A stretch of 64,000 bases of DNA. It comes from an uncultured Chromatiales bacterium. Lineage in GTDB: Bacteria > Bacteroidota > Ignavibacteria > SZUA-365. Made by a program: the position numbers and the translations under genes. Below, one piece after another: positions 1 through 64,000 of this stretch. The stretch's first letter is position 1; every line of letters begins with the position of its first letter. The stretch lies in contig CAYLZD010000002.1 in the NCBI GenBank assembly GCA_964388275.1, forward strand, positions 131,089 through 195,088, read 5' to 3'. The notes under the pieces are model-generated. The model worked only from the letters and a program-made list of their open reading frames with translations, was not told where the DNA came from and made no database searches.

Positions 1-6
1 GCACAG

Positions 7-1296
7 GTGCGCAACCGCAATGAAAACTCCTCCGCTCCTTTCGAACTCCATTTCTCCATCGGCGTGCCTCTTTCCGTCTTGAGATTGACGGTGGATCCGC
101 CGGTTCTGCCTCCGGACGAGGAGGCCCTGGCGCTTGTCTCCATCGAGGCGGCCGACAGCACGGGCAAGCCTGTCCCCGACGGTCTTCCTTTGCGCTTCAC
201 TTCGTCGATCGGGCATGACACCGTTCTCTATACAGCCGGCGGCGCCGCGACCCTTCGCCTGTCCCCCTCCGGCCGGCAGTCCGTATCGCTGCAGGTCTCC
301 AACGGCCCCGTCAAGGCGGAAGGCGCGCTGACGACGTCGCCCGACGCTCTCTTCACGCGCGGGCTGGTCATGAGCTCGGACGGGAAACCCGTTTCCAGGG
401 CGCTCATCACCATGCCTGACGGCAGGCGCGCCTCCGGCTCGGAGACCGGAGAATACGCCATAGCCGGCATAAAAACCGACGGCCTCGAAGTGAAGGTGAC
501 CGCGCCAGGCTATTTCGGAAAAACCGAAGCCCTGAGCGGCGCCGGGGTTCAGGATCCGATAGTCCTGGCTCCGATCGCGCGAGGCGCGCTGCACGGCAAG
601 CGGGTGTTGGTGGACCTGACGGATCATTCCGTGGCGAAGGAGGAGGACCGGCCGGATGTAAAGGCCGCGGAACATCTCGCGGAATTGCTGGAGCATTCGG
701 GCGCGCTCGTGGAGCGGCTTTACTTGTTAAGCAGAGAAGCCCGGCATTCGGCGATTACAGCCGCCAAAGGCGCTACGATATGGCAATTCTCACTGAAGAG
801 ATCGGCAAGCCGCATGACCGCCAGGATAAACGGCGCGTCCGGCGCGAAAATCCTGGCGGACCGCCTGATAAGCGCGACACGCGAATACACATACGTGGGA
901 ATTCAACCGATGGCGTACCGGCTGCAGCCGCGCGAAGAAATCCCGTCGCTCAGGCAGATCAATCTCGTCCTGCCCTCGCCGGGACCCCGCAGCTACGACA
1001 AGACATTGGCGCCTCTGTTTTCCAGGAACATCGCCTGGACCGCCTATGCCGCTCTCCTGGCGGCGGAAGGATACGCGCAGAAAGGCTCAAAGAATGTGGA
1101 GGTCACGGTCGTTGAAAAGGGGAGCGGCGCCCCGGCGGCTTTCGCTCTTGTGCGCCTGAACCATTCGCTCGTCGCCATGACCGACGCCAAAGGAACGGCG
1201 CGCTTCAGGGCCGTCTCTGTGGGCGAGGACGAGGTGCATGCGGTCGATCCGACATTGCACGAAATCACGGGGGTCAAGACGGAAGTCCTGCCCTGA
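7..1296 (+). CDS. Hypothetical protein with a carboxypeptidase-regulatory-like beta-sandwich segment; probably 5'-truncated at the window edge
   Basis: Open frame runs from the window edge (first in-frame start is GTG at 7). The segment VKVTAPGYF...GEYAIAGI resembles CarboxypepD_reg-like folds. I recognise no catalytic motif. Confidence 0.45.
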   Translation: MRNRNENSSAPFELHFSIGVPLSVLRLTVDPPVLPPDEEALALVSIEAADSTGKPVPDGLPLRFTSSIGHDTVLYTAGGAATLRLSPSGRQSVSLQVSNGPVKAEGALTTSPDALFTRGLVMSSDGKPVSRALITMPDGRRASGSETGEYAIAGIKTDGLEVKVTAPGYFGKTEALSGAGVQDPIVLAPIARGALHGKRVLVDLTDHSVAKEEDRPDVKAAEHLAELLEHSGALVERLYLLSREARHSAITAAKGATIWQFSLKRSASRMTARINGASGAKILADRLISATREYTYVGIQPMAYRLQPREEIPSLRQINLVLPSPGPRSYDKTLAPLFSRNIAWTAYAALLAAEGYAQKGSKNVEVTVVEKGSGAPAAFALVRLNHSLVAMTDAKGTARFRAVSVGEDEVHAVDPTLHEITGVKTEVLP

Positions 1297-1372
1297 GCCT
1301 GCGGCTTCACATTCTGGAGGGTGGTGTCCGCTTCTTCCGCATGCAGTCTGAACTTTCTTCCGGATCAATCTC

Positions 1373-2341
1373 ATGCTCAACCATCTCTGGCTCGCGCTCA
1401 TCGCGGCAGGAATCCTTGCCGCCGCCGGACGCGATATCCATGACGGCCTGACCAATGCTTACGGCAACGGGATCCCCTGGATCCTTCTCGGGAGCGAGCC
1501 TGCCGGGGACGGCATCGGATCAGGCCGGCACGAACTGCAAATCACGCTCGGCGCCGACCAGATAAGAAAGCACTTCCCCTCGATGGCGTCCTGCGGGACG
1601 GATGTGACGATGCGCGCTGTAATAATCATGCGCGAGGACGGTCGCGGAAGCGCGGTTCTCACCCCGGGCGACGACAGCCCGGAAATTTTTCGGACCATGG
1701 CCCGTGCGCTGGGCGGCGGAACCCTCACCGGCGCCGTCGCCGCGACGCCCGTCGGAGAAGGGCCTGCGTGGTCGCTTCAAATGGAGCCCGTGCGTTTCGT
1801 CGCTATGCGCGCCGTCACCGCGGCCGCCTTCGACGCCGCCGCGCTCGCGGTTCAAATCGCGATCGGATTGATAGGCATAATGGCTCTCTGGCTGGGCGTC
1901 ATGAAGATCGCCGAACAGGCGGGTCTCGTGGCCCGGCTGGCGGCGCTGGTCAGGCCCTTGACGGTACGTTTATTCCCCGAAGTGCCCCCGGATCATCCGG
2001 CCATCGCGGCCATACTCATGAATGTTTCTGCCAATATGCTGGGTCTCGGCAACGCCGCCACACCCTTCGGACTGAAGGCGATGGAGGAGCTGAACCGCAT
2101 CAATCCGAGCGCGGGAACGGCATCGAATTCGATGTGCACATTTCTCGCGATGAACACGTCCTGCGTCACCCTGATCCCCGCCACGGCCGTCGCCGTGCGG
2201 GCCGCGTCCGGCTCCGCCGATCCGGCGATAATCATCGGCACAACCTTTCTCGCGTCGCTCACCGCCGCCGTAGCCGGCGTGACGGCCGCCAAGCTGCTCC
2301 AGCGCTTGCGCGTTTTCCGCATGAAGGAGGAGACCGCCTGA
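1373..2341 (+). CDS. spmA: Nucleoside-recognition-domain membrane protein (SpmA-like)
   Basis: 322-aa polytopic membrane protein of the Gate/nucleoside-recognition type (GLIGIMALWLGVMKIAEQAGL). Stop overlaps the next start (ATGA). Confidence 0.7.
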   Translation: MLNHLWLALIAAGILAAAGRDIHDGLTNAYGNGIPWILLGSEPAGDGIGSGRHELQITLGADQIRKHFPSMASCGTDVTMRAVIIMREDGRGSAVLTPGDDSPEIFRTMARALGGGTLTGAVAATPVGEGPAWSLQMEPVRFVAMRAVTAAAFDAAALAVQIAIGLIGIMALWLGVMKIAEQAGLVARLAALVRPLTVRLFPEVPPDHPAIAAILMNVSANMLGLGNAATPFGLKAMEELNRINPSAGTASNSMCTFLAMNTSCVTLIPATAVAVRAASGSADPAIIIGTTFLASLTAAVAGVTAAKLLQRLRVFRMKEETA

Positions 2342-2880
2342 TGGAAGCCTTGAAAATAGCAGTATCGGCCCTCTCAGCAATGGCTATCCCCGCCTTGTTG
2401 CTCTTTTTCGTGATTTACGGCGCCGCGAAAAAAGTGAAGGTCTATGAAGCGGCAGTGGAAGGCGCCCGGGAAGGATTCACAGTGGCGGTGAAAATCATCC
2501 CTTACCTCGTGCTGATGCTCGTCGCAATCGCGGTGTTCAGGGCTTCCGGCGCCATGGACATGCTCATTGCGGCCGCGCGCCCGGCGACCGACCTCATCGG
2601 TTTTCCGGCTGAAGTCCTGCCGATGGCTCTCATGCGCCCGCTGTCCGGCAGCGGATCGCTCGGCGTAATGACCGAGATAATGAGCGCCTACGGCCCGGAT
2701 TCGTTCATAGGTGTGCTTGCGTCCACTCTGTACGGCAGCACGGAAACCACGTTCTACGTGCTCGCCGTATACTTCGGCGCCGTAGGAATACGCAATACGC
2801 GCCACGCCCTGGCGAGCGGCCTGATCGCCGATCTGGTCGCCGTCCTCGCCGCTCTCGTAGTGGTTAAAGCGTTGATGTAG
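2341..2880 (+). CDS. spmB: SpmB-like membrane protein
   Basis: 179 aa, 4-5 TM, SpmB-like (LMRPLSGSGSLGVMTEI...STETTFYVLAVYFG). ATG at 2341 overlaps the spmA stop. The 370-aa listed ORF starting at 1768 is an alternate-frame extension. Confidence 0.7.
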   Translation: MEALKIAVSALSAMAIPALLLFFVIYGAAKKVKVYEAAVEGAREGFTVAVKIIPYLVLMLVAIAVFRASGAMDMLIAAARPATDLIGFPAEVLPMALMRPLSGSGSLGVMTEIMSAYGPDSFIGVLASTLYGSTETTFYVLAVYFGAVGIRNTRHALASGLIADLVAVLAALVVVKALM

Positions 2881-2979
2881 GCCCGCGCGGGCGTGATCGG
2901 TCTGCATCCCGAAGTCTATTATTCGTATATTCCACCCTCGAACTTTCTTTCGTTCCACAGAGTCGGCAGTGAGGAGCAT

Positions 2980-3318
2980 ATGAGCAGCATGAATCCATCT
3001 TCGAACAAGGCCTCCGTCATAGAGGTGAGGCAGTATTTCTCCGAGGGGAGCGGTTGGGAACTGCTCGAGGAAGCGAGGAGCCGGATAAGACGGGGCGACT
3101 CGAAACTCGTTCTGGACTTCCAGGGCATCAAACAGATCAACAGCCGCGAGGTGGGAGTCGTCGCGGCCTGCGTGAAGTCCGCCCGCGACGCGGAAGGAGA
3201 TGTGAAGCTCAGCAGTCTCAGCGCCTTCGTTGAAAAGATTTTCAGAATCGCGGGTATGAATACGGTGATCGACATACATCCCGACGCAAACGGCGCTTTA
3301 AAGAGCTTCGAACAATAA
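2980..3318 (+). CDS. STAS-domain protein (anti-sigma-factor antagonist family)
   Basis: STAS-like core LVLDFQGIKQINSREVGVVAACVKSARDAEGDVKLSSLSAFVEKIFRIAGM. GAGGAG lies 4 nt upstream of ATG 2980. Confidence 0.6.
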   Translation: MSSMNPSSNKASVIEVRQYFSEGSGWELLEEARSRIRRGDSKLVLDFQGIKQINSREVGVVAACVKSARDAEGDVKLSSLSAFVEKIFRIAGMNTVIDIHPDANGALKSFEQ

Positions 3319-3439
3319 CCGCGCATACTCCGGCGTGACGCGGCTCGGATTTTCCCAGGCCCCCGCGTCATCCGAGCCAGCTTGTCCCGCCGGTTATTCC
3401 GAACGGCAACGCGCGCAATGTTTCAAATCGGAGAATCTC

Positions 3440-3796
3440 ATGGAGAAGGAACTCGACAGGATATTTGAAGACTACGAACTCGGGGCTGAACTCGACGAGG
3501 AACAGTATCGGGAGAAGTCCCGCGAGGTCAGCGGCCGTTTCGAACAGAAGATGAACGAAGCGGGAAATAAACTCCGCTTCGCGCAGGATCTGCTGGCTCT
3601 ATGGCGTTACTTCACGGACCTCGACGTTCCCTGGCAGCGCAAGGCCGTCGTCGTCGCCGCGCTGCTGTACTTCATATCGCCCATCGACGCCATGCCCGAT
3701 CTGGCGCCGATAGTCGGGTATCTCGATGATTTCGGTGTTATAGCGGCCGTGACGCGTTTCATGTCCGATCAGCTTGCGCCCTATTATCCAGCCTGA
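3440..3796 (+). CDS. DUF1232 (YkvA-like) membrane-associated protein
   Basis: Carries the DUF1232 hallmark YFISPIDAMPDLAPIVGYLDDFGVIA. Confidence 0.6.
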   Translation: MEKELDRIFEDYELGAELDEEQYREKSREVSGRFEQKMNEAGNKLRFAQDLLALWRYFTDLDVPWQRKAVVVAALLYFISPIDAMPDLAPIVGYLDDFGVIAAVTRFMSDQLAPYYPA

Positions 3797-3955
3797 CGCC
3801 TGCAAACTCCGCCACGGACTCCGCCCCCGCCGTCCGTTTACGGATATCGCCTGCGCCCCCACGGCACGCGCGAGCGCGCCCGGACTCAAATGCCGGACAC
3901 CCCTGCGATATTTTCCGCTTCGGACCGGGAACAAAATCTTCCCCCCGCCGGTACA

Positions 3956-6679
3956 ATGGGTCGGCCTTCGGAAGAGCGCGACATGACAACGGACACGGAA
4001 AAAACGAACCTCGAAAATGCCCGCGAAGCGCTTCGCAGGCATTTCGGCTATGCGGACTTCAGGCCCGGACAGGATGAGATAGTCCGCTCTATCCTCGAAG
4101 GCCGCGATACTCTCGCGGTCATGCCGACCGGAGGCGGCAAATCCATCTGCTACCAGACCCCTGCCGTGTTGTTCGACGGTCTGACGATAGTCGTATCGCC
4201 CTTGATCTCCTTGATGCAGGACCAGGTGGATGCCCTTGAGAAGGCCCGAATCAAGGCCACAGTGATCAATTCAATGCTGGATTTCAGGGACGCGGCGGAG
4301 CGCATGGAAAAGGCCCGCCGCGGTTTCTACAAACTAGTTTACGTGGCGCCCGAACGCTTCGAAAGCCAGGCTTTCCTCGAAAGGATGAGCGGCGTGCGCG
4401 TCTCACTCTTCGCGATCGACGAGGCCCATTGCATCAGCGAATGGGGGCACGATTTCCGTCCGAGTTACATGAAGCTGCGCGGCGCCGTCGAGCGCCTCGG
4501 ATCACCACCCATAGCCGCGCTGACCGCGACGGCGACGCCGGATGTAAGGGACGACATTGTGCGGCAATTGGGATTGCGGAATCCGAATATAATTGTGCGG
4601 GGATTCAACAGGGAGAACCTGACTTTCAGGGTTGCGAAGGGCGTCAGGAAGCGGGAAGCCATCCTGCAAGCCTGCGGAGGAGGCGAAACGGGCATAGTCT
4701 ACGCCGGGACGCGGAATACCGTCGAGGAACTCGCCGGGATGCTGGCCGGCCACGGTATCAGGGCGGAAGCGTATCACGCCGGACTCGACGACGTCCGCCG
4801 CAAGGAAACACAGGAACGCTTCATGCGGGGTGATACCCGGATCATAGTCGCAACCACGGCCTTCGGAATGGGAATCGACAAGGCGGACGTCCGCTTCGTG
4901 ATGCATCACGACATGCCCGGAACCATCGAGCAGTACTACCAGGAAGCCGGCCGCGCAGGCCGCGACGGAAGGGAAAGCGTCTGCACCTTGCTTCATCATG
5001 CAGGAGACAGGTCGCTGCCTGAATTCTTCATACGCCAAACCTATCCGGACAGGGCGATGGTTCAGACCGTCTACGGGCATCTGCACAACGCCGCGGGGAC
5101 GCAGCTGGGACAGACTTTCCGCGGGCTCGTCAATTTGAGCGCGCAGAGCATAGCGGCCGGGATCGGAAAAGCCGGAGAGGCCGCCGTCCGCGGAGCTCTC
5201 GATCTTCTGGAGAGAAGCGGATATATTCGCCGCATCGAATCGCAGTACGCCGAGACGACGGTGCGGATTCTGTACCCGCCGGATCGTCTGAGACAGTGGT
5301 TGATTGAAGCCGCGCCCGACGCGCTCGCGCCGATTGCGGTCGCCCTCCTGCGAACAGCCGGCGGCGAGGCGTTTCATTACCCGGTGAATCTCTTCATCGG
5401 CGAAGTGGCGGAAAAAACCTTCCGTCCTGAAGACCAGATCGTGGCCGGCCTGCGGGAACTTCATGCGCTCGGCATCGTTGATTTCCACTCGGGAAGAATT
5501 GCCGGCGGAATCGCCCTGCTCGGCGCCCGCGTGCCGTCGCGGGATCTCGCCATCGACTACAAGTCCCTCGAAGCCCTAATGCGCCGCCAGAACGAAAAAC
5601 TGCAAGCCATGGAGCGCTATATTCTCGGCTCGGCGTGCAGAAGAAACATGATACTCGAGTATTTCCACGAAGACGATGTGAAAGGCGTCTGCGGCAAATG
5701 CGATAACTGCCTGTCTTCGACGCCGATCTATCGCAGTGAAACGCCGGAGGACGTCTTCGAACGCTGCGCAACGGCCGTCATGACCTGCGTGGCGGAATTG
5801 AACGGAAGATTCGGGAGTCATGTGATCGTGGATGTGTTGCGAGGCGGAAAATCAAAGCGCATCGAGCAGTTCCGCCTTTCCAGCGCGCCGAGCTACGGAA
5901 AGGCGGCGGAGGAGGGCCGGGATTCGCTGTTCAGGGTAATCGATGCGCTGATCGGACTCGGTTGGCTCGGGAAATCCGAAAGAACGCGGCCGGCTCTGAG
6001 ACTGACGAAACTCGGACGCGAGAAGCTCGGACGCGAAATCCAGGTATACGAACTGCCGGCATACGGAGAAGCCTTGAAAGGGGAATTGCGCGATCCTGTT
6101 CTGTTCGAAGCGCTCCGCGCGGTTCGAAGACGCATCGCCGGAGAATTGCTCATTCCGTCACATGTACTGATATCCGATGAGACGCTCGTGAACGTGGCGA
6201 ACGCCGCGCCCACGAACGAGGATGAACTCGACGCCGTCGAAGGAATTGGCCCGGTGACAATGAAAAGAGTGGGACGCCACCTGCTCAACGCCGTGCGCGA
6301 GCATATGCATGAGCGCGGGACGGCCGAAGCCGCCGCCCGCGCCCGCGACGCCCTCCCGGCCCTGTCCCCGTCAGTCCGCTCCACCCTTGCGCTTTGCGCG
6401 CAAGGCCTGTCTCTGGCTGAAATTGCAGCCGAAAGAGAATTGACCGACGGAATAGTCTCACAACATATCGCCGAACTGCTCGGAAGAGGAGTGGCTCTCG
6501 ATATGGACGCTTTATTGCCTCCGAAACGGCAGCATCAGATACGGGCTGCGCTCCAAAAAATGCGCAGGCCGGATCTCAAGAAAGTCAAGTCCATGGTCGA
6601 TGCCGAGATAACTTTCGCGGAAATCAGGGTTGTGTCGGCGCTGGTCGAAAGAGAGAAAACGATCCGAGCGGAATCGTAA
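3956..6679 (+). CDS. recQ: ATP-dependent DNA helicase RecQ with a ~300-aa C-terminal extension
   Basis: FGYADFRPGQDEIV N-terminal motif, DEAH box (FAIDEAHCISEWGHDFRP), helicase C motifs, Zn-binding/RQC region, and an HRDC-like segment (LISDETLVNVANAAPTNEDELDAVEGIGPVTMKRVG). Start could be ATG 3956 or 3983. Confidence 0.9.
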   Translation: MGRPSEERDMTTDTEKTNLENAREALRRHFGYADFRPGQDEIVRSILEGRDTLAVMPTGGGKSICYQTPAVLFDGLTIVVSPLISLMQDQVDALEKARIKATVINSMLDFRDAAERMEKARRGFYKLVYVAPERFESQAFLERMSGVRVSLFAIDEAHCISEWGHDFRPSYMKLRGAVERLGSPPIAALTATATPDVRDDIVRQLGLRNPNIIVRGFNRENLTFRVAKGVRKREAILQACGGGETGIVYAGTRNTVEELAGMLAGHGIRAEAYHAGLDDVRRKETQERFMRGDTRIIVATTAFGMGIDKADVRFVMHHDMPGTIEQYYQEAGRAGRDGRESVCTLLHHAGDRSLPEFFIRQTYPDRAMVQTVYGHLHNAAGTQLGQTFRGLVNLSAQSIAAGIGKAGEAAVRGALDLLERSGYIRRIESQYAETTVRILYPPDRLRQWLIEAAPDALAPIAVALLRTAGGEAFHYPVNLFIGEVAEKTFRPEDQIVAGLRELHALGIVDFHSGRIAGGIALLGARVPSRDLAIDYKSLEALMRRQNEKLQAMERYILGSACRRNMILEYFHEDDVKGVCGKCDNCLSSTPIYRSETPEDVFERCATAVMTCVAELNGRFGSHVIVDVLRGGKSKRIEQFRLSSAPSYGKAAEEGRDSLFRVIDALIGLGWLGKSERTRPALRLTKLGREKLGREIQVYELPAYGEALKGELRDPVLFEALRAVRRRIAGELLIPSHVLISDETLVNVANAAPTNEDELDAVEGIGPVTMKRVGRHLLNAVREHMHERGTAEAAARARDALPALSPSVRSTLALCAQGLSLAEIAAERELTDGIVSQHIAELLGRGVALDMDALLPPKRQHQIRAALQKMRRPDLKKVKSMVDAEITFAEIRVVSALVEREKTIRAES

Positions 6680-6706
6680 GAGGTCGCCCGAGGAAACATC
6701 GACCCC

Positions 6707-7072
6707 ATGCCCGAGAATCTCGACACCGCCCGCACGGGCGAGAATTTCGCCGCTTCACATCTCGAATCGCTCGGGTACGAAATACTCGAGCGCAATTACA
6801 GATACGGCCGCGGAGAAATAGACATTATTGCCCGCGATGGCGGCGCCACCGTCTTCATAGAAGTGAAGACCAGAACGAACGACCGGTTCGGCGCGCCCGA
6901 AAGCTCCGTCACGCGCTCGAAACAAAGGCAATTGGCCCGCGTTGCGACGGGATGGCTCCTCGAAAACGGCTTTCCCGATGCTCCGTGCCGCTTCGACGTG
7001 CTCGCAATCACCTGGGAAAAAGGCGTGCCGGTTTTCAACCTCATCCAACATGCTTTCACTCTCGGGCTGTGA
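6707..7072 (+). CDS. yraN: YraN-family (UPF0102) endonuclease
   Basis: 121 aa with the conserved GE.DIIA....FIEVKTR core of UPF0102. Confidence 0.8.
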   Translation: MPENLDTARTGENFAASHLESLGYEILERNYRYGRGEIDIIARDGGATVFIEVKTRTNDRFGAPESSVTRSKQRQLARVATGWLLENGFPDAPCRFDVLAITWEKGVPVFNLIQHAFTLGL

Positions 7073-7188
7073 TATCCAGAAGCCGGATATTCCCTTCCGG
7101 CATCAGCCGGCAACAGGAAAGGGCGCTGAAAAATGAATTGCTTGTATCGTCCCGGAATCGTATTGTCCGGCAACCGACGAGGGAAGAA

Positions 7189-9444
7189 ATGACGATTACG
7201 GGCGCCGCGCGGACAATCTACCGAAATAATTCTCCGAAAATCCGGATCAAGCGTTCGTCATACGGGGCTTTATTGGCCCTCCTGCTTATGGTTGCCGTGC
7301 CTCCCGCGGCTCGCGCCCAGGGCTGGGGATGGCAGAACCCCCTTCCCCGCGGCGGAGTGATCGGCGATATCGTTGCGCTCGGCACTAACTTCGCCGTCGC
7401 CGTCTGCGACGACGGCAACGCGCTGGTCACCTACGACATGGGACGCAACTGGCACCGGAAACCGCTTGCGTACTCCTCTCTCGACCGCGTCCATTGCTTC
7501 GGCGATTCGATCGTGATCGCCGCCGGACAGAACGGCCTGATCGTGCGTTCCACGGACTGGGGATGGACCTGGCGCCGAATCCGTGAGGGGTCCGTGACGG
7601 CCGGCTATCTCACGGATTTGGCGGGCATCGACGACTCGTCGGCGGTCGTTAAAATGGGTTATGACGAACTTTTCGTTACCACCGACCGCGGCCTGAACTG
7701 GGAAAGGCGCGCCATGGGAGTCGCTCCGGATCAGGTGCGATCGGTGTTCATCCAGTCCCCGACGCTCTGGTGGGCCAATACCGGCAACGCGCTTTACCGT
7801 TCCGGCGATGCCGGCGCGACTTGGAAACGCGACACCTCTCTCGATGCGCGCGGATTGGCGCGCCTCGTTTACGTTGACAGCCTTTTCGGCTGGCAGGTCC
7901 GCGACGGCCGCGTGTTGCGCACAAGAGACGGCGGAGTGACCTGGACCGAGATGGATATCTACGGTTTCGAGTACAATCTGGACGTGTTCACAACGGGAAC
8001 GGACAGACAGACCGTTTTTATACTCAGCGACGGGCAATACGTCGTGAATAAATCAACCGACGGAGGCGAGACATGGAACATCAGCCTTACCGCCGCGGCA
8101 TTTCCTGAAAGCTCGCCTTACGCGGGCGCCTTCACATCCGAAAGCGTGGGATACATCGCGGGTGATGGCGGCAGAATTCTTCGCAGCTCCGACGGCGGAG
8201 AATCGTGGGCGATCGTGCACGGCGCCGGTTTCCTCGGCAGCATTGCGCAGGTGCTTTTCCAGGACCCTCGCAACGGCGCGGCGCTCACGCACTCCAACAC
8301 CGTCCTGGTGACCTCGAACGGGGGCGCGCGCTGGGACGAGACCGTACCGGCTGCAGGTTATACCATCCGTAAAGCATCCATGTACAATCGGCAGGAAGGT
8401 TACGGCTTCGGTTTCGATAAAACCTGGCAGCCGTATCTGTTTCGCGCGTCGGACCAGGGGAGAACCTGGACACTCGCCGGTTCACTTCCGATATCCTACG
8501 ATCCGCAACTTTTCGCCCAGCCGGAAGGCATATTCTCCGTTTCCCGCGACACTGTGCTGATCGGAGTGTCATACGGCGTGCTTCTGCTCAGCACGGATGC
8601 CGGCGTTTCATGGGATTCCATACTGGTCAATCGGGAATTCGCCTCGCAATACGGAACAGGGAGGAATATGTTTGTATTCCCTCCCGGCCGGATTGTCTAC
8701 GTCGGAGGCAACGGCATCGGCCGGTCCGCTGATTTCGGTCGCACCTGGGATTATTCGTGGTCCCCGAACAGGCAATACATTTCTTCAAGCCAGTTCGTAA
8801 GTCCTCTGAAAGGCTTCGCGCTGCTTTCGGGACCGGGCGGCAGCGAATTATACCGCACGACTGACGGAGGCGTGAGCTGGGAAATACTGCCGAAAACCGG
8901 ATTCCAGTTGTTTCAATTTTTCAACGAGCATGACGCCATCGCCATCGGAACCGGCGGGGACGGAGGGAGCGTTATCTACAAAACCTACAATGGCGGGAGC
9001 GACTGGTCGGAATTTCCATTGAAGGAACGCGTGGCTTGGTCCGGCTGGACCTTCCTCAACAGCGATCTCGGTTGGGCGTGGGGTTATTCCGGAGAAATCA
9101 GAAACACCTCCAACGGCGGCCTGGCTTCCGGCGGATCGGCGCCCCAAGCGCCGGGAGATCCGCAAATCGGAGCGCCTTACCCGAATCCGTTCTCGATTTC
9201 GCGTCATAGCGCCATGAGCGTTCCCATTGCACTCCCCTCCCGGGAGATCTCGTATTCGCTGACCATATTCGACGCGCTCGGCCGTTTGTCTCCGGTCCTG
9301 CCGTCGGCAGCGCGGCGTGAAACCGCAAGAACGGGGACCTTCGAGGAATCCTTCATCCTGCAATCACTGAAGCCGGGAATGTACATACTGAGGCTGTTCG
9401 CGCGCGGCCGGACTCATTCCCGCGCTTTTCTTGTGGTGAAATAG
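7189..9444 (+). CDS. Secreted BNR/Asp-box beta-propeller protein with a T9SS C-terminal sorting domain (type A)
   Basis: Signal peptide (LLALLLMVAVPPAARAQG). At least 9 Asp-box motifs of the form S/T-x-D-x-G-x-T/S-W (STDGGETW, SSDGGESW, TTDGGVSW and others). C-terminal ~80 aa resemble Por-secretion tails (YSLTIFDALGR...GMYILRLFARG). True start is ATG 7189, not 6952. Confidence 0.65.
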   Translation: MTITGAARTIYRNNSPKIRIKRSSYGALLALLLMVAVPPAARAQGWGWQNPLPRGGVIGDIVALGTNFAVAVCDDGNALVTYDMGRNWHRKPLAYSSLDRVHCFGDSIVIAAGQNGLIVRSTDWGWTWRRIREGSVTAGYLTDLAGIDDSSAVVKMGYDELFVTTDRGLNWERRAMGVAPDQVRSVFIQSPTLWWANTGNALYRSGDAGATWKRDTSLDARGLARLVYVDSLFGWQVRDGRVLRTRDGGVTWTEMDIYGFEYNLDVFTTGTDRQTVFILSDGQYVVNKSTDGGETWNISLTAAAFPESSPYAGAFTSESVGYIAGDGGRILRSSDGGESWAIVHGAGFLGSIAQVLFQDPRNGAALTHSNTVLVTSNGGARWDETVPAAGYTIRKASMYNRQEGYGFGFDKTWQPYLFRASDQGRTWTLAGSLPISYDPQLFAQPEGIFSVSRDTVLIGVSYGVLLLSTDAGVSWDSILVNREFASQYGTGRNMFVFPPGRIVYVGGNGIGRSADFGRTWDYSWSPNRQYISSSQFVSPLKGFALLSGPGGSELYRTTDGGVSWEILPKTGFQLFQFFNEHDAIAIGTGGDGGSVIYKTYNGGSDWSEFPLKERVAWSGWTFLNSDLGWAWGYSGEIRNTSNGGLASGGSAPQAPGDPQIGAPYPNPFSISRHSAMSVPIALPSREISYSLTIFDALGRLSPVLPSAARRETARTGTFEESFILQSLKPGMYILRLFARGRTHSRAFLVVK

Positions 9445-9468
9445 CCTCCGCATTTCCGACTTCATTTG

Positions 9469-10557
9469 TCAGATATCCGTTCCCTCCGGCGCCATTTTCC
9501 TTATCTTCACGCTCTTGCCCGCGCTTCCCGGAACGGGCGCCACGTGCAGAATGCCCTTTTCACCCATCTCCGGCGCGCGCAGGCGAAAACGCAATATATC
9601 CGCATCGTCTTCTATATCGGACGTGTCCGAGTCCTCGGGAATATCAAGCTCATCAAGTCCGATAAGATCGATTAAGGCATCCGGATCCGGAATATGAATC
9701 ATATCGGCGGATTCATCCGGCGCCGCGGCCTCAAGCTGCAGAGTCTGTTTTGTCCCCCGGCGGAGTATCTCGAACGGTATTTTCTCGCCTTCATCGAACG
9801 CTCCCAGAACGCTTCGTATGTCGCCGGCTTTCCTTATAGTCTTTTTGCCGGCTTTCAGTATCACATCGCCCGCCCTGAAACCCGCTTTCGCGGCACGGCT
9901 GTCTTCCTTCACTTCTTCGACCAGCACCCCGCTACCCTCCGGAGCGCCGAAGTACTCGGCGAGCTGCTTGCTCATGGACGACAGTTTCAAACCATACACA
10001 CCGGCGGGAGCGGGTTCGAAAATGCCTTTCAGCTCGGTGCGGATCCGCGGAGCGGCGAATCCCCTATAGGTTTTCATCGTTTCCCCGTATGCTTTTCCCG
10101 CGTCACGGTAGCTTCGCGCAAGCGCCCGAAGCCCGCTCGTACTCCGGGATTTGCCGAGAACGACTTGAAAGGTCTTGCGTTCGCCATTCCGGTTCAGTTC
10201 GATGGCGACTGTTTCGCCGCTTTCCGAAGATCCCACCGCTTCGACTAAATCTTCGGCGCAGGCAATGGCTTTGCCGTCGAATTCCGTGATTACATCCCCT
10301 TTCAAAATGCCGGCGCTGTCGGCCGGGCTTTCATCGACCACCTCTTCCACCAGAGCGCCCTTGCCGGAACCCGGCGCGCTCGTCTGCCCGGGCACGTCTT
10401 TCGCATCTTTCAATTCCACACCCAGCCACGCTTTTCCCGTCATTACCGTTACACGCGCGCTTTTCCGTCTTTTTTCTTTCTGCTGCGCCGGAACGCCTGT
10501 GGTCGCCGAAATAAACAGCGAGAAGCCGAGCAACAAAGTTACAACGAGGGTTTTCAT
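9469..10557 (-). CDS. Periplasmic protein with two PDZ domains and no protease domain
   Basis: Signal peptide, two PDZ-like segments (GALVEEVVDESPADSAGILKGDVI.. and GVLVEEVKEDSRAAKAGFRAGDVI..), acidic C-terminus. No Ser-protease catalytic triad motifs. Confidence 0.65.
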   Translation of the reverse strand: MKTLVVTLLLGFSLFISATTGVPAQQKEKRRKSARVTVMTGKAWLGVELKDAKDVPGQTSAPGSGKGALVEEVVDESPADSAGILKGDVITEFDGKAIACAEDLVEAVGSSESGETVAIELNRNGERKTFQVVLGKSRSTSGLRALARSYRDAGKAYGETMKTYRGFAAPRIRTELKGIFEPAPAGVYGLKLSSMSKQLAEYFGAPEGSGVLVEEVKEDSRAAKAGFRAGDVILKAGKKTIRKAGDIRSVLGAFDEGEKIPFEILRRGTKQTLQLEAAAPDESADMIHIPDPDALIDLIGLDELDIPEDSDTSDIEDDADILRFRLRAPEMGEKGILHVAPVPGSAGKSVKIRKMAPEGTDI

Positions 10558-10882
10558 GTTCCGGTCCTCCATCTTGTGAATTGTGGGATTGGCGGTATCC
10601 TCGCCTCCCGGTCCTGTTCGATCACCCGGATGCGTTTCGTTCGCCCGGAGAGGGTTAGACGCATCTTTGAGTTCTTTGTTCCGTATCTTCCGTTTCTGTC
10701 ATGCGGTGCGTGAAAGCACAAATAACTTGTGGATACGAGGTCCGGAACCGGATTTGCGGCCCCGGCTGCGCGGAAACGAACCCTGTCTGCAACCCTTCGG
10801 CTCCTATACGCGTCAAAAGCGAGGTACAGAGATGCGTTGCCTCGCCCTCAATATTGCAACAGATGCACACACCCATGCGGAA

Positions 10883-11479
10883 ATGAGCGGAGATCTCCGG
10901 ACATACTCGGAAGGACGCCGGATTCCAGACATCAGCGAAGAACTCCTGGCAAGGTGCAGGTCGGGCGAGATACCGGCTTTTGAGCAGCTTTACAAGCTTT
11001 GCGGCTCTTACATGTACTCGCTGGCTTTGCGATTTCACGGAAATCCTTTCGATGCGGAGGACTCCGTGCAAGACGCTTTCGTGGCGGTGTATAAGGGAAT
11101 TGCGGGCTTCGCGGGACAGTCGCGCTTCTCGACCTGGTTATACAGGGTGTTGTTGAACGCTTGCATCAGCTCGCGGAGAAAAAAGCGAGAGATGGAAGAG
11201 TCCTCCGACTTCCTGTCCGAAAACCTTCATCCTCGCGGAGATCCCAAAGGCGGAGATGCTGTGCTGAAAGATATCCTGGAGCGCGAAATCTCGGGCTTGC
11301 AGGGACTGCAACGGGCCGTGTTTCTCCTGTGCGCCTGCGAGGGATTTACTCATCAGGAAGTCGCGGAAACACTGGGCATACGGGTCGGGACGTCGAAGTC
11401 CGCATATCATCGCGCCCGGAAGGCTCTCGGGAAAAAGCTGGTGAAACTGGGCATAGATACAAGCGGAGCGGATCGATGA
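10883..11479 (+). CDS. ECF-type RNA polymerase sigma factor (sigma-70 family, group 4)
   Basis: Region 2 (DAEDSVQDAFVAVYKGIAGF...STWLYRVLLNACIS) and region 4 HTH (LQGLQRAVFLLCACEGFTHQEVAETLGIRVGTSKSAYHRAR). An alternative start is ATG 10832. Confidence 0.8.
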   Translation: MSGDLRTYSEGRRIPDISEELLARCRSGEIPAFEQLYKLCGSYMYSLALRFHGNPFDAEDSVQDAFVAVYKGIAGFAGQSRFSTWLYRVLLNACISSRRKKREMEESSDFLSENLHPRGDPKGGDAVLKDILEREISGLQGLQRAVFLLCACEGFTHQEVAETLGIRVGTSKSAYHRARKALGKKLVKLGIDTSGADR

Positions 11480-12108
11480 CTCGCCACGGATCAAGTCGGG
11501 ACCTCGACGAGCGCATACAGGGCGCGGCATCGGAACTGCCGCGGCATTCAGCGCCCGAGCAGTTGTGGAAAAGCATCGAAGCAAGACTGCGGCGGGCGCA
11601 GGCGGCGAGAGAGGAGGACGCCGAGGCGGTCAAGCCCGCGGCTGCGCCCGGATTTCGGCTTATGTTCGCGTTCCGTCCGCGACTCGTGTACGCGGTCTAC
11701 GCGGCGGCGATCGTTCTTGGTGTCGCGGCCATGGCCGTCCTGATCGTGGAACGGCCTCAACCGATCCCCGAAACCGCGGAAGCGGGTCATGACAGATTGG
11801 TGGAGGAAGCGAGGGACGACATAGACCATGCGATGTTCTTCTACGAACGCGCCATCGAGAAATTGACGAGCGCGGCCGAAAAGAACGAAACCTCGCTCGA
11901 TCCCGGTTGGGTGGAATTGCAGAAAGAGAGAATCGCCGCCCTGAAGGAGGCGGTAAGGGAGTGCAAGGAAGAGCTGCGCGGCAACAAGTACAATCCTGAA
12001 GTGCAGCAATACCTTCTGGCGGCATATATGGAACTGCAGGGCGCCCTGCAGGAAATGGCAACCAGAAGCGGCGAATCAAACAATGCTAGTTCAAGGAGGG
12101 CGCTATGA
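11476..12108 (+). CDS. Putative anti-sigma factor (single-pass membrane protein)
   Basis: ATG overlaps the sigma stop (ATGA). One TM helix (LVYAVYAAAIVLGVAAMAVLIV). Its position right after the ECF sigma gene is typical of a cognate anti-sigma. Confidence 0.5.
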   Translation: MTRHGSSRDLDERIQGAASELPRHSAPEQLWKSIEARLRRAQAAREEDAEAVKPAAAPGFRLMFAFRPRLVYAVYAAAIVLGVAAMAVLIVERPQPIPETAEAGHDRLVEEARDDIDHAMFFYERAIEKLTSAAEKNETSLDPGWVELQKERIAALKEAVRECKEELRGNKYNPEVQQYLLAAYMELQGALQEMATRSGESNNASSRRAL

Positions 12109-13046
12109 ACGCGCACCGTCATCTTACGGCGATTTTTCTGCTGACCGCAATGTCCCTGTCGACAACCGTCGTCTGCGCGCAGCAGCACGAGCGGATTATC
12201 AGGAAAAAATTCGATGTGTCTGAAAACGTCAACGTTCGAGTGAAGGGAAAATTCGGCCCTGTGCGAATCAAGGGCGGCGATAAGAACACTGTGCAGGTGG
12301 AAGTAATCATCGCCGTGAAGGACGAAAATGCTGCCCGCGCGAAACAGGTTGCCGACGAAACCGAAGTGCTGATTGACGGCGGAAGGAATGAAGTACGGGT
12401 GGAAGTGGATTGGAGCGACGGCTATCAGGACGAAGGCAAACGTTCCCTGAACATGAGCATCATGTGCACCGTGCCTAAGAAGAGCGTGCTTCTGCTGGAA
12501 AACAAGTTCGGACGAGTGATCGTGTCTGATGTCGAGGGATCGATTTCCATCGACAACGGTTTCGGATCCGTTGAAGTCACCCGCTGCTCGAACGTGGCCG
12601 TTGAGAACTCATTCGGCGGGACCACCTTGAATTCCGTGCGAGGTTCACTGCAGGTGAAGAGCAAGAACGGTAAGGTGCGGGCGTTCGACATGCCGGCCGG
12701 AGAGATCACGAACGCCTTCGGATCCATAGATGTGTCGGAAGCAAAAGGTCCGGTGACGATAATCAGCCGCATGGGCGCCGTTACGGCCAAGGGAATTCCC
12801 GGCGGGCGGATCAAGAGTTCATACGGTTCGGTGACCGTGGCTCTGAATCCGGACTTCTCCGGCACCGTCGAGGCGAAAACCAAATTCGGCGCCGTGGATA
12901 GTGAAATACCGCTTTCGCCGCGCTCTAAGAGAAGGGAAAGCGGCTATGGTCCAGCTGCCGAGGATTTGGTGGGTCAGTCAGGAACAGGTGACGACCGTCT
13001 GATCGTGGTGGCCGAATTCGGCGATGTAACGATCAGGAAGAAATAG
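12105..13046 (+). CDS. DUF4097 (LiaG-like putative adhesin beta-helix) protein
   Basis: Signal peptide, then repetitive beta-strand segments (VEVTRCSNVAVENSFGGTTLNSVRGSLQVKSKNGKV...) typical of DUF4097. Translationally coupled (ATGA) to the anti-sigma gene. Confidence 0.6.
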   Translation: MNAHRHLTAIFLLTAMSLSTTVVCAQQHERIIRKKFDVSENVNVRVKGKFGPVRIKGGDKNTVQVEVIIAVKDENAARAKQVADETEVLIDGGRNEVRVEVDWSDGYQDEGKRSLNMSIMCTVPKKSVLLLENKFGRVIVSDVEGSISIDNGFGSVEVTRCSNVAVENSFGGTTLNSVRGSLQVKSKNGKVRAFDMPAGEITNAFGSIDVSEAKGPVTIISRMGAVTAKGIPGGRIKSSYGSVTVALNPDFSGTVEAKTKFGAVDSEIPLSPRSKRRESGYGPAAEDLVGQSGTGDDRLIVVAEFGDVTIRKK

Positions 13047-13048
13047 AT

Positions 13049-13531
13049 TTATTTCTTGAGGTATTTCTCGGGATTGTCTGCAAACTTCTTTATACAGGGC
13101 TTGCAACAGAAGCCGTAGACCTTGCCTCGGTAAGTGACTGTAGTTACGCTGTTTACTACTTTTTTACCCATTACGGGGCACAGTTCGTTCGAAATCCGGT
13201 CCGACATGTCGATACCCGCATTGATCACCGCGGTTGCTCCTTCGGCGGCCGCGTGGTCGTGTTCACAGGGTTCGTAGGCTTTTTCATTGCTGGATTTCAT
13301 GTATTTATCTGGATTTTCCCTGAATTTGTCCAGACACCCGTCGCAGCAGAAGTAGTATGTCGTGCCGTCATGTGCCAGCGAAACGGCGGAGTCGGCATCC
13401 TCGCCGGTCACCGGACAAATCAGATTCGCTTCCTTCGCAAGCACGCTGGCGGGAGTGATCCCGTCTTTCTGGGCGCTCGCTGAAAATATGTTCAAGAAGA
13501 TAGCCGCAAGGACGAGAAATATCGACTTCAT
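13049..13531 (-). CDS. Secreted protein with two tandem YHS domains (putative metal/copper-binding)
   Basis: Signal peptide plus two repeats of C-P-V-x-G...YYFCCDGC..KF.ENP.KY (and ...YGFCCKPCIKKFADNPEKY), matching the YHS-domain signature. Confidence 0.7.
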   Translation of the reverse strand: MKSIFLVLAAIFLNIFSASAQKDGITPASVLAKEANLICPVTGEDADSAVSLAHDGTTYYFCCDGCLDKFRENPDKYMKSSNEKAYEPCEHDHAAAEGATAVINAGIDMSDRISNELCPVMGKKVVNSVTTVTYRGKVYGFCCKPCIKKFADNPEKYLKK

Positions 13532-13795
13532 TTATACAGCTCCGTAATATTTTTGGATTCCGCTTTCCACATAACAATTAAACATGCACGAGATTTGTTT
13601 GGTTCGCTGACCTGCGTCTCCGACACAAATGAACCAATGGGCCGATTCTGTTGTTAAAGAGGCGGGAATTGACGAATTTTAACCGACGTATCGGAATATT
13701 TCAGTTCCCGCAAGTATTCATACAAATCATATCCAGTTTAGCACTTTCGTAGCAACGATACAAATTCGCATAGAGACGCGGAAACCGATTGAGTC

Positions 13796-14689
13796 ATGAA
13801 GCACGACGACTATAAAGAAGGCGCCGGAGCGGTTCAGGGAATGCTTCGGACCGAAGACGCCGTACCGAAAGTGAGCGTTTCAAGCGCTGTGGCAGCCCCG
13901 GTAAACGCGCGGAAAAGGACGGTCAGCATCGGCCCGGCCGTTTTGGGAGGGAATTCTTTCATCGTGATCGCCGGGCCTTGCGCCGTGGAAAACTCCGAAC
14001 AGATCCGCCGCACCGCAATGCTCGTCGCGGAGGAGGGCGCCCGCGTATTGAGAGGAGGCACATACAAAGCGCGCACTTCGCCGCATACTTTCCAGGGATT
14101 GGGGCTGGAAGGCGTGCTCATGATGCGCGAGGCGGCCGATGCGGCGGGCCTCCCGATGGTTACGGAAGTGCTGTCGCAGTTCGACCTCGAAGACATGGAA
14201 CCTTATGTGGACGCGTTCCAGGTAGGTTCCAGGAACATGGACAATACTGCTCTGCTCAAAGACCTCGGCGCAATCCGCAAACCGGTGCTCCTGAAAAGAG
14301 GTTTCGCCGCAACCGTCAAGGAATGGCTTCTGGCGGCCGAGTACATTCTGGTGGGGGGGAATTCGGACGTGATACTCTGCGAGCGGGGCATTCGCACTTT
14401 CTCCAACGAGACCCGCTTCACACTGGATCTTGCCGGCGCCGTGCTGGCTCATCAGCTCTCGGAGCTCCCGGTCATTGTAGATCCCTCGCACGCAACCGGA
14501 AATCCCGCTCTGATCCCCGCACTGTCTGCAGCCGTCGCCGCCGCGGGTCTCGACGGACTCATGATAGAGGTGCATCCGGATCCCCCGGCGGCTCTTTCGG
14601 ACTCCGATCAGGCCCTGTCCCCAGACCAATTCCGCGGAATCATGCGACGTGTCGCGGATGCGGCCCGTGCCGCCGGCCGCTCTGTCTGA
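13796..14689 (+). CDS. aroF: 3-deoxy-7-phosphoheptulonate (DAHP) synthase, type I-beta (KDO8PS-like family)
   Basis: Core FIVIAGPCAVENSEQ...VLRGGTYKARTSPHTFQGLG...KRGF....EW..AAEYI...GN..VILCERGIRTF...VIVDPSH. Has a ~45-aa N-terminal extension. Confidence 0.8.
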   Translation: MKHDDYKEGAGAVQGMLRTEDAVPKVSVSSAVAAPVNARKRTVSIGPAVLGGNSFIVIAGPCAVENSEQIRRTAMLVAEEGARVLRGGTYKARTSPHTFQGLGLEGVLMMREAADAAGLPMVTEVLSQFDLEDMEPYVDAFQVGSRNMDNTALLKDLGAIRKPVLLKRGFAATVKEWLLAAEYILVGGNSDVILCERGIRTFSNETRFTLDLAGAVLAHQLSELPVIVDPSHATGNPALIPALSAAVAAAGLDGLMIEVHPDPPAALSDSDQALSPDQFRGIMRRVADAARAAGRSV

Positions 14690-14752
14690 GCCGATATAAA
14701 GGATGCCTTTGCAGACGCTCCGGGTGCAAAATTGAGCCGGGAGGTGCATGAT

Positions 14753-15421
14753 ATGTTTTCCCGTATCGCCGGGACTTACGACCGCGCCAACTCGGTGCTC
14801 TCGGGAGGTGTGCATCACCGCTGGCGGAAGCGCGCGGTCAGAGAAAGCGGCGCCGGACCCGGCGCTTCCGTGCTCGACTGCGCAACGGGCACCGGCGATC
14901 TCGCGATCGAATTCAAATTGGCTGTGGGTGGCGCCGGCCGCGTGATCGGCAGCGATTTCTGCGCCGACATGCTCGCATATGCGCCCATAAAGTCCGAAAA
15001 GCTGGGGATCGAGATTGTGTGGGAGGTGCAGGACGCAATGCGGTTGACCTATCCGGACAATTCGTTCGACGTGGCATCCATCGCCTTCGGAATCAGGAAT
15101 GTGGATGATCCTCTTCAGGCCTTGAGAAGCATGGCGCGCGTCGTCAAGCCGGGCGGCCGGGTGGTCGTGCTGGAGTTCGGACGGCCTCTGTGGTGGATGA
15201 GGCCGCTGTTCTCGATCTACAGCAGAATAGCCATTCCTGTTGTCGGCGGTTTGGTCTCGGGGAAGCGCGACGCTTATGAGTATCTGATCCGAACATCCGC
15301 CGCCTTCCCCGCCGGAGACGCGTTCTTAAGGATGATGGCGGAAACAGGCGCGTTCGCAGACACCCGGATGTTGCCCCTGACCGGAGGAATATCGTACCTG
15401 TATATCGGAATTGTCGCCTGA
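14753..15421 (+). CDS. ubiE: Demethylmenaquinone/ubiquinone methyltransferase UbiE/MenG
   Basis: MFSRIAGTYDRAN..LSGGVHHRWRK N-terminal signature, SAM motif VLDCATGTGD. GGGAGG RBS upstream. Confidence 0.85.
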   Translation: MFSRIAGTYDRANSVLSGGVHHRWRKRAVRESGAGPGASVLDCATGTGDLAIEFKLAVGGAGRVIGSDFCADMLAYAPIKSEKLGIEIVWEVQDAMRLTYPDNSFDVASIAFGIRNVDDPLQALRSMARVVKPGGRVVVLEFGRPLWWMRPLFSIYSRIAIPVVGGLVSGKRDAYEYLIRTSAAFPAGDAFLRMMAETGAFADTRMLPLTGGISYLYIGIVA

Positions 15422-15434
15422 CGGCGCCGCCGGC

Positions 15435-16949
15435 TCATACTCGATCTGTAAATAGCGCCCTTACCGCGGTTCTCGACACTTTGCCGTTGGCCGATACGGG
15501 AAGCTCGTCGAGGACCATCCATCTTTTAGGCCTCTTGAAAGAAGAAAGCTTCGTTCTACAGTACGCTTCCAGTTCCCCGACATCCACCCCGCTCCCTCTC
15601 GGCACGACGGCCGCCGCGACCGATTGCCCCCATTCTTCGTCGGGTATTCCTACGACGCATGCTGAGATAACATTCGGATGCGAGAGTAGAATATTCTCGA
15701 TCTCAAAAGGCTTCGCCTTTTCGCCTCCTGTGACTATCAGGTCCTCTCGTCTGCTCTCTATGTGCAGTCGACCTTCGGAGTCCAAAAATCCCAGATCTCC
15801 CGTTCTGAAGAAACCGCCTTCGAAGCAGTCCGCGGAGTTCAAGCCCAGATAGCCCGATGTCAGAGCGTCGCCGCTTATCCAGATTTCCCCGCTCACGCCG
15901 TTTTGGACGGGCGCCGAGCGATCGTCTCGAATCTCAACCCTGAATCCGCGCAGCGGCCTGCCGGCACATCCGGGTTCGGGAGTTTCGCCGGGACTTGCGG
16001 TCGCCACCTGCGAGCAGGCTTCCGTCAGCCCGTATGTCGGAAGCACCGGGATTCTTCGGCGGAGCGCCTCATCGAGCAGCGCGGCCGGCGCCGGCGCTCC
16101 GCCGAGCAGCACGGCCCGGAGTGATGGAAAGGAAGCTCCGTCGAACTTCTCGGGCATACGCAGCAGGCGCCATAACATGGTGGGGACCATTGAAACAATG
16201 CTGATCGCTTCTTCGCGCATGGCGTTCAGCAATCCGGCCGCTGACGCGGAGTCGGGCAGCGTGACGGTCATTCCATATATAGCGCCGCGAATTAGTACGG
16301 AGATACCGCCGATATGGTGCAGAGGAATCGGGCAGAGCCAGTTATCGTCGTCCCGCACCCCGAGATTGGCGGCCGACGCTCGTGCCGAAGCGAGATAATT
16401 CGCCCAAGTCAACGGTGTCGCTTTGGGTTCGCCGCTGCTCCCGGATGTCAGAATCACCGAGGCCGTGCGCGCGGTGTCGAAGTCCGGGAATGCTTCGCCG
16501 GTCCCTCTCACAGCCGCGCCTCCTCCTTTCCCGCTGTCGGACATGCCGTCCGATCCGCTCGGCACGGGCAGATCGGAGAGGAGCGCCGTTTTGAATTCCG
16601 CGCGCGGAATCTTCACTGAATCGAACACCCCGACCGAGTCCGCGATCAGCAGCCTGGGACTTGTCGCCGACAACGCGGAAGACAACTCCTCAGGCGTCAG
16701 GCGGGGTGACAAAGGCGCAACGGCGGCGCCGAGAAGCCCTGCCCCATTAATCAGGAACGCATGCCCGACAGGGTTGCCGAGAACCGTCGCGATTATGTCA
16801 TCCGGGGCGATTCCGTACACGTCGCGCAGAAATACGGCGAGCGCCGAACAACGGTCCGTGAACGCTCGCCGGCTCCAGCGGCGTTTGCCGACGGAAAGCG
16901 CGACGCCGTCCGGTTTTGCATCTGCCTGCTGTAACAGAGGGTGTTTCAC
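15435..16949 (-). CDS. menE: o-Succinylbenzoate-CoA ligase (AMP-binding enzyme)
   Basis: AMP-binding motifs TSGSSGEPKA, GYGLTE, and the GEI.ISGD..TSGY...F.TGDLG C-terminal core. Start assigned to GTG 16949, overlapping the menC stop (GTGA). The 614-aa listed ORF is an upstream alternate-frame extension. Confidence 0.75.
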   Translation of the reverse strand: MKHPLLQQADAKPDGVALSVGKRRWSRRAFTDRCSALAVFLRDVYGIAPDDIIATVLGNPVGHAFLINGAGLLGAAVAPLSPRLTPEELSSALSATSPRLLIADSVGVFDSVKIPRAEFKTALLSDLPVPSGSDGMSDSGKGGGAAVRGTGEAFPDFDTARTASVILTSGSSGEPKATPLTWANYLASARASAANLGVRDDDNWLCPIPLHHIGGISVLIRGAIYGMTVTLPDSASAAGLLNAMREEAISIVSMVPTMLWRLLRMPEKFDGASFPSLRAVLLGGAPAPAALLDEALRRRIPVLPTYGLTEACSQVATASPGETPEPGCAGRPLRGFRVEIRDDRSAPVQNGVSGEIWISGDALTSGYLGLNSADCFEGGFFRTGDLGFLDSEGRLHIESRREDLIVTGGEKAKPFEIENILLSHPNVISACVVGIPDEEWGQSVAAAVVPRGSGVDVGELEAYCRTKLSSFKRPKRWMVLDELPVSANGKVSRTAVRALFTDRV

Positions 16950-18064
16950 GGCCCGGTGGCGGAATATCCGACATAATGGTCGTATACTTCGGATGAAGAA
17001 ATGCCCAATCCTGCGCCGTTCTGCAGATAATACACGCCACCCTTCACCCTGTCGCCGGCGCTTCGATGCTCGAACAGCATGCCGGTCGCCAGACCGTGAT
17101 GCTTCGACTGCGCCCCCGGTATGGACGCGGCCAGATGGGCCGCCGCTTCGCGGCCGACCGGACCCTCGATCATGGATGTGAAGACTATTCCTTTCCAGGC
17201 GGACATGGCCTGCAGCGCGAATTCCCTGCAGGCGAGCAATGACCCGGCCGCCATCGGCTTGAGGACGAAAACGTCGCAAGCGTCCTCCTTGAGCAGACGG
17301 CGGGCCTCCGTCAGCGACTGTGCCGATTCATCCGCCGCAATGGGAATCGGGGAAGCGGCCGCAAGCGAGCGCAGTCCTTCGATATCCGACGCAGGGAGCG
17401 GCTGTTCCACGTATTCAATATCGAACTCCGCTACGGCTTCCAAGACGGCGGTTGCCTGCTCACGCGTCCATGCGCCGTTGGCGTCCAGTCGGATAAGCGT
17501 GTCCGGTCCCGTGCTTCTCCTCGCCGCTGCCACGGCCTCAATGTCGGCCTCAATGGATCCGCGGCCGACTTTCAGCTTTATGCAGGAGAATCCTCCGCGT
17601 GTGAGTTCGGCGCACCTGTGTTCGATTTCCTGGAGGCCGTCCGCGCTCAGGACGGCATTTGCGGGCACACAACGCGTCGCCCCGTCGGTGCCGGCTAGAA
17701 AACCCGCGAGCGAGACGTCACGGCGTCGTGAAAGTAAGTCTAGCAGCGCGGTTTCAACGGCGAAACGGGCGCAGGGCGCCTCGCGCAATGCCGGTACCGC
17801 CTTGTCCAACCGCCGTATCGAGCGCGCGTCCGCGCTCATTTGTTCGAGGGCGGCCGCGGCCGCTTCGAGCGCGGCGAGTGATTCCTCATATGATTCGGTT
17901 CCGAAGGATTCCAGAGGCGCGGATTCCCCGAAATATCTTTCGTTGCCGCCTTCTTCGCCGAGTTCCAGCAGCAACACGCGACGCTCCAGCATTGTCAGGC
18001 TGCCGGTAACGAAAGGACGTCTCAGCTTAAGCGCCGCCTGATGTATCCGCGGAATCATGAGCAA
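16946..18064 (-). CDS. menC: o-Succinylbenzoate synthase (enolase superfamily, MR/MLE)
   Basis: Enolase-superfamily metal ligand region IRLDANGAWT...DIEYVEQPL. N-terminus ALKLRRPFVT matches the OSBS pattern. Sits in the men operon. Confidence 0.8.
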   Translation of the reverse strand: MLMIPRIHQAALKLRRPFVTGSLTMLERRVLLLELGEEGGNERYFGESAPLESFGTESYEESLAALEAAAAALEQMSADARSIRRLDKAVPALREAPCARFAVETALLDLLSRRRDVSLAGFLAGTDGATRCVPANAVLSADGLQEIEHRCAELTRGGFSCIKLKVGRGSIEADIEAVAAARRSTGPDTLIRLDANGAWTREQATAVLEAVAEFDIEYVEQPLPASDIEGLRSLAAASPIPIAADESAQSLTEARRLLKEDACDVFVLKPMAAGSLLACREFALQAMSAWKGIVFTSMIEGPVGREAAAHLAASIPGAQSKHHGLATGMLFEHRSAGDRVKGGVYYLQNGAGLGISSSEVYDHYVGYSATGP

Positions 18065-18065
18065 A

Positions 18066-19004
18066 TCAATAACGCCCGAGTATGAAACCTGCCGAATAGA
18101 GCATGGCGTACACCAGGAGAAATCGGCCGGTGGACGCCAACGCCTCGTTCAACACAGGACCTTCCTTCGACGTCGACATCACACGCAAAATCCTGAATCC
18201 GAGCGGCAGACACAGCGCGGGGAACAGAAGCCTCGGATTCCGCAAAGCCAGCGCCTGCATCGCCGGAAACAGACCGGCAATGGCCAGCATAGACGCAAAC
18301 TCGACGCGCGTCCACTTCCTGCCTATGCGCACGGCCATCGTTTTTTTTCCCGCTTCCCTGTCCGTGTCGATGTCCCGATAATTGTTGACCACGAGTATGG
18401 CCGTGGTCAGCGCGCCGATGGGAAGCGACGCCCCGAATGCCGTCCACGAGAAGTGGAGGGATTGAACGTAGTGCGCGCCCGTGACGGCGACAATGCCGAA
18501 GAAGACGAATACGAATACATCGCCGAGGCCGTTGTACGCCAGCGGGAAAGGTCCGGCTGTATATAGCACGGCGCATGCCAGAGAAAGAACGCCCGCCGCG
18601 AATACGGGCCATCCGGCTATCGCGACGAGATAAAGTCCGAGCACGAAAGTTGTGCCAAGTGTGAGCAGCATTGCGTTTCTCACCCTGCGCGGCGCGATCA
18701 ATCCGCTTTGTGTCACCCGTATCGGGCCCAATCTTTTCTCGGTATCTGCGCCCTTGATGAAGTCGAAATAATCATTCGCTAGGTTCGTCCCGATTTGGAT
18801 GAGCATTGCGCAGACTAGAGCAACAAGCGCGGGCAGAAACGAGAATACATCCTCCGACCATGCGACGGCCGAACCGACCAGGATGGGCGCCGCCGACGCC
18901 GGCAGCGTTTTCGGACGCGTGGCGAGCACCCATGCTTGCGCGCGGGATATCGGCCGTCCGGTCGGTCCCGCGGTGTCGGCGCCGCCGTGTTTGTCCGCAT
19001 GCAT
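18066..19004 (-). CDS. menA: 1,4-dihydroxy-2-naphthoate polyprenyltransferase (UbiA family)
   Basis: Polytopic UbiA-type prenyltransferase with Asp-rich motifs (NDYFDFIKGAD; NNYRDIDTD). Start ATG 19004 (MHADKHGG...). Confidence 0.8.
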   Translation of the reverse strand: MHADKHGGADTAGPTGRPISRAQAWVLATRPKTLPASAAPILVGSAVAWSEDVFSFLPALVALVCAMLIQIGTNLANDYFDFIKGADTEKRLGPIRVTQSGLIAPRRVRNAMLLTLGTTFVLGLYLVAIAGWPVFAAGVLSLACAVLYTAGPFPLAYNGLGDVFVFVFFGIVAVTGAHYVQSLHFSWTAFGASLPIGALTTAILVVNNYRDIDTDREAGKKTMAVRIGRKWTRVEFASMLAIAGLFPAMQALALRNPRLLFPALCLPLGFRILRVMSTSKEGPVLNEALASTGRFLLVYAMLYSAGFILGRY

Positions 19005-19026
19005 CAGCGTTTGCGTTTGCTTCTTG

Positions 19027-19872
19027 TCACCAGGGAAGCCAGGGGAATGAACGAAAGTTCGGCTTTCGCTTCTCCACGTACGCATTCTTGCCTTCCTGGG
19101 CCTCCTCGGACATATAGTACAGTAAAGTGGCGTTTCCGGACAGTTCCTGAATGCCCGCCTGTCCGTCGAGTTCCGCATTGAACGCGGATTTGAGTAGTCT
19201 TATGGCGAGCGGGGATTTTTCGAGTATCTCCAAAGCCCAGGTCACGCCTTCCTGCTCGAGTTGATCCACCGGGACGACCGCGTTGACAAGGCCCATTTCA
19301 AAGGCCTCACGGGCGTTGTAACGGCGGCACAGATACCAGATTTCCCTCGCCCGTTTCTGCCCGACCAGCCGGGCCAGATACGAGGCGCCGAAACCACCGT
19401 CGAAACTTCCGACGCGCGGACCTGTTTGGCCGAAAACGGCATTGTCGGCCGCTATAGTCAGGTCGCAGACCACGTGAAGCACGTGCCCTCCGCCGATGGC
19501 GAAACCCGCTACCAAAGCGATGACGGGCTTGGGCATCGTGCGTATCAGTCTCTGGAGTTCGAGCACGTGCAATCTTGGCGGACCGCCCTCGGACGACATA
19601 TAGCCCGCATTCCCGCGTATCCGCTGGTCGCCTCCGCTGCAGAATGCGTATTTCCCGTCGCTTGCCGGCCCTTCTCCGGTCAGAAGCACCACTCCGGTGG
19701 AAGTATCGCAGGCGGCGATCCGGAATGCGTCGAGAAGTTCATCGAGCGTTTCGGGACGAAAAGCGTTCCGCACCTCCGGACGGTTGATGGCGATGCGGGC
19801 CACGCCCTCGTCGCATCCCTGAAATGTTATGTCGCCGTACTCCTTGATGGCGCGCCATTTCACGTTTTTCAT
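19027..19872 (-). CDS. menB: 1,4-dihydroxy-2-naphthoyl-CoA synthase
   Basis: Crotonase fold with MenB signatures ([24 protein letters not shown]; [11 protein letters not shown]; SMSEEAQEG). Confidence 0.9.
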
Positions 19873-19949
19873 GTCATACTCCGGAGTGCTTCATTTTCTG
19901 TTTATGGGGCTGGAGAATCCTTTTCTGTGTTGCTTGTGTCGCCGTTCCT

Positions 19950-22595
19950 TCATATGCCGTCCCAGAATCCGTCAAGCGCTGCGGCCACGGCTTCGGGGGA
20001 TTCGGCGGGCGCGTCATGGCCGCAGTCCGGCACTATTACGAGCTTCGAATCCGGAATAAGTTCCGCCATGCGTCTGGAAATATCGGAATAAACGCCGTCT
20101 CGATCACCCGCGATCACGAGTGTCGGGATGGTCAGGCCGGGCAGGACTGTCCACAAGGGATTCATCGCTCCCTGTCCCAGCCCCTCGAGAGCGAGCGCAT
20201 ATCCGGCGGAGCTTCCGCTCATACGCTCGTTCTTTTCTCTTCTTCGCGCGGTTTCCATGTGAACACGGCGTGTCAGAACAGGATTGCCGGCCCATCCGTC
20301 CACGAAACTCTCCAGTCCTTCTTCGAGGATCCTTCGCGCAAGGCGTCGGTCCTCGACGAGGCGCCGTTCCCTGGCGGCTTGATCTTCGATTCCCGGGGAT
20401 GCGCTGATCAGCGCCAGGCCGGCGACGCGTTCAGGATGCGACAGGGCGAAGTGCAGAGCCGCGCGGCCACCCAGCGAATAGCCGGCAAGATGCGCTCTGT
20501 CGGTCCCTATGCGGTCGAGAACGGAAAGAAGCATATCGTCAAGGCGTTCGAACGAGTACCATTCCACGCTTTGCGGACAGGGCGAGGATCCGTGTCCGGG
20601 CAGGTCTACCGCAATTACGGAACGGCCGGCCGACATGAATTTCGCGGCTTGTTCCCACGATGCCCCGCTCCTTGTGAATCCGTGCAGGAGAATTACAGGC
20701 GCCAGGCGCCCGGGCCCTCGTCTGAGCAAACGCCATGCAAGAGCCGCCGCTTCCGCTTCGTCGCTTGTAGTCGATGAGCGGAGGACCGGCCGGTCTTCCA
20801 ACGCTTTTTCAACTTTACCGGCCACGAAGGCCCGCATCGAGCGCGCTGCTTCGGTATTCGACCTGAATTCGATTATACGGGTTCCTGAGGCCGCGACCGA
20901 AGCTTCGAGAAGGCGGCTGTAATGTCCGGCATCCTCGGCCGAGTGGTACTCGATGCGAAAGGCCCGCGCTATTGCTTCGAGGTTCATCCCGTGCGGTGTG
21001 ACGAAGTGTTCGGTGAAAGCCGGCTCGAATTCACGAACGGCCAGCTGGTTGAAAATTTCCCCCCCGTTGTTGTTGATCACCACAATGGTGAGCGCGGCGT
21101 CGGAATTCCTGCACGCAAGCAGTCCGTCCAGATCGTGCAGAAAGGCGATATCGCCGGTGAGAAGAACTGTTGTGCCGCCGCGGGCCCTGGCGATTCCGGT
21201 CGCCGTGGCAGTGATGCCGTCGATTCCGTTGACGCCCCGGTTGAAAAAGACGTCGATATCGTGTTTCGATGAGGTCAGGTAGGTCTCAAGATCGCGTATG
21301 GGCATGCTGCTGGAAACCACAAGAGCCGCGCCGTCGGGCAACACGGCGTGGAGGCGGTGATATGCCTCGCCCACGAAAGCGTCGTCCAGGCCCTCCAGGG
21401 CGTCCGCGAGAGCGGCTCGGGTTTCGGCATCGGCCGCGACAATGCGCCGAGCCCACGAATGGTCGAAGGCGCCGTGCGGGCGTTGTTCAAACTCGTCCGC
21501 CAGCGCCTCCAGCAGAAGGGAGGGTTCGGTGGCGATTTGCGCGGATACCAGATGGTCGGGATCGTTGCGGCGAATGGAATTCGATATCGCGATCTGTTCC
21601 GCCTCTTCGCAGGATGCGAGGAATTTTTGAAGCGCGTCAGTAGTCGGCGCGGCGCCGAGCCGCAGGATCAGATCGGGACGAATAGTCTTCGCAAAAGCCG
21701 GAATCGACAAGGCTGCCGCGGCGCCTCCGAGAACGAGTTCCGCCCGCATCGGATCGAAGCGGAGCTGCGATGAGGCTTCCGCAAAAACCGGTGTTCCGAC
21801 AGCCGCGGCGAAGCGGCCCGCTGCGCGGCGGGCCCTTCGGCCGCGCGAATCCGGGCCCGCGATGACCAGGATTCGCTTGTGGAGACGCAGCGCGTCGGCG
21901 ACTCGGGCGACGAGCAGCGCATCCGGGCCGGCGTTCCCATCGACGAATTTCTGCCACGGCCGCCCGTAGCGGCGGCCTGCTATCGCGGATTCCGCCTCCG
22001 CTGAAAGCGTTTCCGGCAGGGCTGCATGGCCTGCGGCAACCGGTGTGGGTTCCAGAGGTTTTCGAAAGGGAATGTTCAGATGAACCGGGCCCGGGGATCG
22101 GCGGTCGTTGCAGAGCGCTATCGCATAACATGCCGTCGATCTCAGGGCGCGGAGTTTGTGCGCATCGGCTTCCGGCTGCGCCGACTCGCTGAACCAGCGG
22201 ACATGCCTTCCGTATAGATGCGTCTGGTCCATGGTCTGCGGCGCGCCGGAGTCCCGTAAATGAGCCGGCCTGTCCGCTGTGAGTATCAGCAACGGCGCAT
22301 CGGACAGATTCGCTTCGCACACCGCCGGAAGATAATTCGCTGCGGCGGTGCCTGACGTGCAGAGCAGAGCGGCGGGGTTGCCGTCGCCTTTGGCAAGACC
22401 GAGCGCGACGAAGCCGGCCGCCCTTTCGTCGATCACCGAATGTGCAGTGATATCGGGATGATTCGAGAAGGCCAGGACCAGCGGTGTCGAGCGGGCGCCC
22501 GGAGATATCACAACACGGCGCAGTCCGCATCGCGCCAGCTCGTCGACGAGGACCCGCGACCAGAGAGTGTTGATATTAGGGAAGTCGGCCTGCAT
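19950..22595 (-). CDS. menD: Bifunctional MenD (SEPHCHC synthase, ThDP-dependent) fused to MenH (SHCHC synthase, alpha/beta hydrolase)
   Basis: N-terminal ~560 aa is a ThDP enzyme with MenD N-terminus (WSRVLVDELARCGLRRVVISPGARSTPL). C-terminal ~280 aa is an alpha/beta hydrolase (ILLHGFTRSGASW, GYSLGGRAAL nucleophile elbow, C-terminal His). Confidence 0.85.
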   Translation of the reverse strand: MQADFPNINTLWSRVLVDELARCGLRRVVISPGARSTPLVLAFSNHPDITAHSVIDERAAGFVALGLAKGDGNPAALLCTSGTAAANYLPAVCEANLSDAPLLILTADRPAHLRDSGAPQTMDQTHLYGRHVRWFSESAQPEADAHKLRALRSTACYAIALCNDRRSPGPVHLNIPFRKPLEPTPVAAGHAALPETLSAEAESAIAGRRYGRPWQKFVDGNAGPDALLVARVADALRLHKRILVIAGPDSRGRRARRAAGRFAAAVGTPVFAEASSQLRFDPMRAELVLGGAAAALSIPAFAKTIRPDLILRLGAAPTTDALQKFLASCEEAEQIAISNSIRRNDPDHLVSAQIATEPSLLLEALADEFEQRPHGAFDHSWARRIVAADAETRAALADALEGLDDAFVGEAYHRLHAVLPDGAALVVSSSMPIRDLETYLTSSKHDIDVFFNRGVNGIDGITATATGIARARGGTTVLLTGDIAFLHDLDGLLACRNSDAALTIVVINNNGGEIFNQLAVREFEPAFTEHFVTPHGMNLEAIARAFRIEYHSAEDAGHYSRLLEASVAASGTRIIEFRSNTEAARSMRAFVAGKVEKALEDRPVLRSSTTSDEAEAAALAWRLLRRGPGRLAPVILLHGFTRSGASWEQAAKFMSAGRSVIAVDLPGHGSSPCPQSVEWYSFERLDDMLLSVLDRIGTDRAHLAGYSLGGRAALHFALSHPERVAGLALISASPGIEDQAARERRLVEDRRLARRILEEGLESFVDGWAGNPVLTRRVHMETARRREKNERMSGSSAGYALALEGLGQGAMNPLWTVLPGLTIPTLVIAGDRDGVYSDISRRMAELIPDSKLVIVPDCGHDAPAESPEAVAAALDGFWDGI

Positions 22596-22647
22596 CTTGG
22601 ATTAAGATTTTGCGGCACATGTCGTGGCGCGGGCGGCCGTTCGCGGC

Positions 22648-24024
22648 TCAGCCCTGGGCAAGCGCGGAGAGCACGGCTTGCATCTTGAAACGGGTTTCGT
22701 CCACCTCCTGCTTTATAGAACTGTCCGCGAGTATGCCCGCTCCGCCGTAAAGAAGGGCGCTGCGCTCATGGAGCAGCGCCGCCCTTATGGTGACGGCCGC
22801 GTCGCCGTTTCCGTTGCCGTCGAACCAGCCGGCCGCGCCTGCAAAGCGGCCGCGTGTAAAATTCTCAAGGGTTCTGATCATCCCAAGCGCCGTGTCCCTG
22901 GGAGCGCCGCAAACCGCTGGTGTCGGATGAAGCAGCGCCACGGCGTCCGTCAGCATTTTTCCTTCCTTCAGCAGGCCTTTCAAAGGCGTGACAAGATGCT
23001 GCACGTTCCGGAGGCGGAGAATTTCGGGGGAATCCATTTTCACTTCGTCGCAGATTTCACCGAGAACATGGTGGATCATTTCAACTACCAGCGAATGCTC
23101 CTTCCAGATTTTCGCGTTCGTCTGAAGCTGCCTTCTGTTGTTCTGCTCCTCGACGAGGTTTTTTCCGGTGGGCATCGTGCCGGCCATTGCGACTGCGCTG
23201 ATGCGGCCGCCATCGACGGCCGCCAGGCGCTCGGGCGTCGCGCTCATGAAACAGACATCGGGGGCCGGACAGTTGGCGTAAAGAAAGCAATCGGTGTAAC
23301 CGTCGTTCAGCGCCCGCAGGACTCGCGGAAGAATTATCGGCCGTTCCGGCTTCACCAGAGCCCTGCGCGCAAGCACCACTTTATCGATAGCTCTCCGCCT
23401 GAGCGAACGTACCGCCTGTTCCACCACGATCGTGAACGGCGCCTCGTTCCATTCGAGCTCGGCACACAACGGTTCGGATGCAACGGGCATTTCACAGTCA
23501 TCCGCCTTTTCCAGGAGCGGCAATCGCCGTTTCCACCCGTTCACGTCCTCGAAACCGCCCGCAAGCGAAACCACTGCCCCATGCTCGTCCTGGCGGAGAA
23601 GAAATGAAGGTATAACGAATTCGACGGCCGGAAAATCCTTCCATTCCACTGCGTCGTTTCGGTCTGCTGGATCGAAATGAAGCGAGAAAAATGCGCGGTG
23701 TTTTCGTTCGTGCTTTCCGTTCTCGAGCGCGCCTCTCGTCCATTCGGCGCTTTCCCTGAATTCGTTTCTCCAATCAGTCCTGCCGCCAGGCAAGCTCAGG
23801 GCGGCCGCGACGCCGGCGGCGATCATGAACTCGTTTTCCGGCGAGCGCCAGAGAATGACCGGGCCTCGTCCCAACTGACGAAGATGATCGAAGACCGCAA
23901 CCGGCGATGCGAACGGAGTGTGATCGATGAACTCCGTATGCGAAGGCCTGCAAATGCGCGCTGCGCCGGGATCCGGTGGTGGCATGTTCGCTTCCATTGC
24001 CGGAAATTCGCGTTTCCCGACCAC
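22648..24024 (-). CDS. menF: Isochorismate synthase
   Basis: Chorismate-binding enzyme C-terminal core (FAGAAGWFDGNGNGDAAVTIRAALL...SALLYGGAGI..S....E..E...K). Placed upstream of menD. Confidence 0.85.
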   Translation of the reverse strand: MVGKREFPAMEANMPPPDPGAARICRPSHTEFIDHTPFASPVAVFDHLRQLGRGPVILWRSPENEFMIAAGVAAALSLPGGRTDWRNEFRESAEWTRGALENGKHERKHRAFFSLHFDPADRNDAVEWKDFPAVEFVIPSFLLRQDEHGAVVSLAGGFEDVNGWKRRLPLLEKADDCEMPVASEPLCAELEWNEAPFTIVVEQAVRSLRRRAIDKVVLARRALVKPERPIILPRVLRALNDGYTDCFLYANCPAPDVCFMSATPERLAAVDGGRISAVAMAGTMPTGKNLVEEQNNRRQLQTNAKIWKEHSLVVEMIHHVLGEICDEVKMDSPEILRLRNVQHLVTPLKGLLKEGKMLTDAVALLHPTPAVCGAPRDTALGMIRTLENFTRGRFAGAAGWFDGNGNGDAAVTIRAALLHERSALLYGGAGILADSSIKQEVDETRFKMQAVLSALAQG

Positions 24025-24071
24025 AATTGAAAACCGCGTCCTGTTGTCGCGCCCGGGAGAACGCGGAACTT

Positions 24072-24857
24072 CTACAGAACCACTTCGGGAGCGTTTTTCG
24101 GATATCGGAATCTGAAATCGACGGGACTTTCATTCAAAGTAAGCCGCTCGAACGTCAGCGTCAGATTCTCCGAATTCCCCGGACGCGTCATTGAAATGAT
24201 TGTGGGGATGTATAAGTCCGATTTTCGCCTGAAATCCCTGTACCGGATTTCCTCGATAATTTGTCCGGCGGCAGACCTGCGGGTATATCGAGTGATCGCC
24301 TCATACGACGTATGCACGTCGTACTCGTGTGTTTCGTCCCGCGTTTTGTACGTGATGCGGTATACATCGTCCTTGAGTTCGCCGACAGGTGCGGCCTCCC
24401 GGGGCGCATCGTCGAATCCCATTCCCGCGATGAAAGCCCGTATGCGGTTGAACTCTATCGGTATGCGCAGTATGCTGCGCAGATTGGCCGCGGTGGTCAG
24501 GCCCCGCACAACCGTGTTTTCGTATCCGCTGTAGTAGATGAAATCGCGCGAGGTGAATACTCCGCGAGCTATGCCGATGCCGAAAGGCCCCGTTATGTCC
24601 ACCCAGAGTGAATCAGGCAGTTTCAGCCTGAGCTGTATGTTGCCGGTATTCGAAAGATCGGCAGTTTCCACCGAAATGCTGCCGCCTCCCTGCAGCGTCA
24701 GGATTCGCGCGTTTCTTGCCGCGACGGCGGCCATGACGCTTTCGGGGGTCAGAGGGCCGGAAGTATCGATGCCTTTCGGCGCCGAACAACCTGCCGCGAG
24801 AATTGCCGATAAAACGGCAATGGAAATATCATAAACTGCTATCCGCTTGACACGCAT
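24072..24857 (-). CDS. DUF4292-like outer-membrane lipoprotein (LolB-like fold)
   Basis: Lipoprotein signal with lipobox (ILAAGCS). DUF4292-like content. First gene of the men operon strand. Start ATG 24857. Confidence 0.5.
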   Translation of the reverse strand: MRVKRIAVYDISIAVLSAILAAGCSAPKGIDTSGPLTPESVMAAVAARNARILTLQGGGSISVETADLSNTGNIQLRLKLPDSLWVDITGPFGIGIARGVFTSRDFIYYSGYENTVVRGLTTAANLRSILRIPIEFNRIRAFIAGMGFDDAPREAAPVGELKDDVYRITYKTRDETHEYDVHTSYEAITRYTRRSAAGQIIEEIRYRDFRRKSDLYIPTIISMTRPGNSENLTLTFERLTLNESPVDFRFRYPKNAPEVVL

Positions 24858-25156
24858 TCCGAATCTTTCACTGTGGTGTATCGTTCCGGCATTGTCGGCA
24901 ATGCCGCGCCATCGTCGAAAATATAGGGCGTTGGAACGCCTCCGGCAAGGCGGTTTTCGGAAAACCGCTCGTATTGTCGCCTTCAGGGCCATGAGATTCA
25001 TCGCGAACGACAGGTTTTCTTATATTGTGACCTGACTATCGCAGCGCCTTGATCATCTTGCGGCAAGAATGACGGATTCCACAAGCAGTCGTTCCCGCCG
25101 TCTGAAATAACGCTGCGCCGGTATCTTATGGAATGCGAAATCATGAAAGCGCACGC

Positions 25157-26074
25157 ATGAGTCACGATCACAACAGGTTGCGCGCCGCAACATCCGGGGA
25201 TACGCCGCCTTCCGAGTCGAAGCGGCTGGGTTACGCCCTCCTGCTGACGCTCTCCGTCTGCGGCGCCGAAATTGCCGGCGGACTGCTCAGCGGAAGTCTC
25301 GCCCTTCTCAGCGACGCGGGTCACATGTTCGTCGACTCCGCCGCCCTGCTGATGAGCTATGCGGCGATCAAATTATCCGCCCGCCCCTCCGATTCGCGCT
25401 TCACGTACGGTTTGCGCCGCGTCGAGATTCTGGCCGCTCTGTTGAATGGAGCGACCCTGCTGCTCATGTGCGGCTTCATCATCTATGAAGCGGCCCTGCG
25501 CTTTCTGCATCCTCGCGAACCGGAGGTCGGGATCATGCTTGCCTTCGCCATTGTCGGCATCGGCGCCAATCTCGCAAGCGCCCTGTTGTTGCGACACGCG
25601 TGGAGCCTGAACGCGAGGAGCGCGTTCCTGCATGTTCTCGGCGATCTTTTCTCCAGCGGCGCCGTCGTGGCCGGGGGGGTGATCATGCTTTTTGTTTCGG
25701 TTCCCTGGCTGGACCCAGCGCTGTCGATCGCCATATCCGTCGTCGTTCTGACGAGCGCCCTGAAATTGACGCGGGAAGCGGTCGGAGTGCTCCTGGAGGC
25801 CACGCCCCGACACATAAACACTGATGAGATCCGATCCGAGTTCCTCGGCTTCCCTTTCATAAACGATGTCCACGATCTGCACGTGTGGACGATAGCCTCC
25901 GGACTGTGCGCATTGAGTTGTCATGTGGTGATCGAAGACTCCGCGCCGGCTTCGGAGGAAATTCTTCAATCATTGACGAGCGCCCTTCGCGGCAGGCACG
26001 GGATAGAACACGCGACCATACAGCTCGAATCGAGGTCGTACAACAGCAGGGAAGGTTCCTGCTTTTCCTGCTGA
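25157..26074 (+). CDS. czcD: Cation diffusion facilitator (CDF) family divalent-metal efflux transporter
   Basis: Six TM segments with CDF motifs (LLSDAGHMFVDSAALLMSY; HVLGDLFSSG) and a C-terminal cytoplasmic domain (DVHDLHVW). Confidence 0.85.
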   Translation: MSHDHNRLRAATSGDTPPSESKRLGYALLLTLSVCGAEIAGGLLSGSLALLSDAGHMFVDSAALLMSYAAIKLSARPSDSRFTYGLRRVEILAALLNGATLLLMCGFIIYEAALRFLHPREPEVGIMLAFAIVGIGANLASALLLRHAWSLNARSAFLHVLGDLFSSGAVVAGGVIMLFVSVPWLDPALSIAISVVVLTSALKLTREAVGVLLEATPRHINTDEIRSEFLGFPFINDVHDLHVWTIASGLCALSCHVVIEDSAPASEEILQSLTSALRGRHGIEHATIQLESRSYNSREGSCFSC

Positions 26075-26179
26075 CGCGCAGCTGCGCCTGTCGTTCGCGC
26101 CTGCTTATGAGAATCCATGCTCGGCGCTCTTGCTCACCGGCCTGGTTTTCACGATTTTGATATGATATTCCTGGCAGGC

Positions 26180-29056
26180 ATGAGTACGGATTTCATTTCA
26201 ATAAGAGGCGCGCGCGAACACAATCTGAAGAATATCGACATCGATATTCCTCGAAAACGTCTGGTCGTTATAACAGGACTCTCCGGATCGGGGAAATCCA
26301 GCCTCGCTTTCGATACCATATACGCCGAAGGGCAGCGACGATACGTTGAATGCCTCTCGGCTTATGCCAGACAGTTCCTCGGGGCCATGGAACGGCCTGA
26401 TGTAGACAGCATAGAGGGCTTGAGCCCAGCTATCTCGATAGAGCAGAAAACCGTCAGCCGCAGCCCGCGTTCCACAGTCGGCACCGTGACGGAAATCTAC
26501 GATTACCTCCGCTTGCTTTTCTCCAGGGCCGGTGTGCAGCACTGCCCGAAGGACGGAGCGCCTGTGCAGCGGCAGAGCCTGGATCAGATGGTCGACCGGG
26601 TGCTGGCGTTGGAAAAAGGCACAAGACTGGCGATACTTGCGCCGGTGGTTCGGGGAAGAAAAGGCCACTATCGCGAATTGTTCGAGCAGATTTCCAAGGA
26701 CGGTTTCACGAAAGTCCGGGTGGACGGGGAAATCCGTGAGATCGAGGAAGGAATGAAGCTGGACCGCTACAAAATCCACAACATCGAAATCGTGGTGGAT
26801 CGTCTTGTGGCGAATCCGGACGGGCGACGGAGGGTCGCCGACTCGCTCGAAATAGCCATGAGGTTTGGAGACGGCGTCACGATCATCAACACGGGCGGCG
26901 AGGACATCCTCATGAGCAGAAAAAACTCATGTCCTGTCTGCGGCTCGAGTTACGATGAGGCCGCGCCGAATTCGTTCTCGTTCAATTCGCCATATGGAGC
27001 ATGTCCCGAATGCGACGGTTTGGGGGAAAGACGGGAGTTCGATCTCGATCTGATCGTCCCCGATATTCACAAATCCCTCGAAAACGAGGGCATAGCTCCT
27101 CTGGGCAAACCGCGGAACACCTGGTGGTGGGCGCAGATTCGCGCCGTCGCCGAACGCTTCGGTTTCGGTCTCGACAGTCTCATCTGTGATATTCCGGAAG
27201 ACGCGATGCAGGTGCTGCTGAACGGCAGCGGCAAGGAGCAGTACAACATCCTGTATTCGCAATCAGGCGGACGGGTCGTCCAGTACAGGCACTCCATCTC
27301 GGGCGTCCTGCCGGGTTTGAGACATTATTACGAGAACACCGCTTCGAATCAAGTGCGCGAATGGGCCGAATCATTCATGACGTCCATACCGTGCTCCGCT
27401 TGCGGAGGAGGGCGATTGCGCCCAGAATCGCTGGCCGTCCGTTTTGCCGGACAAACCATCGACAGCATCTCCCGCATGTCGATCAAGGATGCCGCAGCGT
27501 TTTTCCACGCTCCCGATATGACGAAGCGACAGGAGGAGATCGCAAGGCAGATCGTGAAGGAAATATCCTCGCGGCTCGAATTCCTCGGGAACGTCGGATT
27601 GGATTATCTGTCGATCGATCGCAGCGCGCGATCCCTTTCCGGCGGCGAAGCCCAGAGAATCCGCCTGGCTACTCAAATCGGAACTCAACTTACCGGTGTT
27701 CTCTACGTTCTCGACGAACCTTCGATCGGTCTGCATCAGCGCGACAATCGCAAGCTCATCGATTCCCTCAAAAAGCTGAGGGATCTCGGCAACTCGGTAA
27801 TCGTGGTCGAGCATGATCGCGAAATGATCGAAAGCGCGGACCACATCGTAGATCTGGGACCGGGCGCGGGAGAGCACGGCGGTTCCGTCGTGTCCGCAGG
27901 CGACATAGATTCCCTGCTGCGCAAACGCCGTTTCAACGGTTCTCTCAAGGCCGGCACGACGGACAGGCCGGCGGCCTCATTGACTTCGGAATATCTGAAA
28001 GGCATCCGATCGATCACTCTTCCTGCAACGCGGCGGAAAGGCAGCGGAAATACGCTGATTCTCGAGGGAGCGCGCGGGCATAATCTCAAGGAAGTCACGC
28101 TTACCCTCCCGCTGGGCGCCCTGATTTGCGTGACGGGGGTCAGCGGCTCGGGAAAATCTTCCCTGATAAACGAGACGCTCTACCCGTTGCTGGCAAGACG
28201 TTTCTACAAGTCCAGCCTCCCCGTGCTGCAGTACCGCGAAATCCGCGGCGTCGAGCATCTGGACAAGGTCATCGACATCGACCAGTTGCCGATCGGCCGC
28301 ACACCACGCTCGAATCCCGCCACTTACACCGGCTTGTTCACATTGGTCCGGGATCTTTTTACCAATCTTCCGGAAGCGAAAATCCGCGGTTACAACGCGG
28401 GTCGATTCAGCTTCAACGTTCAGGGAGGCCGCTGCGACTCCTGCGACGGCGACGGCGTAAGAAAGATCGAGATGAATTTTCTGCCCGATGTCTACGTCCT
28501 CTGCGAGGTTTGTAAAGGAAAAAGATACAATCGCGAAACGCTCGAAGTCCATTACCGGGGCAAATCCATAGCCGACGTGCTCGACATGGCTGTGAGCGAA
28601 GCTCTGGAGTTTTTCGAGGATATCCCCCGCGTCCGGAGAAAACTTCAGACGCTGCACGATGTCGGACTCGGATACATACGCCTCGGCCAACAAGCCACAA
28701 CCCTGTCCGGAGGAGAAGCTCAGCGGGTCAAGCTTTCCACCGAACTCTCCAAGGTCGGAACAGGGAACACTCTTTACATACTGGACGAACCCACCACAGG
28801 TCTGCACTTCGAGGACGTGCGCATGCTTCTGGACGTGCTGTCGAAACTGGTGGATAAAGGGAACACCGTTCTCATCATAGAGCACAATCTCGACGTGATC
28901 AAAACCGCTGACTGGATCATCGACCTCGGTCCCGAAGGAGGGGATGCGGGTGGCTACATTATCGCGGAAGGGATTCCCGAACAGGTGGCCGCCGCGGGAA
29001 TCGGGCATACTGCCGAGTTTCTCCGGAGGGAAATTGTTCCGCAGGATTCGCGTTGA
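26180..29056 (+). CDS. uvrA: Excinuclease ABC subunit A
   Basis: Two ABC ATPase modules (GLSGSGKSSLAFDT; GVSGSGKSSLINE), Zn-finger Cys clusters, LSGGEAQR signatures. Length ~958 aa. Confidence 0.95.
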   Translation: MSTDFISIRGAREHNLKNIDIDIPRKRLVVITGLSGSGKSSLAFDTIYAEGQRRYVECLSAYARQFLGAMERPDVDSIEGLSPAISIEQKTVSRSPRSTVGTVTEIYDYLRLLFSRAGVQHCPKDGAPVQRQSLDQMVDRVLALEKGTRLAILAPVVRGRKGHYRELFEQISKDGFTKVRVDGEIREIEEGMKLDRYKIHNIEIVVDRLVANPDGRRRVADSLEIAMRFGDGVTIINTGGEDILMSRKNSCPVCGSSYDEAAPNSFSFNSPYGACPECDGLGERREFDLDLIVPDIHKSLENEGIAPLGKPRNTWWWAQIRAVAERFGFGLDSLICDIPEDAMQVLLNGSGKEQYNILYSQSGGRVVQYRHSISGVLPGLRHYYENTASNQVREWAESFMTSIPCSACGGGRLRPESLAVRFAGQTIDSISRMSIKDAAAFFHAPDMTKRQEEIARQIVKEISSRLEFLGNVGLDYLSIDRSARSLSGGEAQRIRLATQIGTQLTGVLYVLDEPSIGLHQRDNRKLIDSLKKLRDLGNSVIVVEHDREMIESADHIVDLGPGAGEHGGSVVSAGDIDSLLRKRRFNGSLKAGTTDRPAASLTSEYLKGIRSITLPATRRKGSGNTLILEGARGHNLKEVTLTLPLGALICVTGVSGSGKSSLINETLYPLLARRFYKSSLPVLQYREIRGVEHLDKVIDIDQLPIGRTPRSNPATYTGLFTLVRDLFTNLPEAKIRGYNAGRFSFNVQGGRCDSCDGDGVRKIEMNFLPDVYVLCEVCKGKRYNRETLEVHYRGKSIADVLDMAVSEALEFFEDIPRVRRKLQTLHDVGLGYIRLGQQATTLSGGEAQRVKLSTELSKVGTGNTLYILDEPTTGLHFEDVRMLLDVLSKLVDKGNTVLIIEHNLDVIKTADWIIDLGPEGGDAGGYIIAEGIPEQVAAAGIGHTAEFLRREIVPQDSR

Positions 29057-29160
29057 TATATTGGTTGTTGCAGCGTGACCCCTCTCGGATCGAATGACAA
29101 CAGAGCAGCCCTGCCCGTGAGTGGGGAGCAGAAGCTGTCCTTCCGCCGGATGAATGCATA

Positions 29161-32100
29161 ATGAACATGGACCCGTCTTCAGCGCGCAATTTCCGAACCC
29201 TTGCAGCCGCGGCGTTTTTGCTTCTCACCGTCACGTCTGAAATCGGCGCTCAACAGATCGCCTTCCGACGCTTCAACGCCGAACAAGGATTGCAGCTGGA
29301 AACCGTATCAAGCATCGTCGAGGACAGGCACGGCTTCATCTGGATTGGAGGAACCCCGGGCGCCGTGAGGTACGACGGATACGAGTTCAGGCAGATTGCG
29401 CAGGAGGACCGAACGCGCAATTCACTGCCAGCGGTTAATATCAGCGCCTTGCTGGCGGACCGCAGAGGCGTGCTGTGGTTCGGCACCGCCTCCGACGGAC
29501 TATACCGCATGTACAGGAACGAACACAGTTTCGGTAAATATCGAGCCGACGAAGACACGCCGACCGCGCTGACGGACAACAGGATTCGTGTGCTTTTCGA
29601 GGATGCCGCCGGCGTGTTGTGGGTAGGAACTTATGGAGGATTGAATGCCGTCAATTCGGAGAGAAATTCCGTGCGGCGCTATTCGAGCAATCCCGCCGAC
29701 TCGTCCGGCCTGCCCGGCGACAGAATCTCCGCGATCGCGCAAACGCCCGACGGAAAACTCTGGATAGGAACAAACGCGGGATTGTGTTATCTCGATCAGC
29801 GATCAGGCCGATTTATCCGTGTATCGGCTCAGCGCAGCGCGCACACCTCCGCAGGCGAGAAAATGATCACTTGCCTGCACGTGGATCCCGAGGGGCGGCT
29901 CTGGGTCGGCGGAGACGACGGTTCCATCACCTTGATCGGCAAAGGAGGCCGTGTGGAGGGAACCTGGGCTCTCGCTCCGATTTCGGGTTCATCTCTGTTC
30001 GTCGTGCCGTCGGTGACCGCAATGCACAGCGACAATATCGGGAATCTCTGGATCGGAGTCAGGAGCGAAGGGCTGATACGTTTCAGCCGTCGCGCCGGAA
30101 CCATCGAACGATTCCGGCATAATCCCGAGGACCCGCGTTCCATCAGCAGCAACGATGTCACGTCGATACTGGGAGGAAATGACGGAACGATCTGGATTGG
30201 AACGGAGGACCAGGGGCTGAACACCTTCAGGAACACCGGTTCGCTTTTCACAACGGTCCGGAATCCTCTGCCATCCCCAAATTCCATGTCCGGAAATATC
30301 ACGGCTGTCGGCCGGCTGCCGGGCGGCGGATCGGCGATCGGAACCGGCAACGGAGAAATCGGCCTCGCCGGCCGGGGCGCTGCAATCTTTCGCCCTCTCG
30401 CGATCGCCTGGCCCGCCTCCGCGCCCGGGAACGCCCAGATCAGCGCTCTCGCCGGCGATGCGGAAGGCCGGATCTGGATCGGCACTTTGGGCGCCGGACT
30501 CGTCATGCTGGATCGGGACGGCGTTTCGGTGAAACACTATCGCAAGGACTCGGAATCCCCGTCCTCTCTGCCGAGCGATGATATTCAGGCCTTGCTGCTC
30601 GCGCGGGACGGCACCGCGTGGCTGGGCACCGGCGGAAGCGGGCTTGCTTCGCTCGATCCCCGCACGGGAAAAACGCGCACGTGGACGGGCGTCGCGACCG
30701 ATCCGCGCACGTTGAGCGGCAATTCGATAAACGTGATCTATGAAGACAGCGAAGGCGCGATATGGGTCGGCGCGCGCGATAGCATGCTGAACGTCGTGGA
30801 CCGCAAGTCGGGAAGAATCACCCGCGTCTATCTGGGGAGCATGTCCGGTTCGAGGTACGCTCCGTCGGTCGAATGCATCAGCGAGGACAGATCCGGACAT
30901 CTGTGGGTGGGCACTTCAGCGGGATTGTTCCGCTTGAACAAGATCAACCGATCTTTTATTCGTTATACGACGGCCGATGGACTTCCGGACGACAGGATAA
31001 CGAGCATGCTGGGTGATTCGGAAGGCAATATATGGATAACCACGCCGAAGGGATTGAGCCGTTTCACACCCTTGGCATCCGCATCCGCGCCCGAAGAGGC
31101 GAGACCCGCGGTCGTGACCTTCGGCGCCGAGGAAGGCCTGTCCGACTTCTCTTTCAACGCCCGCGCTGCAACAAGGCGTTCTGACGGGATCATGCTTTTC
31201 GGCGGTCCGAAAGGTCTCGCCGTATTCGACCCCGCCGTCGTGAACCGTCGCACGAGAAGGCCGGCCGTTGCGATCACCGCCTTCAAATTGTACAACGTGC
31301 TGATCCAGGCCGGCGACAGCACGGGATTGCTGGCCCTGCCCATACATGAAACCGACGAAATCCATCTGAGATTCAACGAGAACTTCATCACCATTGAATT
31401 CGCTGTGCTTCACTACGCAAACCCTTTGAAGAACAGATTCGCATGGATGCTCGAAGGTCTGGAAACAGAATGGAATGAAGCCGACGCCACGAGGCGCTAT
31501 GCCACATACACGAATCTCGAACCCGGCGAATATACATTCCGGCTTCGCGGCTGCAACAACAACGGCCTCTGGAACGACGCCGGCGTAGCTCTGCGAATCG
31601 TCATCGCGCCCCCCTGGTACAACACTCTCGCCGCGAGAATCGCGTACGCAGTTCTTCTTGTTGTCGGGATTTTCACTGCGAACAAACTGTTGCATCAGCG
31701 CGTCGTGCGCAAAGAGAGGCGGGAGGCGCTGATCAGGGAGGCGCAGCTGCGCGCTCTGGCGGCTGAACAGGAGAAACGCGCGATCGAGGCCCACGCAGAG
31801 GCTACCGAAGCGAAAGCCCGGGCTCTTCAGGTCGAAAATGCGAGAAAGGAGCTGGAACTCAGCAAAGCGCGCGAACTTGAAGCCGCCTTCACCGAACTCC
31901 GCGAGGCTCACGACAATCTCCAAGCCACTCAAACACAGCTGGTTCATGCGGAAAAAATGGCGTCGCTCGGACAACTCACGGCCGGTATCGCTCATGAAAT
32001 CAAGAATCCTCTCAACTTCGTAAACAATTTCGCGGATCTCTCGAGGGAGCTGCTTGCCGAACTGAGAGAGGAAATGAAAAAAAGCTCCGATGCGAAAGTG

Positions 32101-32739
32101 GCTGATGCCGAGGACGCTTTCGAGCCGCTCATGCAGGATCTGGACGTGAACATCGGAAAAATATTCGAGCATGGAAAACGCGCCGACGGGATCATTCGCA
32201 GCATGCTTCTCCATTCCTCGGGGAAAGCCGGCGAGAAACAGCCCACGGATATCAACACTCTGTTGAACGAGTACATTCTGCTCGCCTTCCACAGCGCAAG
32301 GGCGAACGATCCCGGATTTTCCATGGATCTCAAGGTGAGTCTCGATCCTCAAGCTCCGCAAATCGACGCTATTCCACAGGAGATCGCCCGGGTTTTCCTC
32401 AATCTTCTGACGAACGCCATCGACTCGATGAGGCAGCGCGCGGCGGAAGGCGAGCGCGATTACCAGGCGGTGCTGTCCGTGGATACCGAAAAACTGCCCG
32501 ATGCGCTGCGCATACGGATCGCCGACAACGGCCACGGGATACCGGAAGGGATCCGCGACAGAATCTTCCAACCATTTTTCACTACCAAACCGGCCGGTTC
32601 CGGCACCGGCCTCGGTCTGTCGATCAGCTACGATATCGTCGTACACGGGCACGGCGGATCACTGTCCGTCGAAAGCTCGGACGGCAAAGGAGCGGTGTTC
32701 ACGATATTGCTGCCCGTGGAAACGGCCGCGATTTCCTGA
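29161..32739 (+). CDS. Sensor histidine kinase with periplasmic two-component-regulator propeller repeats and a Y_Y_Y domain (no receiver or DNA-binding domain)
   Basis: Signal peptide, many ~45-aa propeller repeats (LWIGT..GL..), Y_Y_Y-like segment, TM helix ([14 protein letters not shown]), coiled coil, HisKA ([19 protein letters not shown]), HATPase_c ([13 protein letters not shown]). Confidence 0.85.
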
Positions 32740-32847
32740 CAATCCTTGATTTATAAGCGCAGGACATGGATATTAAACTATCGGATTTATACATGTGCTG
32801 TCAAAACGCCCTGCGCGCAGTCGCCGAATAAGACGAAGGAGAATAGA

Positions 32848-33543
32848 ATGAATATACGCGGAACATCCGGATCCGGTCTGCGAAGGCTTCGAACTGCTTT
32901 ACTGACGGCATTGACCGTCTCCGCGGCCGCGATTCTGCAGTCCGGCTCGATGTCGGCCCAATGCACGGAAGCGCCCAAAGGTTCGATCACGATTTTCATG
33001 TTCGACCTTCAATCGACGGATATACCCCAGGAGCACCTCTACCGCATGCTGGATATACTTTCCTTCAAGCTGAACAATGCGGTACGGGAACAACTGAACA
33101 GCCGCGGCCTGCTGGGCGGCGCAAAATTCAGCATACGCTGGTGCTCGGGCAGGACGGTGACGGCGGCGGAAGCGGCCGTGAAAACCGGAAAACGTCTCAA
33201 CTCCGCAGGTGTTTTCTGGGGTTTCCTGGATCAGAGCACCGGCACGCTTCGCTCGGCATTGAAACTTACCGCGCTGGTCGAAGAACCCATTACGGATCTC
33301 CGAAACATCCTGTATCGCGATGATTCCCGTGCCGGCATTGATGATTCGTATATCGCGTTTGCGGCATACATTGTGGGCAAAACGCATCAGCAACGGGGCG
33401 ATCTGGCCCTCGCCAGGAAAAGTTTCCGTTACGCGCGCGACCTGCGGGCCCTTCCGGATCTCCTGCAGAAGGATTGCGGTCTGGCGCTCGCCCAGATAGA
33501 CGCTGAAAATCCCGCCCGCAAACTCAGCGCCGTGGGGAGATGA
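32848..33543 (+). CDS. Hypothetical secreted protein
   Basis: AGGAG RBS, signal-peptide-like N-terminus. No recognisable domain. Confidence 0.4.
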   Translation: MNIRGTSGSGLRRLRTALLTALTVSAAAILQSGSMSAQCTEAPKGSITIFMFDLQSTDIPQEHLYRMLDILSFKLNNAVREQLNSRGLLGGAKFSIRWCSGRTVTAAEAAVKTGKRLNSAGVFWGFLDQSTGTLRSALKLTALVEEPITDLRNILYRDDSRAGIDDSYIAFAAYIVGKTHQQRGDLALARKSFRYARDLRALPDLLQKDCGLALAQIDAENPARKLSAVGR

Positions 33544-33547
33544 AACC

Positions 33548-35383
33548 ATGAAAACGATAGCATGCCGCCTCGCGATCGCTCTTGCGATCTTTTCGGCTGC
33601 CGCCGCGCAAGCGCAGTTGCTCCCCAATCGGACTCTGCCACCGTCGGAGACGCGGGCCGTGATATTGGAATTCGAAAGTCCCGACTCTTCATATCTGGGA
33701 GTCACGATCGCGCGGCTCTATGCCGCCAAAATCTGCGCATCGATGCCGGGAATGAACGGCGCCCGAGCCAGATCAGCGCGCAGACAGGATGACAGGCCTT
33801 CGGTTAACTCAGATGCTCCAGCGGTGATCGCTGCAACCGAGCGCGCCGTCATCGCCGTCTGGGGGGCGTACTATCTCGGCCAGGACACCGTTACGGTTAC
33901 CTCTCACGCCAAGATATTCCCGGTTGCGCCGTTGACGGAACTGGATTTCTCGCTTATTTATAGAACTCCGGACGGGGATCTCGCGGCGCGGCTCCCCACC
34001 GCGCAGGTCAATTTCCCGCCTGTTCATTTTCAGCGTTCGCTACTGGACTCGGTGCATTCGGCGTTCCTGCAGGGATTGCCTCTGTATGCTGCGCCATCCG
34101 GCGATGCGGAGAGACAAGGCGGCCTGCCGCCGCTCGGCGACGCCGATTTCTTTGAGCTGAAGGACGACTGGATGCGTCTGCGGGCGGACAGCGGAGCGCA
34201 GTGCTGGGCCAGGATGCCCTCTCCCTTGACCTCGGCCCTGCCTCGCATAGAACGCCCGGCCGCGTTCATTTCAGGCGTCGCGCTCTACTCGGCTGGATCT
34301 TATGCGGCGGCGGAGAGCGCATTCACGGCCTACGCCAACACCTCCGGGCCGATGGAGGACGCTTTCAACATCGCAACAACGAGGCTGCTGATCGGAAACG
34401 CGCGCCTCAGAAAAACAAAGGCCGCAGCGGCTCTTCCCGCCGATGAAACAGTTTCCTCGGAATTCGAAAGAGCCGCCGCCGCAATTCCCGACGAAGCAGC
34501 CCCCGCCGAACACCTGGCGGTGACACGGATGATGCGGTATGAAGGCGCTCCGGGCGAAACCCACGCCGGAGCTCTCAAGATGAGCGAGCGCCATCTCATC
34601 CGCGCCCTGCAGGACAATCCGGACTCGATCGCGGTAAACAACCTCCGCGTGTTTTACGCGGAAGCCGAGAGAAAGCGCTTCCTTCAGACAACGGGTATAA
34701 CGGATCGGGAGTATGAAGAGGCGATCAGACGACAGCAAGGAGTGCTGGAGCAGGTCGACCGGTTTCTCGTCATACACGTCTACGAGCCGACTGAATTCGG
34801 GGCCATACGCTACGGATGGTGGTCTCCGAAAGATGCTGAAGGGTACACGATCAAGGGCGTGAACGGAGCATTCCCGGGTGATGGAAAAATACACGACCTA
34901 ATCAGACACGGCATCGAGCTGCACGTGCGCAATCGTCTCTTCCATCCAGTGTTTCTGGACGTGTCCGCCGGAGGATGGTATACAGGCTACAGCGTGCGGG
35001 ATATCGATCCTTCCGTCTCGGCCGACGGCGTCGTGAAAACGAACATTTGGTCGGCCATACTCCCGATAACTATCGGGGCTTCCTTTTCACCCGTCAGAAA
35101 TTTCGCGGTCTATCCTTATTTAAACGCCGGAGGCGGAGTAGCCGTCGGTATTTCGAACAGGCGCGCCGAACTGCAGTCGGGAGTCCGCAAGCCGCTTGAA
35201 TCCGAGGCCGTTTTTGCTCCCACATGGTACGTGGGAGCAGGCGCCGACGTGATGCTCCTTAAAAGCCTCGGTTTGTCTTTGGCGGCGAAATACATGAATA
35301 TTGCATTTCGGACGCCGCTCTACACCGGCCAGTCCGATGTTTCCGCGCTGTACATCATGCTAGGTCTGGCCTTTATCCCCTGA
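33548..35383 (+). CDS. Hypothetical secreted protein (possible outer-membrane beta-barrel C-terminal region)
   Basis: Signal peptide MKTIACRLAIALAIFSAAAAQAQ. C-terminal alternating hydrophobic pattern ending aromatic-rich. No recognised domain. Confidence 0.45.
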   Translation: MKTIACRLAIALAIFSAAAAQAQLLPNRTLPPSETRAVILEFESPDSSYLGVTIARLYAAKICASMPGMNGARARSARRQDDRPSVNSDAPAVIAATERAVIAVWGAYYLGQDTVTVTSHAKIFPVAPLTELDFSLIYRTPDGDLAARLPTAQVNFPPVHFQRSLLDSVHSAFLQGLPLYAAPSGDAERQGGLPPLGDADFFELKDDWMRLRADSGAQCWARMPSPLTSALPRIERPAAFISGVALYSAGSYAAAESAFTAYANTSGPMEDAFNIATTRLLIGNARLRKTKAAAALPADETVSSEFERAAAAIPDEAAPAEHLAVTRMMRYEGAPGETHAGALKMSERHLIRALQDNPDSIAVNNLRVFYAEAERKRFLQTTGITDREYEEAIRRQQGVLEQVDRFLVIHVYEPTEFGAIRYGWWSPKDAEGYTIKGVNGAFPGDGKIHDLIRHGIELHVRNRLFHPVFLDVSAGGWYTGYSVRDIDPSVSADGVVKTNIWSAILPITIGASFSPVRNFAVYPYLNAGGGVAVGISNRRAELQSGVRKPLESEAVFAPTWYVGAGADVMLLKSLGLSLAAKYMNIAFRTPLYTGQSDVSALYIMLGLAFIP

Positions 35384-35394
35384 CTCCGCACAAC

Positions 35395-37212
35395 GTGAAC
35401 AAAACGATCATTGTTTTCGTCTCACTGACGGCACTCGCTGTCGTTGCATACTTGTTTTTCGAGGATTTGACCATCCGCATAGTATCCATCGGCATCGGAG
35501 GGATCTCATTTGCGGGCGCCCTCGTCCTGGCATTGCGCTCGCTCAGGAGCGGTGAAGAGGAGGACAAAGACCGGAACGGACCCGTTCCGGCCGACAGCGG
35601 TTCGATTGCGGAAACGGAAAATGACGTCCCCGGGAGCGATGTTCCGTTTCCGGCGGCAGCCGCGTCCCCGGGGCGCGCGTCACGCGTCCATCTCCCCGAT
35701 GAAATTCCGGAGGAGTGTTACCGTTTCGATCACCATTCCATCCCCACCGACGATCCGACGGCGGAATTCGACTTTGCGGTGCAGCATCTTCTGCGCGCTT
35801 TGAAGGAACATGTGCTCGCCCACACGGCGGGACTTTTCTGGATAAATACCGATCGCCAGCACGTCGTCGTAAGCGGATATGTGACCGACAGCAAATATTT
35901 CACGACAGCCAAACGCCTGCCTCTGGGCGAAGATCCCGTGAGCAGAATCGGCCTTACCGGAAAACCGGTCATACTCTCCGCGGTGGCTGAGAAATCCGCG
36001 CAGGACACGTTGATCTATTATGACCAGAGACCCGGAGTGCGCTCCTTCGCCGGCGTTCCCCTGTTCTTCATGGACGACCCCATCGCAGTGCTGGCCGTAG
36101 ACAGCATCGCGCTGGACGCGTTCGGCGTCGAAACAATCATGTCAATGGGCAAATATGCCGGAATTCTGACTCTTCTCGTCGCAAGCTACGATCAGAAATT
36201 CGATCTGAGAGCGGATTCCAAGACGCTCGCGGTTCTGGATGACGCCCGCAAATCCATGCAGTCGGCCCTCGATCCGTATGGTATTTGTTCGGCCGCCGCC
36301 GACGCGGGCATGAGACTGTTGGATTGGGACTACATTGCGGTGATTCTGTTCAATCCGGAGAAACAGGGATGGATCGTGATGCGAAGCCTATCGCGCGTGC
36401 CGAATCTTCCTTACGTGTCGGAAGGCGTCACGGTTGAAGTCGAGAAATCGATACTCCGCCCGGTTCTTCTGAACAGGGAAGGCTGTATACTCGACGCCCC
36501 GGAAGCCCCGGGATTCCGCTTTCATGAAAAAGAGGTTGTCGCATCCCAGGGACAGATATGCGCCGCGCCGATATCGACGACTCGACGTTGCGTGGGCTTC
36601 GTGATGACCGAATATCGCGAAGGCGCGCAGTACGGGAAACGCGATCTGGAGATGCTTCGACGTGTGGGAGACCTTGCCGGGCTTTTTCTGGACATCTCAT
36701 ACTCCCGGGATCTTTTAAGAAAGCATCTGCTGATTGACGAGGCCACACAGACGGGAAGCCGCGCGTATCTCATGCAACGCCTGCAGGAAGAGCATCACAG
36801 GATCAGGCGTCACGGTGGAAACGCAGTGTTCCTGCTGGCCGGCGTCGATAATCCCGAGGACCTTGCCGCGGAACACGGCCCGGAAGGGATGGATGTGATT
36901 CTCGCCCAGCTTGCTCGCCTGCTCCGCGATTCCCTGCAGCCTTTCGACGTTATCGGCCGCTGCGAAACATCTCGGCTCGGCCTGATACTGCTACATACGA
37001 ACGCCGAGGACGCCTATATCCGCGGGGAAAAAATGCGCAAAGCCGCGGCGGGAATGATCCTCGCCAGAGCCGGCATCTCCTTCTCCCTCACCGCCAGCAT
37101 CGCCGGATGCGCCCTTTCCGAAGACAACGATCTCGATCACGTTCTCCGCGTGGCTCGACAGGCAATGGATCTCGCCGTCGGCGAGGGCGGAAACTGCGTA
37201 AAAGTCGTCTGA
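35395..37212 (+). CDS. Membrane-anchored GAF-domain protein with a degenerate GGDEF-like C-terminal domain
   Basis: N-terminal TM helices, two GAF-like regions, C-terminal GGDEF-fold features (D..TQ.GSRAYL..RL; LLAGVDN) with CETSR in place of GG(D/E)EF. Confidence 0.55.
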   Translation: MNKTIIVFVSLTALAVVAYLFFEDLTIRIVSIGIGGISFAGALVLALRSLRSGEEEDKDRNGPVPADSGSIAETENDVPGSDVPFPAAAASPGRASRVHLPDEIPEECYRFDHHSIPTDDPTAEFDFAVQHLLRALKEHVLAHTAGLFWINTDRQHVVVSGYVTDSKYFTTAKRLPLGEDPVSRIGLTGKPVILSAVAEKSAQDTLIYYDQRPGVRSFAGVPLFFMDDPIAVLAVDSIALDAFGVETIMSMGKYAGILTLLVASYDQKFDLRADSKTLAVLDDARKSMQSALDPYGICSAAADAGMRLLDWDYIAVILFNPEKQGWIVMRSLSRVPNLPYVSEGVTVEVEKSILRPVLLNREGCILDAPEAPGFRFHEKEVVASQGQICAAPISTTRRCVGFVMTEYREGAQYGKRDLEMLRRVGDLAGLFLDISYSRDLLRKHLLIDEATQTGSRAYLMQRLQEEHHRIRRHGGNAVFLLAGVDNPEDLAAEHGPEGMDVILAQLARLLRDSLQPFDVIGRCETSRLGLILLHTNAEDAYIRGEKMRKAAAGMILARAGISFSLTASIAGCALSEDNDLDHVLRVARQAMDLAVGEGGNCVKVV

Positions 37213-37439
37213 CGACAAAATCTTTTTATCGATATCGCTTGTTTTCTTTGTTTCTTTTTTGCATAATTCCAGACTGGGCAAAGAAGGAATACCTCGTTGC
37301 CTGGGATCGATAAGAAAAACGAAACCAAATCAGTGCCGAATATTGTTAGAATTTCCGGGATTGAGGGGTATCGCCTTTCGAGCCTTGGCGGTCGGTCCCT
37401 GCAATCGAATAAACATACGATTCCAATACAGGTGAAAGA
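37213..37439 (+). promoter_or_regulatory. AT-rich upstream region of the primary sigma factor gene (candidate promoter)
   Basis: 227-bp intergenic region much more AT-rich than its surroundings, with T-tracts and TTTG motifs (ttgttttctttgtttcttttttgcataattcc). Confidence 0.3.
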
Positions 37440-38303
37440 GTGAGGATTTCAAAACAGTACACGAATCGTGAGAGCCAGTCCCTGGACAAGTATCTCCAGG
37501 AAATCGGCCGTGTAGACCTGCTGACTCCCGACGAGGAAATCGAGTTGGCGAAGAAGATCAAAAGCAGCGGTCCCGGCTCCCAGATAGCCCTGGAGAAATT
37601 GACCAAAGCCAACTTGCGCTTCGTGGTTTCCGTGGCCAAACAGTACCAGAACCAGGGATTATCACTCGGCGACCTTATCAATGAAGGCAATCTGGGGCTG
37701 ATCAAGGCGGCAAAACGCTTTGACGAGACGCGAGGATTCAAGTTTATCTCTTACGCTGTGTGGTGGATACGGCAATCGATACTCCAGGCCCTGGCCGAGC
37801 AGTCACGCATAGTGCGGCTGCCGCTGAACCGTGTCGGCGCGCTCAATAAAATCGGGAAGAAGTTCAGCGAACTGGAGCAGTCTTACGAACGCGAACCCAG
37901 CGCTAGCGAACTGGCTTCGGAACTCGATATGACCCTGTTCGAAGTTGCCGATACCTTGAAAATTTCCGGCCGGCACATTTCGGTCGACGCTCCGTTCGCG
38001 CAGGGCGAAGACAACCGCCTTCTGGATGTGATACAGGACGACCGACAGCCCGCGCCTGACAATTCGCTGATGAACGAATCTCTGAAAGTGGAAGTCCGCC
38101 GTTCGCTGGCCACTCTCAGCGAGCGGGAAGCCGAAGTCATCCGCTTGTATTTCGGCCTCGATCGCGAGCATTCGCTGACCCTGGAAGAGATCGGAGAAAA
38201 ATTCAATCTGACCCGGGAACGCGTCCGTCAGATCAAGGAAAAAGCCATCAGACGGCTGCGTCACGCTTCCCGAAGCAAACAACTTCGGGCATATCTGGGC
38301 TGA
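37440..38303 (+). CDS. rpoD: Primary-type RNA polymerase sigma-70 factor (short, 287 aa)
   Basis: Regions 1.2, 2 ([36 protein letters not shown]), 3 and 4 ([30 protein letters not shown]) are all present. No region 1.1 or non-conserved insert, as in Bacteroidota-type sigma A. Confidence 0.85.
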
Positions 38304-38782
38304 TTCAATCCGTCAAATCGCGGAATTCCGCGCTGGACCGCAGGATTCCACCGAAAGAGTTCCGCATCACGCTCGATCTCTGAAGCGTCGGGCAGGAAAT
38401 AATCAGGGAAAAAAAACTGGATTGACTGGCCAGGGCCAAATGCCTATGTTGTGTTTTGCTTTTCACAGGATGTCCCACCCGGAGTTCCTGAATGATCAAA
38501 CCGGTACTGCCTCTTTCTGAAAGTTTCGTATTACACGCCACCGCGCTCGTCAATCAGCTGCATGGGCGGAAGACCGTCGGTAGAGACCCGCAGCCCCTGG
38601 CCATTGAGCAGGCGAGAAACCGACGCTTCTCCATGACAGCCATGGATCCTCTGGCGCGTATGAATACCAACCCCGTCGTACAGTCCTTGCGGAGGAAATA
38701 ACCGGGGGTGGATTTCCGTGCGATGCGGTTCCCTCGCTGATTCTGTCCGCGGCGGCTTGACCTTCAGGAATGGAGCGGGCCG

Positions 38783-40105
38783 TCAATATGCGGACACGAC
38801 ATCTATTCCGGGAAAATAGGCGCGCAATATCTCCGCGGCGTTGTAACCCTTGCGGGCCCGATCGAGAGCTCCGTATTGGCATAAGCCGATCCCATGTCCA
38901 CTGCCGGCGCCGCGCAGAGTGACGGAACTGATCCAGCGATTCTCATCGCGCTTGACTTCCACGGCGAATAGCGAACTTCGCAGAATTCTGTTTCCGTCGG
39001 GTCTGCGCAGAATCCAGCGGATGCGGTCGCCTCCGAGTGTGAGCACATGATGGCGGGTTTTGTTCCCAAGCACTATGTTCAATTGCGCGACCCGGCCCGA
39101 AGGCATGCGTTTCAACACGCGCAAATCGAGCAGATGCAATCCGCTTTTCATGCTCGCTTGAAAAGGAAGTGAGTCGCTCGCCGAAGGCAGGTATGTGAAC
39201 AGCAACTCCTCGAGTTCTCTGCGGGACCATGTTTCCGTCCAGCGGTAGGAAGGCGATTTCGAACAGTAATCGCCGTGCCTGCCCGCGTCGCGAATGCCCG
39301 TCAGGTAAGGTTTCGATTGAGGCCTGCCCCAAGCAAGCGACACGGCCTCAGTCGCCCCGCCGCAGGTGGAATGGTAGTAACATTCGGCGTATCTGCCTCC
39401 GTAACCTGCCGCGAGGCCGGTGGTTTCGCGCACGGCGCGCGAAGTAACGGGCGACACGGTGGCAAGGCCGGAATAGACTTGATCCCGCGTGTCCGAATGA
39501 ACATCGAAAAGCCGGGCGAGAGGCGACTCGGTTTTACGCAGCGCATACGTGCGGGCGAGAATGGCTTGCGCCTTTACCGCTTCGAGTTCATCGGCGGATC
39601 GGTCGGGACCGATTTCATTCGGCACGACGCCGAGCACGTAAGTCTCCATCGGCACAACATTGAGCAGTGAAAATCCCCGCGAATCCCTGACAATGAGCAT
39701 GGTGTCCGGATAGCGGCGGCCCGAAAGAGTGAAATAGCGGCCGGCCGCGTGATGGAAACACCGCACGGTCTCGCCCGTCAACAGGTCCATACGCCCGACT
39801 CTGACATCCAGTCCGCCGGCTTCGTTCAGGGAACAGACGAGCGCAGCGGAATCCGCGGTCGTGTAGCGCTTGGCGCCTGTTTCGATCACGGCGCCCGCTT
39901 GCAGGCCCAAGACGATGCTCTTTACGCCCTCGGCCAGACAGACTCTTACATTGGGTCCGCCGGAAGCGGGAAGGGATCGTTCAGGCGGACCCGAGCAGGA
40001 GACGGCCGACCACATCGCCGCCGCCATTGTGGCCGCCGCGCAGAAAGTCTTCAACGGATTCTTGCCTGCTATTGGAACGCGCGCGAATCTTCTATGGCAG
40101 GACAT
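38783..40105 (-). CDS. SpoIID/LytB-domain protein (peptidoglycan lytic transglycosylase-like)
   Basis: Hallmark C-terminal SpoIID motif GHGIGLCQYGA plus a conserved central region. N-terminal signal sequence. Confidence 0.8.
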   Translation of the reverse strand: MSCHRRFARVPIAGKNPLKTFCAAATMAAAMWSAVSCSGPPERSLPASGGPNVRVCLAEGVKSIVLGLQAGAVIETGAKRYTTADSAALVCSLNEAGGLDVRVGRMDLLTGETVRCFHHAAGRYFTLSGRRYPDTMLIVRDSRGFSLLNVVPMETYVLGVVPNEIGPDRSADELEAVKAQAILARTYALRKTESPLARLFDVHSDTRDQVYSGLATVSPVTSRAVRETTGLAAGYGGRYAECYYHSTCGGATEAVSLAWGRPQSKPYLTGIRDAGRHGDYCSKSPSYRWTETWSRRELEELLFTYLPSASDSLPFQASMKSGLHLLDLRVLKRMPSGRVAQLNIVLGNKTRHHVLTLGGDRIRWILRRPDGNRILRSSLFAVEVKRDENRWISSVTLRGAGSGHGIGLCQYGALDRARKGYNAAEILRAYFPGIDVVSAY

Positions 40106-40181
40106 GGCGCCTGTTCTCCGAAGCGCGAAAAAAAAAGCCCACCGCACGGTGTGCTCGCTCGACACGCTCCGGAAACCTCCG

Positions 40182-40583
40182 CTAACGGAACATGGCCTTG
40201 ATGCTGCCCCATGTGCGCTTGACACTGCTGACGCTGTGCGTCACAGGAACATCCTGCGAAAAAGAAGCCGTCCCGCCGCTTTCAACGATGCGCAGGCGGT
40301 ATACGTAAACGTTGTCGCTGGTTTTGTAGGCGGTTCGATCGGTATACGAATAGAACGCACCCTCGTCCTTCGGCTGCACCTCGCCGATCGTGATGAATTC
40401 CCCGTTCCATCCGGCTTTCCTCTGAATCTCGAACGCGACCAGATTGCTTTCGCTCCGGGTTTTCCATTCGAGCGTGATATCCGATCCATCGCTTCTGCCC
40501 TGGAAAAAATCCAGAAAGGCGCCGGCCAAGGCGGCGGCGCTCAAAGCGATGATCAATATCGTATAGCCGAAAATTCTATTCAT
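40182..40583 (-). CDS. Hypothetical small secreted or membrane-anchored protein
   Basis: 133 aa, N-terminal hydrophobic segment, beta-rich, lies upstream of the SpoIID-like gene. No recognised domain. Confidence 0.4.
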   Translation of the reverse strand: MNRIFGYTILIIALSAAALAGAFLDFFQGRSDGSDITLEWKTRSESNLVAFEIQRKAGWNGEFITIGEVQPKDEGAFYSYTDRTAYKTSDNVYVYRLRIVESGGTASFSQDVPVTHSVSSVKRTWGSIKAMFR

Positions 40584-40822
40584 TATGCCGTGGATTCTCG
40601 CTTGCCGCGAGAACTAATGTACGTATACACTCCGGGAATGTCAAGAGAAATCAGCGGTCTGACAATGGAGAGCTTTTACCGACCGCTCGTGCGTGCCGCG
40701 CGCCGAATCCGATGGTGAAGGATCCGGCGGCGGGCGGAAGATGGCGGGCCGGGAACAAATGAACCGCTTCTCGCGTATCAGCCGGGTCAGTCCGCGCGGC
40801 GAAAGGAAAACGTAAGGCGATA

Positions 40823-43360
40823 ATGAAAACAGTAATCCGATACATGCTCATCTTCACGACGGCAAGCGCGTGCGCGGTTTCACAGGGAAATCCGATTATC
40901 AATGAAATCATGTACGCTCCGGAGCAGGGGAAGTGCGAGTGGATAGAACTGTACAATCCTTGCGGCGACACCATCGATCTCAACGGCTGGATTATTCACG
41001 ATGCCACCACAGCGAGAAATCCGGTCGCGACCGCGCACTTCGCGCTTCCGCCGGGCGCATATGCCGTGGCATGTGCGGACTCCACCCTGATCTCCGATTT
41101 TCCGGAAATGGCGTCGCGCATGACGGTCATGAAGGGATTTCCTTCTCTCAACAATTCCGGTGACGAGCTTTTCCTTCTGGATCCCGACCTGAAACTGAGG
41201 GATTACATCCATTACAGGTCTTCATGGGGAGGGGGCTCCGGCGTTTCCCTGGAGCGCATCGATCCGAACGGTGAAAGCAACTTGAAAGAGAATTGGAAAA
41301 CCGGCATAGCTGCCGAGAAGGCGACTCCCGGACGCAAGAACAGCGTCTCAAAACCGGATCATGACCTCGCGATCGACGCTGTGCGTATCGATCCCGCCAG
41401 GCCCCGCATGGGCGAAACCGCGCGCATCGAAATTCAGGCGCGCAACGGCGGGACGGCGGACGCCGCGGGATTCGGTTTGAAGGTGTATGAGCACTCCGTT
41501 GACGGGGATTCCACCACGCCGGGGCTTCCAATACTGACACTCTCCTCGACTGCGGTTCTCGCCGCATCCGAAACCGCCGTTCTGTCTGGGATCCTGTATC
41601 CTACGGATATGCCGCAACGAAATCTGAGCGCAGTCATTGCTTGTGAAAACGATGAGGACGCCAGGAACGATACGGGAAGGATCGGCTTCAGATATTCCCC
41701 GGCGGCGGGCAGTGTAGTGATCAACGAGATAATGTACGCTCCATTATCCGGCGACCCGGAATGGATCGAGCTATACAATGCCACGGCCCGGAGTGTCAAT
41801 GCGGCGGGATGGTTCATCTGCGACGAGGCGTCGAGCAGGGAGATCGACGCCGGGTCCGGTGCGACCATCCCGCCGTATGGATTCTGCGTATTGTCGGCAT
41901 CCGAGGATATTCTGCGCCGTTATCCGTCCATGCCCGTGACACCGATAATACTGGCGCTCCCGTCCCTGAACAACGGCGGCGATGCTGTGCGCCTTCTCGA
42001 TGATGCCGGCGCGGCCGTTGACAGCATGCGTTACGAATCGGCATGGGGCGGCGGCGACGGGCTTTCCCTTGAACGCGTGAATTTCACCCGGCCATCATCG
42101 TATGCGGCAAACTGGAAGCCCTGCGAGGACCTTTCGGGCGGCACTCCCGGCGCACCGAACAGCGTGCGAGCGCGGGATCGCAATCTGGCCATCGGCACCG
42201 TCCTTATCATGGGAGCCGATGCGGCGGTGACCGTCTTGAATGCGGGCCTTCTGGCTTCCGCCGCCGGTATGCTGTTTCTTTACCACGACAGGGATGGAGA
42301 TGGAAGCCCTTCGCCGCTCGAGGAGATTGCTCGGGCTGAAATCCCGACTCTGGAGAGCGGCGATTCATGCGTGCTCCGCTTCAATGAAACTACAGATGCA
42401 ACAGGAATTATTCGCCTCATCTTCCGGATCGAATACGATGCCGACGAGAGGCCCGGCGATAACATCCGCAGTGTGGAAATGGTCAGAGCGGCGGAACCCG
42501 GCCTGTTCGCAATCAACGAAATAATGTATGCCCCGTTCAGCGGCGAGGCGGAATGGGTGGAATACATTAATCGGTCACCGGCGGCCGTGGATATCGCGGG
42601 TTACAAGCTGGCGCGGGATAAATCAACGGACGGGACGCGGACGACCATTCAGCTTCCCGTAACTCCGACACCGGTGCTACCTGGCGATTACGTAGTCATT
42701 GCCTCGGACAGCGCCTTGTTTGCGCGTTTCAAGTATCTGCTTGAAGGCGGTTCGACGAGCAGGGTGGTAATATTGAACAGAGTCTCGCTGGGCCTGACCG
42801 AGAACGGCGAGTTGCTTCTGTGCGATCCGGCCGGGACCGTGATCGACAGCATGATGTATTCCCCTTCTCTGCATAATCCCAATGTCCATGACACCAGAGG
42901 GAGATCGCTGGAGCGGCTCAACCCGGAATTTCCCCCGATGCTGCGCTCCAACTGGAGCACCTGTCCTGAAACGGAAGGGGGTACGCCGGGGAAGCGCAAT
43001 GCGCTTTTCACCGGACGCCCGCCATGGGAGAGCGGAGGAAAGGCGCGGCTGCTGGCGACCCCGAATCCCTTCTCGCCCGATGGGGACGGTCACGACGATC
43101 ATTGCGTTATCAGTTGGGAATTGCCCGGCTCGGTATCGCAGATTCGTTTGCGGATTTTCGACAGCATAGGCCGCCAGGTCCGAACCGTGGCGTCGAATCA
43201 ACCCTCCGGTCGCGCCGGCCAGCTCCTTTTCGACGGAAACGATGACGGAGGCAGACGTCTGCCTATCGGAGTGTACATCATGCTGCTGGAAGCGGTGGAT
43301 TTTCACGGCGCCGGAATATCCTCCATAAAGGAGGCGCTCGTAATCGCGACACGCCTATAA
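40823..43360 (+). CDS. Large secreted protein with three lamin-tail (LTD) domains and a T9SS type-B C-terminal sorting domain
   Basis: Motif INEIMYAP..G..EWIELYN occurs three times (near aa 25, 295, 565). C-terminus has NPFSPDGDGHDD (type-B sorting/FlgD-Ig-like) signature. Signal peptide present. Confidence 0.7.
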   Translation: MKTVIRYMLIFTTASACAVSQGNPIINEIMYAPEQGKCEWIELYNPCGDTIDLNGWIIHDATTARNPVATAHFALPPGAYAVACADSTLISDFPEMASRMTVMKGFPSLNNSGDELFLLDPDLKLRDYIHYRSSWGGGSGVSLERIDPNGESNLKENWKTGIAAEKATPGRKNSVSKPDHDLAIDAVRIDPARPRMGETARIEIQARNGGTADAAGFGLKVYEHSVDGDSTTPGLPILTLSSTAVLAASETAVLSGILYPTDMPQRNLSAVIACENDEDARNDTGRIGFRYSPAAGSVVINEIMYAPLSGDPEWIELYNATARSVNAAGWFICDEASSREIDAGSGATIPPYGFCVLSASEDILRRYPSMPVTPIILALPSLNNGGDAVRLLDDAGAAVDSMRYESAWGGGDGLSLERVNFTRPSSYAANWKPCEDLSGGTPGAPNSVRARDRNLAIGTVLIMGADAAVTVLNAGLLASAAGMLFLYHDRDGDGSPSPLEEIARAEIPTLESGDSCVLRFNETTDATGIIRLIFRIEYDADERPGDNIRSVEMVRAAEPGLFAINEIMYAPFSGEAEWVEYINRSPAAVDIAGYKLARDKSTDGTRTTIQLPVTPTPVLPGDYVVIASDSALFARFKYLLEGGSTSRVVILNRVSLGLTENGELLLCDPAGTVIDSMMYSPSLHNPNVHDTRGRSLERLNPEFPPMLRSNWSTCPETEGGTPGKRNALFTGRPPWESGGKARLLATPNPFSPDGDGHDDHCVISWELPGSVSQIRLRIFDSIGRQVRTVASNQPSGRAGQLLFDGNDDGGRRLPIGVYIMLLEAVDFHGAGISSIKEALVIATRL

Positions 43361-43436
43361 ATGGACGGGTCTGATTTTTTCTTCGAGAGACCGGTCGCCA
43401 TGGCCTCGGGCGTTCGGGCGGCGCCGGAGCGCGGAA

Positions 43437-45164
43437 CTACAGTGGGGGCTGATACCGGCCGGCCGCTTCCTGAAGCAGCTCGTTGATCGTGTTCTTGAGT
43501 TCCTCGATCTGGAACGGTTTCGACAGATACCGGTTGCAGCCGGCGGCGAGACAGCGCTGTTTATCCTCCGGAAATGCATGAGCGGTGATGGCTATGACCG
43601 GAATCGGATGGAAGGTTTTATGCTCGCGGATTCGCCGCGTCAGATGTAGTCCGTCTTCATCGCCTCGCAGAGACAGGTCCATCAGTATCAGATCGACGGA
43701 ATTCTGGTTGAGCGCGTCCCAGGCCTCGCTTCCCGAAGTCGCGATCCTTATGTCGTAGTCGCGCTTGAGAAGAACGAGCATGTATTCCTGCGTCTGCTCG
43801 TCGTCCTCCACTATCAGCACGGTTCTGCCGTTCGCAGCGCGGGAGTTGTTTTCGGCATAGGCTGCGGCGGCCGAGTGTTCGACCTGCAGCGGCAGTTCTT
43901 CCTGAAGGCCGTCGGAGGCGGCGGCCGAAAGGAAACGCAGCGTGAAAGTCGTTCCGACGCCCTTCCGGCTCTTGACCGTGATGCTGCCCTGGTTGAATTC
44001 GATATACCTCTTGGTCAGGGCAAGACCCAGTCCCAGTCCTTCGAACGGCCTCGTATATCCGATGATTTCCTGTGAAAACACATTGAACACCCGAGGCAGA
44101 TACTCCGCGCTGATGCCTATGCCAGTGTCGGACACTTCTATGCAGACGCGTCTGTCCTGACGGTACGTGCGGACTTTAACGCCGCCGCGGTTGGTGAACT
44201 TGATCGCATTGTCGATCAGGTTTGTGAGCGCCTGGTCGAGACAGTAGCGGTCGGCGATAATCAGAGCGCCGGGGTATTCGTTCAGCGTTGTGAGCGTGAG
44301 TCCTTTCTCCGCCGCTATGGAGCGCAGATCCATTATCAGGGTTTCGACCCGGTCGTTGACGTCGATCGGTTCCGGGTGGAGTTCGAAGGTTCCGGCCTGT
44401 ATGCTCGAAATGTTGAGTATATGCTCAACCGTGCGCATGAGACGCTGGCCGCCGCGCTCTATGCTTTCGAAGAAAGTCAGTTCCTCGGCCTTGATCCGGT
44501 CGGACATCTCCGCCATGATCAGCGAGGAGTAGCCGAGAATGACGTTGAGAGGAGTCCTGATTTCGTGCGAAATGTTCGCTATGAAAGCATCCTTCAGCCG
44601 GTCCGATTGCTCGGCGCGTTCCTTGGCTGTGATGAGTTCGAGTTCCTGCCGCTTGCGTTCGGTGATATCCCTGATCATGACCTGAACCGCCTCCTCCCCG
44701 TCGTAGGTTATCGGGATGGCGGTAACCTCGATGTCGATAACCTGACCGTCGTAGCGGACAAATTTTTCCTCGATAAAAGACAGTTCGCCGGGATGGCTCA
44801 GAAATTCGGTTATGCGGCTCTTCGCATGTTCGTAGAAGGCGGTGCGGCCGTATTCCTCCAGTTGTTTGCCGATCAATTCGTCGGGATTCATGGCGCCGAA
44901 CAGTTTGGCGCCGGCGTCGTTGACGTAGCGGAACTCGCCTTCGATGAGCACCGCCATCGGGAAAGGAGAGAAATTGACGAGGCGGCGGTATCTCTCCTCG
45001 CTTTCGGTAAGGACTTCCAGATTCTTCTGCTGTATGGCGAACACGCGCCTCTGCTGCACCAGCACTATCACGATAATGCCCACGACAAGCACCAGCGCCG
45101 TGACGACGCCCGAGATTATCGCGACGGCTTCCGTCAATATGCCGGCTAATGCGAGAGTGTCCAC
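43437..45164 (-). CDS. Hybrid sensor histidine kinase/response regulator (TM-PAS-HisKA-HATPase-REC)
   Basis: TM helix, PAS (NPDELIGKQLEEY..), HisKA (FIANISHEIRTPLN), HATPase (N, G1, G2 boxes), C-terminal receiver (LIVEDDE...LILMDLSL...SKPF). No in-frame ATG near the domain start, so start assigned to GTG 45164. Confidence 0.8.
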   Translation of the reverse strand: MDTLALAGILTEAVAIISGVVTALVLVVGIIVIVLVQQRRVFAIQQKNLEVLTESEERYRRLVNFSPFPMAVLIEGEFRYVNDAGAKLFGAMNPDELIGKQLEEYGRTAFYEHAKSRITEFLSHPGELSFIEEKFVRYDGQVIDIEVTAIPITYDGEEAVQVMIRDITERKRQELELITAKERAEQSDRLKDAFIANISHEIRTPLNVILGYSSLIMAEMSDRIKAEELTFFESIERGGQRLMRTVEHILNISSIQAGTFELHPEPIDVNDRVETLIMDLRSIAAEKGLTLTTLNEYPGALIIADRYCLDQALTNLIDNAIKFTNRGGVKVRTYRQDRRVCIEVSDTGIGISAEYLPRVFNVFSQEIIGYTRPFEGLGLGLALTKRYIEFNQGSITVKSRKGVGTTFTLRFLSAAASDGLQEELPLQVEHSAAAAYAENNSRAANGRTVLIVEDDEQTQEYMLVLLKRDYDIRIATSGSEAWDALNQNSVDLILMDLSLRGDEDGLHLTRRIREHKTFHPIPVIAITAHAFPEDKQRCLAAGCNRYLSKPFQIEELKNTINELLQEAAGRYQPPL

Positions 45165-45898
45165 CGCCTGTGCTCGCTGTAGAATGAGTATGCGTAAATC
45201 AGATTCGCCGTGACGCCGAGCATCGAGTGTATGCTCCAGATCAGGTCGAGTTCGCTGTAATCCCCGCTCAGAATGACGTTCGCCAGAGCAAAAATTATCA
45301 GGTTTCCCGAGAAATAGATCATCACGGCTGAAACCACCCAGAAACGGGGATTGCGGAAAATGCCCATGATGTCTTCGGATGTCAATCTTATCAGGGTCAG
45401 CACCGACACTGCTACCAGCACCACGCTCTCGAAAGTCGCGGCGTAGCTGTCGAATCGGGGGTCCCGTTCCGGATTGATCACCTTTACGAGCACCCACACC
45501 ACCACGAAAGCCGGCACGCTGAAAGCTATGAAATATCTCCACTTCGGGCGGTTCTGCCACAGCGCGAAGATCAGCATCAGCAGTCCGAATTCAAAAAGCG
45601 TGTATATGTTGAACGGCCAGTAGTTGTTCCATTTATGCGCTGAAAGCACAACGGAAATCGCTTCAACGACCACCGCCATGGCGATGAGCGTGAGCAACAA
45701 CTTGAATTCGAGTGAGAGTGACTTACCGAACCAGAGACCGACGAATAGAGGAATGATTCCGGTGAAAGCGGTATAGCGGAGTATCAGGGGAACTTCCGAC
45801 GAGGAAGAAGGAAAAAAGTACTCAGCCCCGGGAAGCAGGAGTATGCTGACGAAAGCCAGTACGCGGAACAGGATTTGAGAATTGCGCTCGTGTGCCAA
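45146..45898 (-). CDS. Polytopic (7-8 TM) membrane protein directly upstream of and overlapping the hybrid kinase
   Basis: 250 aa, almost entirely hydrophobic helices. Stop lies inside the kinase 5' end. Confidence 0.55.
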   Translation of the reverse strand: MAHERNSQILFRVLAFVSILLLPGAEYFFPSSSSEVPLILRYTAFTGIIPLFVGLWFGKSLSLEFKLLLTLIAMAVVVEAISVVLSAHKWNNYWPFNIYTLFEFGLLMLIFALWQNRPKWRYFIAFSVPAFVVVWVLVKVINPERDPRFDSYAATFESVVLVAVSVLTLIRLTSEDIMGIFRNPRFWVVSAVMIYFSGNLIIFALANVILSGDYSELDLIWSIHSMLGVTANLIYAYSFYSEHRRWTLSH

Positions 45899-45985
45899 AG
45901 TTCAACGCTTCCCTCCCGCGGGAGGTCTTTTAAAAGGGTGGATGTGGACGAAACCCGCTCTGTAGTGGCCTGTCAGGCCGCGTCA

Positions 45986-46040
45986 ATGCCGCAATATTGC
46001 ACCCACACGCGCAATATATTCCTTTCCGGCGCAATCACAA
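45986..46040. promoter_or_regulatory. Three phased GCGCAAT(A/C) direct repeats (20-bp spacing); the first lies in a 10-bp palindrome GCAATATTGC
   Basis: GCAAT starts at 45991, 46011 and 46031. Located in the 179-bp gap upstream (minus orientation) of the 7TM gene. Confidence 0.35.
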
Positions 46041-46077
46041 GAATCGGGGTCCGTCGCACATCCACCCGCGCGACCGC

Positions 46078-46485
46078 CTAGCTGTTCAGTTCGTTGAAGA
46101 AACCGCAATACGGCGGACACGGGACCGAGCGCTCGAGTATGAATCCCTCGATCAGATCGTTGCCCGTCGCGTCCACACCCACAAGCACGAGCACCGGACG
46201 TCCGTCGTTTTCCTGTCCATAGTAGTAGCGGATCCCGACAACCCCTTCCTGGTCCAGCAACTGCTGCAGCGCTGCCTGGCCGAAGAAGCCGCCCTTTATG
46301 GCGTTCTTGCCTGCGCGCTCGCGGAAGTTGCGAGTCAATGCAGCCGCGTCTCCGAGCATGATGTCGTGATCCTCGTTGCCTGTGAACATCGGACGGCGAC
46401 GCTCACGGATCTCCGGCTTCGCCGGCGCGACGGGGATGTCTACGAAAGACTCAAGAGTCTGGGGGTTGATAGTTGTGGTTTCCAT
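46078..46485 (-). CDS. Unknown-family small protein, tandem paralog A (C-terminal VPCPPYCGFFNELNS)
   Basis: 135 aa, soluble, ~97% identical in protein to paralog B but ~90% in DNA, with mostly synonymous differences. Confidence 0.6.
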   Translation of the reverse strand: METTTINPQTLESFVDIPVAPAKPEIRERRRPMFTGNEDHDIMLGDAAALTRNFRERAGKNAIKGGFFGQAALQQLLDQEGVVGIRYYYGQENDGRPVLVLVGVDATGNDLIEGFILERSVPCPPYCGFFNELNS

Positions 46486-46556
46486 GACGATCTCCTGTAA
46501 AAAGCTTGGCGTTGAAAATTCTGTAATCGAAGGTCGGGGTTTGCGATGAGTGCCGA

Positions 46557-46961
46557 TCAACTGTTGAGTTCGTTGAAGAAGCCGCAATATGGCGGACACG
46601 GGACCGAACGCTCGAGTATGAAGCCCTCGATCAGGTCGTTGCCCGTCGCGTCCACACCCACAAGCACGAGCACCGGACGGCCGTCGTTTTCCTGGCCGTA
46701 GTAGTAACGGATTCCGACTACTCCCTCCTGGTCCAATAGCTGCTGCAATGCGGCCTGTCCGAAAAATCCTCCCTTGATGGCATTTTTGCCTGCGCGCTCG
46801 CGGAAATTGCGAGTCAATGACGCGGCATCTCCGAGCATGATGTCGTGATCCTCGTTGCCTGTGAACATCGGACGGCGACGCTCGCGGATTTCCGGTTTGG
46901 CCGGCGCAACGGGCACGTCGACGAAAGACTCGAGGGTCTGAAGGTTGATTGTGGTTTCCAT
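46557..46961 (-). CDS. Unknown-family small protein, tandem paralog B
   Basis: 134 aa, same family as paralog A. Head-to-tail duplication with a ~476-bp period. Each copy has its own AGGAG-like site upstream. Confidence 0.6.
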   Translation of the reverse strand: METTINLQTLESFVDVPVAPAKPEIRERRRPMFTGNEDHDIMLGDAASLTRNFRERAGKNAIKGGFFGQAALQQLLDQEGVVGIRYYYGQENDGRPVLVLVGVDATGNDLIEGFILERSVPCPPYCGFFNELNS

Positions 46962-47430
46962 AACGACTCCTGTTGAATAGAAAGAATGAATTGAGGATTG
47001 ATTGTCGGTTTCCAGTTTTCGGATCGCGCGGCAGGCAGCACGGAAGCCCTGCGATTTAAGACTTATTTGTCTTGAATAGAGGCACGAGATCGAGCGGCTG
47101 ATGCCGATTACACGGTCCGACGGTTAATACGTTGTCAATTGAAGATGTAGAGCACTGAGCTTCGAGCAGGCCGGCAGGCGATTCATGCGTGAGAGCCGAT
47201 ACGCTTTGCGCGAAATGCGCCTGGTTCGAAGAGGCACCTCAGCACCTCATAGTGCGAATGTACATCAAATGCAAGTGGAAGGCAATAATTATTTTACGTT
47301 TTTGCAAAAATTTTTTATCTGCCCTGAAATCTGCTTATTACCATGGTATTATTGCTGATAGAGGCATTTTGACGTAGCTTTCGAACATGATGCACGTGAG
47401 AGATGATAAAACTGCAGCAATCGACGGCAC

Positions 47431-48258
47431 ATGGAAAAGGTTTCTGTCGTAGACGTGTTGCCGGGACCGATCCCGGTTCTCGAGGCACTGCGGGATACAT
47501 GGAGCAGACGCGAGCTCGTAATTCTGCTGGCCGTCAGGGATATAAAGGTGCGATTCAAACAGACTCTGCTGGGTGTCGCTTGGGCGATCATCAGGCCCGT
47601 GGTCGCGACTTTTGTCTTTACATTTATCTTCGAGCGGATCGCCGGACTGTCATCACAGGGAGTGCCGTATCCCCTGCTGGCGCTCAGCGGCGTTCTGGCC
47701 TGGAATTTCATGTCCGAGGGCATCAACAGCGGCAGCCACGGGATGCTCAGGCATACAGGACTCATTACCAAGGTCTATTTCCCGAGAGTCATCTTTCCTC
47801 TCGCAGGGATGTTGGGAGGACTTGCGGATCTGACGGTTGCCCTGCTCTGCTATGTGGCAATTGCCGCCGCATACGGTTACGCGCCCGGCGCTTCCGTTTT
47901 GCTGCTGCCGGCGGCCGCGGCATACGGCCTGGTAACGGCTTTCGGAGTGAGTCTCTGGTTCAGCTCTCTCGGTGTACACTACCGGGACGTGTGGCATGCG
48001 CTGCCTTTCGTCTTGCAGATACTATTCTGGATCACGCCTGTCGGGTATGGCGCGCAGATCATACCTGACGAGGTCATGCCGCTTTATTGGTGCAATCCCT
48101 TCGTGTCCGTCATCGAACTTTTCCGCTTCACCCTGCTCGACACCCCCTTCCCGCCCGCGCATCTCATGTTGATCTCGGGATGCGCAGGCCTTCTGCTGCT
48201 TGTAACCGGACTCCGCTTCTTCCAGTGGGCCGAGACCGCTTTCGCTGATGTGATATGA
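47431..48258 (+). CDS. wzm: ABC-2 type polysaccharide/O-antigen export permease
   Basis: 275 aa, 6 TM, ABC-2 family signature region (LGVAWAIIRPVV..). Stop overlaps the ATPase start. Confidence 0.8.
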   Translation: MEKVSVVDVLPGPIPVLEALRDTWSRRELVILLAVRDIKVRFKQTLLGVAWAIIRPVVATFVFTFIFERIAGLSSQGVPYPLLALSGVLAWNFMSEGINSGSHGMLRHTGLITKVYFPRVIFPLAGMLGGLADLTVALLCYVAIAAAYGYAPGASVLLLPAAAAYGLVTAFGVSLWFSSLGVHYRDVWHALPFVLQILFWITPVGYGAQIIPDEVMPLYWCNPFVSVIELFRFTLLDTPFPPAHLMLISGCAGLLLLVTGLRFFQWAETAFADVI

Positions 48259-49526
48259 GCACGCCTGTTATCACTGTCCGCAATCTCGGCAAGCAATATC
48301 TTCTCGGGGAAGACGCATACCCGCTCGGCGGACGCACACTGCGGGATACCGCGGGACGGTTTCTCCAAGGCTTTGCCGGTGGAAATAAAGAGAAAGTGCG
48401 CGCGCAAGGCGCCATCTGGGCGTTGAAAAATGTGACCCTTGAGATACATGATGGCGAAATACTCGGCATAATCGGGAGGAACGGCGCCGGGAAAAGCACT
48501 CTTCTGAAAATTTTATCGCGGATCACGAGGCCCACTCAGGGCGCAGTCCGCGTTGTAGGACGTGTCGCGTCTCTACTCGAGGTGGGCACCGGATTTCACA
48601 GGGAACTCACTGGACGTGAAAATATTTTCCTGAACGGCGCGGTTCTGGGAATGAAGCGCTCCGAAATCAAAGCCTGCTTCGACGAAATCGTGGACTTCGC
48701 AGGCATCGAACGCTTCTTGGACACGCCCGTCAAGAGATACTCGAGCGGCATGTACCTGCGGCTCGCCTTTTCCGTCGCCGCCCACTTGCAGCCTGACATA
48801 CTCCTTGTGGACGAGGTGTTAGCCGTCGGCGATGCGGAATTCCAGAACAAATGCCTGAAGAAAATGCATGACGTCGTCCTGGGCGGACGAACGGTGCTTT
48901 TCGTAAGCCATAACCTGGCCGCCATAAGCCGTCTGTGTCCTTCGTCGATACTTCTGGAAGAGGGCGGTGTGCGCACGGCCGGCCCGACGGACGACGTCAT
49001 ACGCGCATACCTAGGCGCAATCGATACGGCTAGCGCAGTAGTCAATCTCGAACAAAACAAACAGGAAAAGGGGAACGACGGGACTCGGCCCGTCCGTCTC
49101 CGCCGCATCGAACTGGCAAACCCCTACGTCGGAAAATTCGCCGTCAGGTGGCGCGAGCCCTTCAAGTTGAGAATCGAAATCGAGGTCGCTTCAGAAATGA
49201 GGCAGGCCGTATTCGAAGTCAGAATCGACGGGTTGAACGGCGGCTCGATACTCTCGACGTACAGCTCCGATCCGGACGATCGTTCATACGACCTCGATTC
49301 AGGCCGATATGCCCTCAACCTCAGCATCGAAAATCACCTGCAAGCGGGACGCTATTTCCTCACCGTCGGAGGACATAATTCTATCTCCCGCGAGAGATTC
49401 CTCTTCGCTCCGCATGCGGCGGCCTGCGATGTGCTCGATATCCCGTATGAAGCGAAGCGCTATATCGGCAGAGACGTGTGTCTCATAAACGGAGACGCGC
49501 TCTGGTCGACTCCGGAGAAGCTGTGA
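48255..49526 (+). CDS. wzt: ABC transporter ATP-binding protein of the polysaccharide-export type with a ~170-aa C-terminal extension
   Basis: Walker A GRNGAGKST, signature YSSGMYLRLAF, Walker B ILLVDEVLAVGD. Residues ~250-423 form a beta-rich domain as in Wzt glycan-binding domains. Confidence 0.85.
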   Translation: MSTPVITVRNLGKQYLLGEDAYPLGGRTLRDTAGRFLQGFAGGNKEKVRAQGAIWALKNVTLEIHDGEILGIIGRNGAGKSTLLKILSRITRPTQGAVRVVGRVASLLEVGTGFHRELTGRENIFLNGAVLGMKRSEIKACFDEIVDFAGIERFLDTPVKRYSSGMYLRLAFSVAAHLQPDILLVDEVLAVGDAEFQNKCLKKMHDVVLGGRTVLFVSHNLAAISRLCPSSILLEEGGVRTAGPTDDVIRAYLGAIDTASAVVNLEQNKQEKGNDGTRPVRLRRIELANPYVGKFAVRWREPFKLRIEIEVASEMRQAVFEVRIDGLNGGSILSTYSSDPDDRSYDLDSGRYALNLSIENHLQAGRYFLTVGGHNSISRERFLFAPHAAACDVLDIPYEAKRYIGRDVCLINGDALWSTPEKL

Positions 49527-49552
49527 TCGGCCCAGGCGGCATCGAGCACCCG

Positions 49553-50560
49553 ATGGTGAGCGTGCTGATGCCCACACGGGACGCGGAGAATTATGTGGGT
49601 GACGCGATCCGCAGCATATTGCGCCAATCTTTCACGGATTTCGAATTCATAATAATCGACGACGGTTCGGCGGACCGCACACCGGAAGTGGTTGCCGGAT
49701 TCGCGGATTCCAGGATCAGTTTCAGGCGCCATGAGTCGTCGAAGGGCATTTCCGCAAGGCGGAACGAGCTGATCTCCCGGGTATCCGGAAAGTACTTCGC
49801 ATGGATCGACAACGACGACGAGTCTCACCCGCGAAGGCTCGAATTGCAGGTGTCGCTGATGGAGAAGAACCCGTCGGTCGGAGTGTGCGGCACCTGGATG
49901 GAAACTTTCGGGGCGGACGCAGGATACATCCACAAGCACGAATCTTCGCATGATGAACTCCGCTGTCAGGTTCTTTTCGAACCGCCTGTTGCCAGTCCTT
50001 CGTGCATGTTCCGCACAGAATTATTGAAGAGATATCCTGAACCTTATGATCCTTCGTTCGTGTTTGCGGCGGACTACGATCTGATTGCGCGCCTCATCCG
50101 GGCGACGGAATTCGCGAACATTCCCCTCGTGCTACATAGATACAGGCGGCATCCCGGGCAGACTAGCGAGATGCGTCGCGCCGAAATAGGAAAGGAAAGA
50201 CGGGAAGTGCAACGCGCATGTCTCGATGAACTCGGTATCGATTACGCTCAAAACGACCTGGCTCTGCATGACGCAATCTCGACATGGAAATTCCCCCCCG
50301 ATGCCGGTTTCGCGGAAGCGGCGCATGATTGGTTCCTGCGCCTGCTCCAGGCCAACGAGTCGCGCGGACCGCTGAATCCAACCGCGTTCCGGCGCGTTCT
50401 GGCGCGGCGCTTCTTCGCGATGTCGAGCTTCTTCGCGCCCTCCGGAAACGGCTCGCTCTCGCGATTGAGAGCCCTGCCTTTGCATCGCGAAGCCGATGTC
50501 GGGACGAGGGCGAGATTCGTGCAGGCGCTTCGCGGAATTCTGCGCGCAGGCATCCGTTGA
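49553..50560 (+). CDS. Family-2 glycosyltransferase
   Basis: GT-A N-terminus VSVLMPTRDAENYVGDAIRSILRQSFTDFEFIIIDDGSAD, DxD (WIDNDD). Confidence 0.8.
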   Translation: MVSVLMPTRDAENYVGDAIRSILRQSFTDFEFIIIDDGSADRTPEVVAGFADSRISFRRHESSKGISARRNELISRVSGKYFAWIDNDDESHPRRLELQVSLMEKNPSVGVCGTWMETFGADAGYIHKHESSHDELRCQVLFEPPVASPSCMFRTELLKRYPEPYDPSFVFAADYDLIARLIRATEFANIPLVLHRYRRHPGQTSEMRRAEIGKERREVQRACLDELGIDYAQNDLALHDAISTWKFPPDAGFAEAAHDWFLRLLQANESRGPLNPTAFRRVLARRFFAMSSFFAPSGNGSLSRLRALPLHREADVGTRARFVQALRGILRAGIR

Positions 50561-50566
50561 ATTACT

Positions 50567-51760
50567 ATGAGATCGCGAGACAATCCGGCAAACTCCGGAA
50601 AAAGAAACTCGAAGCGCCTGAAAATCGCCGTGTTCGGACGTTATAATGAAGGAGAAATACTCAGCGGACCCGAGAAGGTGGCGAGGCGTGTTTACTCGGA
50701 GCTCTCGGCCTGCGACGAAACCGACATGGTGTTCGTGGAGTATTTCTTCGACGGGAAACGATTCGGAATAAAGCGCAAACTCTTAGGATACGAGAGGCTC
50801 GACAGCGGCGGAGGCGGCGCGGTTCTGCGCCTCGGTCTGCTGCGGATCCCGTTTTTCCTGATGCGGTTCCGCCCCTCGGTAGCGGCGATCGTCACATTCG
50901 AACGCTTCGCCGCGATCGCCCTTCTCTGCTGCGTGCCGGCCGGAATACCTGTCGCATACATCGCCCACGGTATTGTCCGCTTCGAAAACGAGAACTTTCG
51001 CAAGGGAATTCCCGCCGGTTTGCGCCGCAGGGATTCGCTGGTCGAACGCCTGCTGTTCAAATATTCGTCCGTCGTCTTCCTCCTCTCCGAACAAAGCCTG
51101 CAACTCGCGCGCTCGTTTTACCGGGTACCGGACCATCGCTGCCGCTTCGCCGACAACGGCGTGGACGCGGTATTCGGCGGGATTTCACGAGCGCTGCCCG
51201 GAAAGGAACGGCTGTTCACCGCCGTCTTCACCGGAGATCCTTCCAGACCCGAGAAGGGATGGTCTTTTCTCCTGGAAGCTTTATCGCATTTAGAGGCGCC
51301 GTTGCGTCTTTTCGTTACGACACTCGGAATGCCGGATGCGACGCTGTCGACGCGCATCGAACTCGTTCAACACCCGCCTATGACTCCCTCCGATCTCGCC
51401 GCCGCCTATGCCGAAGCTGACCTTGTGATCTGCTCCGGCTCGTACGAACCGTTCTCGATTGCGACGGCGGAAGCGATGGCCGCGGGCCTCCCCGCCGTGG
51501 TCACCAGCACGAGCGGCATCGCGCGTCATATACGCGAAGGATATAATGGCTTCACCGTGGATTACGGCGACTCCCGGAAATTGGCATCGATTATCGATAC
51601 ATTCCGCTCCGATACCGAACTGCTCCGGCGCATGTCGGCGAACGCGCGCCTCATCGGAACCGAGCTTTCGTGGTCCGCGGTCGCCGGACGCTACCTCAAG
51701 GAGTTCAAAGAGCTTTCAGAGCGAAAACGAAATGCAGGAAGAAGGGGTCTTAAAAAATGA
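50567..51760 (+). CDS. Family-4 (GT-B, group 1) glycosyltransferase
   Basis: C-terminal EPFSIATAEAMAAGLPAVVTSTSG...GYNGF motif of GT4. Confidence 0.8.
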   Translation: MRSRDNPANSGKRNSKRLKIAVFGRYNEGEILSGPEKVARRVYSELSACDETDMVFVEYFFDGKRFGIKRKLLGYERLDSGGGGAVLRLGLLRIPFFLMRFRPSVAAIVTFERFAAIALLCCVPAGIPVAYIAHGIVRFENENFRKGIPAGLRRRDSLVERLLFKYSSVVFLLSEQSLQLARSFYRVPDHRCRFADNGVDAVFGGISRALPGKERLFTAVFTGDPSRPEKGWSFLLEALSHLEAPLRLFVTTLGMPDATLSTRIELVQHPPMTPSDLAAAYAEADLVICSGSYEPFSIATAEAMAAGLPAVVTSTSGIARHIREGYNGFTVDYGDSRKLASIIDTFRSDTELLRRMSANARLIGTELSWSAVAGRYLKEFKELSERKRNAGRRGLKK

Positions 51761-52401
51761 GACTGCATCAACGTCTTGCCGCCGCCGCGATCCGGCGACT
51801 GGGACGCGTTCTCCGGCGCTCCTATCCGCCCGTCAGAGCGCTAAACGCCGAACATGTCAGGCGCTGCCGCGTGGCGGCGGACAGAAGGGAATTGCTCCGT
51901 CTGCTGCCGAAAGGCGCGGCCTGCGCGGAATTGGGCATAGAACGCGGCGATTTTTCCGCTGCCATACTTGAAAGCACCGCGCCTTCACGATTGCATCTGG
52001 TGGATCTGGCGCCTGAATATATACGCGGCGCGGAAATCCGTTTCGCCGCCGAGATAGCTCTCGGCAGGGTCTCGACTCAAACGGCCGACGCGGCTGACGC
52101 GCTCCATTCCTTCCCGGCCGGCTTTTTCGACTGGGTCTACATAGACGCGGATCACACGTACGAGCGGGTGCGCCTCCATCTTGCGGCCGCGCGGCACGCG
52201 GTGAAAAAGGACGGCTGTATCGTGCTGAACGATTACACATCGTTCGATCATTTGGGCATGCTGAAATACGGCGTTGTGGAGGCGGTAAATGAGATGTGTC
52301 TGGATATGGGATACGAAATCATCGCGCTAGCGCTGGAGCCGAATATGTTCTGCGATGTCGTGCTGGCCCGCACAGGCATATTCCCGGAGGGATTGCTGTG
52401 A
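51757..52401 (+). CDS. Class I SAM-dependent methyltransferase (Methyltransf_24/TylF-like)
   Basis: Motifs AELGIERG and FDWVYIDADHTYE..GCIVLNDY are typical of cap/O-methyltransferases. Overlaps neighbours (ATGA / GTGA). Confidence 0.6.
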   Translation: MRLHQRLAAAAIRRLGRVLRRSYPPVRALNAEHVRRCRVAADRRELLRLLPKGAACAELGIERGDFSAAILESTAPSRLHLVDLAPEYIRGAEIRFAAEIALGRVSTQTADAADALHSFPAGFFDWVYIDADHTYERVRLHLAAARHAVKKDGCIVLNDYTSFDHLGMLKYGVVEAVNEMCLDMGYEIIALALEPNMFCDVVLARTGIFPEGLL

Positions 52402-53537
52402 AAATCCTCCATCTTGCGGATCGCATGGATCGGACGGACGGCAGTTCGCGCCAGGTGTATCTCCTCGCTAAAGAACAGATGTCACGCGGTTTCGATGTTC
52501 TGGTGGCGACAGCCGGCGGCGATGCGCTGGATATGCTGACGAGGAATCTGATTCCGCACGAGGTCATACACTGGATCGGGCACGCCGGGCGTTCGGCGCG
52601 CGGCTTTCTCAACGGCATCATCGCCCTAAAGCGGCTCTTGAACGCCGTGAATCCCGACATCGTGCACGCGCATCACTTCTATGCGGCCAACCAGGCGTGG
52701 TTTGCGGCCAGGAAGTTCCGCGGCCGCCTCTTGCAGACGGTACATGCCTGCATTCCACCGGCCGGACTGCTTCCTCATCATGTCGGCCGCATGCTGATCG
52801 CGGTGAGCGAGGCCGTCAAGGATCATATGACGACCTGCGATCCCCGCCTTGCGGGCCGGATCTCTGTGGCGCGATGCGGAGCGGCGTTTCCGGGCCGCGC
52901 GGAAGAGGTCCTCGGCAAGCCGCTGTACGCAGGCCTGTTGAAGGCGCGCGAAAGTTCGTCCGTCGTTTCTTTTATTGGCCGCATTACCGAGGCGAAGGGC
53001 TGGCGCGTGATGCTGGAGGCATTGGCTGAAGTGATCCGTACCAGGGATAAGGAGCGGGCGGCGGAACCGAAGGAAGGAAAAATCACACTGCTGATAGCAG
53101 GCGGCGGGCCCGAGGCCGGGGAGCTCCGACTGCTCGCGGCCGGGCTGGCCGTTGAGACGCTTTTTTTCGGGATAGTGGAGGACACTCAGCCGTTGCTCGA
53201 AAAAACGGATGTCCTCGTCGTCCCTTCCCTGCGAATGGAGGGACTGCCGATGCTTCTCATCGAAGCCGGACTGGCCGGGACGGCCGTGATCGCTTCGGCG
53301 ACCGACGGCATCCCGGAGATTATCGAGGACGGCGTCACAGGCCTGCTCGTTCCACCGGGAGACGCGGCGGCTCTGGCCGGCGCTCTGCGATCGCTGCTCT
53401 GCAATCCGCGCCTGCGCGGGCGTCTCGCAGCCGCGCTGCAGGAAAGGGCGGAACGCGATTTCAGTGTCTCGAGAATGACCGACGAAGTGCTGCATGTTTA
53501 CCGGCGGCTCGCGGGTGGCCGCGAACCGGCGTACTGA
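52398..53537 (+). CDS. Family-4 glycosyltransferase
   Basis: GT4 C-terminal motifs (VVPSLRMEGLPMLLIEAGLAGTAVIASATDGIPEIIEDGVTGLLVPPGD). GTG start overlaps the previous stop. Confidence 0.8.
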   Translation: MKILHLADRMDRTDGSSRQVYLLAKEQMSRGFDVLVATAGGDALDMLTRNLIPHEVIHWIGHAGRSARGFLNGIIALKRLLNAVNPDIVHAHHFYAANQAWFAARKFRGRLLQTVHACIPPAGLLPHHVGRMLIAVSEAVKDHMTTCDPRLAGRISVARCGAAFPGRAEEVLGKPLYAGLLKARESSSVVSFIGRITEAKGWRVMLEALAEVIRTRDKERAAEPKEGKITLLIAGGGPEAGELRLLAAGLAVETLFFGIVEDTQPLLEKTDVLVVPSLRMEGLPMLLIEAGLAGTAVIASATDGIPEIIEDGVTGLLVPPGDAAALAGALRSLLCNPRLRGRLAAALQERAERDFSVSRMTDEVLHVYRRLAGGREPAY

Positions 53538-53552
53538 CGAGGTGGCGGCCGA

Positions 53553-55760
53553 TCAGGTTCCGCTTTCGTATCGGTCTATCATGTCCTGAATCTCCCTGTC
53601 GTCCGGCCGGAATTCACAGCTCTCCCGATACCGCCTGAGCGTGTGCAGGGCTTTTTCCCTGTCGCCGTAGACGTCATGATATATCGCGGCCAGATCCGTG
53701 AAGGCCTTGCTGAATTCGCAGGGCGCCAGCGACAGCGTGCGCTCCAAAAACACGACGGCCGAGGCGTGATCGCCGGCCCGGGCGTACGCAGTCCCCGCCA
53801 TGAACGCCAACAGCGGCTCCTCGGTATCGGGAGTCAGCGAGCGGCGCATGATCGCGGCCCTTGTGGCGACGTCCAGGTCGCCCCGCAGATACGAGTAGTA
53901 AACGCCGAGCGACGGCCAGTCGTCGATCGCGGTGTCGAATTTCTCCAGCATGCCCCCGGCGATGTCGCCGTGTCCCGCATTGCGCGCCAGCACCAGCGCC
54001 GCGACGATGGTTTCGGTCAATCTGTCCGGAGGAATGTGACGGTAGTCGTCCGCGGGGAAGGGTTTCCGCGCGGCGTCCAGCAATTCGTCGAGCAGAGCTT
54101 TCCACATCGCGCCTCTGTTCGTCGAGTCCTTGCTTTCCCCCGCGATGCGCATCAGCATCCGGTATCCGTCTCGTCTCAACACGCCCGTTTTCACGCCGCG
54201 AAGGGCGGCGTCGAATTCCCTGACCCCGTTTCGCTCGCCCAGATGGAACTGGCGGAGGTTCTCATAGCTGCGGTAACTGTTCCAGGGCAGCACGCTGCCG
54301 GCGTACATGTCGGCGAGATCCGAAAAGCGCTCCGCGGAGGCGCGGCCGGCGTTCAGTCCTATCCAGGGCGCGATGTGCCCGGCGGTGAACAGCAGCAGCG
54401 CGGGGATCAATAATCCGGCCCGCGTTTGAAGTGTCCGGCCGCCGTTCAGCAGCATGTCCAATCCGAGGAATGCGAACGCAGTAAGCGCCGCCGCCGGGAT
54501 GTCCCAATCCTGGGCCATGCCGTAACGGGCGTTGCCGCCGAGGGCCAGCAAAAATGCTCCGAAAGCCGCCAGAGCGAAGAAACGGAAGGAAGGCCTTGCC
54601 GCGCAGTCCTTCCGGATCGCCGGCGAGAACAGTAAAAAAGGGAACAGGCACCAGACGCCGGCGTTCAGGTAGATCGTGTTGAACAGGTCCGCGATGCGGG
54701 CGGCCGAAAATAGGGTGTAAGAAGTGCTTCCCTCACGAATCCCGTTGTTGACGATCGACTCTTCGGACAGCGGGGTCACGAATTCGCGCAGCAAGACCAA
54801 AGCGCCGCTCTCGCGCAGAACGAGCAGAGCGGCGAAGCCCGCCGCCGCCAGAGCGGCCGCCTGCCAAGCCCGGCGCGCGGACCTCTTTCCGTCGCGGCCG
54901 TCGATGATCAGCAACAGCAGGGCCGGCAGGAAAACTGTCGAGGACAGGCCGAACAACGCGGCCGCCGTCAGTAAAACCGCGGGCGGCCATACGGATCCTC
55001 CGTGCCTGTAATAACTCCAGGCCGACAGGAGGAATGCGACGGTGAATCCGTATTGCAGATGGTACAATTCGACGTACCGGAAAAAGAACAGCGTTCCCCC
55101 GCAGCCGAGCACGCCCGCCGCGGTCGTGAGCGCCGCCGGCATGCGTTCCTTTCTCAGGAATACGGCCAGCGCCGCCGCGACCACCGCGAGACTCAACGCG
55201 CTGAGCCATGCGAAGGGCTCGTACAGAGTCTCGAAATTCGTGTTTCTCACAACAGCATGAAGCGCAACGCCCGTCAGCCATGTGCTGGGCTTGAGAAAAA
55301 AATCCGATCCCGCCGGATCCCTGTCGAGGCGCAGCACTTCCGACAGGCACAGCCGCCCGTCGCCGAGCAAGGCGCTGAACACCGGGAACAGCCAGGCCGA
55401 GACGCCGATTATCAGCGCGGCCGTGAGCCCCGCCCATATTCCAGCGCCTCCCGGAAACAACTTCTCCGTCCTCCGCAACGCGGCGTCTGCCGGCCCTGCT
55501 ACCGCCGGAACTAGGAGAAGAAAAGGCGCCGCCAGCAGAATGGGAATGAAGATGCCGTCGTCGATGTATCGGGGGAAATCCACGCCCCAGACGCGGGGAA
55601 GCAGACCCGGGAGCAGGACGAACAGCAGACGCGCCGCCGTCGCCGAGGCGGTCAGTATGATCAGCGCCTTCCCGGACGGCGGGAATTTTTCGGATGCGGC
55701 GTCCGCGGCCGGGCGGGTTTCCTTTCCGCTCCGGGCCCTCCGCTGTTTGTTATTTTTCAT
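53553..55760 (-). CDS. Large polytopic membrane protein with a C-terminal TPR region (DUF2723/PMT-like glycosyltransferase-family candidate)
   Basis: About 12 predicted TM helices over ~480 aa, followed by TPR-like repeats (AIYHDVYGDREKALHTLRRY..). Convergent with the glycan cluster. Confidence 0.5.
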   Translation of the reverse strand: MKNNKQRRARSGKETRPAADAASEKFPPSGKALIILTASATAARLLFVLLPGLLPRVWGVDFPRYIDDGIFIPILLAAPFLLLVPAVAGPADAALRRTEKLFPGGAGIWAGLTAALIIGVSAWLFPVFSALLGDGRLCLSEVLRLDRDPAGSDFFLKPSTWLTGVALHAVVRNTNFETLYEPFAWLSALSLAVVAAALAVFLRKERMPAALTTAAGVLGCGGTLFFFRYVELYHLQYGFTVAFLLSAWSYYRHGGSVWPPAVLLTAAALFGLSSTVFLPALLLLIIDGRDGKRSARRAWQAAALAAAGFAALLVLRESGALVLLREFVTPLSEESIVNNGIREGSTSYTLFSAARIADLFNTIYLNAGVWCLFPFLLFSPAIRKDCAARPSFRFFALAAFGAFLLALGGNARYGMAQDWDIPAAALTAFAFLGLDMLLNGGRTLQTRAGLLIPALLLFTAGHIAPWIGLNAGRASAERFSDLADMYAGSVLPWNSYRSYENLRQFHLGERNGVREFDAALRGVKTGVLRRDGYRMLMRIAGESKDSTNRGAMWKALLDELLDAARKPFPADDYRHIPPDRLTETIVAALVLARNAGHGDIAGGMLEKFDTAIDDWPSLGVYYSYLRGDLDVATRAAIMRRSLTPDTEEPLLAFMAGTAYARAGDHASAVVFLERTLSLAPCEFSKAFTDLAAIYHDVYGDREKALHTLRRYRESCEFRPDDREIQDMIDRYESGT

Positions 55761-55925
55761 GCCTGTGCCGCTTGGGGGAGTCGTTTCACGGAACTTTTCC
55801 GGCTTGACCGCCCGGGGCAAATATAGCAAGGCCGCCGGCACATATCATCGCTTTGCGGCGGCCTCGAAAGAGGACGGCCGCCCTGTCCGGACGGCCGTCT
55901 CTCTATGCTCGATACGGTGGGGGAA

Positions 55926-57257
55926 TCAGAGCTTGCTGACGAAATCGTCCAGCACGGTTTTCAGGGACGGTTCGCCGATTTCCTGCAGCTCGTAAGCAAC
56001 GCGCACAGCGGGCTTCGAAATCTTGATTATGCGCTTGAGATCTATCGGAGTGCCGATTATCACGATGTCGCAAGGCGTCTTGGCTATGGTCGTTTCGAGG
56101 TCTTTCACCTGCTTCGCGCCGTAACCCATGGCCGGGAGCAGCACGCCGATCTCCGGATAAATCTCGAAAGTCTTCTTGATGGTTCCGACGGCGTAGGGAC
56201 GGGGATCGATTATGTCGTCAGCGCCGAATTTCTGCGCCGCTATCATGCCGGCGCCGAATTTCATTTCGCCGTGCGTGAGCGTGGGGCCGTCCTCCACGAC
56301 CAGCGCCTTCTTGCCCGTTATCATGTCTCCCCGTTCGACGATTATGGGCGAAGCCGCGTCGATGATACGCGCGCGGGGATTGACGGAGCGTATGTTTTCG
56401 CGGAGTTCCAGCACCTCGTCGGCGCCGGCCGTGTCGATCTTGTTGATGATGACGACATCGGCGAGTCTGAGATTGGCTTCGCTGGGATAATACCCCAACT
56501 CGTCGCCGACGCGGAGCGGATCGGCCACCACAATGTGCATGTCGGGCTTGTAGAACGGCAGATCGTTGTTGCCGCCGTCCCAGAGTATCACGTCGGCTTC
56601 CTTCTCCGCCTTCTCGAGTATGGCGGCGTAGTCCACGCCGGAGTAGATCACCGTCCCGCTGACGATATGCGGTTCGTACTCTTCCATTTCCTCGATGGTG
56701 CACTCGTGTTTCTTCAGGTCGGCCGTGGAGCCGAAGCGCTGCACTTTCTGCTTGTCGAGATCGCCGTAAGGCATGGGGTGCCGGATGGCCACCACTTTGA
56801 GGCCCATTTCCTGGAGTAGCCGCGCGACTTTGCGCGTGGTCTGGCTCTTGCCGCTCCCCGTGCGGACCGCGCAGACCGAGATCACTGGCTTCCTGCTGCG
56901 TATCATGGTCGGCTCGGCGCCGAGGAATTTGAAATGCGCGCCGGCGGCCACCGCGCGCATGCCGATGCCCATGACATGGTCGTAATTGACGTCGCTGTAG
57001 GCGAACACTACTTCCTGAACGGCGTGCTTCGCGATCCATTTCTCGAGTTCGCGTTCCTCGATGATGGGAATGCCCTTGGGGTACAGCTTGCCGGCCAGCG
57101 AGGCGGGATACTTGCGGCCGGCTATGTCCGGTATCTGAGCCGCCGTGAAGGCGATGACGTTATAAAGATGGTTGTCGCGGTAGACGACGTTGAAATTGTG
57201 GAAATCGCGGCCGGCGGCCCCTACGATGATCGTGTTGATGCGTGTTGTTTCGGGCAT
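55926..57257 (-). CDS. DUF1611-family P-loop protein (cyclic 2,3-diphosphoglycerate-synthetase-like)
   Basis: Walker A VRTGSGKSQTT, DGGNND. Overall resemblance to the cDPGS/DUF1611 family is from memory, not from a search. Confidence 0.55.
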   Translation of the reverse strand: MPETTRINTIIVGAAGRDFHNFNVVYRDNHLYNVIAFTAAQIPDIAGRKYPASLAGKLYPKGIPIIEERELEKWIAKHAVQEVVFAYSDVNYDHVMGIGMRAVAAGAHFKFLGAEPTMIRSRKPVISVCAVRTGSGKSQTTRKVARLLQEMGLKVVAIRHPMPYGDLDKQKVQRFGSTADLKKHECTIEEMEEYEPHIVSGTVIYSGVDYAAILEKAEKEADVILWDGGNNDLPFYKPDMHIVVADPLRVGDELGYYPSEANLRLADVVIINKIDTAGADEVLELRENIRSVNPRARIIDAASPIIVERGDMITGKKALVVEDGPTLTHGEMKFGAGMIAAQKFGADDIIDPRPYAVGTIKKTFEIYPEIGVLLPAMGYGAKQVKDLETTIAKTPCDIVIIGTPIDLKRIIKISKPAVRVAYELQEIGEPSLKTVLDDFVSKL

Positions 57258-57293
57258 GCATTCCTCGGTTTTATTTGCGGTGATTGTTCGATT

Positions 57294-58490
57294 TCAGTCT
57301 CTTGCCAGCACGACTTCCCGGATGCGCTCCGCCGCCCAGTCGATGTCTTCCTTCGAGATGATCAACGGGGGCGCGAAACGTATCACGTTGTCGTGGGTTT
57401 CCTTGCAGAGTATGCCGGCTTTCATGAGGTCCTCGCAGTACGGACGGGCCTGGGTGTCGAGCACGAAGCCGATCCAGAGTCCGCGCCCTCTGACTTCCAC
57501 CACATGCCTGCTCGGAATCTCACGCAGGCGCTTCATCAGATAGGATCCGAGTTCCGCGGATCTCTCGGGAAGTTTTTCTTCCACCAGAACGGACAACGCG
57601 GCACGCGCCACCGCCGCGCCGAGTGGGTTTCCGCCGAAGGTGGAACCGTGATCGCCCGGCTTGAAGACGCCCAGTATCCCGCGGCTCGACAGCACGGCGG
57701 ATACCGGATAGAATCCTCCTGAAAGCGCCTTGCCGATGATGACCATGTCCGGCCTGATGCCCTCGTATTCGAAGGCGAAAAGACGGCCGCTGCGCCCGAG
57801 GCCGGATTGTATCTCGTCGCAGATGAGCAGCACGTTGTTCTGACGGCAGATCTCGGCGGCCTCGCGCAGATAGCCCTCGGGCGGGACGATGATGCCCGCT
57901 TCGCCCTGTATCGGCTCCACCAGGAAAGCCGCGGTGTCGGGCGTGACGGCCGCTCGTAGCGCCTCGATGTCGCCGTACTTCACTATGGGGAAACCCGGAG
58001 TGAGGGGGCCGAAGGATTCCCTGTACTGGGGCTCGGTGGAAAAGCTGACGATCGTGACAGTGCGCCCGTGGAAATTGTCGGACGCGCAGATGATCTCGGC
58101 CTTGCCGTCGGGTATGCCTTTCACGGTGTATCCCCATTTGCGCGCGGCCTTGACCGCGGTTTCCACCGCTTCCGCGCCGGAATTCATGGGCAGCGACATC
58201 TCGTAGCCGGTGAGGTCGTGCAGTTGCTTGTACAGGAGCGGCAGCTGGTCGTTGCGGAAAGCGCGGCTCGTCAGCGTGACGTTCTTCGCCTGAGAGACGA
58301 AGGCCTCCATGATCTTGGGATGGCAATGACCCTGGTTCACGGCCGAGTATGCGGCGAGGCAGTCCAGATAGCGGTTGCCTTCCACGTCGGTCACCCACGC
58401 TCCGCTCGCTTCCCTGATTACCACGTCCAGAGGATGATAGTTGTGCGCGCCGTAAAGATCTTCGAGCGCGATGTAGTCTTGTGTTTTCAT
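57294..58490 (-). CDS. argD: Acetylornithine (class III) aminotransferase
   Basis: PLP fold with LLICDEIQSGLGRSGRLFAFE and the IGKALSGG lysine motif. Confidence 0.85.
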   Translation of the reverse strand: MKTQDYIALEDLYGAHNYHPLDVVIREASGAWVTDVEGNRYLDCLAAYSAVNQGHCHPKIMEAFVSQAKNVTLTSRAFRNDQLPLLYKQLHDLTGYEMSLPMNSGAEAVETAVKAARKWGYTVKGIPDGKAEIICASDNFHGRTVTIVSFSTEPQYRESFGPLTPGFPIVKYGDIEALRAAVTPDTAAFLVEPIQGEAGIIVPPEGYLREAAEICRQNNVLLICDEIQSGLGRSGRLFAFEYEGIRPDMVIIGKALSGGFYPVSAVLSSRGILGVFKPGDHGSTFGGNPLGAAVARAALSVLVEEKLPERSAELGSYLMKRLREIPSRHVVEVRGRGLWIGFVLDTQARPYCEDLMKAGILCKETHDNVIRFAPPLIISKEDIDWAAERIREVVLARD

Positions 58491-58516
58491 TCGTAATCCG
58501 TTGATCGTTGTTGTTT

Positions 58517-59449
58517 TCAGTCTTCGTCGAAAAGCATCGTGAGCAGTGCCATGCGCACGTGCAGCCCGTTGCGCGCCTGGCGGAAATACGCCGCCCGGGG
58601 ATCGCAGTCAACCGCGGGATCGATCTCCACCGAGCGGGGCAACGGGTGCATCACTATGGCGTCCGGTTTCATGCGGCGGAGAACCCCGGCGTCGATGTCG
58701 TATCTGGACGTGTCCAGGTCGCGGCCGCCGAGGCGGTCCCGGTCGATGCGCGTCTGGTATACGACGTCCACCGAGGAAATTGCTCTTTCAGTCGAATTAA
58801 GCAGCTCGTAGGACACTTCGCGTTCGTCGAGGTAAGCGAGTATGTCGGGACGCATCTGCATTTCGTCCGGGGCGATGAAGTAGAGCTTCGTGCGCTCGAA
58901 CTTGGCCAGCAGGTAAGCGAGCGAGCGGGCCGTGCGGCCCCTATCGAGGGCGCCGATCAGAGCCACGGAGAGTCCGTCGAGTTTATTGCATTCGTCGTAG
59001 ATGGTGTAGAGATCCAGCAGGGCTTGCGTGGGATGCTGGCCTCCGGTTCCGTCGCCCGCGTTCACCACCGGCACAGGCGACACGGCGGCGGCGCGTTTGG
59101 CGCCCCCGTCTTCATGATGGCGCAACACTATCGCGTCGCAGTAATTGGCGATGATGCGTATCGTGTCCTCAATCTGCTCGCCCGCTACTTCCGATGAAAA
59201 CTCGCGGGCCTGCTCGGTGGAGAGCACGCGCCCGCCGAGCCGGCACATCGCCGCCTCGAAGGAGAAACGGGTCCGCGTGGAAGGCCTGTAAAACAGCGTG
59301 GCCATTATGCGGTTCTCGTAATCGCGGGTGCCGCCGCGCGCTGCTATCCGCGCCATGGCGCGGGTGCGCTCGAAAAGCTCCATGAGCAACGGCAGCGTGA
59401 ACTGTTGCGATTCTATTACGTGCGGCAGTTTCATTTCCGGAATCTCCAC
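58517..59449 (-). CDS. pyrB: Aspartate-carbamoyltransferase-like catalytic chain (ATCase/OTCase superfamily)
   Basis: STRTR, HPTQALLD, and C-terminal MHPLPRSVEI..AAYFRQARNG (ATCase-type HPLP, not OTCase HCLP). Confidence 0.65.
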   Translation of the reverse strand: MEIPEMKLPHVIESQQFTLPLLMELFERTRAMARIAARGGTRDYENRIMATLFYRPSTRTRFSFEAAMCRLGGRVLSTEQAREFSSEVAGEQIEDTIRIIANYCDAIVLRHHEDGGAKRAAAVSPVPVVNAGDGTGGQHPTQALLDLYTIYDECNKLDGLSVALIGALDRGRTARSLAYLLAKFERTKLYFIAPDEMQMRPDILAYLDEREVSYELLNSTERAISSVDVVYQTRIDRDRLGGRDLDTSRYDIDAGVLRRMKPDAIVMHPLPRSVEIDPAVDCDPRAAYFRQARNGLHVRMALLTMLFDED

Positions 59450-59455
59450 GTCTTG

Positions 59456-60406
59456 TCAGGGGTGAATGTGCGTCCCGGCCGCTCCGTCCAGCGCGTCGAG
59501 GAGATGTTCGTAGGAGGTGATGATGACCTCCTTTCCGCCTGCGGCCAGGAAGCGCAGGGCTGATTCGACTTTGGGACCCATGCTGCCCGGCGGAAATTGC
59601 CCTTCCTCGTAGTGCCTGCGCATCTCCCCGGCCGGAATCCGGTCCAGTCCTCTCTGCGAGGGTTTCTTGAAGTCGAGATACACTTTGTCCGCGTCGGTGC
59701 TTATCACGAAAAGGTCCACACCCAATTCGAGCGCGAGAAGCGCGGAGGCGCGGTCCTTGTCTATCACCGCCTCGCAGCCGTCCACGCGGTGGTTTTCCCT
59801 CTCGATGACGGGTATGCCGCCTCCGCCCAGGGCGATGACTATCATGCCGAGATCCAGCACGGTCTTTATCACGTCCTTCTCGAAAACGTCCACAGGTTCG
59901 GGCGAGGGCACCACGCGTCTCCAGCCGCGCGCGGAATCTTCCACCACGTCCCAGCCGAGCAGCCGCCTTTTCTCCTCGGCGACGCGCTTTGTGTAGAAGG
60001 GTCCTATTGGCTTGGTGGGATTCCGGAAGGCCGGATCCAGGGGATCTACGCGCACCTGCGTGAGCACGGTCATGACCGGCGTGTTCAGACCGGCGAGGCG
60101 GAGTTCCTCCTCCATTGCGCGTTGCAGCAGATAGCCGATCTCGCTTTGCGTGGTCGCCACACACACGTCGAGCGGATGCGTGTAAACCTCGCCGGCGGCG
60201 CGCTCGGACCGCAGCAGGGCGGCGCCCACCTGGGGTCCGTTGCCGTGCGTGATCACGATGCGCCAGCCGCGCTCCACCATGCGGACGATGCTCCGCGCAG
60301 TGGCATGGGCGTTTGCGAGCTGTTCGCCGATTATGCCGCGTTCGCCCGCGCGTATGAGGGAATTTCCGCCGATGGCGACGAGCGCCGTGCGGATCTGGGG
60401 CGGCAT
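59456..60406 (-). CDS. arcC: Carbamate kinase
   Basis: ALVAIGGNSL...VITHGNGPQVG N-terminal signature and amino-acid-kinase fold, ~315 aa. Confidence 0.85.
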   Translation of the reverse strand: MPPQIRTALVAIGGNSLIRAGERGIIGEQLANAHATARSIVRMVERGWRIVITHGNGPQVGAALLRSERAAGEVYTHPLDVCVATTQSEIGYLLQRAMEEELRLAGLNTPVMTVLTQVRVDPLDPAFRNPTKPIGPFYTKRVAEEKRRLLGWDVVEDSARGWRRVVPSPEPVDVFEKDVIKTVLDLGMIVIALGGGGIPVIERENHRVDGCEAVIDKDRASALLALELGVDLFVISTDADKVYLDFKKPSQRGLDRIPAGEMRRHYEEGQFPPGSMGPKVESALRFLAAGGKEVIITSYEHLLDALDGAAGTHIHP

Positions 60407-60409
60407 GGC

Positions 60410-61327
60410 TTACTTCATCAGTTCGTGCATCACTGCTTTCTGCACGTGCAGGCGGTTCTCGGCTTCCTGGAAAACAACCGAATACGGAGCGTCGATGACC
60501 TCGTCCGTCACTTCATCGCCGCGATGCGCGGGCAGGCAGTGCATGAATACGGCGTCGCTCTTCGCATGCGACATCAGCTCGGCGTTCACCTGGAAGGGAC
60601 GGAACACCGATTTGCGCGCCTCTGTCTCCGTTTCCTGACCCATCGAAGCCCAGACGTCGGTGTAAACGGCGTCGGCGCCCCTGACACCCGCTGCCGGGTC
60701 GTTCACGACTTCAATGACGGCGCCGGTGCTCTTGCCGTCCTCCGCCGCCTGCTCGTAAGCCGAGGCGTTGGGTTCGTAGCCGCTCGGGCACGCGATCGTG
60801 ACGTGCGCGCCCAGCCGCGCGCCGGCGAACATCAGCGAATGCGCCACGTTGTTGCCGTCACCCACGTAGGTCAGCTTGCGACCCTTGAGTTCGCCCTTGA
60901 GTTCGTACAGCGTGAAGAAGTCCGCCAATGCCTGGCAGGGATGCGAATAGTCGGTGAGACCGTTTATGACCGGCACCGAGGCGTGTTTCGCCATGTCGAT
61001 CACGATCTGATGCGCGAAGGTGCGGATCATTATGCCCTGCACCATGCGTTCGAGGTTCTTGGCCACGTCGTAAACCGATTCCCGCTTGCCGAGGCTGATT
61101 TCGGCCGGCGACAGGTAGAGCGAGTAACCGCCGAGCTGCTGTATGCCGATGTCGAAGGTCGTACGCGTGCGCAGCGAGGGTTTTTCGAAGATCATTGCGA
61201 GCGCCTTGCCTTTCAGCGCTTCTGCGTATTTCATGCGGTCGGCTTTCATGCCGGCCGCCAGGCGGAAGAGATCCAGGATTTCCTCGCCTGATACGTCCCT
61301 GATGCTCAGGAAGTCTTGTGCTTTCAT
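60410..61327 (-). CDS. argF: Ornithine carbamoyltransferase
   Basis: SLRTRTTF, HPCQALAD, DVWASMG, HCLPAHRGDEV motifs. Confidence 0.9.
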   Translation of the reverse strand: MKAQDFLSIRDVSGEEILDLFRLAAGMKADRMKYAEALKGKALAMIFEKPSLRTRTTFDIGIQQLGGYSLYLSPAEISLGKRESVYDVAKNLERMVQGIMIRTFAHQIVIDMAKHASVPVINGLTDYSHPCQALADFFTLYELKGELKGRKLTYVGDGNNVAHSLMFAGARLGAHVTIACPSGYEPNASAYEQAAEDGKSTGAVIEVVNDPAAGVRGADAVYTDVWASMGQETETEARKSVFRPFQVNAELMSHAKSDAVFMHCLPAHRGDEVTDEVIDAPYSVVFQEAENRLHVQKAVMHELMK

Positions 61328-61738
61328 ATTGTCGTGCTCCTCTCGGACCAGTTATTACCGGGTAAAAGATGAAAATGTCATTTGATGTCGAAAAGCGGAA
61401 CGAGCGCATCCCGCCGCCGCGGCGCGTAAGGCGCGGACGCGGGCTGCGGGGATCAGTGACGTCAGATGGGAGCGTCGGTGCAGTAGTGCTTGAACTGCAC
61501 GATCTTGCGCGAGCGCGTGGCGCCCCGTCGCAGCGGCGTGCGGACGGCCGCCGGCGGCGGGCTTACTTGCTCCTGTATTTTCGTCCTTATGCTCGTCATT
61601 GTGCGTTGTGCCTGGCGTTCAAACCGCCCCATTATTACAAAGATCGGCAAAGCGGAAGCGAGAGGCAAACTTCACGGCACGTTTGAACCGCCATGACACC
61701 AGAGCAATATTTTGCGCTCCGCGCAACCACGACACGTT

Positions 61739-61783
61739 GGTGAATATGGTGAATTCGGTGAATACGGTGAATGGGGTGATTTC
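61739..61783. repeat. 9-bp tandem repeat GGTGAATNN x5
   Basis: ggtgaatat ggtgaattc ggtgaatac ggtgaatgg ggtgatttc, read directly from the sequence. Confidence 0.9.
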
Positions 61784-61899
61784 GGACATACACCCCCTTT
61801 CCACTTCCCCTTTCCCCGTTTTCAACCGCCATAACGCTACTTCCAACGGTCTTGATTTTTCCTGGTGTTTCCTTTTCATCAAGGAAATGAAAGTACAAA

Positions 61900-62400
61900 T
61901 GCAAATTTGCAGGCGTCCTCGTGTCGACTTGCATTAGTCCTTTTGCCGGCTTGCACTGTTTTTCCACCAACTCAAGCGTCCTTCGCGACGACCTGCACAG
62001 CCACTCGTGACGACTTGCCGGAGTCCTCGCGGCAACCTGCACAGCCACTCGCGCGAACCTCCCTGCACTTAACGCGCGCGGAAGAACACTGGAAGCAGAC
62101 TTGCCCGCACTTTTACATGCCCGCACGGCATTTGATGTATACTTACAAGCAGCTTTTACTCACTCGCAGACGTCCTCGCGGCAACTTCCTCCGGCACTCG
62201 TGACAATTTGCAGGCGTCCTCGTGAAGATCTGCTCAGGCACTCGAGCAATCTTTCCGGCACTTGGCGCCCGCTGACGAACACTCGAAGCACGCTCGCACA
62301 GGCGCTTATGAGGATTTGCAGGCGTCCTCGCGGTGACTTGCTCCGGTACTCGTCACAACTTTGCGGCGCCGGATACATGCCGGCTAGCGCATTGGAAGCA
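61900..62400. repeat. Degenerate tandem repeat array, unit ~35-45 bp (core CACTCG(T)GACAA(T)TTGCAGGCGTCCTCGCGG(C/T)(A/G)ACTTGCTCCGG)
   Basis: TTGCAGGCGTCCTCG occurs three times (about 61907, 62207, 62316). CACTCG recurs about every 44 bp. CCTCGCGGCAAC occurs twice. No intact ORF with protein-like composition. Confidence 0.7.
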
Positions 62401-62705
62401 TACTTGCACTATACGCTCTGGAGCACGGTGCGCAATCGCAACCGACGACCGCGCCTCCCCGGTGTCTTTCCGCTTTCAAGCATACTCATGCCAACCAGTT
62501 GCAGCAGATTGAAAGCGATCATTCCGCACAAGAGAAAGACGGTTTTAGGCAAGCGGGATTAGGACTCTACTATGTTATTTCATTATAACCCGGCTCAGGT
62601 AAAAGCATCGCACTCGCGGCACGTAAACTGTACCTAAGATGGATTGCCTCAGGAAGCACAAAAAACACAAATATTTTGTGATCTTTTTGCCATTTGTGGC
62701 AGATA

Positions 62706-62951
62706 CTACCGTCTATTAATCCTGTCGGATAAATAGGCGCGCGCGAAAAGACGGAGCGACGGATCTTGCTTCCAGACGAAATGATCCCCGCGTTTTTCCA
62801 CCTCGCTCTCGTCGATCTTCTCGAAACGATGCTTTGCCCCGTTGCGGAGGTCTACGCTTTCTTCGTCCAGATATTTATAAGAGACCGGTTCATTTTTTTC
62901 TTTGCGAAGGATGCGGTACTCGATTGGTCCGAGTATCATGCCCTGATTCAC
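62706..62951 (-). CDS. Hypothetical small protein (low-GC ORF)
   Basis: 81-aa ORF with GC content and codon usage unlike the rest of the window. No recognised domain. Confidence 0.3.
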   Translation of the reverse strand: MNQGMILGPIEYRILRKEKNEPVSYKYLDEESVDLRNGAKHRFEKIDESEVEKRGDHFVWKQDPSLRLFARAYLSDRINRR

Positions 62952-63125
62952 AAACCGCTGGAACGATTCGAGTTGAAGATTTATACCCGGGATTGTAAAG
63001 GACCATGTTCCGGAAGCGGATGAAAGGAAGATGCCTTCCCTTCAAAAAGGTCATAAATCCGGTACCTCTTGACTTTCTCCTGGGGGGGGGTAAGTTTGCC
63101 CAAAATTACTTTCCTTGAGGTTGTC

Positions 63126-63620
63126 ATGAACGGAAATCTCTTACCCGGTGCAGACTGCAGAGTCGATTCCGCGCTCAGTTATTACGATTTGAAGAATATC
63201 TGCCCGAAGTCGCCCCTCGAACTCATCTACCACGCATGCATAGGAGAAGTGACAGGCGAACTTGCCTTCAGTACAAGCTGGTATCAGCCGGGCGTGGCTT
63301 GGGGCGAGGCATATCCGCTTGTTCATGTGGTCATTTCGCCGGTAGTCGAAGCTCTTGGTACGGACGAAAAGCAGAAGGTTGCTGAAGCATCTCAGTGGAA
63401 TTTTACACATCTCACCTGGGTTGGCGAGGTCGGAGTACCCTGGCCTATTCAGCGCATGATGTTTCTTCGTGCAGGCAGGGAATGGCGTAACAGGATCACA
63501 TTCGAAGTGGTCGGCGATTCGCTTGAGAACCTGGAGCTGGGTTTCCTGTACAACGCAGCCACCCGTGGCGACAGCCAGGGAACGATTCCCGTGATCGCAT
63601 TCCCGAACTACACGGCCTAG
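63126..63620 (+). CDS. Hypothetical protein
   Basis: 164 aa from ATG 63126 (GAGG 7 nt upstream). No recognised domain. Lower GC than core genes. Confidence 0.4.
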   Translation: MNGNLLPGADCRVDSALSYYDLKNICPKSPLELIYHACIGEVTGELAFSTSWYQPGVAWGEAYPLVHVVISPVVEALGTDEKQKVAEASQWNFTHLTWVGEVGVPWPIQRMMFLRAGREWRNRITFEVVGDSLENLELGFLYNAATRGDSQGTIPVIAFPNYTA

Positions 63621-64000
63621 ACAGGCACTTTTACATTGTATGTTGTTCTTGACAGGCCGGGGCTGTTCAGGATGGGACTATTCGTTTCCAGTATCGGAAC
63701 AAAGTATATGTACGACATGGAGTGGATTGTTGTATCGTGATTTACAATCCTTTGATTTCTCTACAATACTTCCATAACTATGATCATTTATTGTGTTTCT
63801 TTTTATGCATATAATGCTTTGAGGTAAATTCATGAAATATTCAGGCATGCCATGGGATTCTAATGTTCCCAGAAATTGCTACAGACGAATAATTTCATCC
63901 TATAAATACTATCCCGGCGATGGTGTGCTTTCTCTCAGCATTCCATCGGCCTGCCTGCAAACAAATCGAATATCCAAGATGATATATAGATGCGATGGGA

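What the first reader, a model, noticed from the sequence alone, without database searches (positions are those of the whole stretch)
55926..57257. DUF1611/cDPGS-like P-loop protein as the terminal gene of the arginine operon
The family is annotated as cyclic 2,3-diphosphoglycerate synthetase after archaeal members. That function is unlikely in a bacterium, and bacterial members are essentially uncharacterised. Here the gene is co-oriented with argD and starts 36 bp after it. This guilt-by-association link suggests it supplies a missing arginine or ornithine step. A glutamate or ornithine acylation or ligation step is one candidate, since argA/argJ are absent from this operon. This is speculation from context only.
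Basis: inference. Interest (0 to 1): 0.55.

Follow-up and report, generated by a model that had tools for sequence, protein, structure and literature searches.

The report
Bacterial arginine synthetase (ArcE) gene
The gene most likely encodes a bacterial version of arginine synthetase (ArcE), an enzyme first described in an archaeon in 2024 that turns arginine into citrulline while making ATP. It closes an operon that breaks arginine down for energy and building blocks, so this is a mis-annotated member of a known family rather than a new arginine-biosynthesis step.

Summary
The ORF is real: 55926-57257, minus strand, 443 aa. It is the last of five tightly spaced co-oriented genes and starts 36 bp after the previous one. 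A strong hairpin follows its stop codon.

- The upstream "argD" is ornithine aminotransferase (rocD).
- The protein has no DUF1611 match.

The operon is OTC, carbamate kinase, aspartate carbamoyltransferase, ornithine aminotransferase, then the P-loop protein. It is not a biosynthetic arg operon.

The protein belongs to a very large, highly conserved family with no Pfam or NCBIfam model. Databases name it "GTPase" or "cyclic 2,3-diphosphoglycerate synthase". It is 45-48% identical over its full length to proteins of Hyperthermus and Pyrodictium. Michimori et al. (PNAS 2024) name those genera as carrying homologs of arginine synthetase ArcE (TK2200), which catalyses Arg + ADP + Pi <-> Cit + NH3 + ATP.

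Across 80 genome loci, carbamate kinase lies within 5 kb in 31 and is directly adjacent in 20. A carbamate kinase-ArcE fusion also exists.

Verdict: a new, uncharacterised bacterial member of a known kind. I could not retrieve the TK2200 sequence for a direct alignment. One open point is that bacterial members carry an NKxD motif, which hints at GDP/GTP use.

The parts
55926..57257 (-). arcE-like gene: P-loop NTPase of 443 aa, predicted arginine synthetase (ATP/NTP-forming arginine deiminase). Walker A at residues 132-138, WDGGNND at 226-232, NKID at 272-275, EDxPTxTHG at 322-330.
   Evidence: ORF. Full-length 48% and 45% identity to the Hyperthermus butylicus and Pyrodictium occultum proteins, genera named as arcE carriers in PMC11032458. 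75 invariant columns across 59 bacterial and archaeal sequences. AF2 model pLDDT 91.8. Best PDB folds are cDPGS, then LpxK.
   Evidence: TIGR01885 scores 536 bits against a cutoff of 378. All argD models score below their cutoffs.
58517..59449 (-). pyrB-like aspartate carbamoyltransferase catalytic chain. The JGI gene call uses a start 15 nt downstream, giving 305 aa. No pyrI lies next to it.
   Evidence: TIGR00670 scores 281.8 bits against a cutoff of 236.95. Pfam OTCace_N and OTCace. Gene call in L081.
59456..60406 (-). arcC: carbamate kinase
   Evidence: TIGR00746 scores 364.8 bits against a cutoff of 358.25.
60410..61327 (-). arcB/argF: ornithine carbamoyltransferase, first gene of the cluster
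   Evidence: NF001986 scores 432.9 bits against 306, and TIGR00658 scores 402.9 against 280.85.
55869..55904 (-). GC-rich hairpin about 22 nt after the arcE-like stop codon; likely end of the transcription unit (weak T-tract)
   Evidence: Sequence. RNA fold -29.4 kcal/mol, z = -5.54, 0 of 200 shuffles as stable. Not called by the consensus terminator scan.

Best explanation
The gene encodes a bacterial ortholog of arginine synthetase ArcE, the family founded by Thermococcus kodakarensis TK2200.

Reaction. ArcE is a P-loop enzyme that reversibly converts L-arginine + NDP + Pi into L-citrulline + NH3 + NTP.

Pathway in this operon.
1. ArcE converts arginine to citrulline and makes one NTP.
2. 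OTC phosphorolyses citrulline to ornithine and carbamoyl phosphate.
3. Carbamate kinase turns carbamoyl phosphate into a second ATP, or aspartate carbamoyltransferase diverts it into pyrimidine synthesis.
4. Ornithine aminotransferase sends ornithine to glutamate semialdehyde/P5C, and from there to glutamate or proline.
Together these form the 'arginine synthetase pathway'. It replaces the arginine deiminase pathway and yields 2 rather than 1 ATP per arginine.

What is shown here: gene order, family assignments of the four partner genes, full-length homology to archaeal proteins from genera reported to carry arcE, P-loop motifs, fold, and conserved linkage to carbamate kinase, OTC and ornithine catabolic genes.

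What is taken from the literature: the reaction itself, and the use of the pathway's carbamoyl phosphate for pyrimidines in T. kodakarensis.

What is inferred:
- That the bacterial protein has the same activity.
- That the net direction here is catabolic.
- The chemistry: Pi attack on the guanidinium carbon gives an O-phospho-isourea (phosphocitrulline) intermediate, which then phosphorylates NDP. This is proposed by analogy with other P-loop amidoligases such as adenylosuccinate synthetase and CTP synthetase, from my own knowledge and not tested.
For: 1. Operon composition. OTC, carbamate kinase, ATCase and ornithine aminotransferase all pass curated NCBIfam cutoffs. The gaps are 3-36 bp, and a hairpin follows the last gene.
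2. The protein has no Pfam or NCBIfam family. Sources name it 'predicted GTPase' or 'cDPGS'. The PNAS paper describes TK2200 homologs in the same terms: putative GTPase, with low similarity to cDPGS.
3. It shares 48% identity over 433 aa with one gap (E = 9e-151) with the Hyperthermus butylicus protein, and 45% with Pyrodictium occultum. The paper names both genera as having arcE homologs. 75 columns are invariant across 26 bacterial and 33 archaeal sequences.
4. Fold. In the AF2 model (pLDDT 91.8) the best PDB matches are cDPGS (E about 1e-18) and then Aquifex LpxK 4ehx/4lkv/4itn. LpxK is the enzyme family the paper found closest to the TK2200 model (4EHY).
5. Neighbourhood in 80 loci from many phyla. 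Carbamate kinase lies within 5 kb in 31 and is adjacent and co-oriented in 20. OTC is nearby in 10, ornithine aminotransferase in 11 and P5C dehydrogenase in 6. At least one of these or arginine deiminase is nearby in 39 of 80 loci, and in 27 of the 50 with 3 kb or more on both flanks.
6. A 766-aa protein fuses carbamate kinase (NF009007, 313.8 bits against 266) to this domain.
7. ATCase sits in this operon, and arcE-pyrB-pyrI is found in Bacteroidales. This matches the 2026 finding that the pathway supplies carbamoyl phosphate for pyrimidines.
8. Ornithine aminotransferase in the operon parallels ArcE supplying ornithine for proline in T. kodakarensis.
Against: - I could not retrieve the TK2200 sequence. 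The link to the characterised enzyme is therefore indirect, resting on genera named in the paper and on matching descriptions.
- No bacterial member has been assayed in any paper I could find.
- Bacterial members carry a canonical NKxD motif that most archaeal relatives lack, so nucleotide preference, and conceivably other properties, may differ.
- About half of the loci show no arginine-related neighbour.
- Two loci have an ADI-like gene directly upstream. This fits poorly with simple ADI/ArcE complementarity.
- Direction cannot be settled from 64 kb. The window contains no arcA, argG/H or carAB among the ORFs scanned, but the rest of the genome is unknown.
- The archaeal contexts I checked (Hyperthermus, Ignisphaera and a Thermoproteota MAG) showed no arcB or arcC neighbours.
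Confidence: 0.78

Rival explanations
1. Same enzyme, opposite physiological direction. ArcE acts as the arginine-forming step (citrulline + NH3 + NTP -> arginine) and replaces ArgG/ArgH. Carbamate kinase makes carbamoyl phosphate for OTC and ATCase, and ornithine aminotransferase makes ornithine from glutamate semialdehyde. This would be an acetyl-independent arginine route.
For: The reaction is reversible and supports arginine synthesis in vivo when citrulline is supplied. The paper proposes a biosynthetic role in bacteria that lack ArgG/ArgH. The operon contains every step from glutamate semialdehyde to arginine plus ATCase, a biosynthetic consumer of carbamoyl phosphate. The window has no argG/H among the scanned ORFs.
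Against: The measured equilibrium favours citrulline + ATP (Keq about 10), and the Ks for ammonia is in the millimolar range. In T. kodakarensis, carbamate kinase could not supply carbamoyl phosphate. The paper treats carbamate kinase as the catabolic signature. In other phyla the gene sits with P5C dehydrogenase, sucCD and ndk, which is a catabolic, energy-conserving context. The aminotransferase matches the catabolic rocD equivalog.
Confidence: 0.17
2. One reading: the protein supplies a missing early arginine/ornithine biosynthetic step, such as an ATP- or acetyl-CoA-dependent glutamate or ornithine acylation or ligation that substitutes for argA/argJ.
For: Only the co-orientation with arginine-related genes and the absence of argA/argJ from the cluster.
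Against: The upstream gene is rocD, not argD, and the cluster has no acetyl-cycle genes at all. The conserved partner across phyla is carbamate kinase, not arg biosynthetic genes. The characterised family member acts on arginine and citrulline, is specific for L-arginine, and does not use amino-acid donors.
Confidence: 0.02
3. A true cyclic 2,3-diphosphoglycerate synthetase, as many database entries name it.
For: NCBI names on many homologs. cDPGS is the best PDB sequence and fold match.
Against: Sequence similarity is local (about 110 aa; E = 1.8e-6 with the single sequence and 7e-14 with the profile). Structural identity is 15-16%, with TM 0.43-0.46. The 2,3-DPG-contacting P-loop residues K145/R146 of cDPGS align to invariant T133/G134. 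cDPG is known only from hyperthermophilic methanogens (abstract of PMC10690619), whereas this family spans many bacterial phyla and is linked to carbamate kinase and OTC.
Confidence: 0.01
4. A G3E/SIMIBI-type GTPase that acts as a chaperone or regulator (like HypB, UreG or MeaB) for carbamate kinase or the carbamoyltransferases, rather than as a metabolic enzyme.
For: A marginal Pfam cobW hit: 22 bits against a cutoff of 20.7, covering 60 residues. HypB, MeaB and UreG appear among the fold matches. The NKxD motif aligns with HypB INKID. A fusion to carbamate kinase exists.
Against: The match covers only the nucleotide-binding core. The protein has large, highly conserved extra N- and C-terminal domains with many invariant polar residues (GRDxH, RHPMxY, TxEExEExE, EDxPTxTHG), which are typical of substrate sites. 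The archaeal family member is a bona fide enzyme with kcat in the tens per second.
Confidence: 0.02

Closest known systems
Arginine synthetase ArcE (TK2200, Thermococcus kodakarensis; Michimori, Yokooji & Atomi, PNAS 2024, PMC11032458; Michimori et al., Front Microbiol 2026, PMC13260591)
   Same: - P-loop protein of about 440 aa with no Pfam family, annotated 'GTPase' or hypothetical.
- Weak similarity to cDPGS, with an LpxK-like core.
- Linked to OTC (arcB) and carbamate kinase (arcC).
- The pathway also feeds ornithine to proline/glutamate and carbamoyl phosphate to pyrimidines. In this window those branches are encoded in the same operon (rocD and pyrB).
- 45-48% full-length identity to proteins of archaeal genera reported to carry arcE.
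   Different: - Bacterial, probably mesophilic, from the Ignavibacteria/Bacteroidota group.
- All pathway genes are in one operon, whereas in T. kodakarensis arcE, arcB and arcC are dispersed (TK2200, TK0871, TK2158).
- An NKxD motif is present in the bacterial clade but is mostly [NT]K[VAI]S in the archaeal relatives I examined. TK2200p prefers ADP.
Arginine deiminase (ADI) pathway, arcABC
   Same: Same overall route: arginine -> citrulline -> ornithine + carbamoyl phosphate -> ATP, with the same OTC and carbamate kinase steps.
   Different: The first step is not the hydrolytic amidinotransferase-fold ArcA. It is a P-loop enzyme that conserves the deimination energy as NTP, giving 2 rather than 1 ATP per arginine. 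No arcA or arcD is present in the window.
Cyclic 2,3-diphosphoglycerate synthetase (Methanothermus fervidus; PDB 8ORK/8ORU; PMC10690619)
   Same: Closest solved structure. It shares the P-loop kinase C-terminal core, has an N-terminal alpha/beta domain, and uses ATP.
   Different: Only about 15% identity, TM about 0.45, and a local sequence match. The 2,3-DPG-binding K145/R146 are not conserved. The substrate, taxonomic range and gene context all differ.
Tetraacyldisaccharide 4'-kinase LpxK (Aquifex aeolicus; 4EHX/4EHY)
   Same: Second-best fold match (E about 1e-8, TMt 0.55-0.61). It has the same unusual P-loop kinase core.
   Different: LpxK is a membrane-associated lipid A kinase. It has no homology outside the core and no functional link.
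Argininosuccinate synthetase + lyase (ArgG/ArgH)
   Same: They interconvert the same end compounds in the synthetic direction (citrulline -> arginine) at the cost of ATP.
   Different: ArgG/ArgH need two enzymes, aspartate as nitrogen donor, and AMP + PPi chemistry on an unrelated fold. ArcE uses free ammonia and ADP + Pi chemistry in a single step.

Membership tests
Arginine synthetase ArcE (TK2200 family) | Full-length sequence homology to ArcE proteins | tested here: met
   48% identity over 433 aa with one gap (E = 9e-151) to Hyperthermus butylicus P0300, and 45% to Pyrodictium occultum P0336. The paper names both genera as arcE carriers. 75 invariant columns across 59 bacterial and archaeal sequences. 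Caveat: I assume these are the homologs the paper means.
Arginine synthetase ArcE (TK2200 family) | Direct orthology to the characterised protein TK2200 (alignment, or phylogeny with a cDPGS outgroup) | not testable with these tools
   The TK2200 sequence could not be retrieved. Three homolog searches returned no Thermococcales names. No supplements were held for the paper. There is no ArcE entry in the PDB.
Arginine synthetase ArcE (TK2200 family) | P-loop NTPase fold whose closest solved relatives are LpxK-type kinases, with low similarity to cDPGS | tested here: met
   Walker A RTGSGKS. AF2 pLDDT 91.8. Foldseek gives cDPGS at E = 3e-18, then LpxK 4lkv/4ehx/4itn at E = 1e-8 to 2e-7. The paper reports LpxK 4EHY as the comparable structure and low similarity to cDPGS.
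Arginine synthetase ArcE (TK2200 family) | Genomic association with arcB (OTC) and/or arcC (carbamate kinase) | tested here: met
   Same operon in the window. Carbamate kinase lies within 5 kb in 31 of 80 loci and is adjacent in 20 of 80. OTC lies within 5 kb in 10 of 80. A carbamate kinase-ArcE fusion exists, P0129.
Arginine synthetase ArcE (TK2200 family) | Complementary distribution with arginine deiminase (arcA absent where arcE is present) | tested here: inconclusive
   No arcA among the ORFs scanned in the 64-kb window or in 76 of 80 loci. The whole genome is unavailable. Two loci (L014, L017) have an ADI-like gene directly upstream.
Arginine synthetase ArcE (TK2200 family) | Catalysis of L-arginine + ADP + Pi <-> L-citrulline + NH3 + ATP | not testable with these tools
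   Needs an enzyme assay. No bacterial member has been assayed in the literature I searched.
Cyclic 2,3-diphosphoglycerate synthetase | Global sequence similarity to characterised cDPGS | tested here: not met
   phmmer E = 1.8e-6 (30.6 bits) over residues 216-325 only. The profile search gives E = 7e-14, still local. Structural alignment shows 15-16% identity and TM 0.43-0.46.
Cyclic 2,3-diphosphoglycerate synthetase | 2,3-DPG-contacting residues K145/R146 in the P-loop (PMC10690619) | tested here: not met
   In the HMMER alignment the cDPGS 'GTGKRxGKT' K-R pair aligns to T133-G134 of 'VRTGSGKS'. Both are invariant in the family.
DUF1611 (Pfam PF07755; TM0796, Ava_3511, DgcN) | Match to the Pfam DUF1611 model | tested here: not met
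   No hit even at E <= 10. There is only remote fold similarity: 2g0t at E = 5e-5, 2obn at 5e-4 and 7xrj at 1e-3, with TM about 0.22.
G3E GTPases (CobW/HypB/UreG/MeaB) | Full match to the nucleotide-binding domain model and a small chaperone-type architecture | tested here: inconclusive
   The cobW hit is 22.0 bits against a cutoff of 20.7, but covers only residues 240-299 (profile positions 117-179 of 180). NKxD aligns to HypB INKID. The architecture, with large conserved extra domains, differs.

The most novel reading that the evidence does not exclude
The bacterial clade is a nucleotide-specificity variant of arginine synthetase that forms GTP (Arg + GDP + Pi -> Cit + NH3 + GTP).

For:
- Bacterial members keep a canonical guanine-specificity NKxD motif, seen in 65 of 73 genome loci and 115 of 120 close homologs.
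- This motif aligns with the HypB G4 motif.
- Most archaeal relatives have [NT]K[VAI]S at that position, and the characterised archaeal enzyme prefers ADP.
- The frequent nearby ndk and sucCD genes would fit GTP/ATP balancing.

In this operon the enzyme would also be the hub of a single transcription unit that splits arginine into energy (carbamate kinase), pyrimidine precursor (ATCase) and glutamate/proline precursor (ornithine aminotransferase).
Probability: 0.3. Interest if true: 0.55.

Novelty: new member of a known kind. Interest (0 to 1): 0.38.

Why it matters
Arginine synthetase was described only in 2024 and has been studied in a single archaeon.

The family is very large. Yet it has no Pfam or NCBIfam model and is still named 'GTPase' or 'cyclic 2,3-diphosphoglycerate synthase'.

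As a result, metabolic reconstructions of Ignavibacteria, Bacteroidota, Acidobacteria, Marinimicrobia and many other phyla miss an energy-conserving arginine-to-citrulline step. They may wrongly score an 'incomplete ADI pathway', or miss a possible ArgG/ArgH-independent route to arginine.

This operon is an unusually complete bacterial example. It encodes ArcE, OTC and carbamate kinase plus the two branch enzymes, ATCase and ornithine aminotransferase. Genetics in Thermococcus showed that the corresponding branches depend on the pathway. It would therefore be a good candidate for the first biochemical test of a bacterial ArcE, including its nucleotide preference.

Tried and rejected
1. Before I found the literature, I considered that the P-loop protein might partner with carbamate kinase as a novel two-component carbamoyl-phosphate synthetase, with the P-loop enzyme forming carboxyphosphate/carbamate. 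I dropped this once the ArcE papers explained the carbamate kinase linkage.
2. I tried to obtain TK2200 or any Thermococcales sequence. Three homolog searches (window protein, a Thermoproteota relative, the Hyperthermus protein) and two cluster look-ups gave no Thermococcus names. The paper's supplements are not held.
3. The archaeal contexts of Hyperthermus, Ignisphaera and a Thermoproteota MAG showed no arcB or arcC neighbours and were uninformative.
4. My own ORF-based neighbourhood count undercounted in GC-rich loci. I replaced it with tblastn-based counts.
5. The promoter/terminator consensus scan and Rfam search around the operon gave nothing above background. The hairpin after the gene was found by reading the sequence and folding it.
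6. A scan of the other large ORFs in the window for arginine genes found none. This says nothing about the rest of the genome.
7. A literature search for arginine metabolism in Ignavibacterium found nothing useful.
Full report
**Observation**

The ORF at 55926-57257 on the minus strand is real: ATG start, 443 aa. It is the last of five co-oriented genes.

| Coordinates (minus strand) | Length | Assignment |
|---|---|---|
| 60410-61327 | 305 aa | OTC |
| 59456-60406 | 316 aa | carbamate kinase |
| 58517-59449 | 310 aa | aspartate carbamoyltransferase |
| 57294-58490 | 398 aa | ornithine aminotransferase |
| 55926-57257 | 443 aa | the P-loop protein |

About 22 nt after the stop codon lies a GC-rich hairpin (55904-55869). 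It folds at -29.4 kcal/mol, z = -5.5, and none of 200 shuffles is as stable. Its T-tract is weak, and the consensus terminator scan did not call it. The identical protein and the same gene order occur on three independent metagenome contigs.

**What the neighbours are**

Curated NCBIfam models identify all four upstream genes.

| Gene | Model | Score (bits) | Cutoff (bits) |
|---|---|---|---|
| OTC | NF001986 | 433 | 306 |
| Carbamate kinase | TIGR00746 | 364.8 | 358.25 |
| Aspartate carbamoyltransferase | TIGR00670 | 281.8 | 236.95 |
| Ornithine-oxo-acid aminotransferase | TIGR01885 | 536 | 378 |

No acetyl-cycle arg gene is in the cluster. None of the other large ORFs I scanned in the window is arginine-related. 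They encode RecQ, a menaquinone gene set, UvrA, sigma factors, sensor kinases and polysaccharide genes. 'Arginine operon' in the biosynthetic sense is therefore wrong. This is a cluster centred on carbamoyl phosphate, citrulline and ornithine.

**What the protein is not**

- *DUF1611.* It has no DUF1611 hit even at E <= 10. The only Pfam hit above threshold is a 60-residue marginal match to the CobW/HypB/UreG nucleotide-binding domain. It has no NCBIfam family. DUF1611 structures (2g0t, 2obn, DgcN 7xrj) appear only as remote P-loop matches with TM about 0.22.
- *cDPGS.* Against the PDB, the only meaningful sequence match is cDPGS. It is local, about 110 residues, at E = 1.8e-6 with the single sequence and 7e-14 with a family profile. 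The cDPGS P-loop residues K145/R146 clamp 2,3-DPG. They align to T133/G134, which are invariant in this family. The protein is a distant relative of cDPGS, not a cDPGS.

**The family**

The family is huge and strongly conserved.
- All 8,000 scored candidates were significant. The top 120 are 74-100% identical and come from Ignavibacteria/Bacteroidota-type MAGs. Their names are 'predicted GTPase', 'GTPase' or 'cyclic 2,3-diphosphoglycerate synthase'.
- 3,688 clusters at 50% identity match.
The best 80 are 62-80% identical. They come from Bacteroidota, Ignavibacteria, Acidobacteria, Marinimicrobia, Calditrichaeota, Zixibacteria, Chloroflexota, Spirochaetes, Firmicutes and others.

I used tblastn of seed proteins against the 80 loci.

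| Neighbour | Loci with it within 5 kb (of 80) |
|---|---|
| Carbamate kinase | 31 (adjacent and co-oriented in 20) |
| OTC | 10 |
| Ornithine aminotransferase | 11 (adjacent in 9) |
| P5C dehydrogenase (TIGR01236) | 6 |
| ADI-like genes | 4 |
| sucC | 17 |
| sucD | 14 |
| ndk | 12 |

At least one of carbamate kinase, OTC, ornithine aminotransferase, ADI or P5C dehydrogenase is nearby in 39 of 80 loci. The figure is 27 of the 50 loci with at least 3 kb on both sides.

As an inference, a single-copy gene such as carbamate kinase should fall inside a given 10-20 kb window of a genome of a few Mb in well under 1% of cases, so the enrichment is very large.

Recurrent arrangements are:
- OTC-CK-ATCase-OAT-X in Ignavibacteria, Bacteroidota and Acidobacteria, as in the window.
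- P5CDH-X-CK-sucC-sucD-ndk in Marinimicrobia and relatives.
- argS (divergent)-X-pyrB-pyrI in Bacteroidales.

One representative protein of 766 aa is a fusion of carbamate kinase (NF009007, 313.8 bits against 266) with this domain.

**Identification**

The linkage to carbamate kinase and OTC led me to Michimori, Yokooji & Atomi (PNAS 2024, PMC11032458). They started from the same puzzle: archaea that have arcC but no arcA. Their main findings were:
- TK2200 (ArcE) of Thermococcus kodakarensis catalyses L-arginine + ADP + Pi <-> L-citrulline + NH3 + ATP.
- Keq is about 10 toward citrulline + ATP.
- The enzyme is specific for L-arginine and free ammonia.
- It prefers ADP. Relative activities were CDP 38%, UDP 13% and GDP 8%.
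- Homologs were annotated as hypothetical or putative GTPase.
- Homologs show low similarity to cDPGS.
- The AlphaFold model resembles LpxK (4EHY).
- Some homologs lie near arcB/arcC.
- The family occurs widely in bacteria, including Bacteroidota, Acidobacteria and Caldithrix.

The follow-up paper (PMC13260591) shows that ArcE + ArcB supply carbamoyl phosphate for pyrimidine synthesis.

**Membership evidence obtained here**

- The window protein is 48% identical over 433 residues with a single gap (E = 9e-151) to the Hyperthermus butylicus protein. It is 45% identical to that of Pyrodictium occultum. The paper names both genera as arcE carriers.
- An alignment of 26 bacterial and 33 archaeal sequences has 75 invariant columns. 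They include GAxGRDxH (13-20), TGxGKS (133-138), RHPMxY (159-164), TxEExEExE (187-195), WDGGNND (226-232) and EDxPxxTHG (322-330).
- The AlphaFold2 model is confident (pLDDT 91.8, pTM 0.90). Its best PDB matches are cDPGS and then Aquifex LpxK, which reproduces the paper's structural description.
- I could not retrieve the TK2200 sequence. Orthology to the assayed protein is therefore inferred through these intermediates, not shown directly.

**How the operon most likely works**

1. ArcE converts arginine to citrulline and makes one NTP.
2. OTC phosphorolyses citrulline to ornithine and carbamoyl phosphate.
3. Carbamate kinase converts carbamoyl phosphate to a second ATP.
4. ATCase can instead take carbamoyl phosphate into pyrimidines.
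5. Ornithine aminotransferase moves ornithine to glutamate semialdehyde/P5C.

The last two branches are the ones shown genetically in T. kodakarensis to depend on ArcE: proline from ornithine, and pyrimidines from carbamoyl phosphate. Here they are encoded in the same transcription unit.

The catabolic direction is favoured by three things: the measured equilibrium, the presence of carbamate kinase and rocD, and the P5CDH/sucCD/ndk contexts elsewhere. The reaction is reversible, however, and the paper itself raises a biosynthetic role in some bacteria. Without the rest of the genome (arcA, argG/H, carAB) I cannot exclude that, and I give it about 0.17.

The proposed chemistry is my inference and was not tested. 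Pi attacks the guanidinium carbon to give an O-phospho-isourea intermediate, which then transfers its phosphoryl group to NDP. This follows the pattern of other P-loop amidoligases.

**A difference worth noting**

At residues 272-275 the bacterial proteins carry NK[IMV]D. This is seen in 65 of 73 genome-locus proteins and 115 of 120 close homologs. The archaeal relatives mostly have [NT]K[VAI]S there. The motif aligns with INKID of HypB.

In the GTPase superfamily, this Asp specifies guanine (established knowledge). The assayed archaeal enzyme prefers ADP, but I do not know its motif. Bacterial ArcE may therefore use GDP/GTP. This is untested and is the most novel reading that remains open.

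**Verdict**

Coordinates, P-loop, terminal position and the distant cDPGS relationship hold. The DUF1611 and argD labels do not.

The cDPGS label is wrong and the gene does belong to arginine metabolism. However, the step is arginine<->citrulline with nucleotide coupling, not an argA/argJ-like acylation, and the family already has a characterised founder.

It is a new, experimentally untested bacterial member of a known, recently discovered kind. Its main value is correcting a widespread mis-annotation and offering a compact bacterial operon for testing.

Noticed in passing
window 55926-57257, protein residues 272-275; loci L001-L080; proteins P0001-P0452: Bacterial ArcE-like proteins carry a canonical NKxD (G4-type) motif, seen in 65 of 73 genome loci and 115 of 120 close homologs. 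Archaeal relatives mostly have [NT]K[VAI]S. The motif aligns with INKID of HypB. This suggests a possible GDP/GTP preference in bacteria.
   Followed up: partly
L014:8711-9901 and L017:8743-9942 (also L042 and L058 on the opposite strand): An arginine-deiminase-like gene lies directly upstream of the arcE-like gene and is co-oriented with it. It scores 356 and 345 bits on the arcA models, below the cutoffs of 414 and 489. This is unexpected if ADI and ArcE simply substitute for each other.
   Followed up: partly
L030, L052, L061, L075, L077 (Bacteroidales/Bacteroidota MAGs): A conserved arrangement: arginine-tRNA ligase (divergent), then the arcE-like gene, then pyrB. pyrI follows pyrB in L075 and L077. 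The argS neighbour is seen in L052, L075 and L077. pyrB scores 375 bits on TIGR00670, pyrI 174 bits on TIGR00240 and argS 405 bits on TIGR00456. This is a bacterial echo of the link between ArcE and pyrimidine carbamoyl phosphate reported for Thermococcus.
   Followed up: partly
L012, L015, L033, L034, L069, L078 (Marinimicrobia, Nitrospina-like and other MAGs): A recurrent cluster: P5C dehydrogenase, arcE-like gene, carbamate kinase, sucC, sucD, ndk. It groups several substrate-level-phosphorylation and nucleotide-balancing enzymes with ArcE.
   Followed up: partly
protein P0129 (766 aa, representative library): An apparent natural fusion of carbamate kinase (residues 3-309) with an ArcE-like domain (329-754). 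I did not check at the DNA level whether it is a true fusion or a gene-calling artefact.
   Followed up: partly
protein P0225 (806 aa, representative library): An ArcE-like protein whose region before the equivalent of residue 154 contains intein and LAGLIDADG homing-endonuclease domains. The N-extein was not recognisable in the alignment.
   Followed up: partly
window 61745-61780 (minus strand), about 430 bp upstream of the OTC start: A short run of four 'ATTCACC' units spaced 8-9 nt apart (cattcaccgtattcaccgaattcaccatattcacc). It lies in a region of more than 1 kb with few convincing ORFs and lower G+C (0.50 for 62-64 kb). Function unknown.
   Followed up: no
window 13796-24024: A menaquinone-type gene set. 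It includes a DAHP-synthase-family protein, a UbiE methyltransferase, an AMP-binding ligase (menE-like), an enolase-superfamily protein (menC-like), a UbiA prenyltransferase (menA-like), an 881-aa fusion of a TPP enzyme with an alpha/beta hydrolase (menD-menH-like), and a chorismate-binding enzyme (menF-like).
   Followed up: no
window 53553-55841 (minus strand): A 762-aa ORF lies immediately downstream of the operon. It has no Pfam or NCBIfam match and looks from its sequence like a multi-pass membrane protein with a C-terminal soluble domain. JGI gene calls on related contigs split this region differently, into 510 + 251 aa.
   Followed up: no

What the first reader, a model, noticed from the sequence alone, without database searches (positions are those of the whole stretch)
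61400..62560. 1.2-kb gene-free region with a 9-bp microsatellite and a degenerate ~44-bp repeat array
Coding density is otherwise very high, yet about 1.2 kb upstream of argF has no credible gene. It contains (GGTGAATNN)x5 at 61739-61783 and, from about 61900 to 62400, at least 7 degenerate repeats with the core CACTCGTGACAATTTGCAGGCGTCCTCGCGG..ACTTGCTCCGG. The repeats are too degenerate and too irregularly spaced for CRISPR. Plausible explanations are a decaying minisatellite, clustered binding sites (iteron-like) for a DNA-binding protein, a structured non-coding RNA family, or remnants of a mobile-element end. The region also lies just before the sharp compositional shift at 62560. The 9-bp repeat is a slipped-strand candidate.
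Basis: seen in the sequence. Interest (0 to 1): 0.65.

Follow-up and report, generated by a model that had tools for sequence, protein, structure and literature searches.

The report
Decayed 22-bp repeat array upstream of argF
The flagged stretch is mostly non-coding spacer holding an old, degenerate 22-base tandem repeat and a short 9-base repeat of no demonstrable function, but its argF-proximal end is not empty: it carries the operon's promoter and a conserved 45-codon leader peptide gene that annotation has largely missed.

Summary
Both repeats are real. GGTGAAT recurs at 9-bp spacing, four exact copies and one imperfect, at 61739-61783. The array at 61896-62412 is better described as about 13-16 head-to-tail 22-bp units (CTCGYGNNRAYYTGC + 7 variable bases). 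They are nested in four ~108-nt superunits that are 48-73% identical.

The array shows no codon periodicity, no protein homologues, no excess RNA structure and no Rfam match. There is no other copy in the 64 kb, in 80 relatives' argF loci, or in the viral and plasmid collections. Five independent metagenome contigs carry the region with two SNPs and no copy-number change.

My best reading is a fixed, decaying higher-order minisatellite. It lies in a spacer between a low-GC ORFan island and the arg operon. A 17-nt block invariant in three superunits (shuffle P≈0.001) keeps a binding-site reading alive. Similar 22-bp arrays (CTCGTGTGGATTTGC core) occur in intergenic spacers of unrelated metagenome contigs.

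"Gene-free" is only partly right. Positions 61462-61668 (- strand) hold a Bacteroidetes-type promoter and a leader ORF ending RSRKIVQFKHYCTDAPI*. That motif is conserved upstream of argF in 42 of 80 relatives with a clear coding signature, making it a candidate TnaC/SpeFL-like regulatory peptide.

The parts
60410..61327 (-). argF (ornithine carbamoyltransferase). It is the first gene of the argF / carbamate kinase / ATCase-like / ornithine aminotransferase operon. Given for context.
   Evidence: NCBIfam NF001986 scores 432.9 bits against a cutoff of 306, and TIGR00658 scores 402.9 against 280.85.
61328..61461 (-). Spacer between the leader ORF and argF. It is C-rich directly after the leader stop codon. 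A weak terminator-like hairpin plus TTTT lies at 61391-61414 (read by eye), and the AGGAG Shine-Dalgarno sequence precedes argF.
   Evidence: Sequence is. C exceeds G in the first 50 nt after the stop in 36 of 43 homologous spacers, ratio 1.82. The terminator scan did not flag the hairpin.
61462..61599 (-). Conserved leader ORF of 45 codons plus TGA: MTSIRTKIQEQVSPPPAAVRTPLRRGATRSRKIVQFKHYCTDAPI*
   Evidence: blastn hits of 81-95% identity over about 60 nt in 18 relatives, at the same place upstream of argF. The motif R[SA]xKIxxFKHYxTDAP[IV]* is present in 42 of 80 relatives. Codon-position entropy is 0.55 / 0.31 / 1.44. The Logan annotation called it as a gene cut by the contig end in L005. 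There is no Pfam or NCBIfam family and only one hit in the protein database.
61616..61668 (-). Promoter and 5' end of the leader-argF transcript. TTG-N20-GATCTTTG is the Bacteroidetes-type -33/-7 pair (61638-61668). It is followed by a short GGCG...CGCC hairpin (61616-61630).
   Evidence: CCGATCTTTGTA is conserved in relatives and located in the window. The pattern TTG-N18-22-nAnnTTTG occurs only twice in the 64 kb on both strands, once here. The promoter consensus itself comes from my knowledge of Bacteroides promoters.
61739..61783 (+). 9-bp microsatellite: (GGTGAATNN) x4 exact, plus one imperfect copy.
   Evidence: TRF reports period 9, 3.8 copies, 88% matches. The repeat finder family D4. 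Copy number is identical in L001-L004.
61896..62412 (+). Degenerate higher-order minisatellite. About 13-16 head-to-tail 22-bp units (CTCGYGNNRAYYTGC + 7) sit in contiguous blocks at 61982-62069, 62175-62262 and 62305-62370. They are nested in four ~108-nt superunits (61893-61999, 61978-62110, 62171-62300, 62279-62412). An ~85-nt non-repeat insert lies at about 62105-62170.
   Evidence: Pairwise superunit identity is 48-73%, and a 17-nt run is invariant in three of the four (P=0.0012). PWM scores of 17 or more occur only here in the window.
62450..62700 (.). Compositional boundary, GC about 0.59 to 0.46. It includes a weak terminator-like site at 62609-62623 (-) downstream of the 81-codon ORF.
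   Evidence: The number of terminator-like sites is not above the shuffled expectation.
62706..64000 (.). Low-GC island of ORFans: an 81-aa ORF at 62706-62951 (-), a 183-aa ORF at 63069-63620 (+), and a 389-aa ORF starting at 63832 (+) that runs past the window end.
   Evidence: No Pfam, NCBIfam or PHROG family, apart from one weak PHROG hit for the 81-aa ORF. The 389-aa protein matches only itself among 5.8 billion clusters. Codon-phase GC spread of 0.21-0.26 suggests real coding.

Best explanation
The interval is two different things.

(1) The argF-distal ~1 kb (about 61680-62700) is non-coding spacer. It holds a short 9-bp microsatellite and an old higher-order minisatellite.
- A 22-bp motif was amplified head to tail by replication slippage or unequal recombination. 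It diverged into alternating unit types.
- A ~108-nt block of about five units was then duplicated to four copies, and one copy was later interrupted by about 85 nt.
- The array is now fixed and decaying by point substitution.
- It most likely has no sequence-specific function beyond separating the upstream ORFan island from the arg operon promoter.

(2) The argF-proximal ~340 bp (61328-61668, - strand) is the operon's control region. It contains a Bacteroidetes-type promoter, a 5' hairpin, a conserved 45-codon leader ORF, a C-rich spacer and the argF ribosome-binding site.

Shown: the repeat anatomy, non-coding status, lack of RNA structure, stability across assemblies, uniqueness in the data searched, and conservation with a coding signature for the leader ORF.

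Inferred: the slippage/duplication history, the lack of function of the array, and the regulatory role of the leader peptide.
For: - Repeat anatomy.
- Superunits are only 48-73% identical, so the duplications are old.
- No codon periodicity. ORFs across the array have no Pfam family, and the 153-aa ORF has no homologue in 5.8 billion proteins.
- RNA fold z-scores are +0.28 and -0.83. Rfam finds nothing at gathering scores in the whole window. The one sub-threshold match (Lysine riboswitch, 15.4 bits against 30) is at 61657-61809, outside the array.
- No unit scoring 17 or more elsewhere in the 64 kb, and no cluster in 80 relatives' argF loci totalling 793 kb.
- No match in plasmids. Viral contigs give only chance-level single 16-mer hits.
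- Five contigs from five samples show two SNPs (61970, 62286) and no indel in either repeat.
- No Bacteroidetes-type promoter motif inside the array.
- Precedent for intergenic head-to-tail minisatellites of this unit size in the same superphylum: BrickBuilt, 23 nt, P. gingivalis (PMC4596501).
- Control region.
Against: - Conservation within the array is not uniform. ATTTGCAGGCGTCCTCG is invariant in three of four superunits (column-shuffle P=0.0012). Neutral decay does not predict this unless gene conversion was recent.
- The conserved positions of the 22-bp unit form two blocks about 10 bp apart, and 22 bp is about two helical turns. This is how phased protein-binding sites look.
- A family of 22-bp arrays with a closely similar core exists in other genomes, hinting at a shared constraint or origin.
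- Contig L001 ends inside the array at 61946, which could reflect population variation that I cannot see.
- Only about 64 kb of this genome and near-clonal assemblies were available. 'Unique' and 'invariant' are therefore weak statements.
Confidence: 0.55

Rival explanations
1. The array is a set of phased binding sites (iteron- or operator-like) for a DNA-binding protein. Each 22-bp unit offers two half-sites about 10 bp apart, and blocks of 3-4 contiguous units nucleate an oligomer. The protein would regulate the arg operon from upstream, silence or insulate the adjacent island, or act as a centromere- or origin-like site.
For: - The 22-bp period with conserved CTCG.G and A.YTGC blocks.
- A 17-nt block invariant in 3 of 4 superunits, P=0.0012.
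- All units share one orientation, in contiguous blocks of 3-4.
- Arrays elsewhere share the core CTCGTGTGGATTTGC while their 7-nt tails differ between loci.
Against: - No rep, par or regulator gene is adjacent. The neighbours are argF and ORFans with no Pfam, NCBIfam or PADLOC-relevant family.
- Relatives with the same conserved promoter and leader lack the array.
- Most units are strongly degenerate.
- There is no GC-skew switch, and I saw only two weak DnaA-box-like words by eye.
- The 16-mer is absent from the rest of the 64 kb, apart from two chance-level near matches.
Confidence: 0.2
2. The array is the relic of a mobile element at the edge of the low-GC island. It could be a MITE-like element with an internal minisatellite, as in BrickBuilt. 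Alternatively it could be a transposon end carrying several 22-bp transposase-binding sites, as in Tn7 or Mu.
For: - It sits at the compositional boundary next to ORFan genes.
- BrickBuilt is a precedent.
- In other genomes, similar 22-bp arrays lie in unrelated intergenic sites, and several share a short tail, CACGAGAGCAAAC.
- Contigs L002-L004 all end at the same point about 1.1 kb beyond the window, and L001 ends inside the array.
Against: - The inverted repeats flanking the array are short, 12-20 nt and 80-92% complementary. By my own estimate that is chance level, and one arm of the longest pair lies inside the conserved operon leader.
- No transposase, integrase or tRNA is present.
- There is no inverted second end and no second copy in the 64 kb.
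- No hit in viral or plasmid collections.
Confidence: 0.15
3. The region encodes one or more structured non-coding RNAs, or an array of small RNAs.
For: It is a long non-coding interval with repeated modules. It could be transcribed by read-through from the 81-codon gene towards argF.
Against: - The minimum free energy is no better than shuffles on either strand, z = +0.28 and -0.83.
- No Rfam family matches.
- No promoter-like motif lies inside the array.
- The array is not conserved in relatives.
Confidence: 0.04
4. The region is a frameshifted or degraded protein-coding gene, or a gene with a repetitive peptide.
For: Several ORFs of 105-163 codons cross it. JGI called a 56- or 86-codon gene over the 9-bp repeat.
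Against: - Codon-phase GC spread is 0.01-0.06, against 0.33-0.44 in the neighbouring genes.
- 22 and 193 are not multiples of 3.
- No Pfam or NCBIfam hits and no homologue for the 153-aa ORF.
- The variable bases of the 9-bp repeat fall on codon positions 1-2 of the JGI-called frame, not on position 3.
Confidence: 0.03

Closest known systems
BrickBuilt minisatellite/MITE of Porphyromonas gingivalis (Klein et al. 2015, PMC4596501)
   Same: Head-to-tail tandem repeats of almost the same unit length (23 against 22 nt) with no spacers. The copies are imperfect and always intergenic. The host belongs to the same FCB superphylum.
   Different: BrickBuilt has conserved leader and tail segments with IS5-like terminal inverted repeats, about 19 copies per genome, and measured promoter activity. 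Here I found no terminal inverted repeats, no second copy and no promoter motif. The units are far more decayed and are organised into ~108-nt superunits.
22-bp intergenic arrays with core CTCGTGTGGATTTGC found here in other metagenome contigs (L087, L090, L092, L096, L100-L103, L105, L109, L111, L112, L115, L120, L123). I did not find this family described in the literature.
   Same: - Same 22-bp period and head-to-tail arrangement, in intergenic positions.
- Shared signature CTCGYG..RAYTTGC.
- The window's best units are 17-18 of 22 identical to L092 units. Window 62205-62232 is 23 of 28 identical, including 8 of the 13 positions that the search pattern did not force.
   Different: - Those arrays are young: 83-100% unit identity, and one locus varies by a unit between samples (L105 against L109).
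- Most of their units contain a GGATTT-N4-AAATCC palindrome, and several end in the tail CACGAGAGCAAAC.
- Their host contigs have 41-54% GC and different gene content.
- The window's units lack both the palindrome and the TGTGGAT core.
- The link rests partly on positions forced by my search pattern, so homology is plausible but not shown.
Plasmid or phage iterons (for example the seven 22-bp repeats of R6K gamma ori); from general knowledge
   Same: Direct repeats of about 22 bp, contiguous, all in one orientation.
   Different: There is no initiator gene, no clear AT-rich unwinding element or DnaA-box cluster, and the context is chromosomal and metabolic. The units are much more degenerate than functional iterons.
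TnaC and SpeFL regulatory leader peptides (this comparison concerns the leader ORF at 61462-61599, not the repeats); from general knowledge
   Same: - A short ORF upstream of a catabolic or amino-acid operon.
- Only the C-terminal ~17 residues are conserved.
- A Pro lies next to the last residue before the stop.
- A C-rich, G-poor tract follows the stop directly, as expected for a Rho loading site masked by a stalled ribosome.
   Different: There is no sequence homology to TnaC or SpeFL, and the phylum is different. Stalling, the ligand and Rho dependence are all untested. AT-rich relatives have little C after the stop.

Membership tests
CRISPR array | Near-identical repeats separated by unique spacers of similar length | tested here: not met
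   Units abut head to tail at 22-bp spacing with no spacers, and identity to the reference copy is only 62-73%.
Iteron-type replication origin | Several direct repeats of about 17-22 bp, in phase and in one orientation | tested here: met
   Blocks of 3-4 contiguous 22-bp units, all on the + strand.
Iteron-type replication origin | Adjacent initiator (rep) gene | tested here: not met
   The neighbours are argF and three ORFans with no Pfam, NCBIfam or PHROG replication family.
Iteron-type replication origin | AT-rich unwinding region, DnaA boxes, and a strand-skew switch if chromosomal | tested here: inconclusive
   No cumulative GC-skew turn over the 64 kb. I saw only two weak DnaA-box-like words by eye (61797, 61960). 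A modest AT-richer patch lies at 61790-61900.
BrickBuilt-type minisatellite within a MITE | Tandem ~23-nt direct repeats without spacers, located intergenically | tested here: met
   22-nt units, head to tail, in a spacer with no coding signal.
BrickBuilt-type minisatellite within a MITE | Flanking leader and tail segments ending in terminal inverted repeats | tested here: not met
   Only short, chance-level inverted pairs flank the array. There is no similarity between its flanks and the flanks of the other 22-bp arrays.
BrickBuilt-type minisatellite within a MITE | Multiple dispersed copies per genome | not testable with these tools
   Only 64 kb of this genome is available, and it holds no second copy. 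No same-species genome is in the genome collection (best argF match 84%). The metagenome collection scanned did not contain the source contigs.
Contingency-locus (phase-variable) simple repeat | Copy number differs among closely related strains | tested here: not met
   L001-L004 all carry the same copy number of the 9-bp repeat, and L002-L004 the same 22-bp array. Only SNPs differ. The sample is small and nearly clonal.
Tn7/Mu-like transposon end | Terminal cluster of ~22-bp transposase-binding sites, with an inverted counterpart at the other end and transposase genes inside | tested here: not met
   All units share one orientation. No inverted cluster exists in the window. No transposase family was found in the neighbouring ORFs.
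Any Rfam RNA family | Covariance-model score at or above the gathering threshold | tested here: not met
   Zero matches in the whole window. The only sub-threshold match is the Lysine riboswitch at 15.4 bits against 30, E=0.33, at 61657-61809.
Regulatory leader (arrest-type) peptide, TnaC/SpeFL-like; applies to 61462-61599 | Short upstream ORF whose peptide sequence, not just its presence, is conserved | tested here: met
   43 unique sequences. K, F, H, Y, D, A and P are invariant, and codon-position entropy is 0.55 / 0.31 / 1.44. The regex used to collect them forced some of these residues.
Regulatory leader (arrest-type) peptide, TnaC/SpeFL-like; applies to 61462-61599 | Rho-loading (C-rich, G-poor) or structure-switching sequence directly downstream of the stall site | tested here: inconclusive
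   C exceeds G in the first 50 nt after the stop in 36 of 43 spacers, ratio 1.82. RNAalifold finds only a weak 5-pair hairpin with no covariation before the Shine-Dalgarno sequence.
Regulatory leader (arrest-type) peptide, TnaC/SpeFL-like; applies to 61462-61599 | Ligand-dependent ribosome stalling | not testable with these tools
   Needs toeprinting or an in vitro translation assay.

The most novel reading that the evidence does not exclude
The 22-bp units are not junk. They would be degenerate members of a widespread, undescribed class of phased 22-bp sites (core CTCGYG..RAYTTGC) recognised by a conserved DNA-binding protein in FCB-group bacteria. The three exact ATTTGCAGGCGTCCTCG copies would be the still-functional sites. 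These would control the adjacent arg operon, which is itself governed by a new ligand-sensing leader peptide, or would insulate it from the neighbouring foreign island.
Probability: 0.12. Interest if true: 0.6.

Novelty: new member of a known kind. Interest (0 to 1): 0.35.

Why it matters
The repeat array by itself matters little. It is one more decaying intergenic minisatellite, useful mainly as a possible strain marker and as a warning that long 'empty' spacers in MAGs can break assemblies.

Two by-products are worth more.
- The operon next to it is preceded by a peptide-conserved leader ORF, found upstream of argF in about half of 80 Ignavibacteria/Kapaibacteria-like genomes. It is almost absent from protein databases. 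If it is a metabolite-sensing arrest peptide, it would extend TnaC/SpeFL-type control to a new phylum and to the arginine/ornithine pathway.
- 22-bp head-to-tail arrays with a shared core recur in intergenic spacers of other metagenomic genomes, and one locus varies by a unit between samples. This suggests an undescribed repeat family.

Tried and rejected
- Rfam at gathering scores on the whole window and at permissive E-values on the region: nothing usable.
- tRNA scan for an integration site: none.
- Sigma-70 promoter and terminator scan: not above shuffles.
- RNA folding of both strands: not better than shuffles.
- Pfam, NCBIfam and PHROGs on every ORF in and next to the region: nothing.
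- Homology search with the 153-aa ORF across the array, as a trick to find miscalled copies of the array elsewhere: none.
- Plasmid collection with the array and with a related array: no match.
- Viral contigs with the two-unit pattern (none), the exact 16-mer (19 single hits, about what I estimate from the collection's size) and the other family's dimer (none).
- Synteny with relatives' upstream regions by tblastx: not conserved, so I could not define an insertion boundary.
- Looking for further contigs via carbamate kinase and the 164-aa neighbour: the same five contigs, or none.
- oriC idea: no skew switch.
- ArgR-operator idea for the TGAAT repeat: the repeats are direct at 9-bp spacing rather than the inverted ARG-box arrangement, and relatives lack them. 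I judged this by eye and from general knowledge, and did not pursue it.
- An apparent indel between L001 and the window at 54388-54423 turned out to be a run of N.
- I tried to confirm that the contigs carrying the other 22-bp family are Bacteroidales through T9SS or FISUMP domains. Pfam and NCBIfam did not confirm it, so their taxonomy stays unverified.
- Literature searches for a 22-bp repeat family and for an argF leader peptide in Bacteroidetes found nothing specific.
Full report
**Context**

The window comes from an uncultured FCB-group bacterium.
- Its ornithine carbamoyltransferase is 70-84% identical to those of MAGs mostly labelled Ignavibacteria, Kapaibacterium or Bacteroidota.
- No same-species genome is in the genome collection.
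- argF is 60410-61327 on the - strand. NCBIfam OTCase models score above their cutoffs.
- argF heads an operon with carbamate kinase, an aspartate-carbamoyltransferase-like gene and ornithine aminotransferase.

Yes for the repeats.
- GGTGAAT recurs exactly at 61739, 61748, 61757 and 61766, with GGTGATT at 61775.
- From about 61896 to 62412 there is a degenerate direct-repeat array, entirely on the + strand.
- Splitting the sequence at CTCG shows that the basic unit is 22 bp, CTCGYGNNRAYYTGC plus 7 variable bases. Contiguous blocks lie at 61982-62069, 62175-62262 and 62305-62370.
- These units are nested in four ~108-nt superunits that are 48-73% identical pairwise. An ~85-nt unrelated insert separates the second and third.
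- A PWM built from the units scores 17 or more only inside the array in the whole 64 kb.
- The 16-mer TTTGCAGGCGTCCTCG is exact three times and near-exact twice within 425 bp. There are 7 matches in the window against 1.0 expected.

The region is not an assembly artefact.
- Contigs from three other samples (L002-L004) match window 60001-64000 at 99.9% without a single gap.
- Two further contigs are identical up to their ends.
- The GC drop near 62450-62600 is real.

**Is it gene-free?**

Mostly.
- The difference in GC between codon phases is 0.33-0.44 in argF and arcC. It is 0.01-0.06 throughout 61500-62699.
- The ORFs crossing the region hit no Pfam or NCBIfam family.
- The 153-aa ORF over the array has no homologue among 5.8 billion protein clusters.

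The argF-proximal end is not empty.
- blastn of the interval against 80 relatives' argF loci gave one conserved ~60-nt element at window 61458-61527, at the same distance upstream of argF in 18 of them.
- Read on the - strand it is the 3' end of a 45-codon ORF (61462-61599) ending RSRKIVQFKHYCTDAPI*.
- A regex scan finds R[SA]xKIxxFKHYxTDAP[IV]* upstream of argF in 42 of 80 relatives, while the N-terminal parts are unrelated.
- Over the last 17 codons of 43 unique sequences, entropy at codon positions 1/2/3 is 0.55/0.31/1.44. This is a coding signature, although the regex forced some of the residues.
- Upstream lies the conserved CCGATCTTTGTA. With a TTG 20 nt further up, it forms the Bacteroidetes-type -33/-7 promoter pattern.
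- That relaxed pattern occurs only twice in the whole window, once at 61638-61668 (-).
- After the leader stop the spacer is C-rich and G-poor in 36 of 43 sequences.
- The peptide has no Pfam or NCBIfam family and a single database relative.

By analogy with TnaC and SpeFL (my general knowledge), I infer a ligand-dependent ribosome stall near the stop codon that controls transcription or translation of argF. This is an inference only.

**What is the array?**

It is not CRISPR, because there are no spacers. Other readings also find no support.
- Structured RNA: the minimum free energy is no better than shuffles on either strand (z +0.28 and -0.83). Rfam finds nothing.
- Protein-coding: ruled out by the evidence above.
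- Conserved feature of the operon: relatives that share the promoter and leader have no similar sequence and no 22-bp array upstream.
- Mobile element: there is no tRNA, transposase or integrase nearby. No inverted repeats exceed what chance gives. There is no match in plasmids or viral contigs beyond chance.
- Replication origin: there is no skew switch over the window.

Neither repeat varies in copy number among the five assemblies. The only differences in the array are SNPs at 61970 and 62286. These assemblies are almost clonal, so this is weak evidence of stability.

**Related sequences elsewhere**

I ran one metagenome scan with a two-unit pattern (TTGC-N7-CTCGYG-N3-AY-N-TGC-N7-CTCG). It returned 42 loci, none of them the source contigs.
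- About 19 of them lie in clean head-to-tail 22-bp arrays of 3-8 units with the core CTCGTGTGGATTTGC and a 7-nt tail that differs between loci. They represent roughly ten independent places.
- The arrays are always intergenic and in any orientation to their neighbours. One sits between the genes for ribosomal proteins L5 and S8, with a short ORF that I take to be S14 beside it.
- That array has four units in one sample and three in another, with identical flanks.
- Most units contain a GGATTT-N4-AAATCC palindrome, and several arrays end in CACGAGAGCAAAC.
- The same contigs carry other, different 22-bp arrays.
- The window's best units are 17-18 of 22 identical to these. Because 11 of the 22 positions were forced by my pattern, the unforced agreement (8 of 13 in the best 28-nt comparison) is suggestive rather than conclusive.
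- I could not verify the taxonomy of those contigs.

The closest described precedent is BrickBuilt, a 23-nt intergenic minisatellite inside a MITE in Porphyromonas gingivalis (PMC4596501). The window's array lacks its leader/tail segments and terminal inverted repeats.

**Best explanation and its weak point**

The hierarchical, strongly diverged, locus-specific, unstructured and non-coding nature fits a fixed, decaying higher-order minisatellite. It lies in the spacer between a low-GC island of ORFans and the arg operon control region. The 389-aa neighbour matches only itself in the protein database. I put this reading at 0.55.

The weak point is that decay is not uniform. A 17-nt block is invariant in three of four superunits (column-shuffle P=0.0012), and 7 nt are invariant in all four (P=0.02). 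That could be recent gene conversion or a retained binding site. Together with the two-helical-turn period and the related arrays elsewhere, it keeps a protein-binding reading at about 0.2. A mobile-element relic stands at about 0.15.

**Verdict**

- The 'gene-free' claim is partly wrong.
- The most interesting content of the interval is the unannotated, peptide-conserved leader ORF of the arg operon.

Noticed in passing
window 61462-61599 (-), and upstream of argF in 42 of loci L006-L085: An unannotated 45-codon leader ORF ends RSRKIVQFKHYCTDAPI*. Only the C-terminal ~17 residues are conserved (K, F, H, Y, D, A and P invariant). Variation is mostly at third codon positions, and a C-rich tract follows the stop. 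It is a candidate ligand-sensing arrest or leader peptide for the argF-arcC-OAT operon. It has no Pfam or NCBIfam family and one hit in the protein database.
   Followed up: partly
L092 7043-7218; L100 500-609; L102 7692-7779; L105 5685-5772; also L087, L090, L096, L101, L103, L109, L111, L112, L115, L120, L123: A family of clean head-to-tail 22-bp intergenic arrays with the core CTCGTGTGGATTTGC, found in unrelated metagenome contigs. Most units carry a GGATTT-N4-AAATCC palindrome, and several arrays end in CACGAGAGCAAAC. I did not find it described in the literature.
   Followed up: partly
L105 5685-5772 versus L109 2299-2342: The same spacer next to the ribosomal protein S8 gene, with identical flanks, carries four units of the 22-bp repeat in one sample and three in another. 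So that family varies in copy number, and it is tolerated inside a ribosomal-protein operon.
   Followed up: partly
L102 980-1040, 12696-12775, 12849-12953; L092 4415-4486; L112 1129-1228; L103 12507-12584; L101 10193-10259: The contigs that carry the CTCGTGTGGATTTGC arrays also carry several other tandem arrays of exactly 22-bp period with different unit sequences. Some share ...GGATTGGC / CACGCGG-like cores. In these genomes 22 bp appears to be a favoured repeat period.
   Followed up: no
window 62560-64000 and L002 1-1110 (beyond the window end): A low-GC (0.39-0.55) block encodes ORFans of 81, 183 and 389 aa with no family in Pfam, NCBIfam or PHROGs. The 389-aa protein has no relative other than itself among 5.8 billion clusters. 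Contigs L002, L003 and L004 all end within 14 bp of each other, about 1.1 kb past the window end.
   Followed up: partly
window 61946 and 61555: Contig L001 (21 kb) ends at window position 61946, just inside the repeat array. Contig L005 ends at 61555, inside the leader ORF. This could reflect strain heterogeneity or low coverage at this spacer.
   Followed up: no
window 61616-61628, 61680-61692, 61820-61835: Three copies of a GGCGGTT(T/C)(G/A)AA-like word (read on the - strand) lie around the promoter. The first is part of a short hairpin at the predicted 5' end of the leader transcript. Relatives have a hairpin of different sequence at the same place.
   Followed up: no
relatives' loci, about 20-40 nt before the argF start (for example L010, L013, L020): A sequence-conserved palindrome, GGCAC-N4-6-GTGCC, sits directly upstream of the argF Shine-Dalgarno sequence in GC-rich relatives. 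It shows no covariation. The window has CCGG-N7-CTGG there instead.
   Followed up: partly
window 55926-57257 (-): The last gene of the operon encodes a 443-aa protein with only a marginal CobW/P-loop Pfam match and no NCBIfam family. It is present in all contigs of this organism.
   Followed up: no
L086 693-809: A GC-rich metagenome contig has a 22/44-bp array whose unit, CTCGCGGACACTTGCCGTGTCA, contains a GACAC-N7-GTGTC palindrome. It lies between two genes and looks like an operator array. It resembles the window's second unit type (15 of 22).
   Followed up: no
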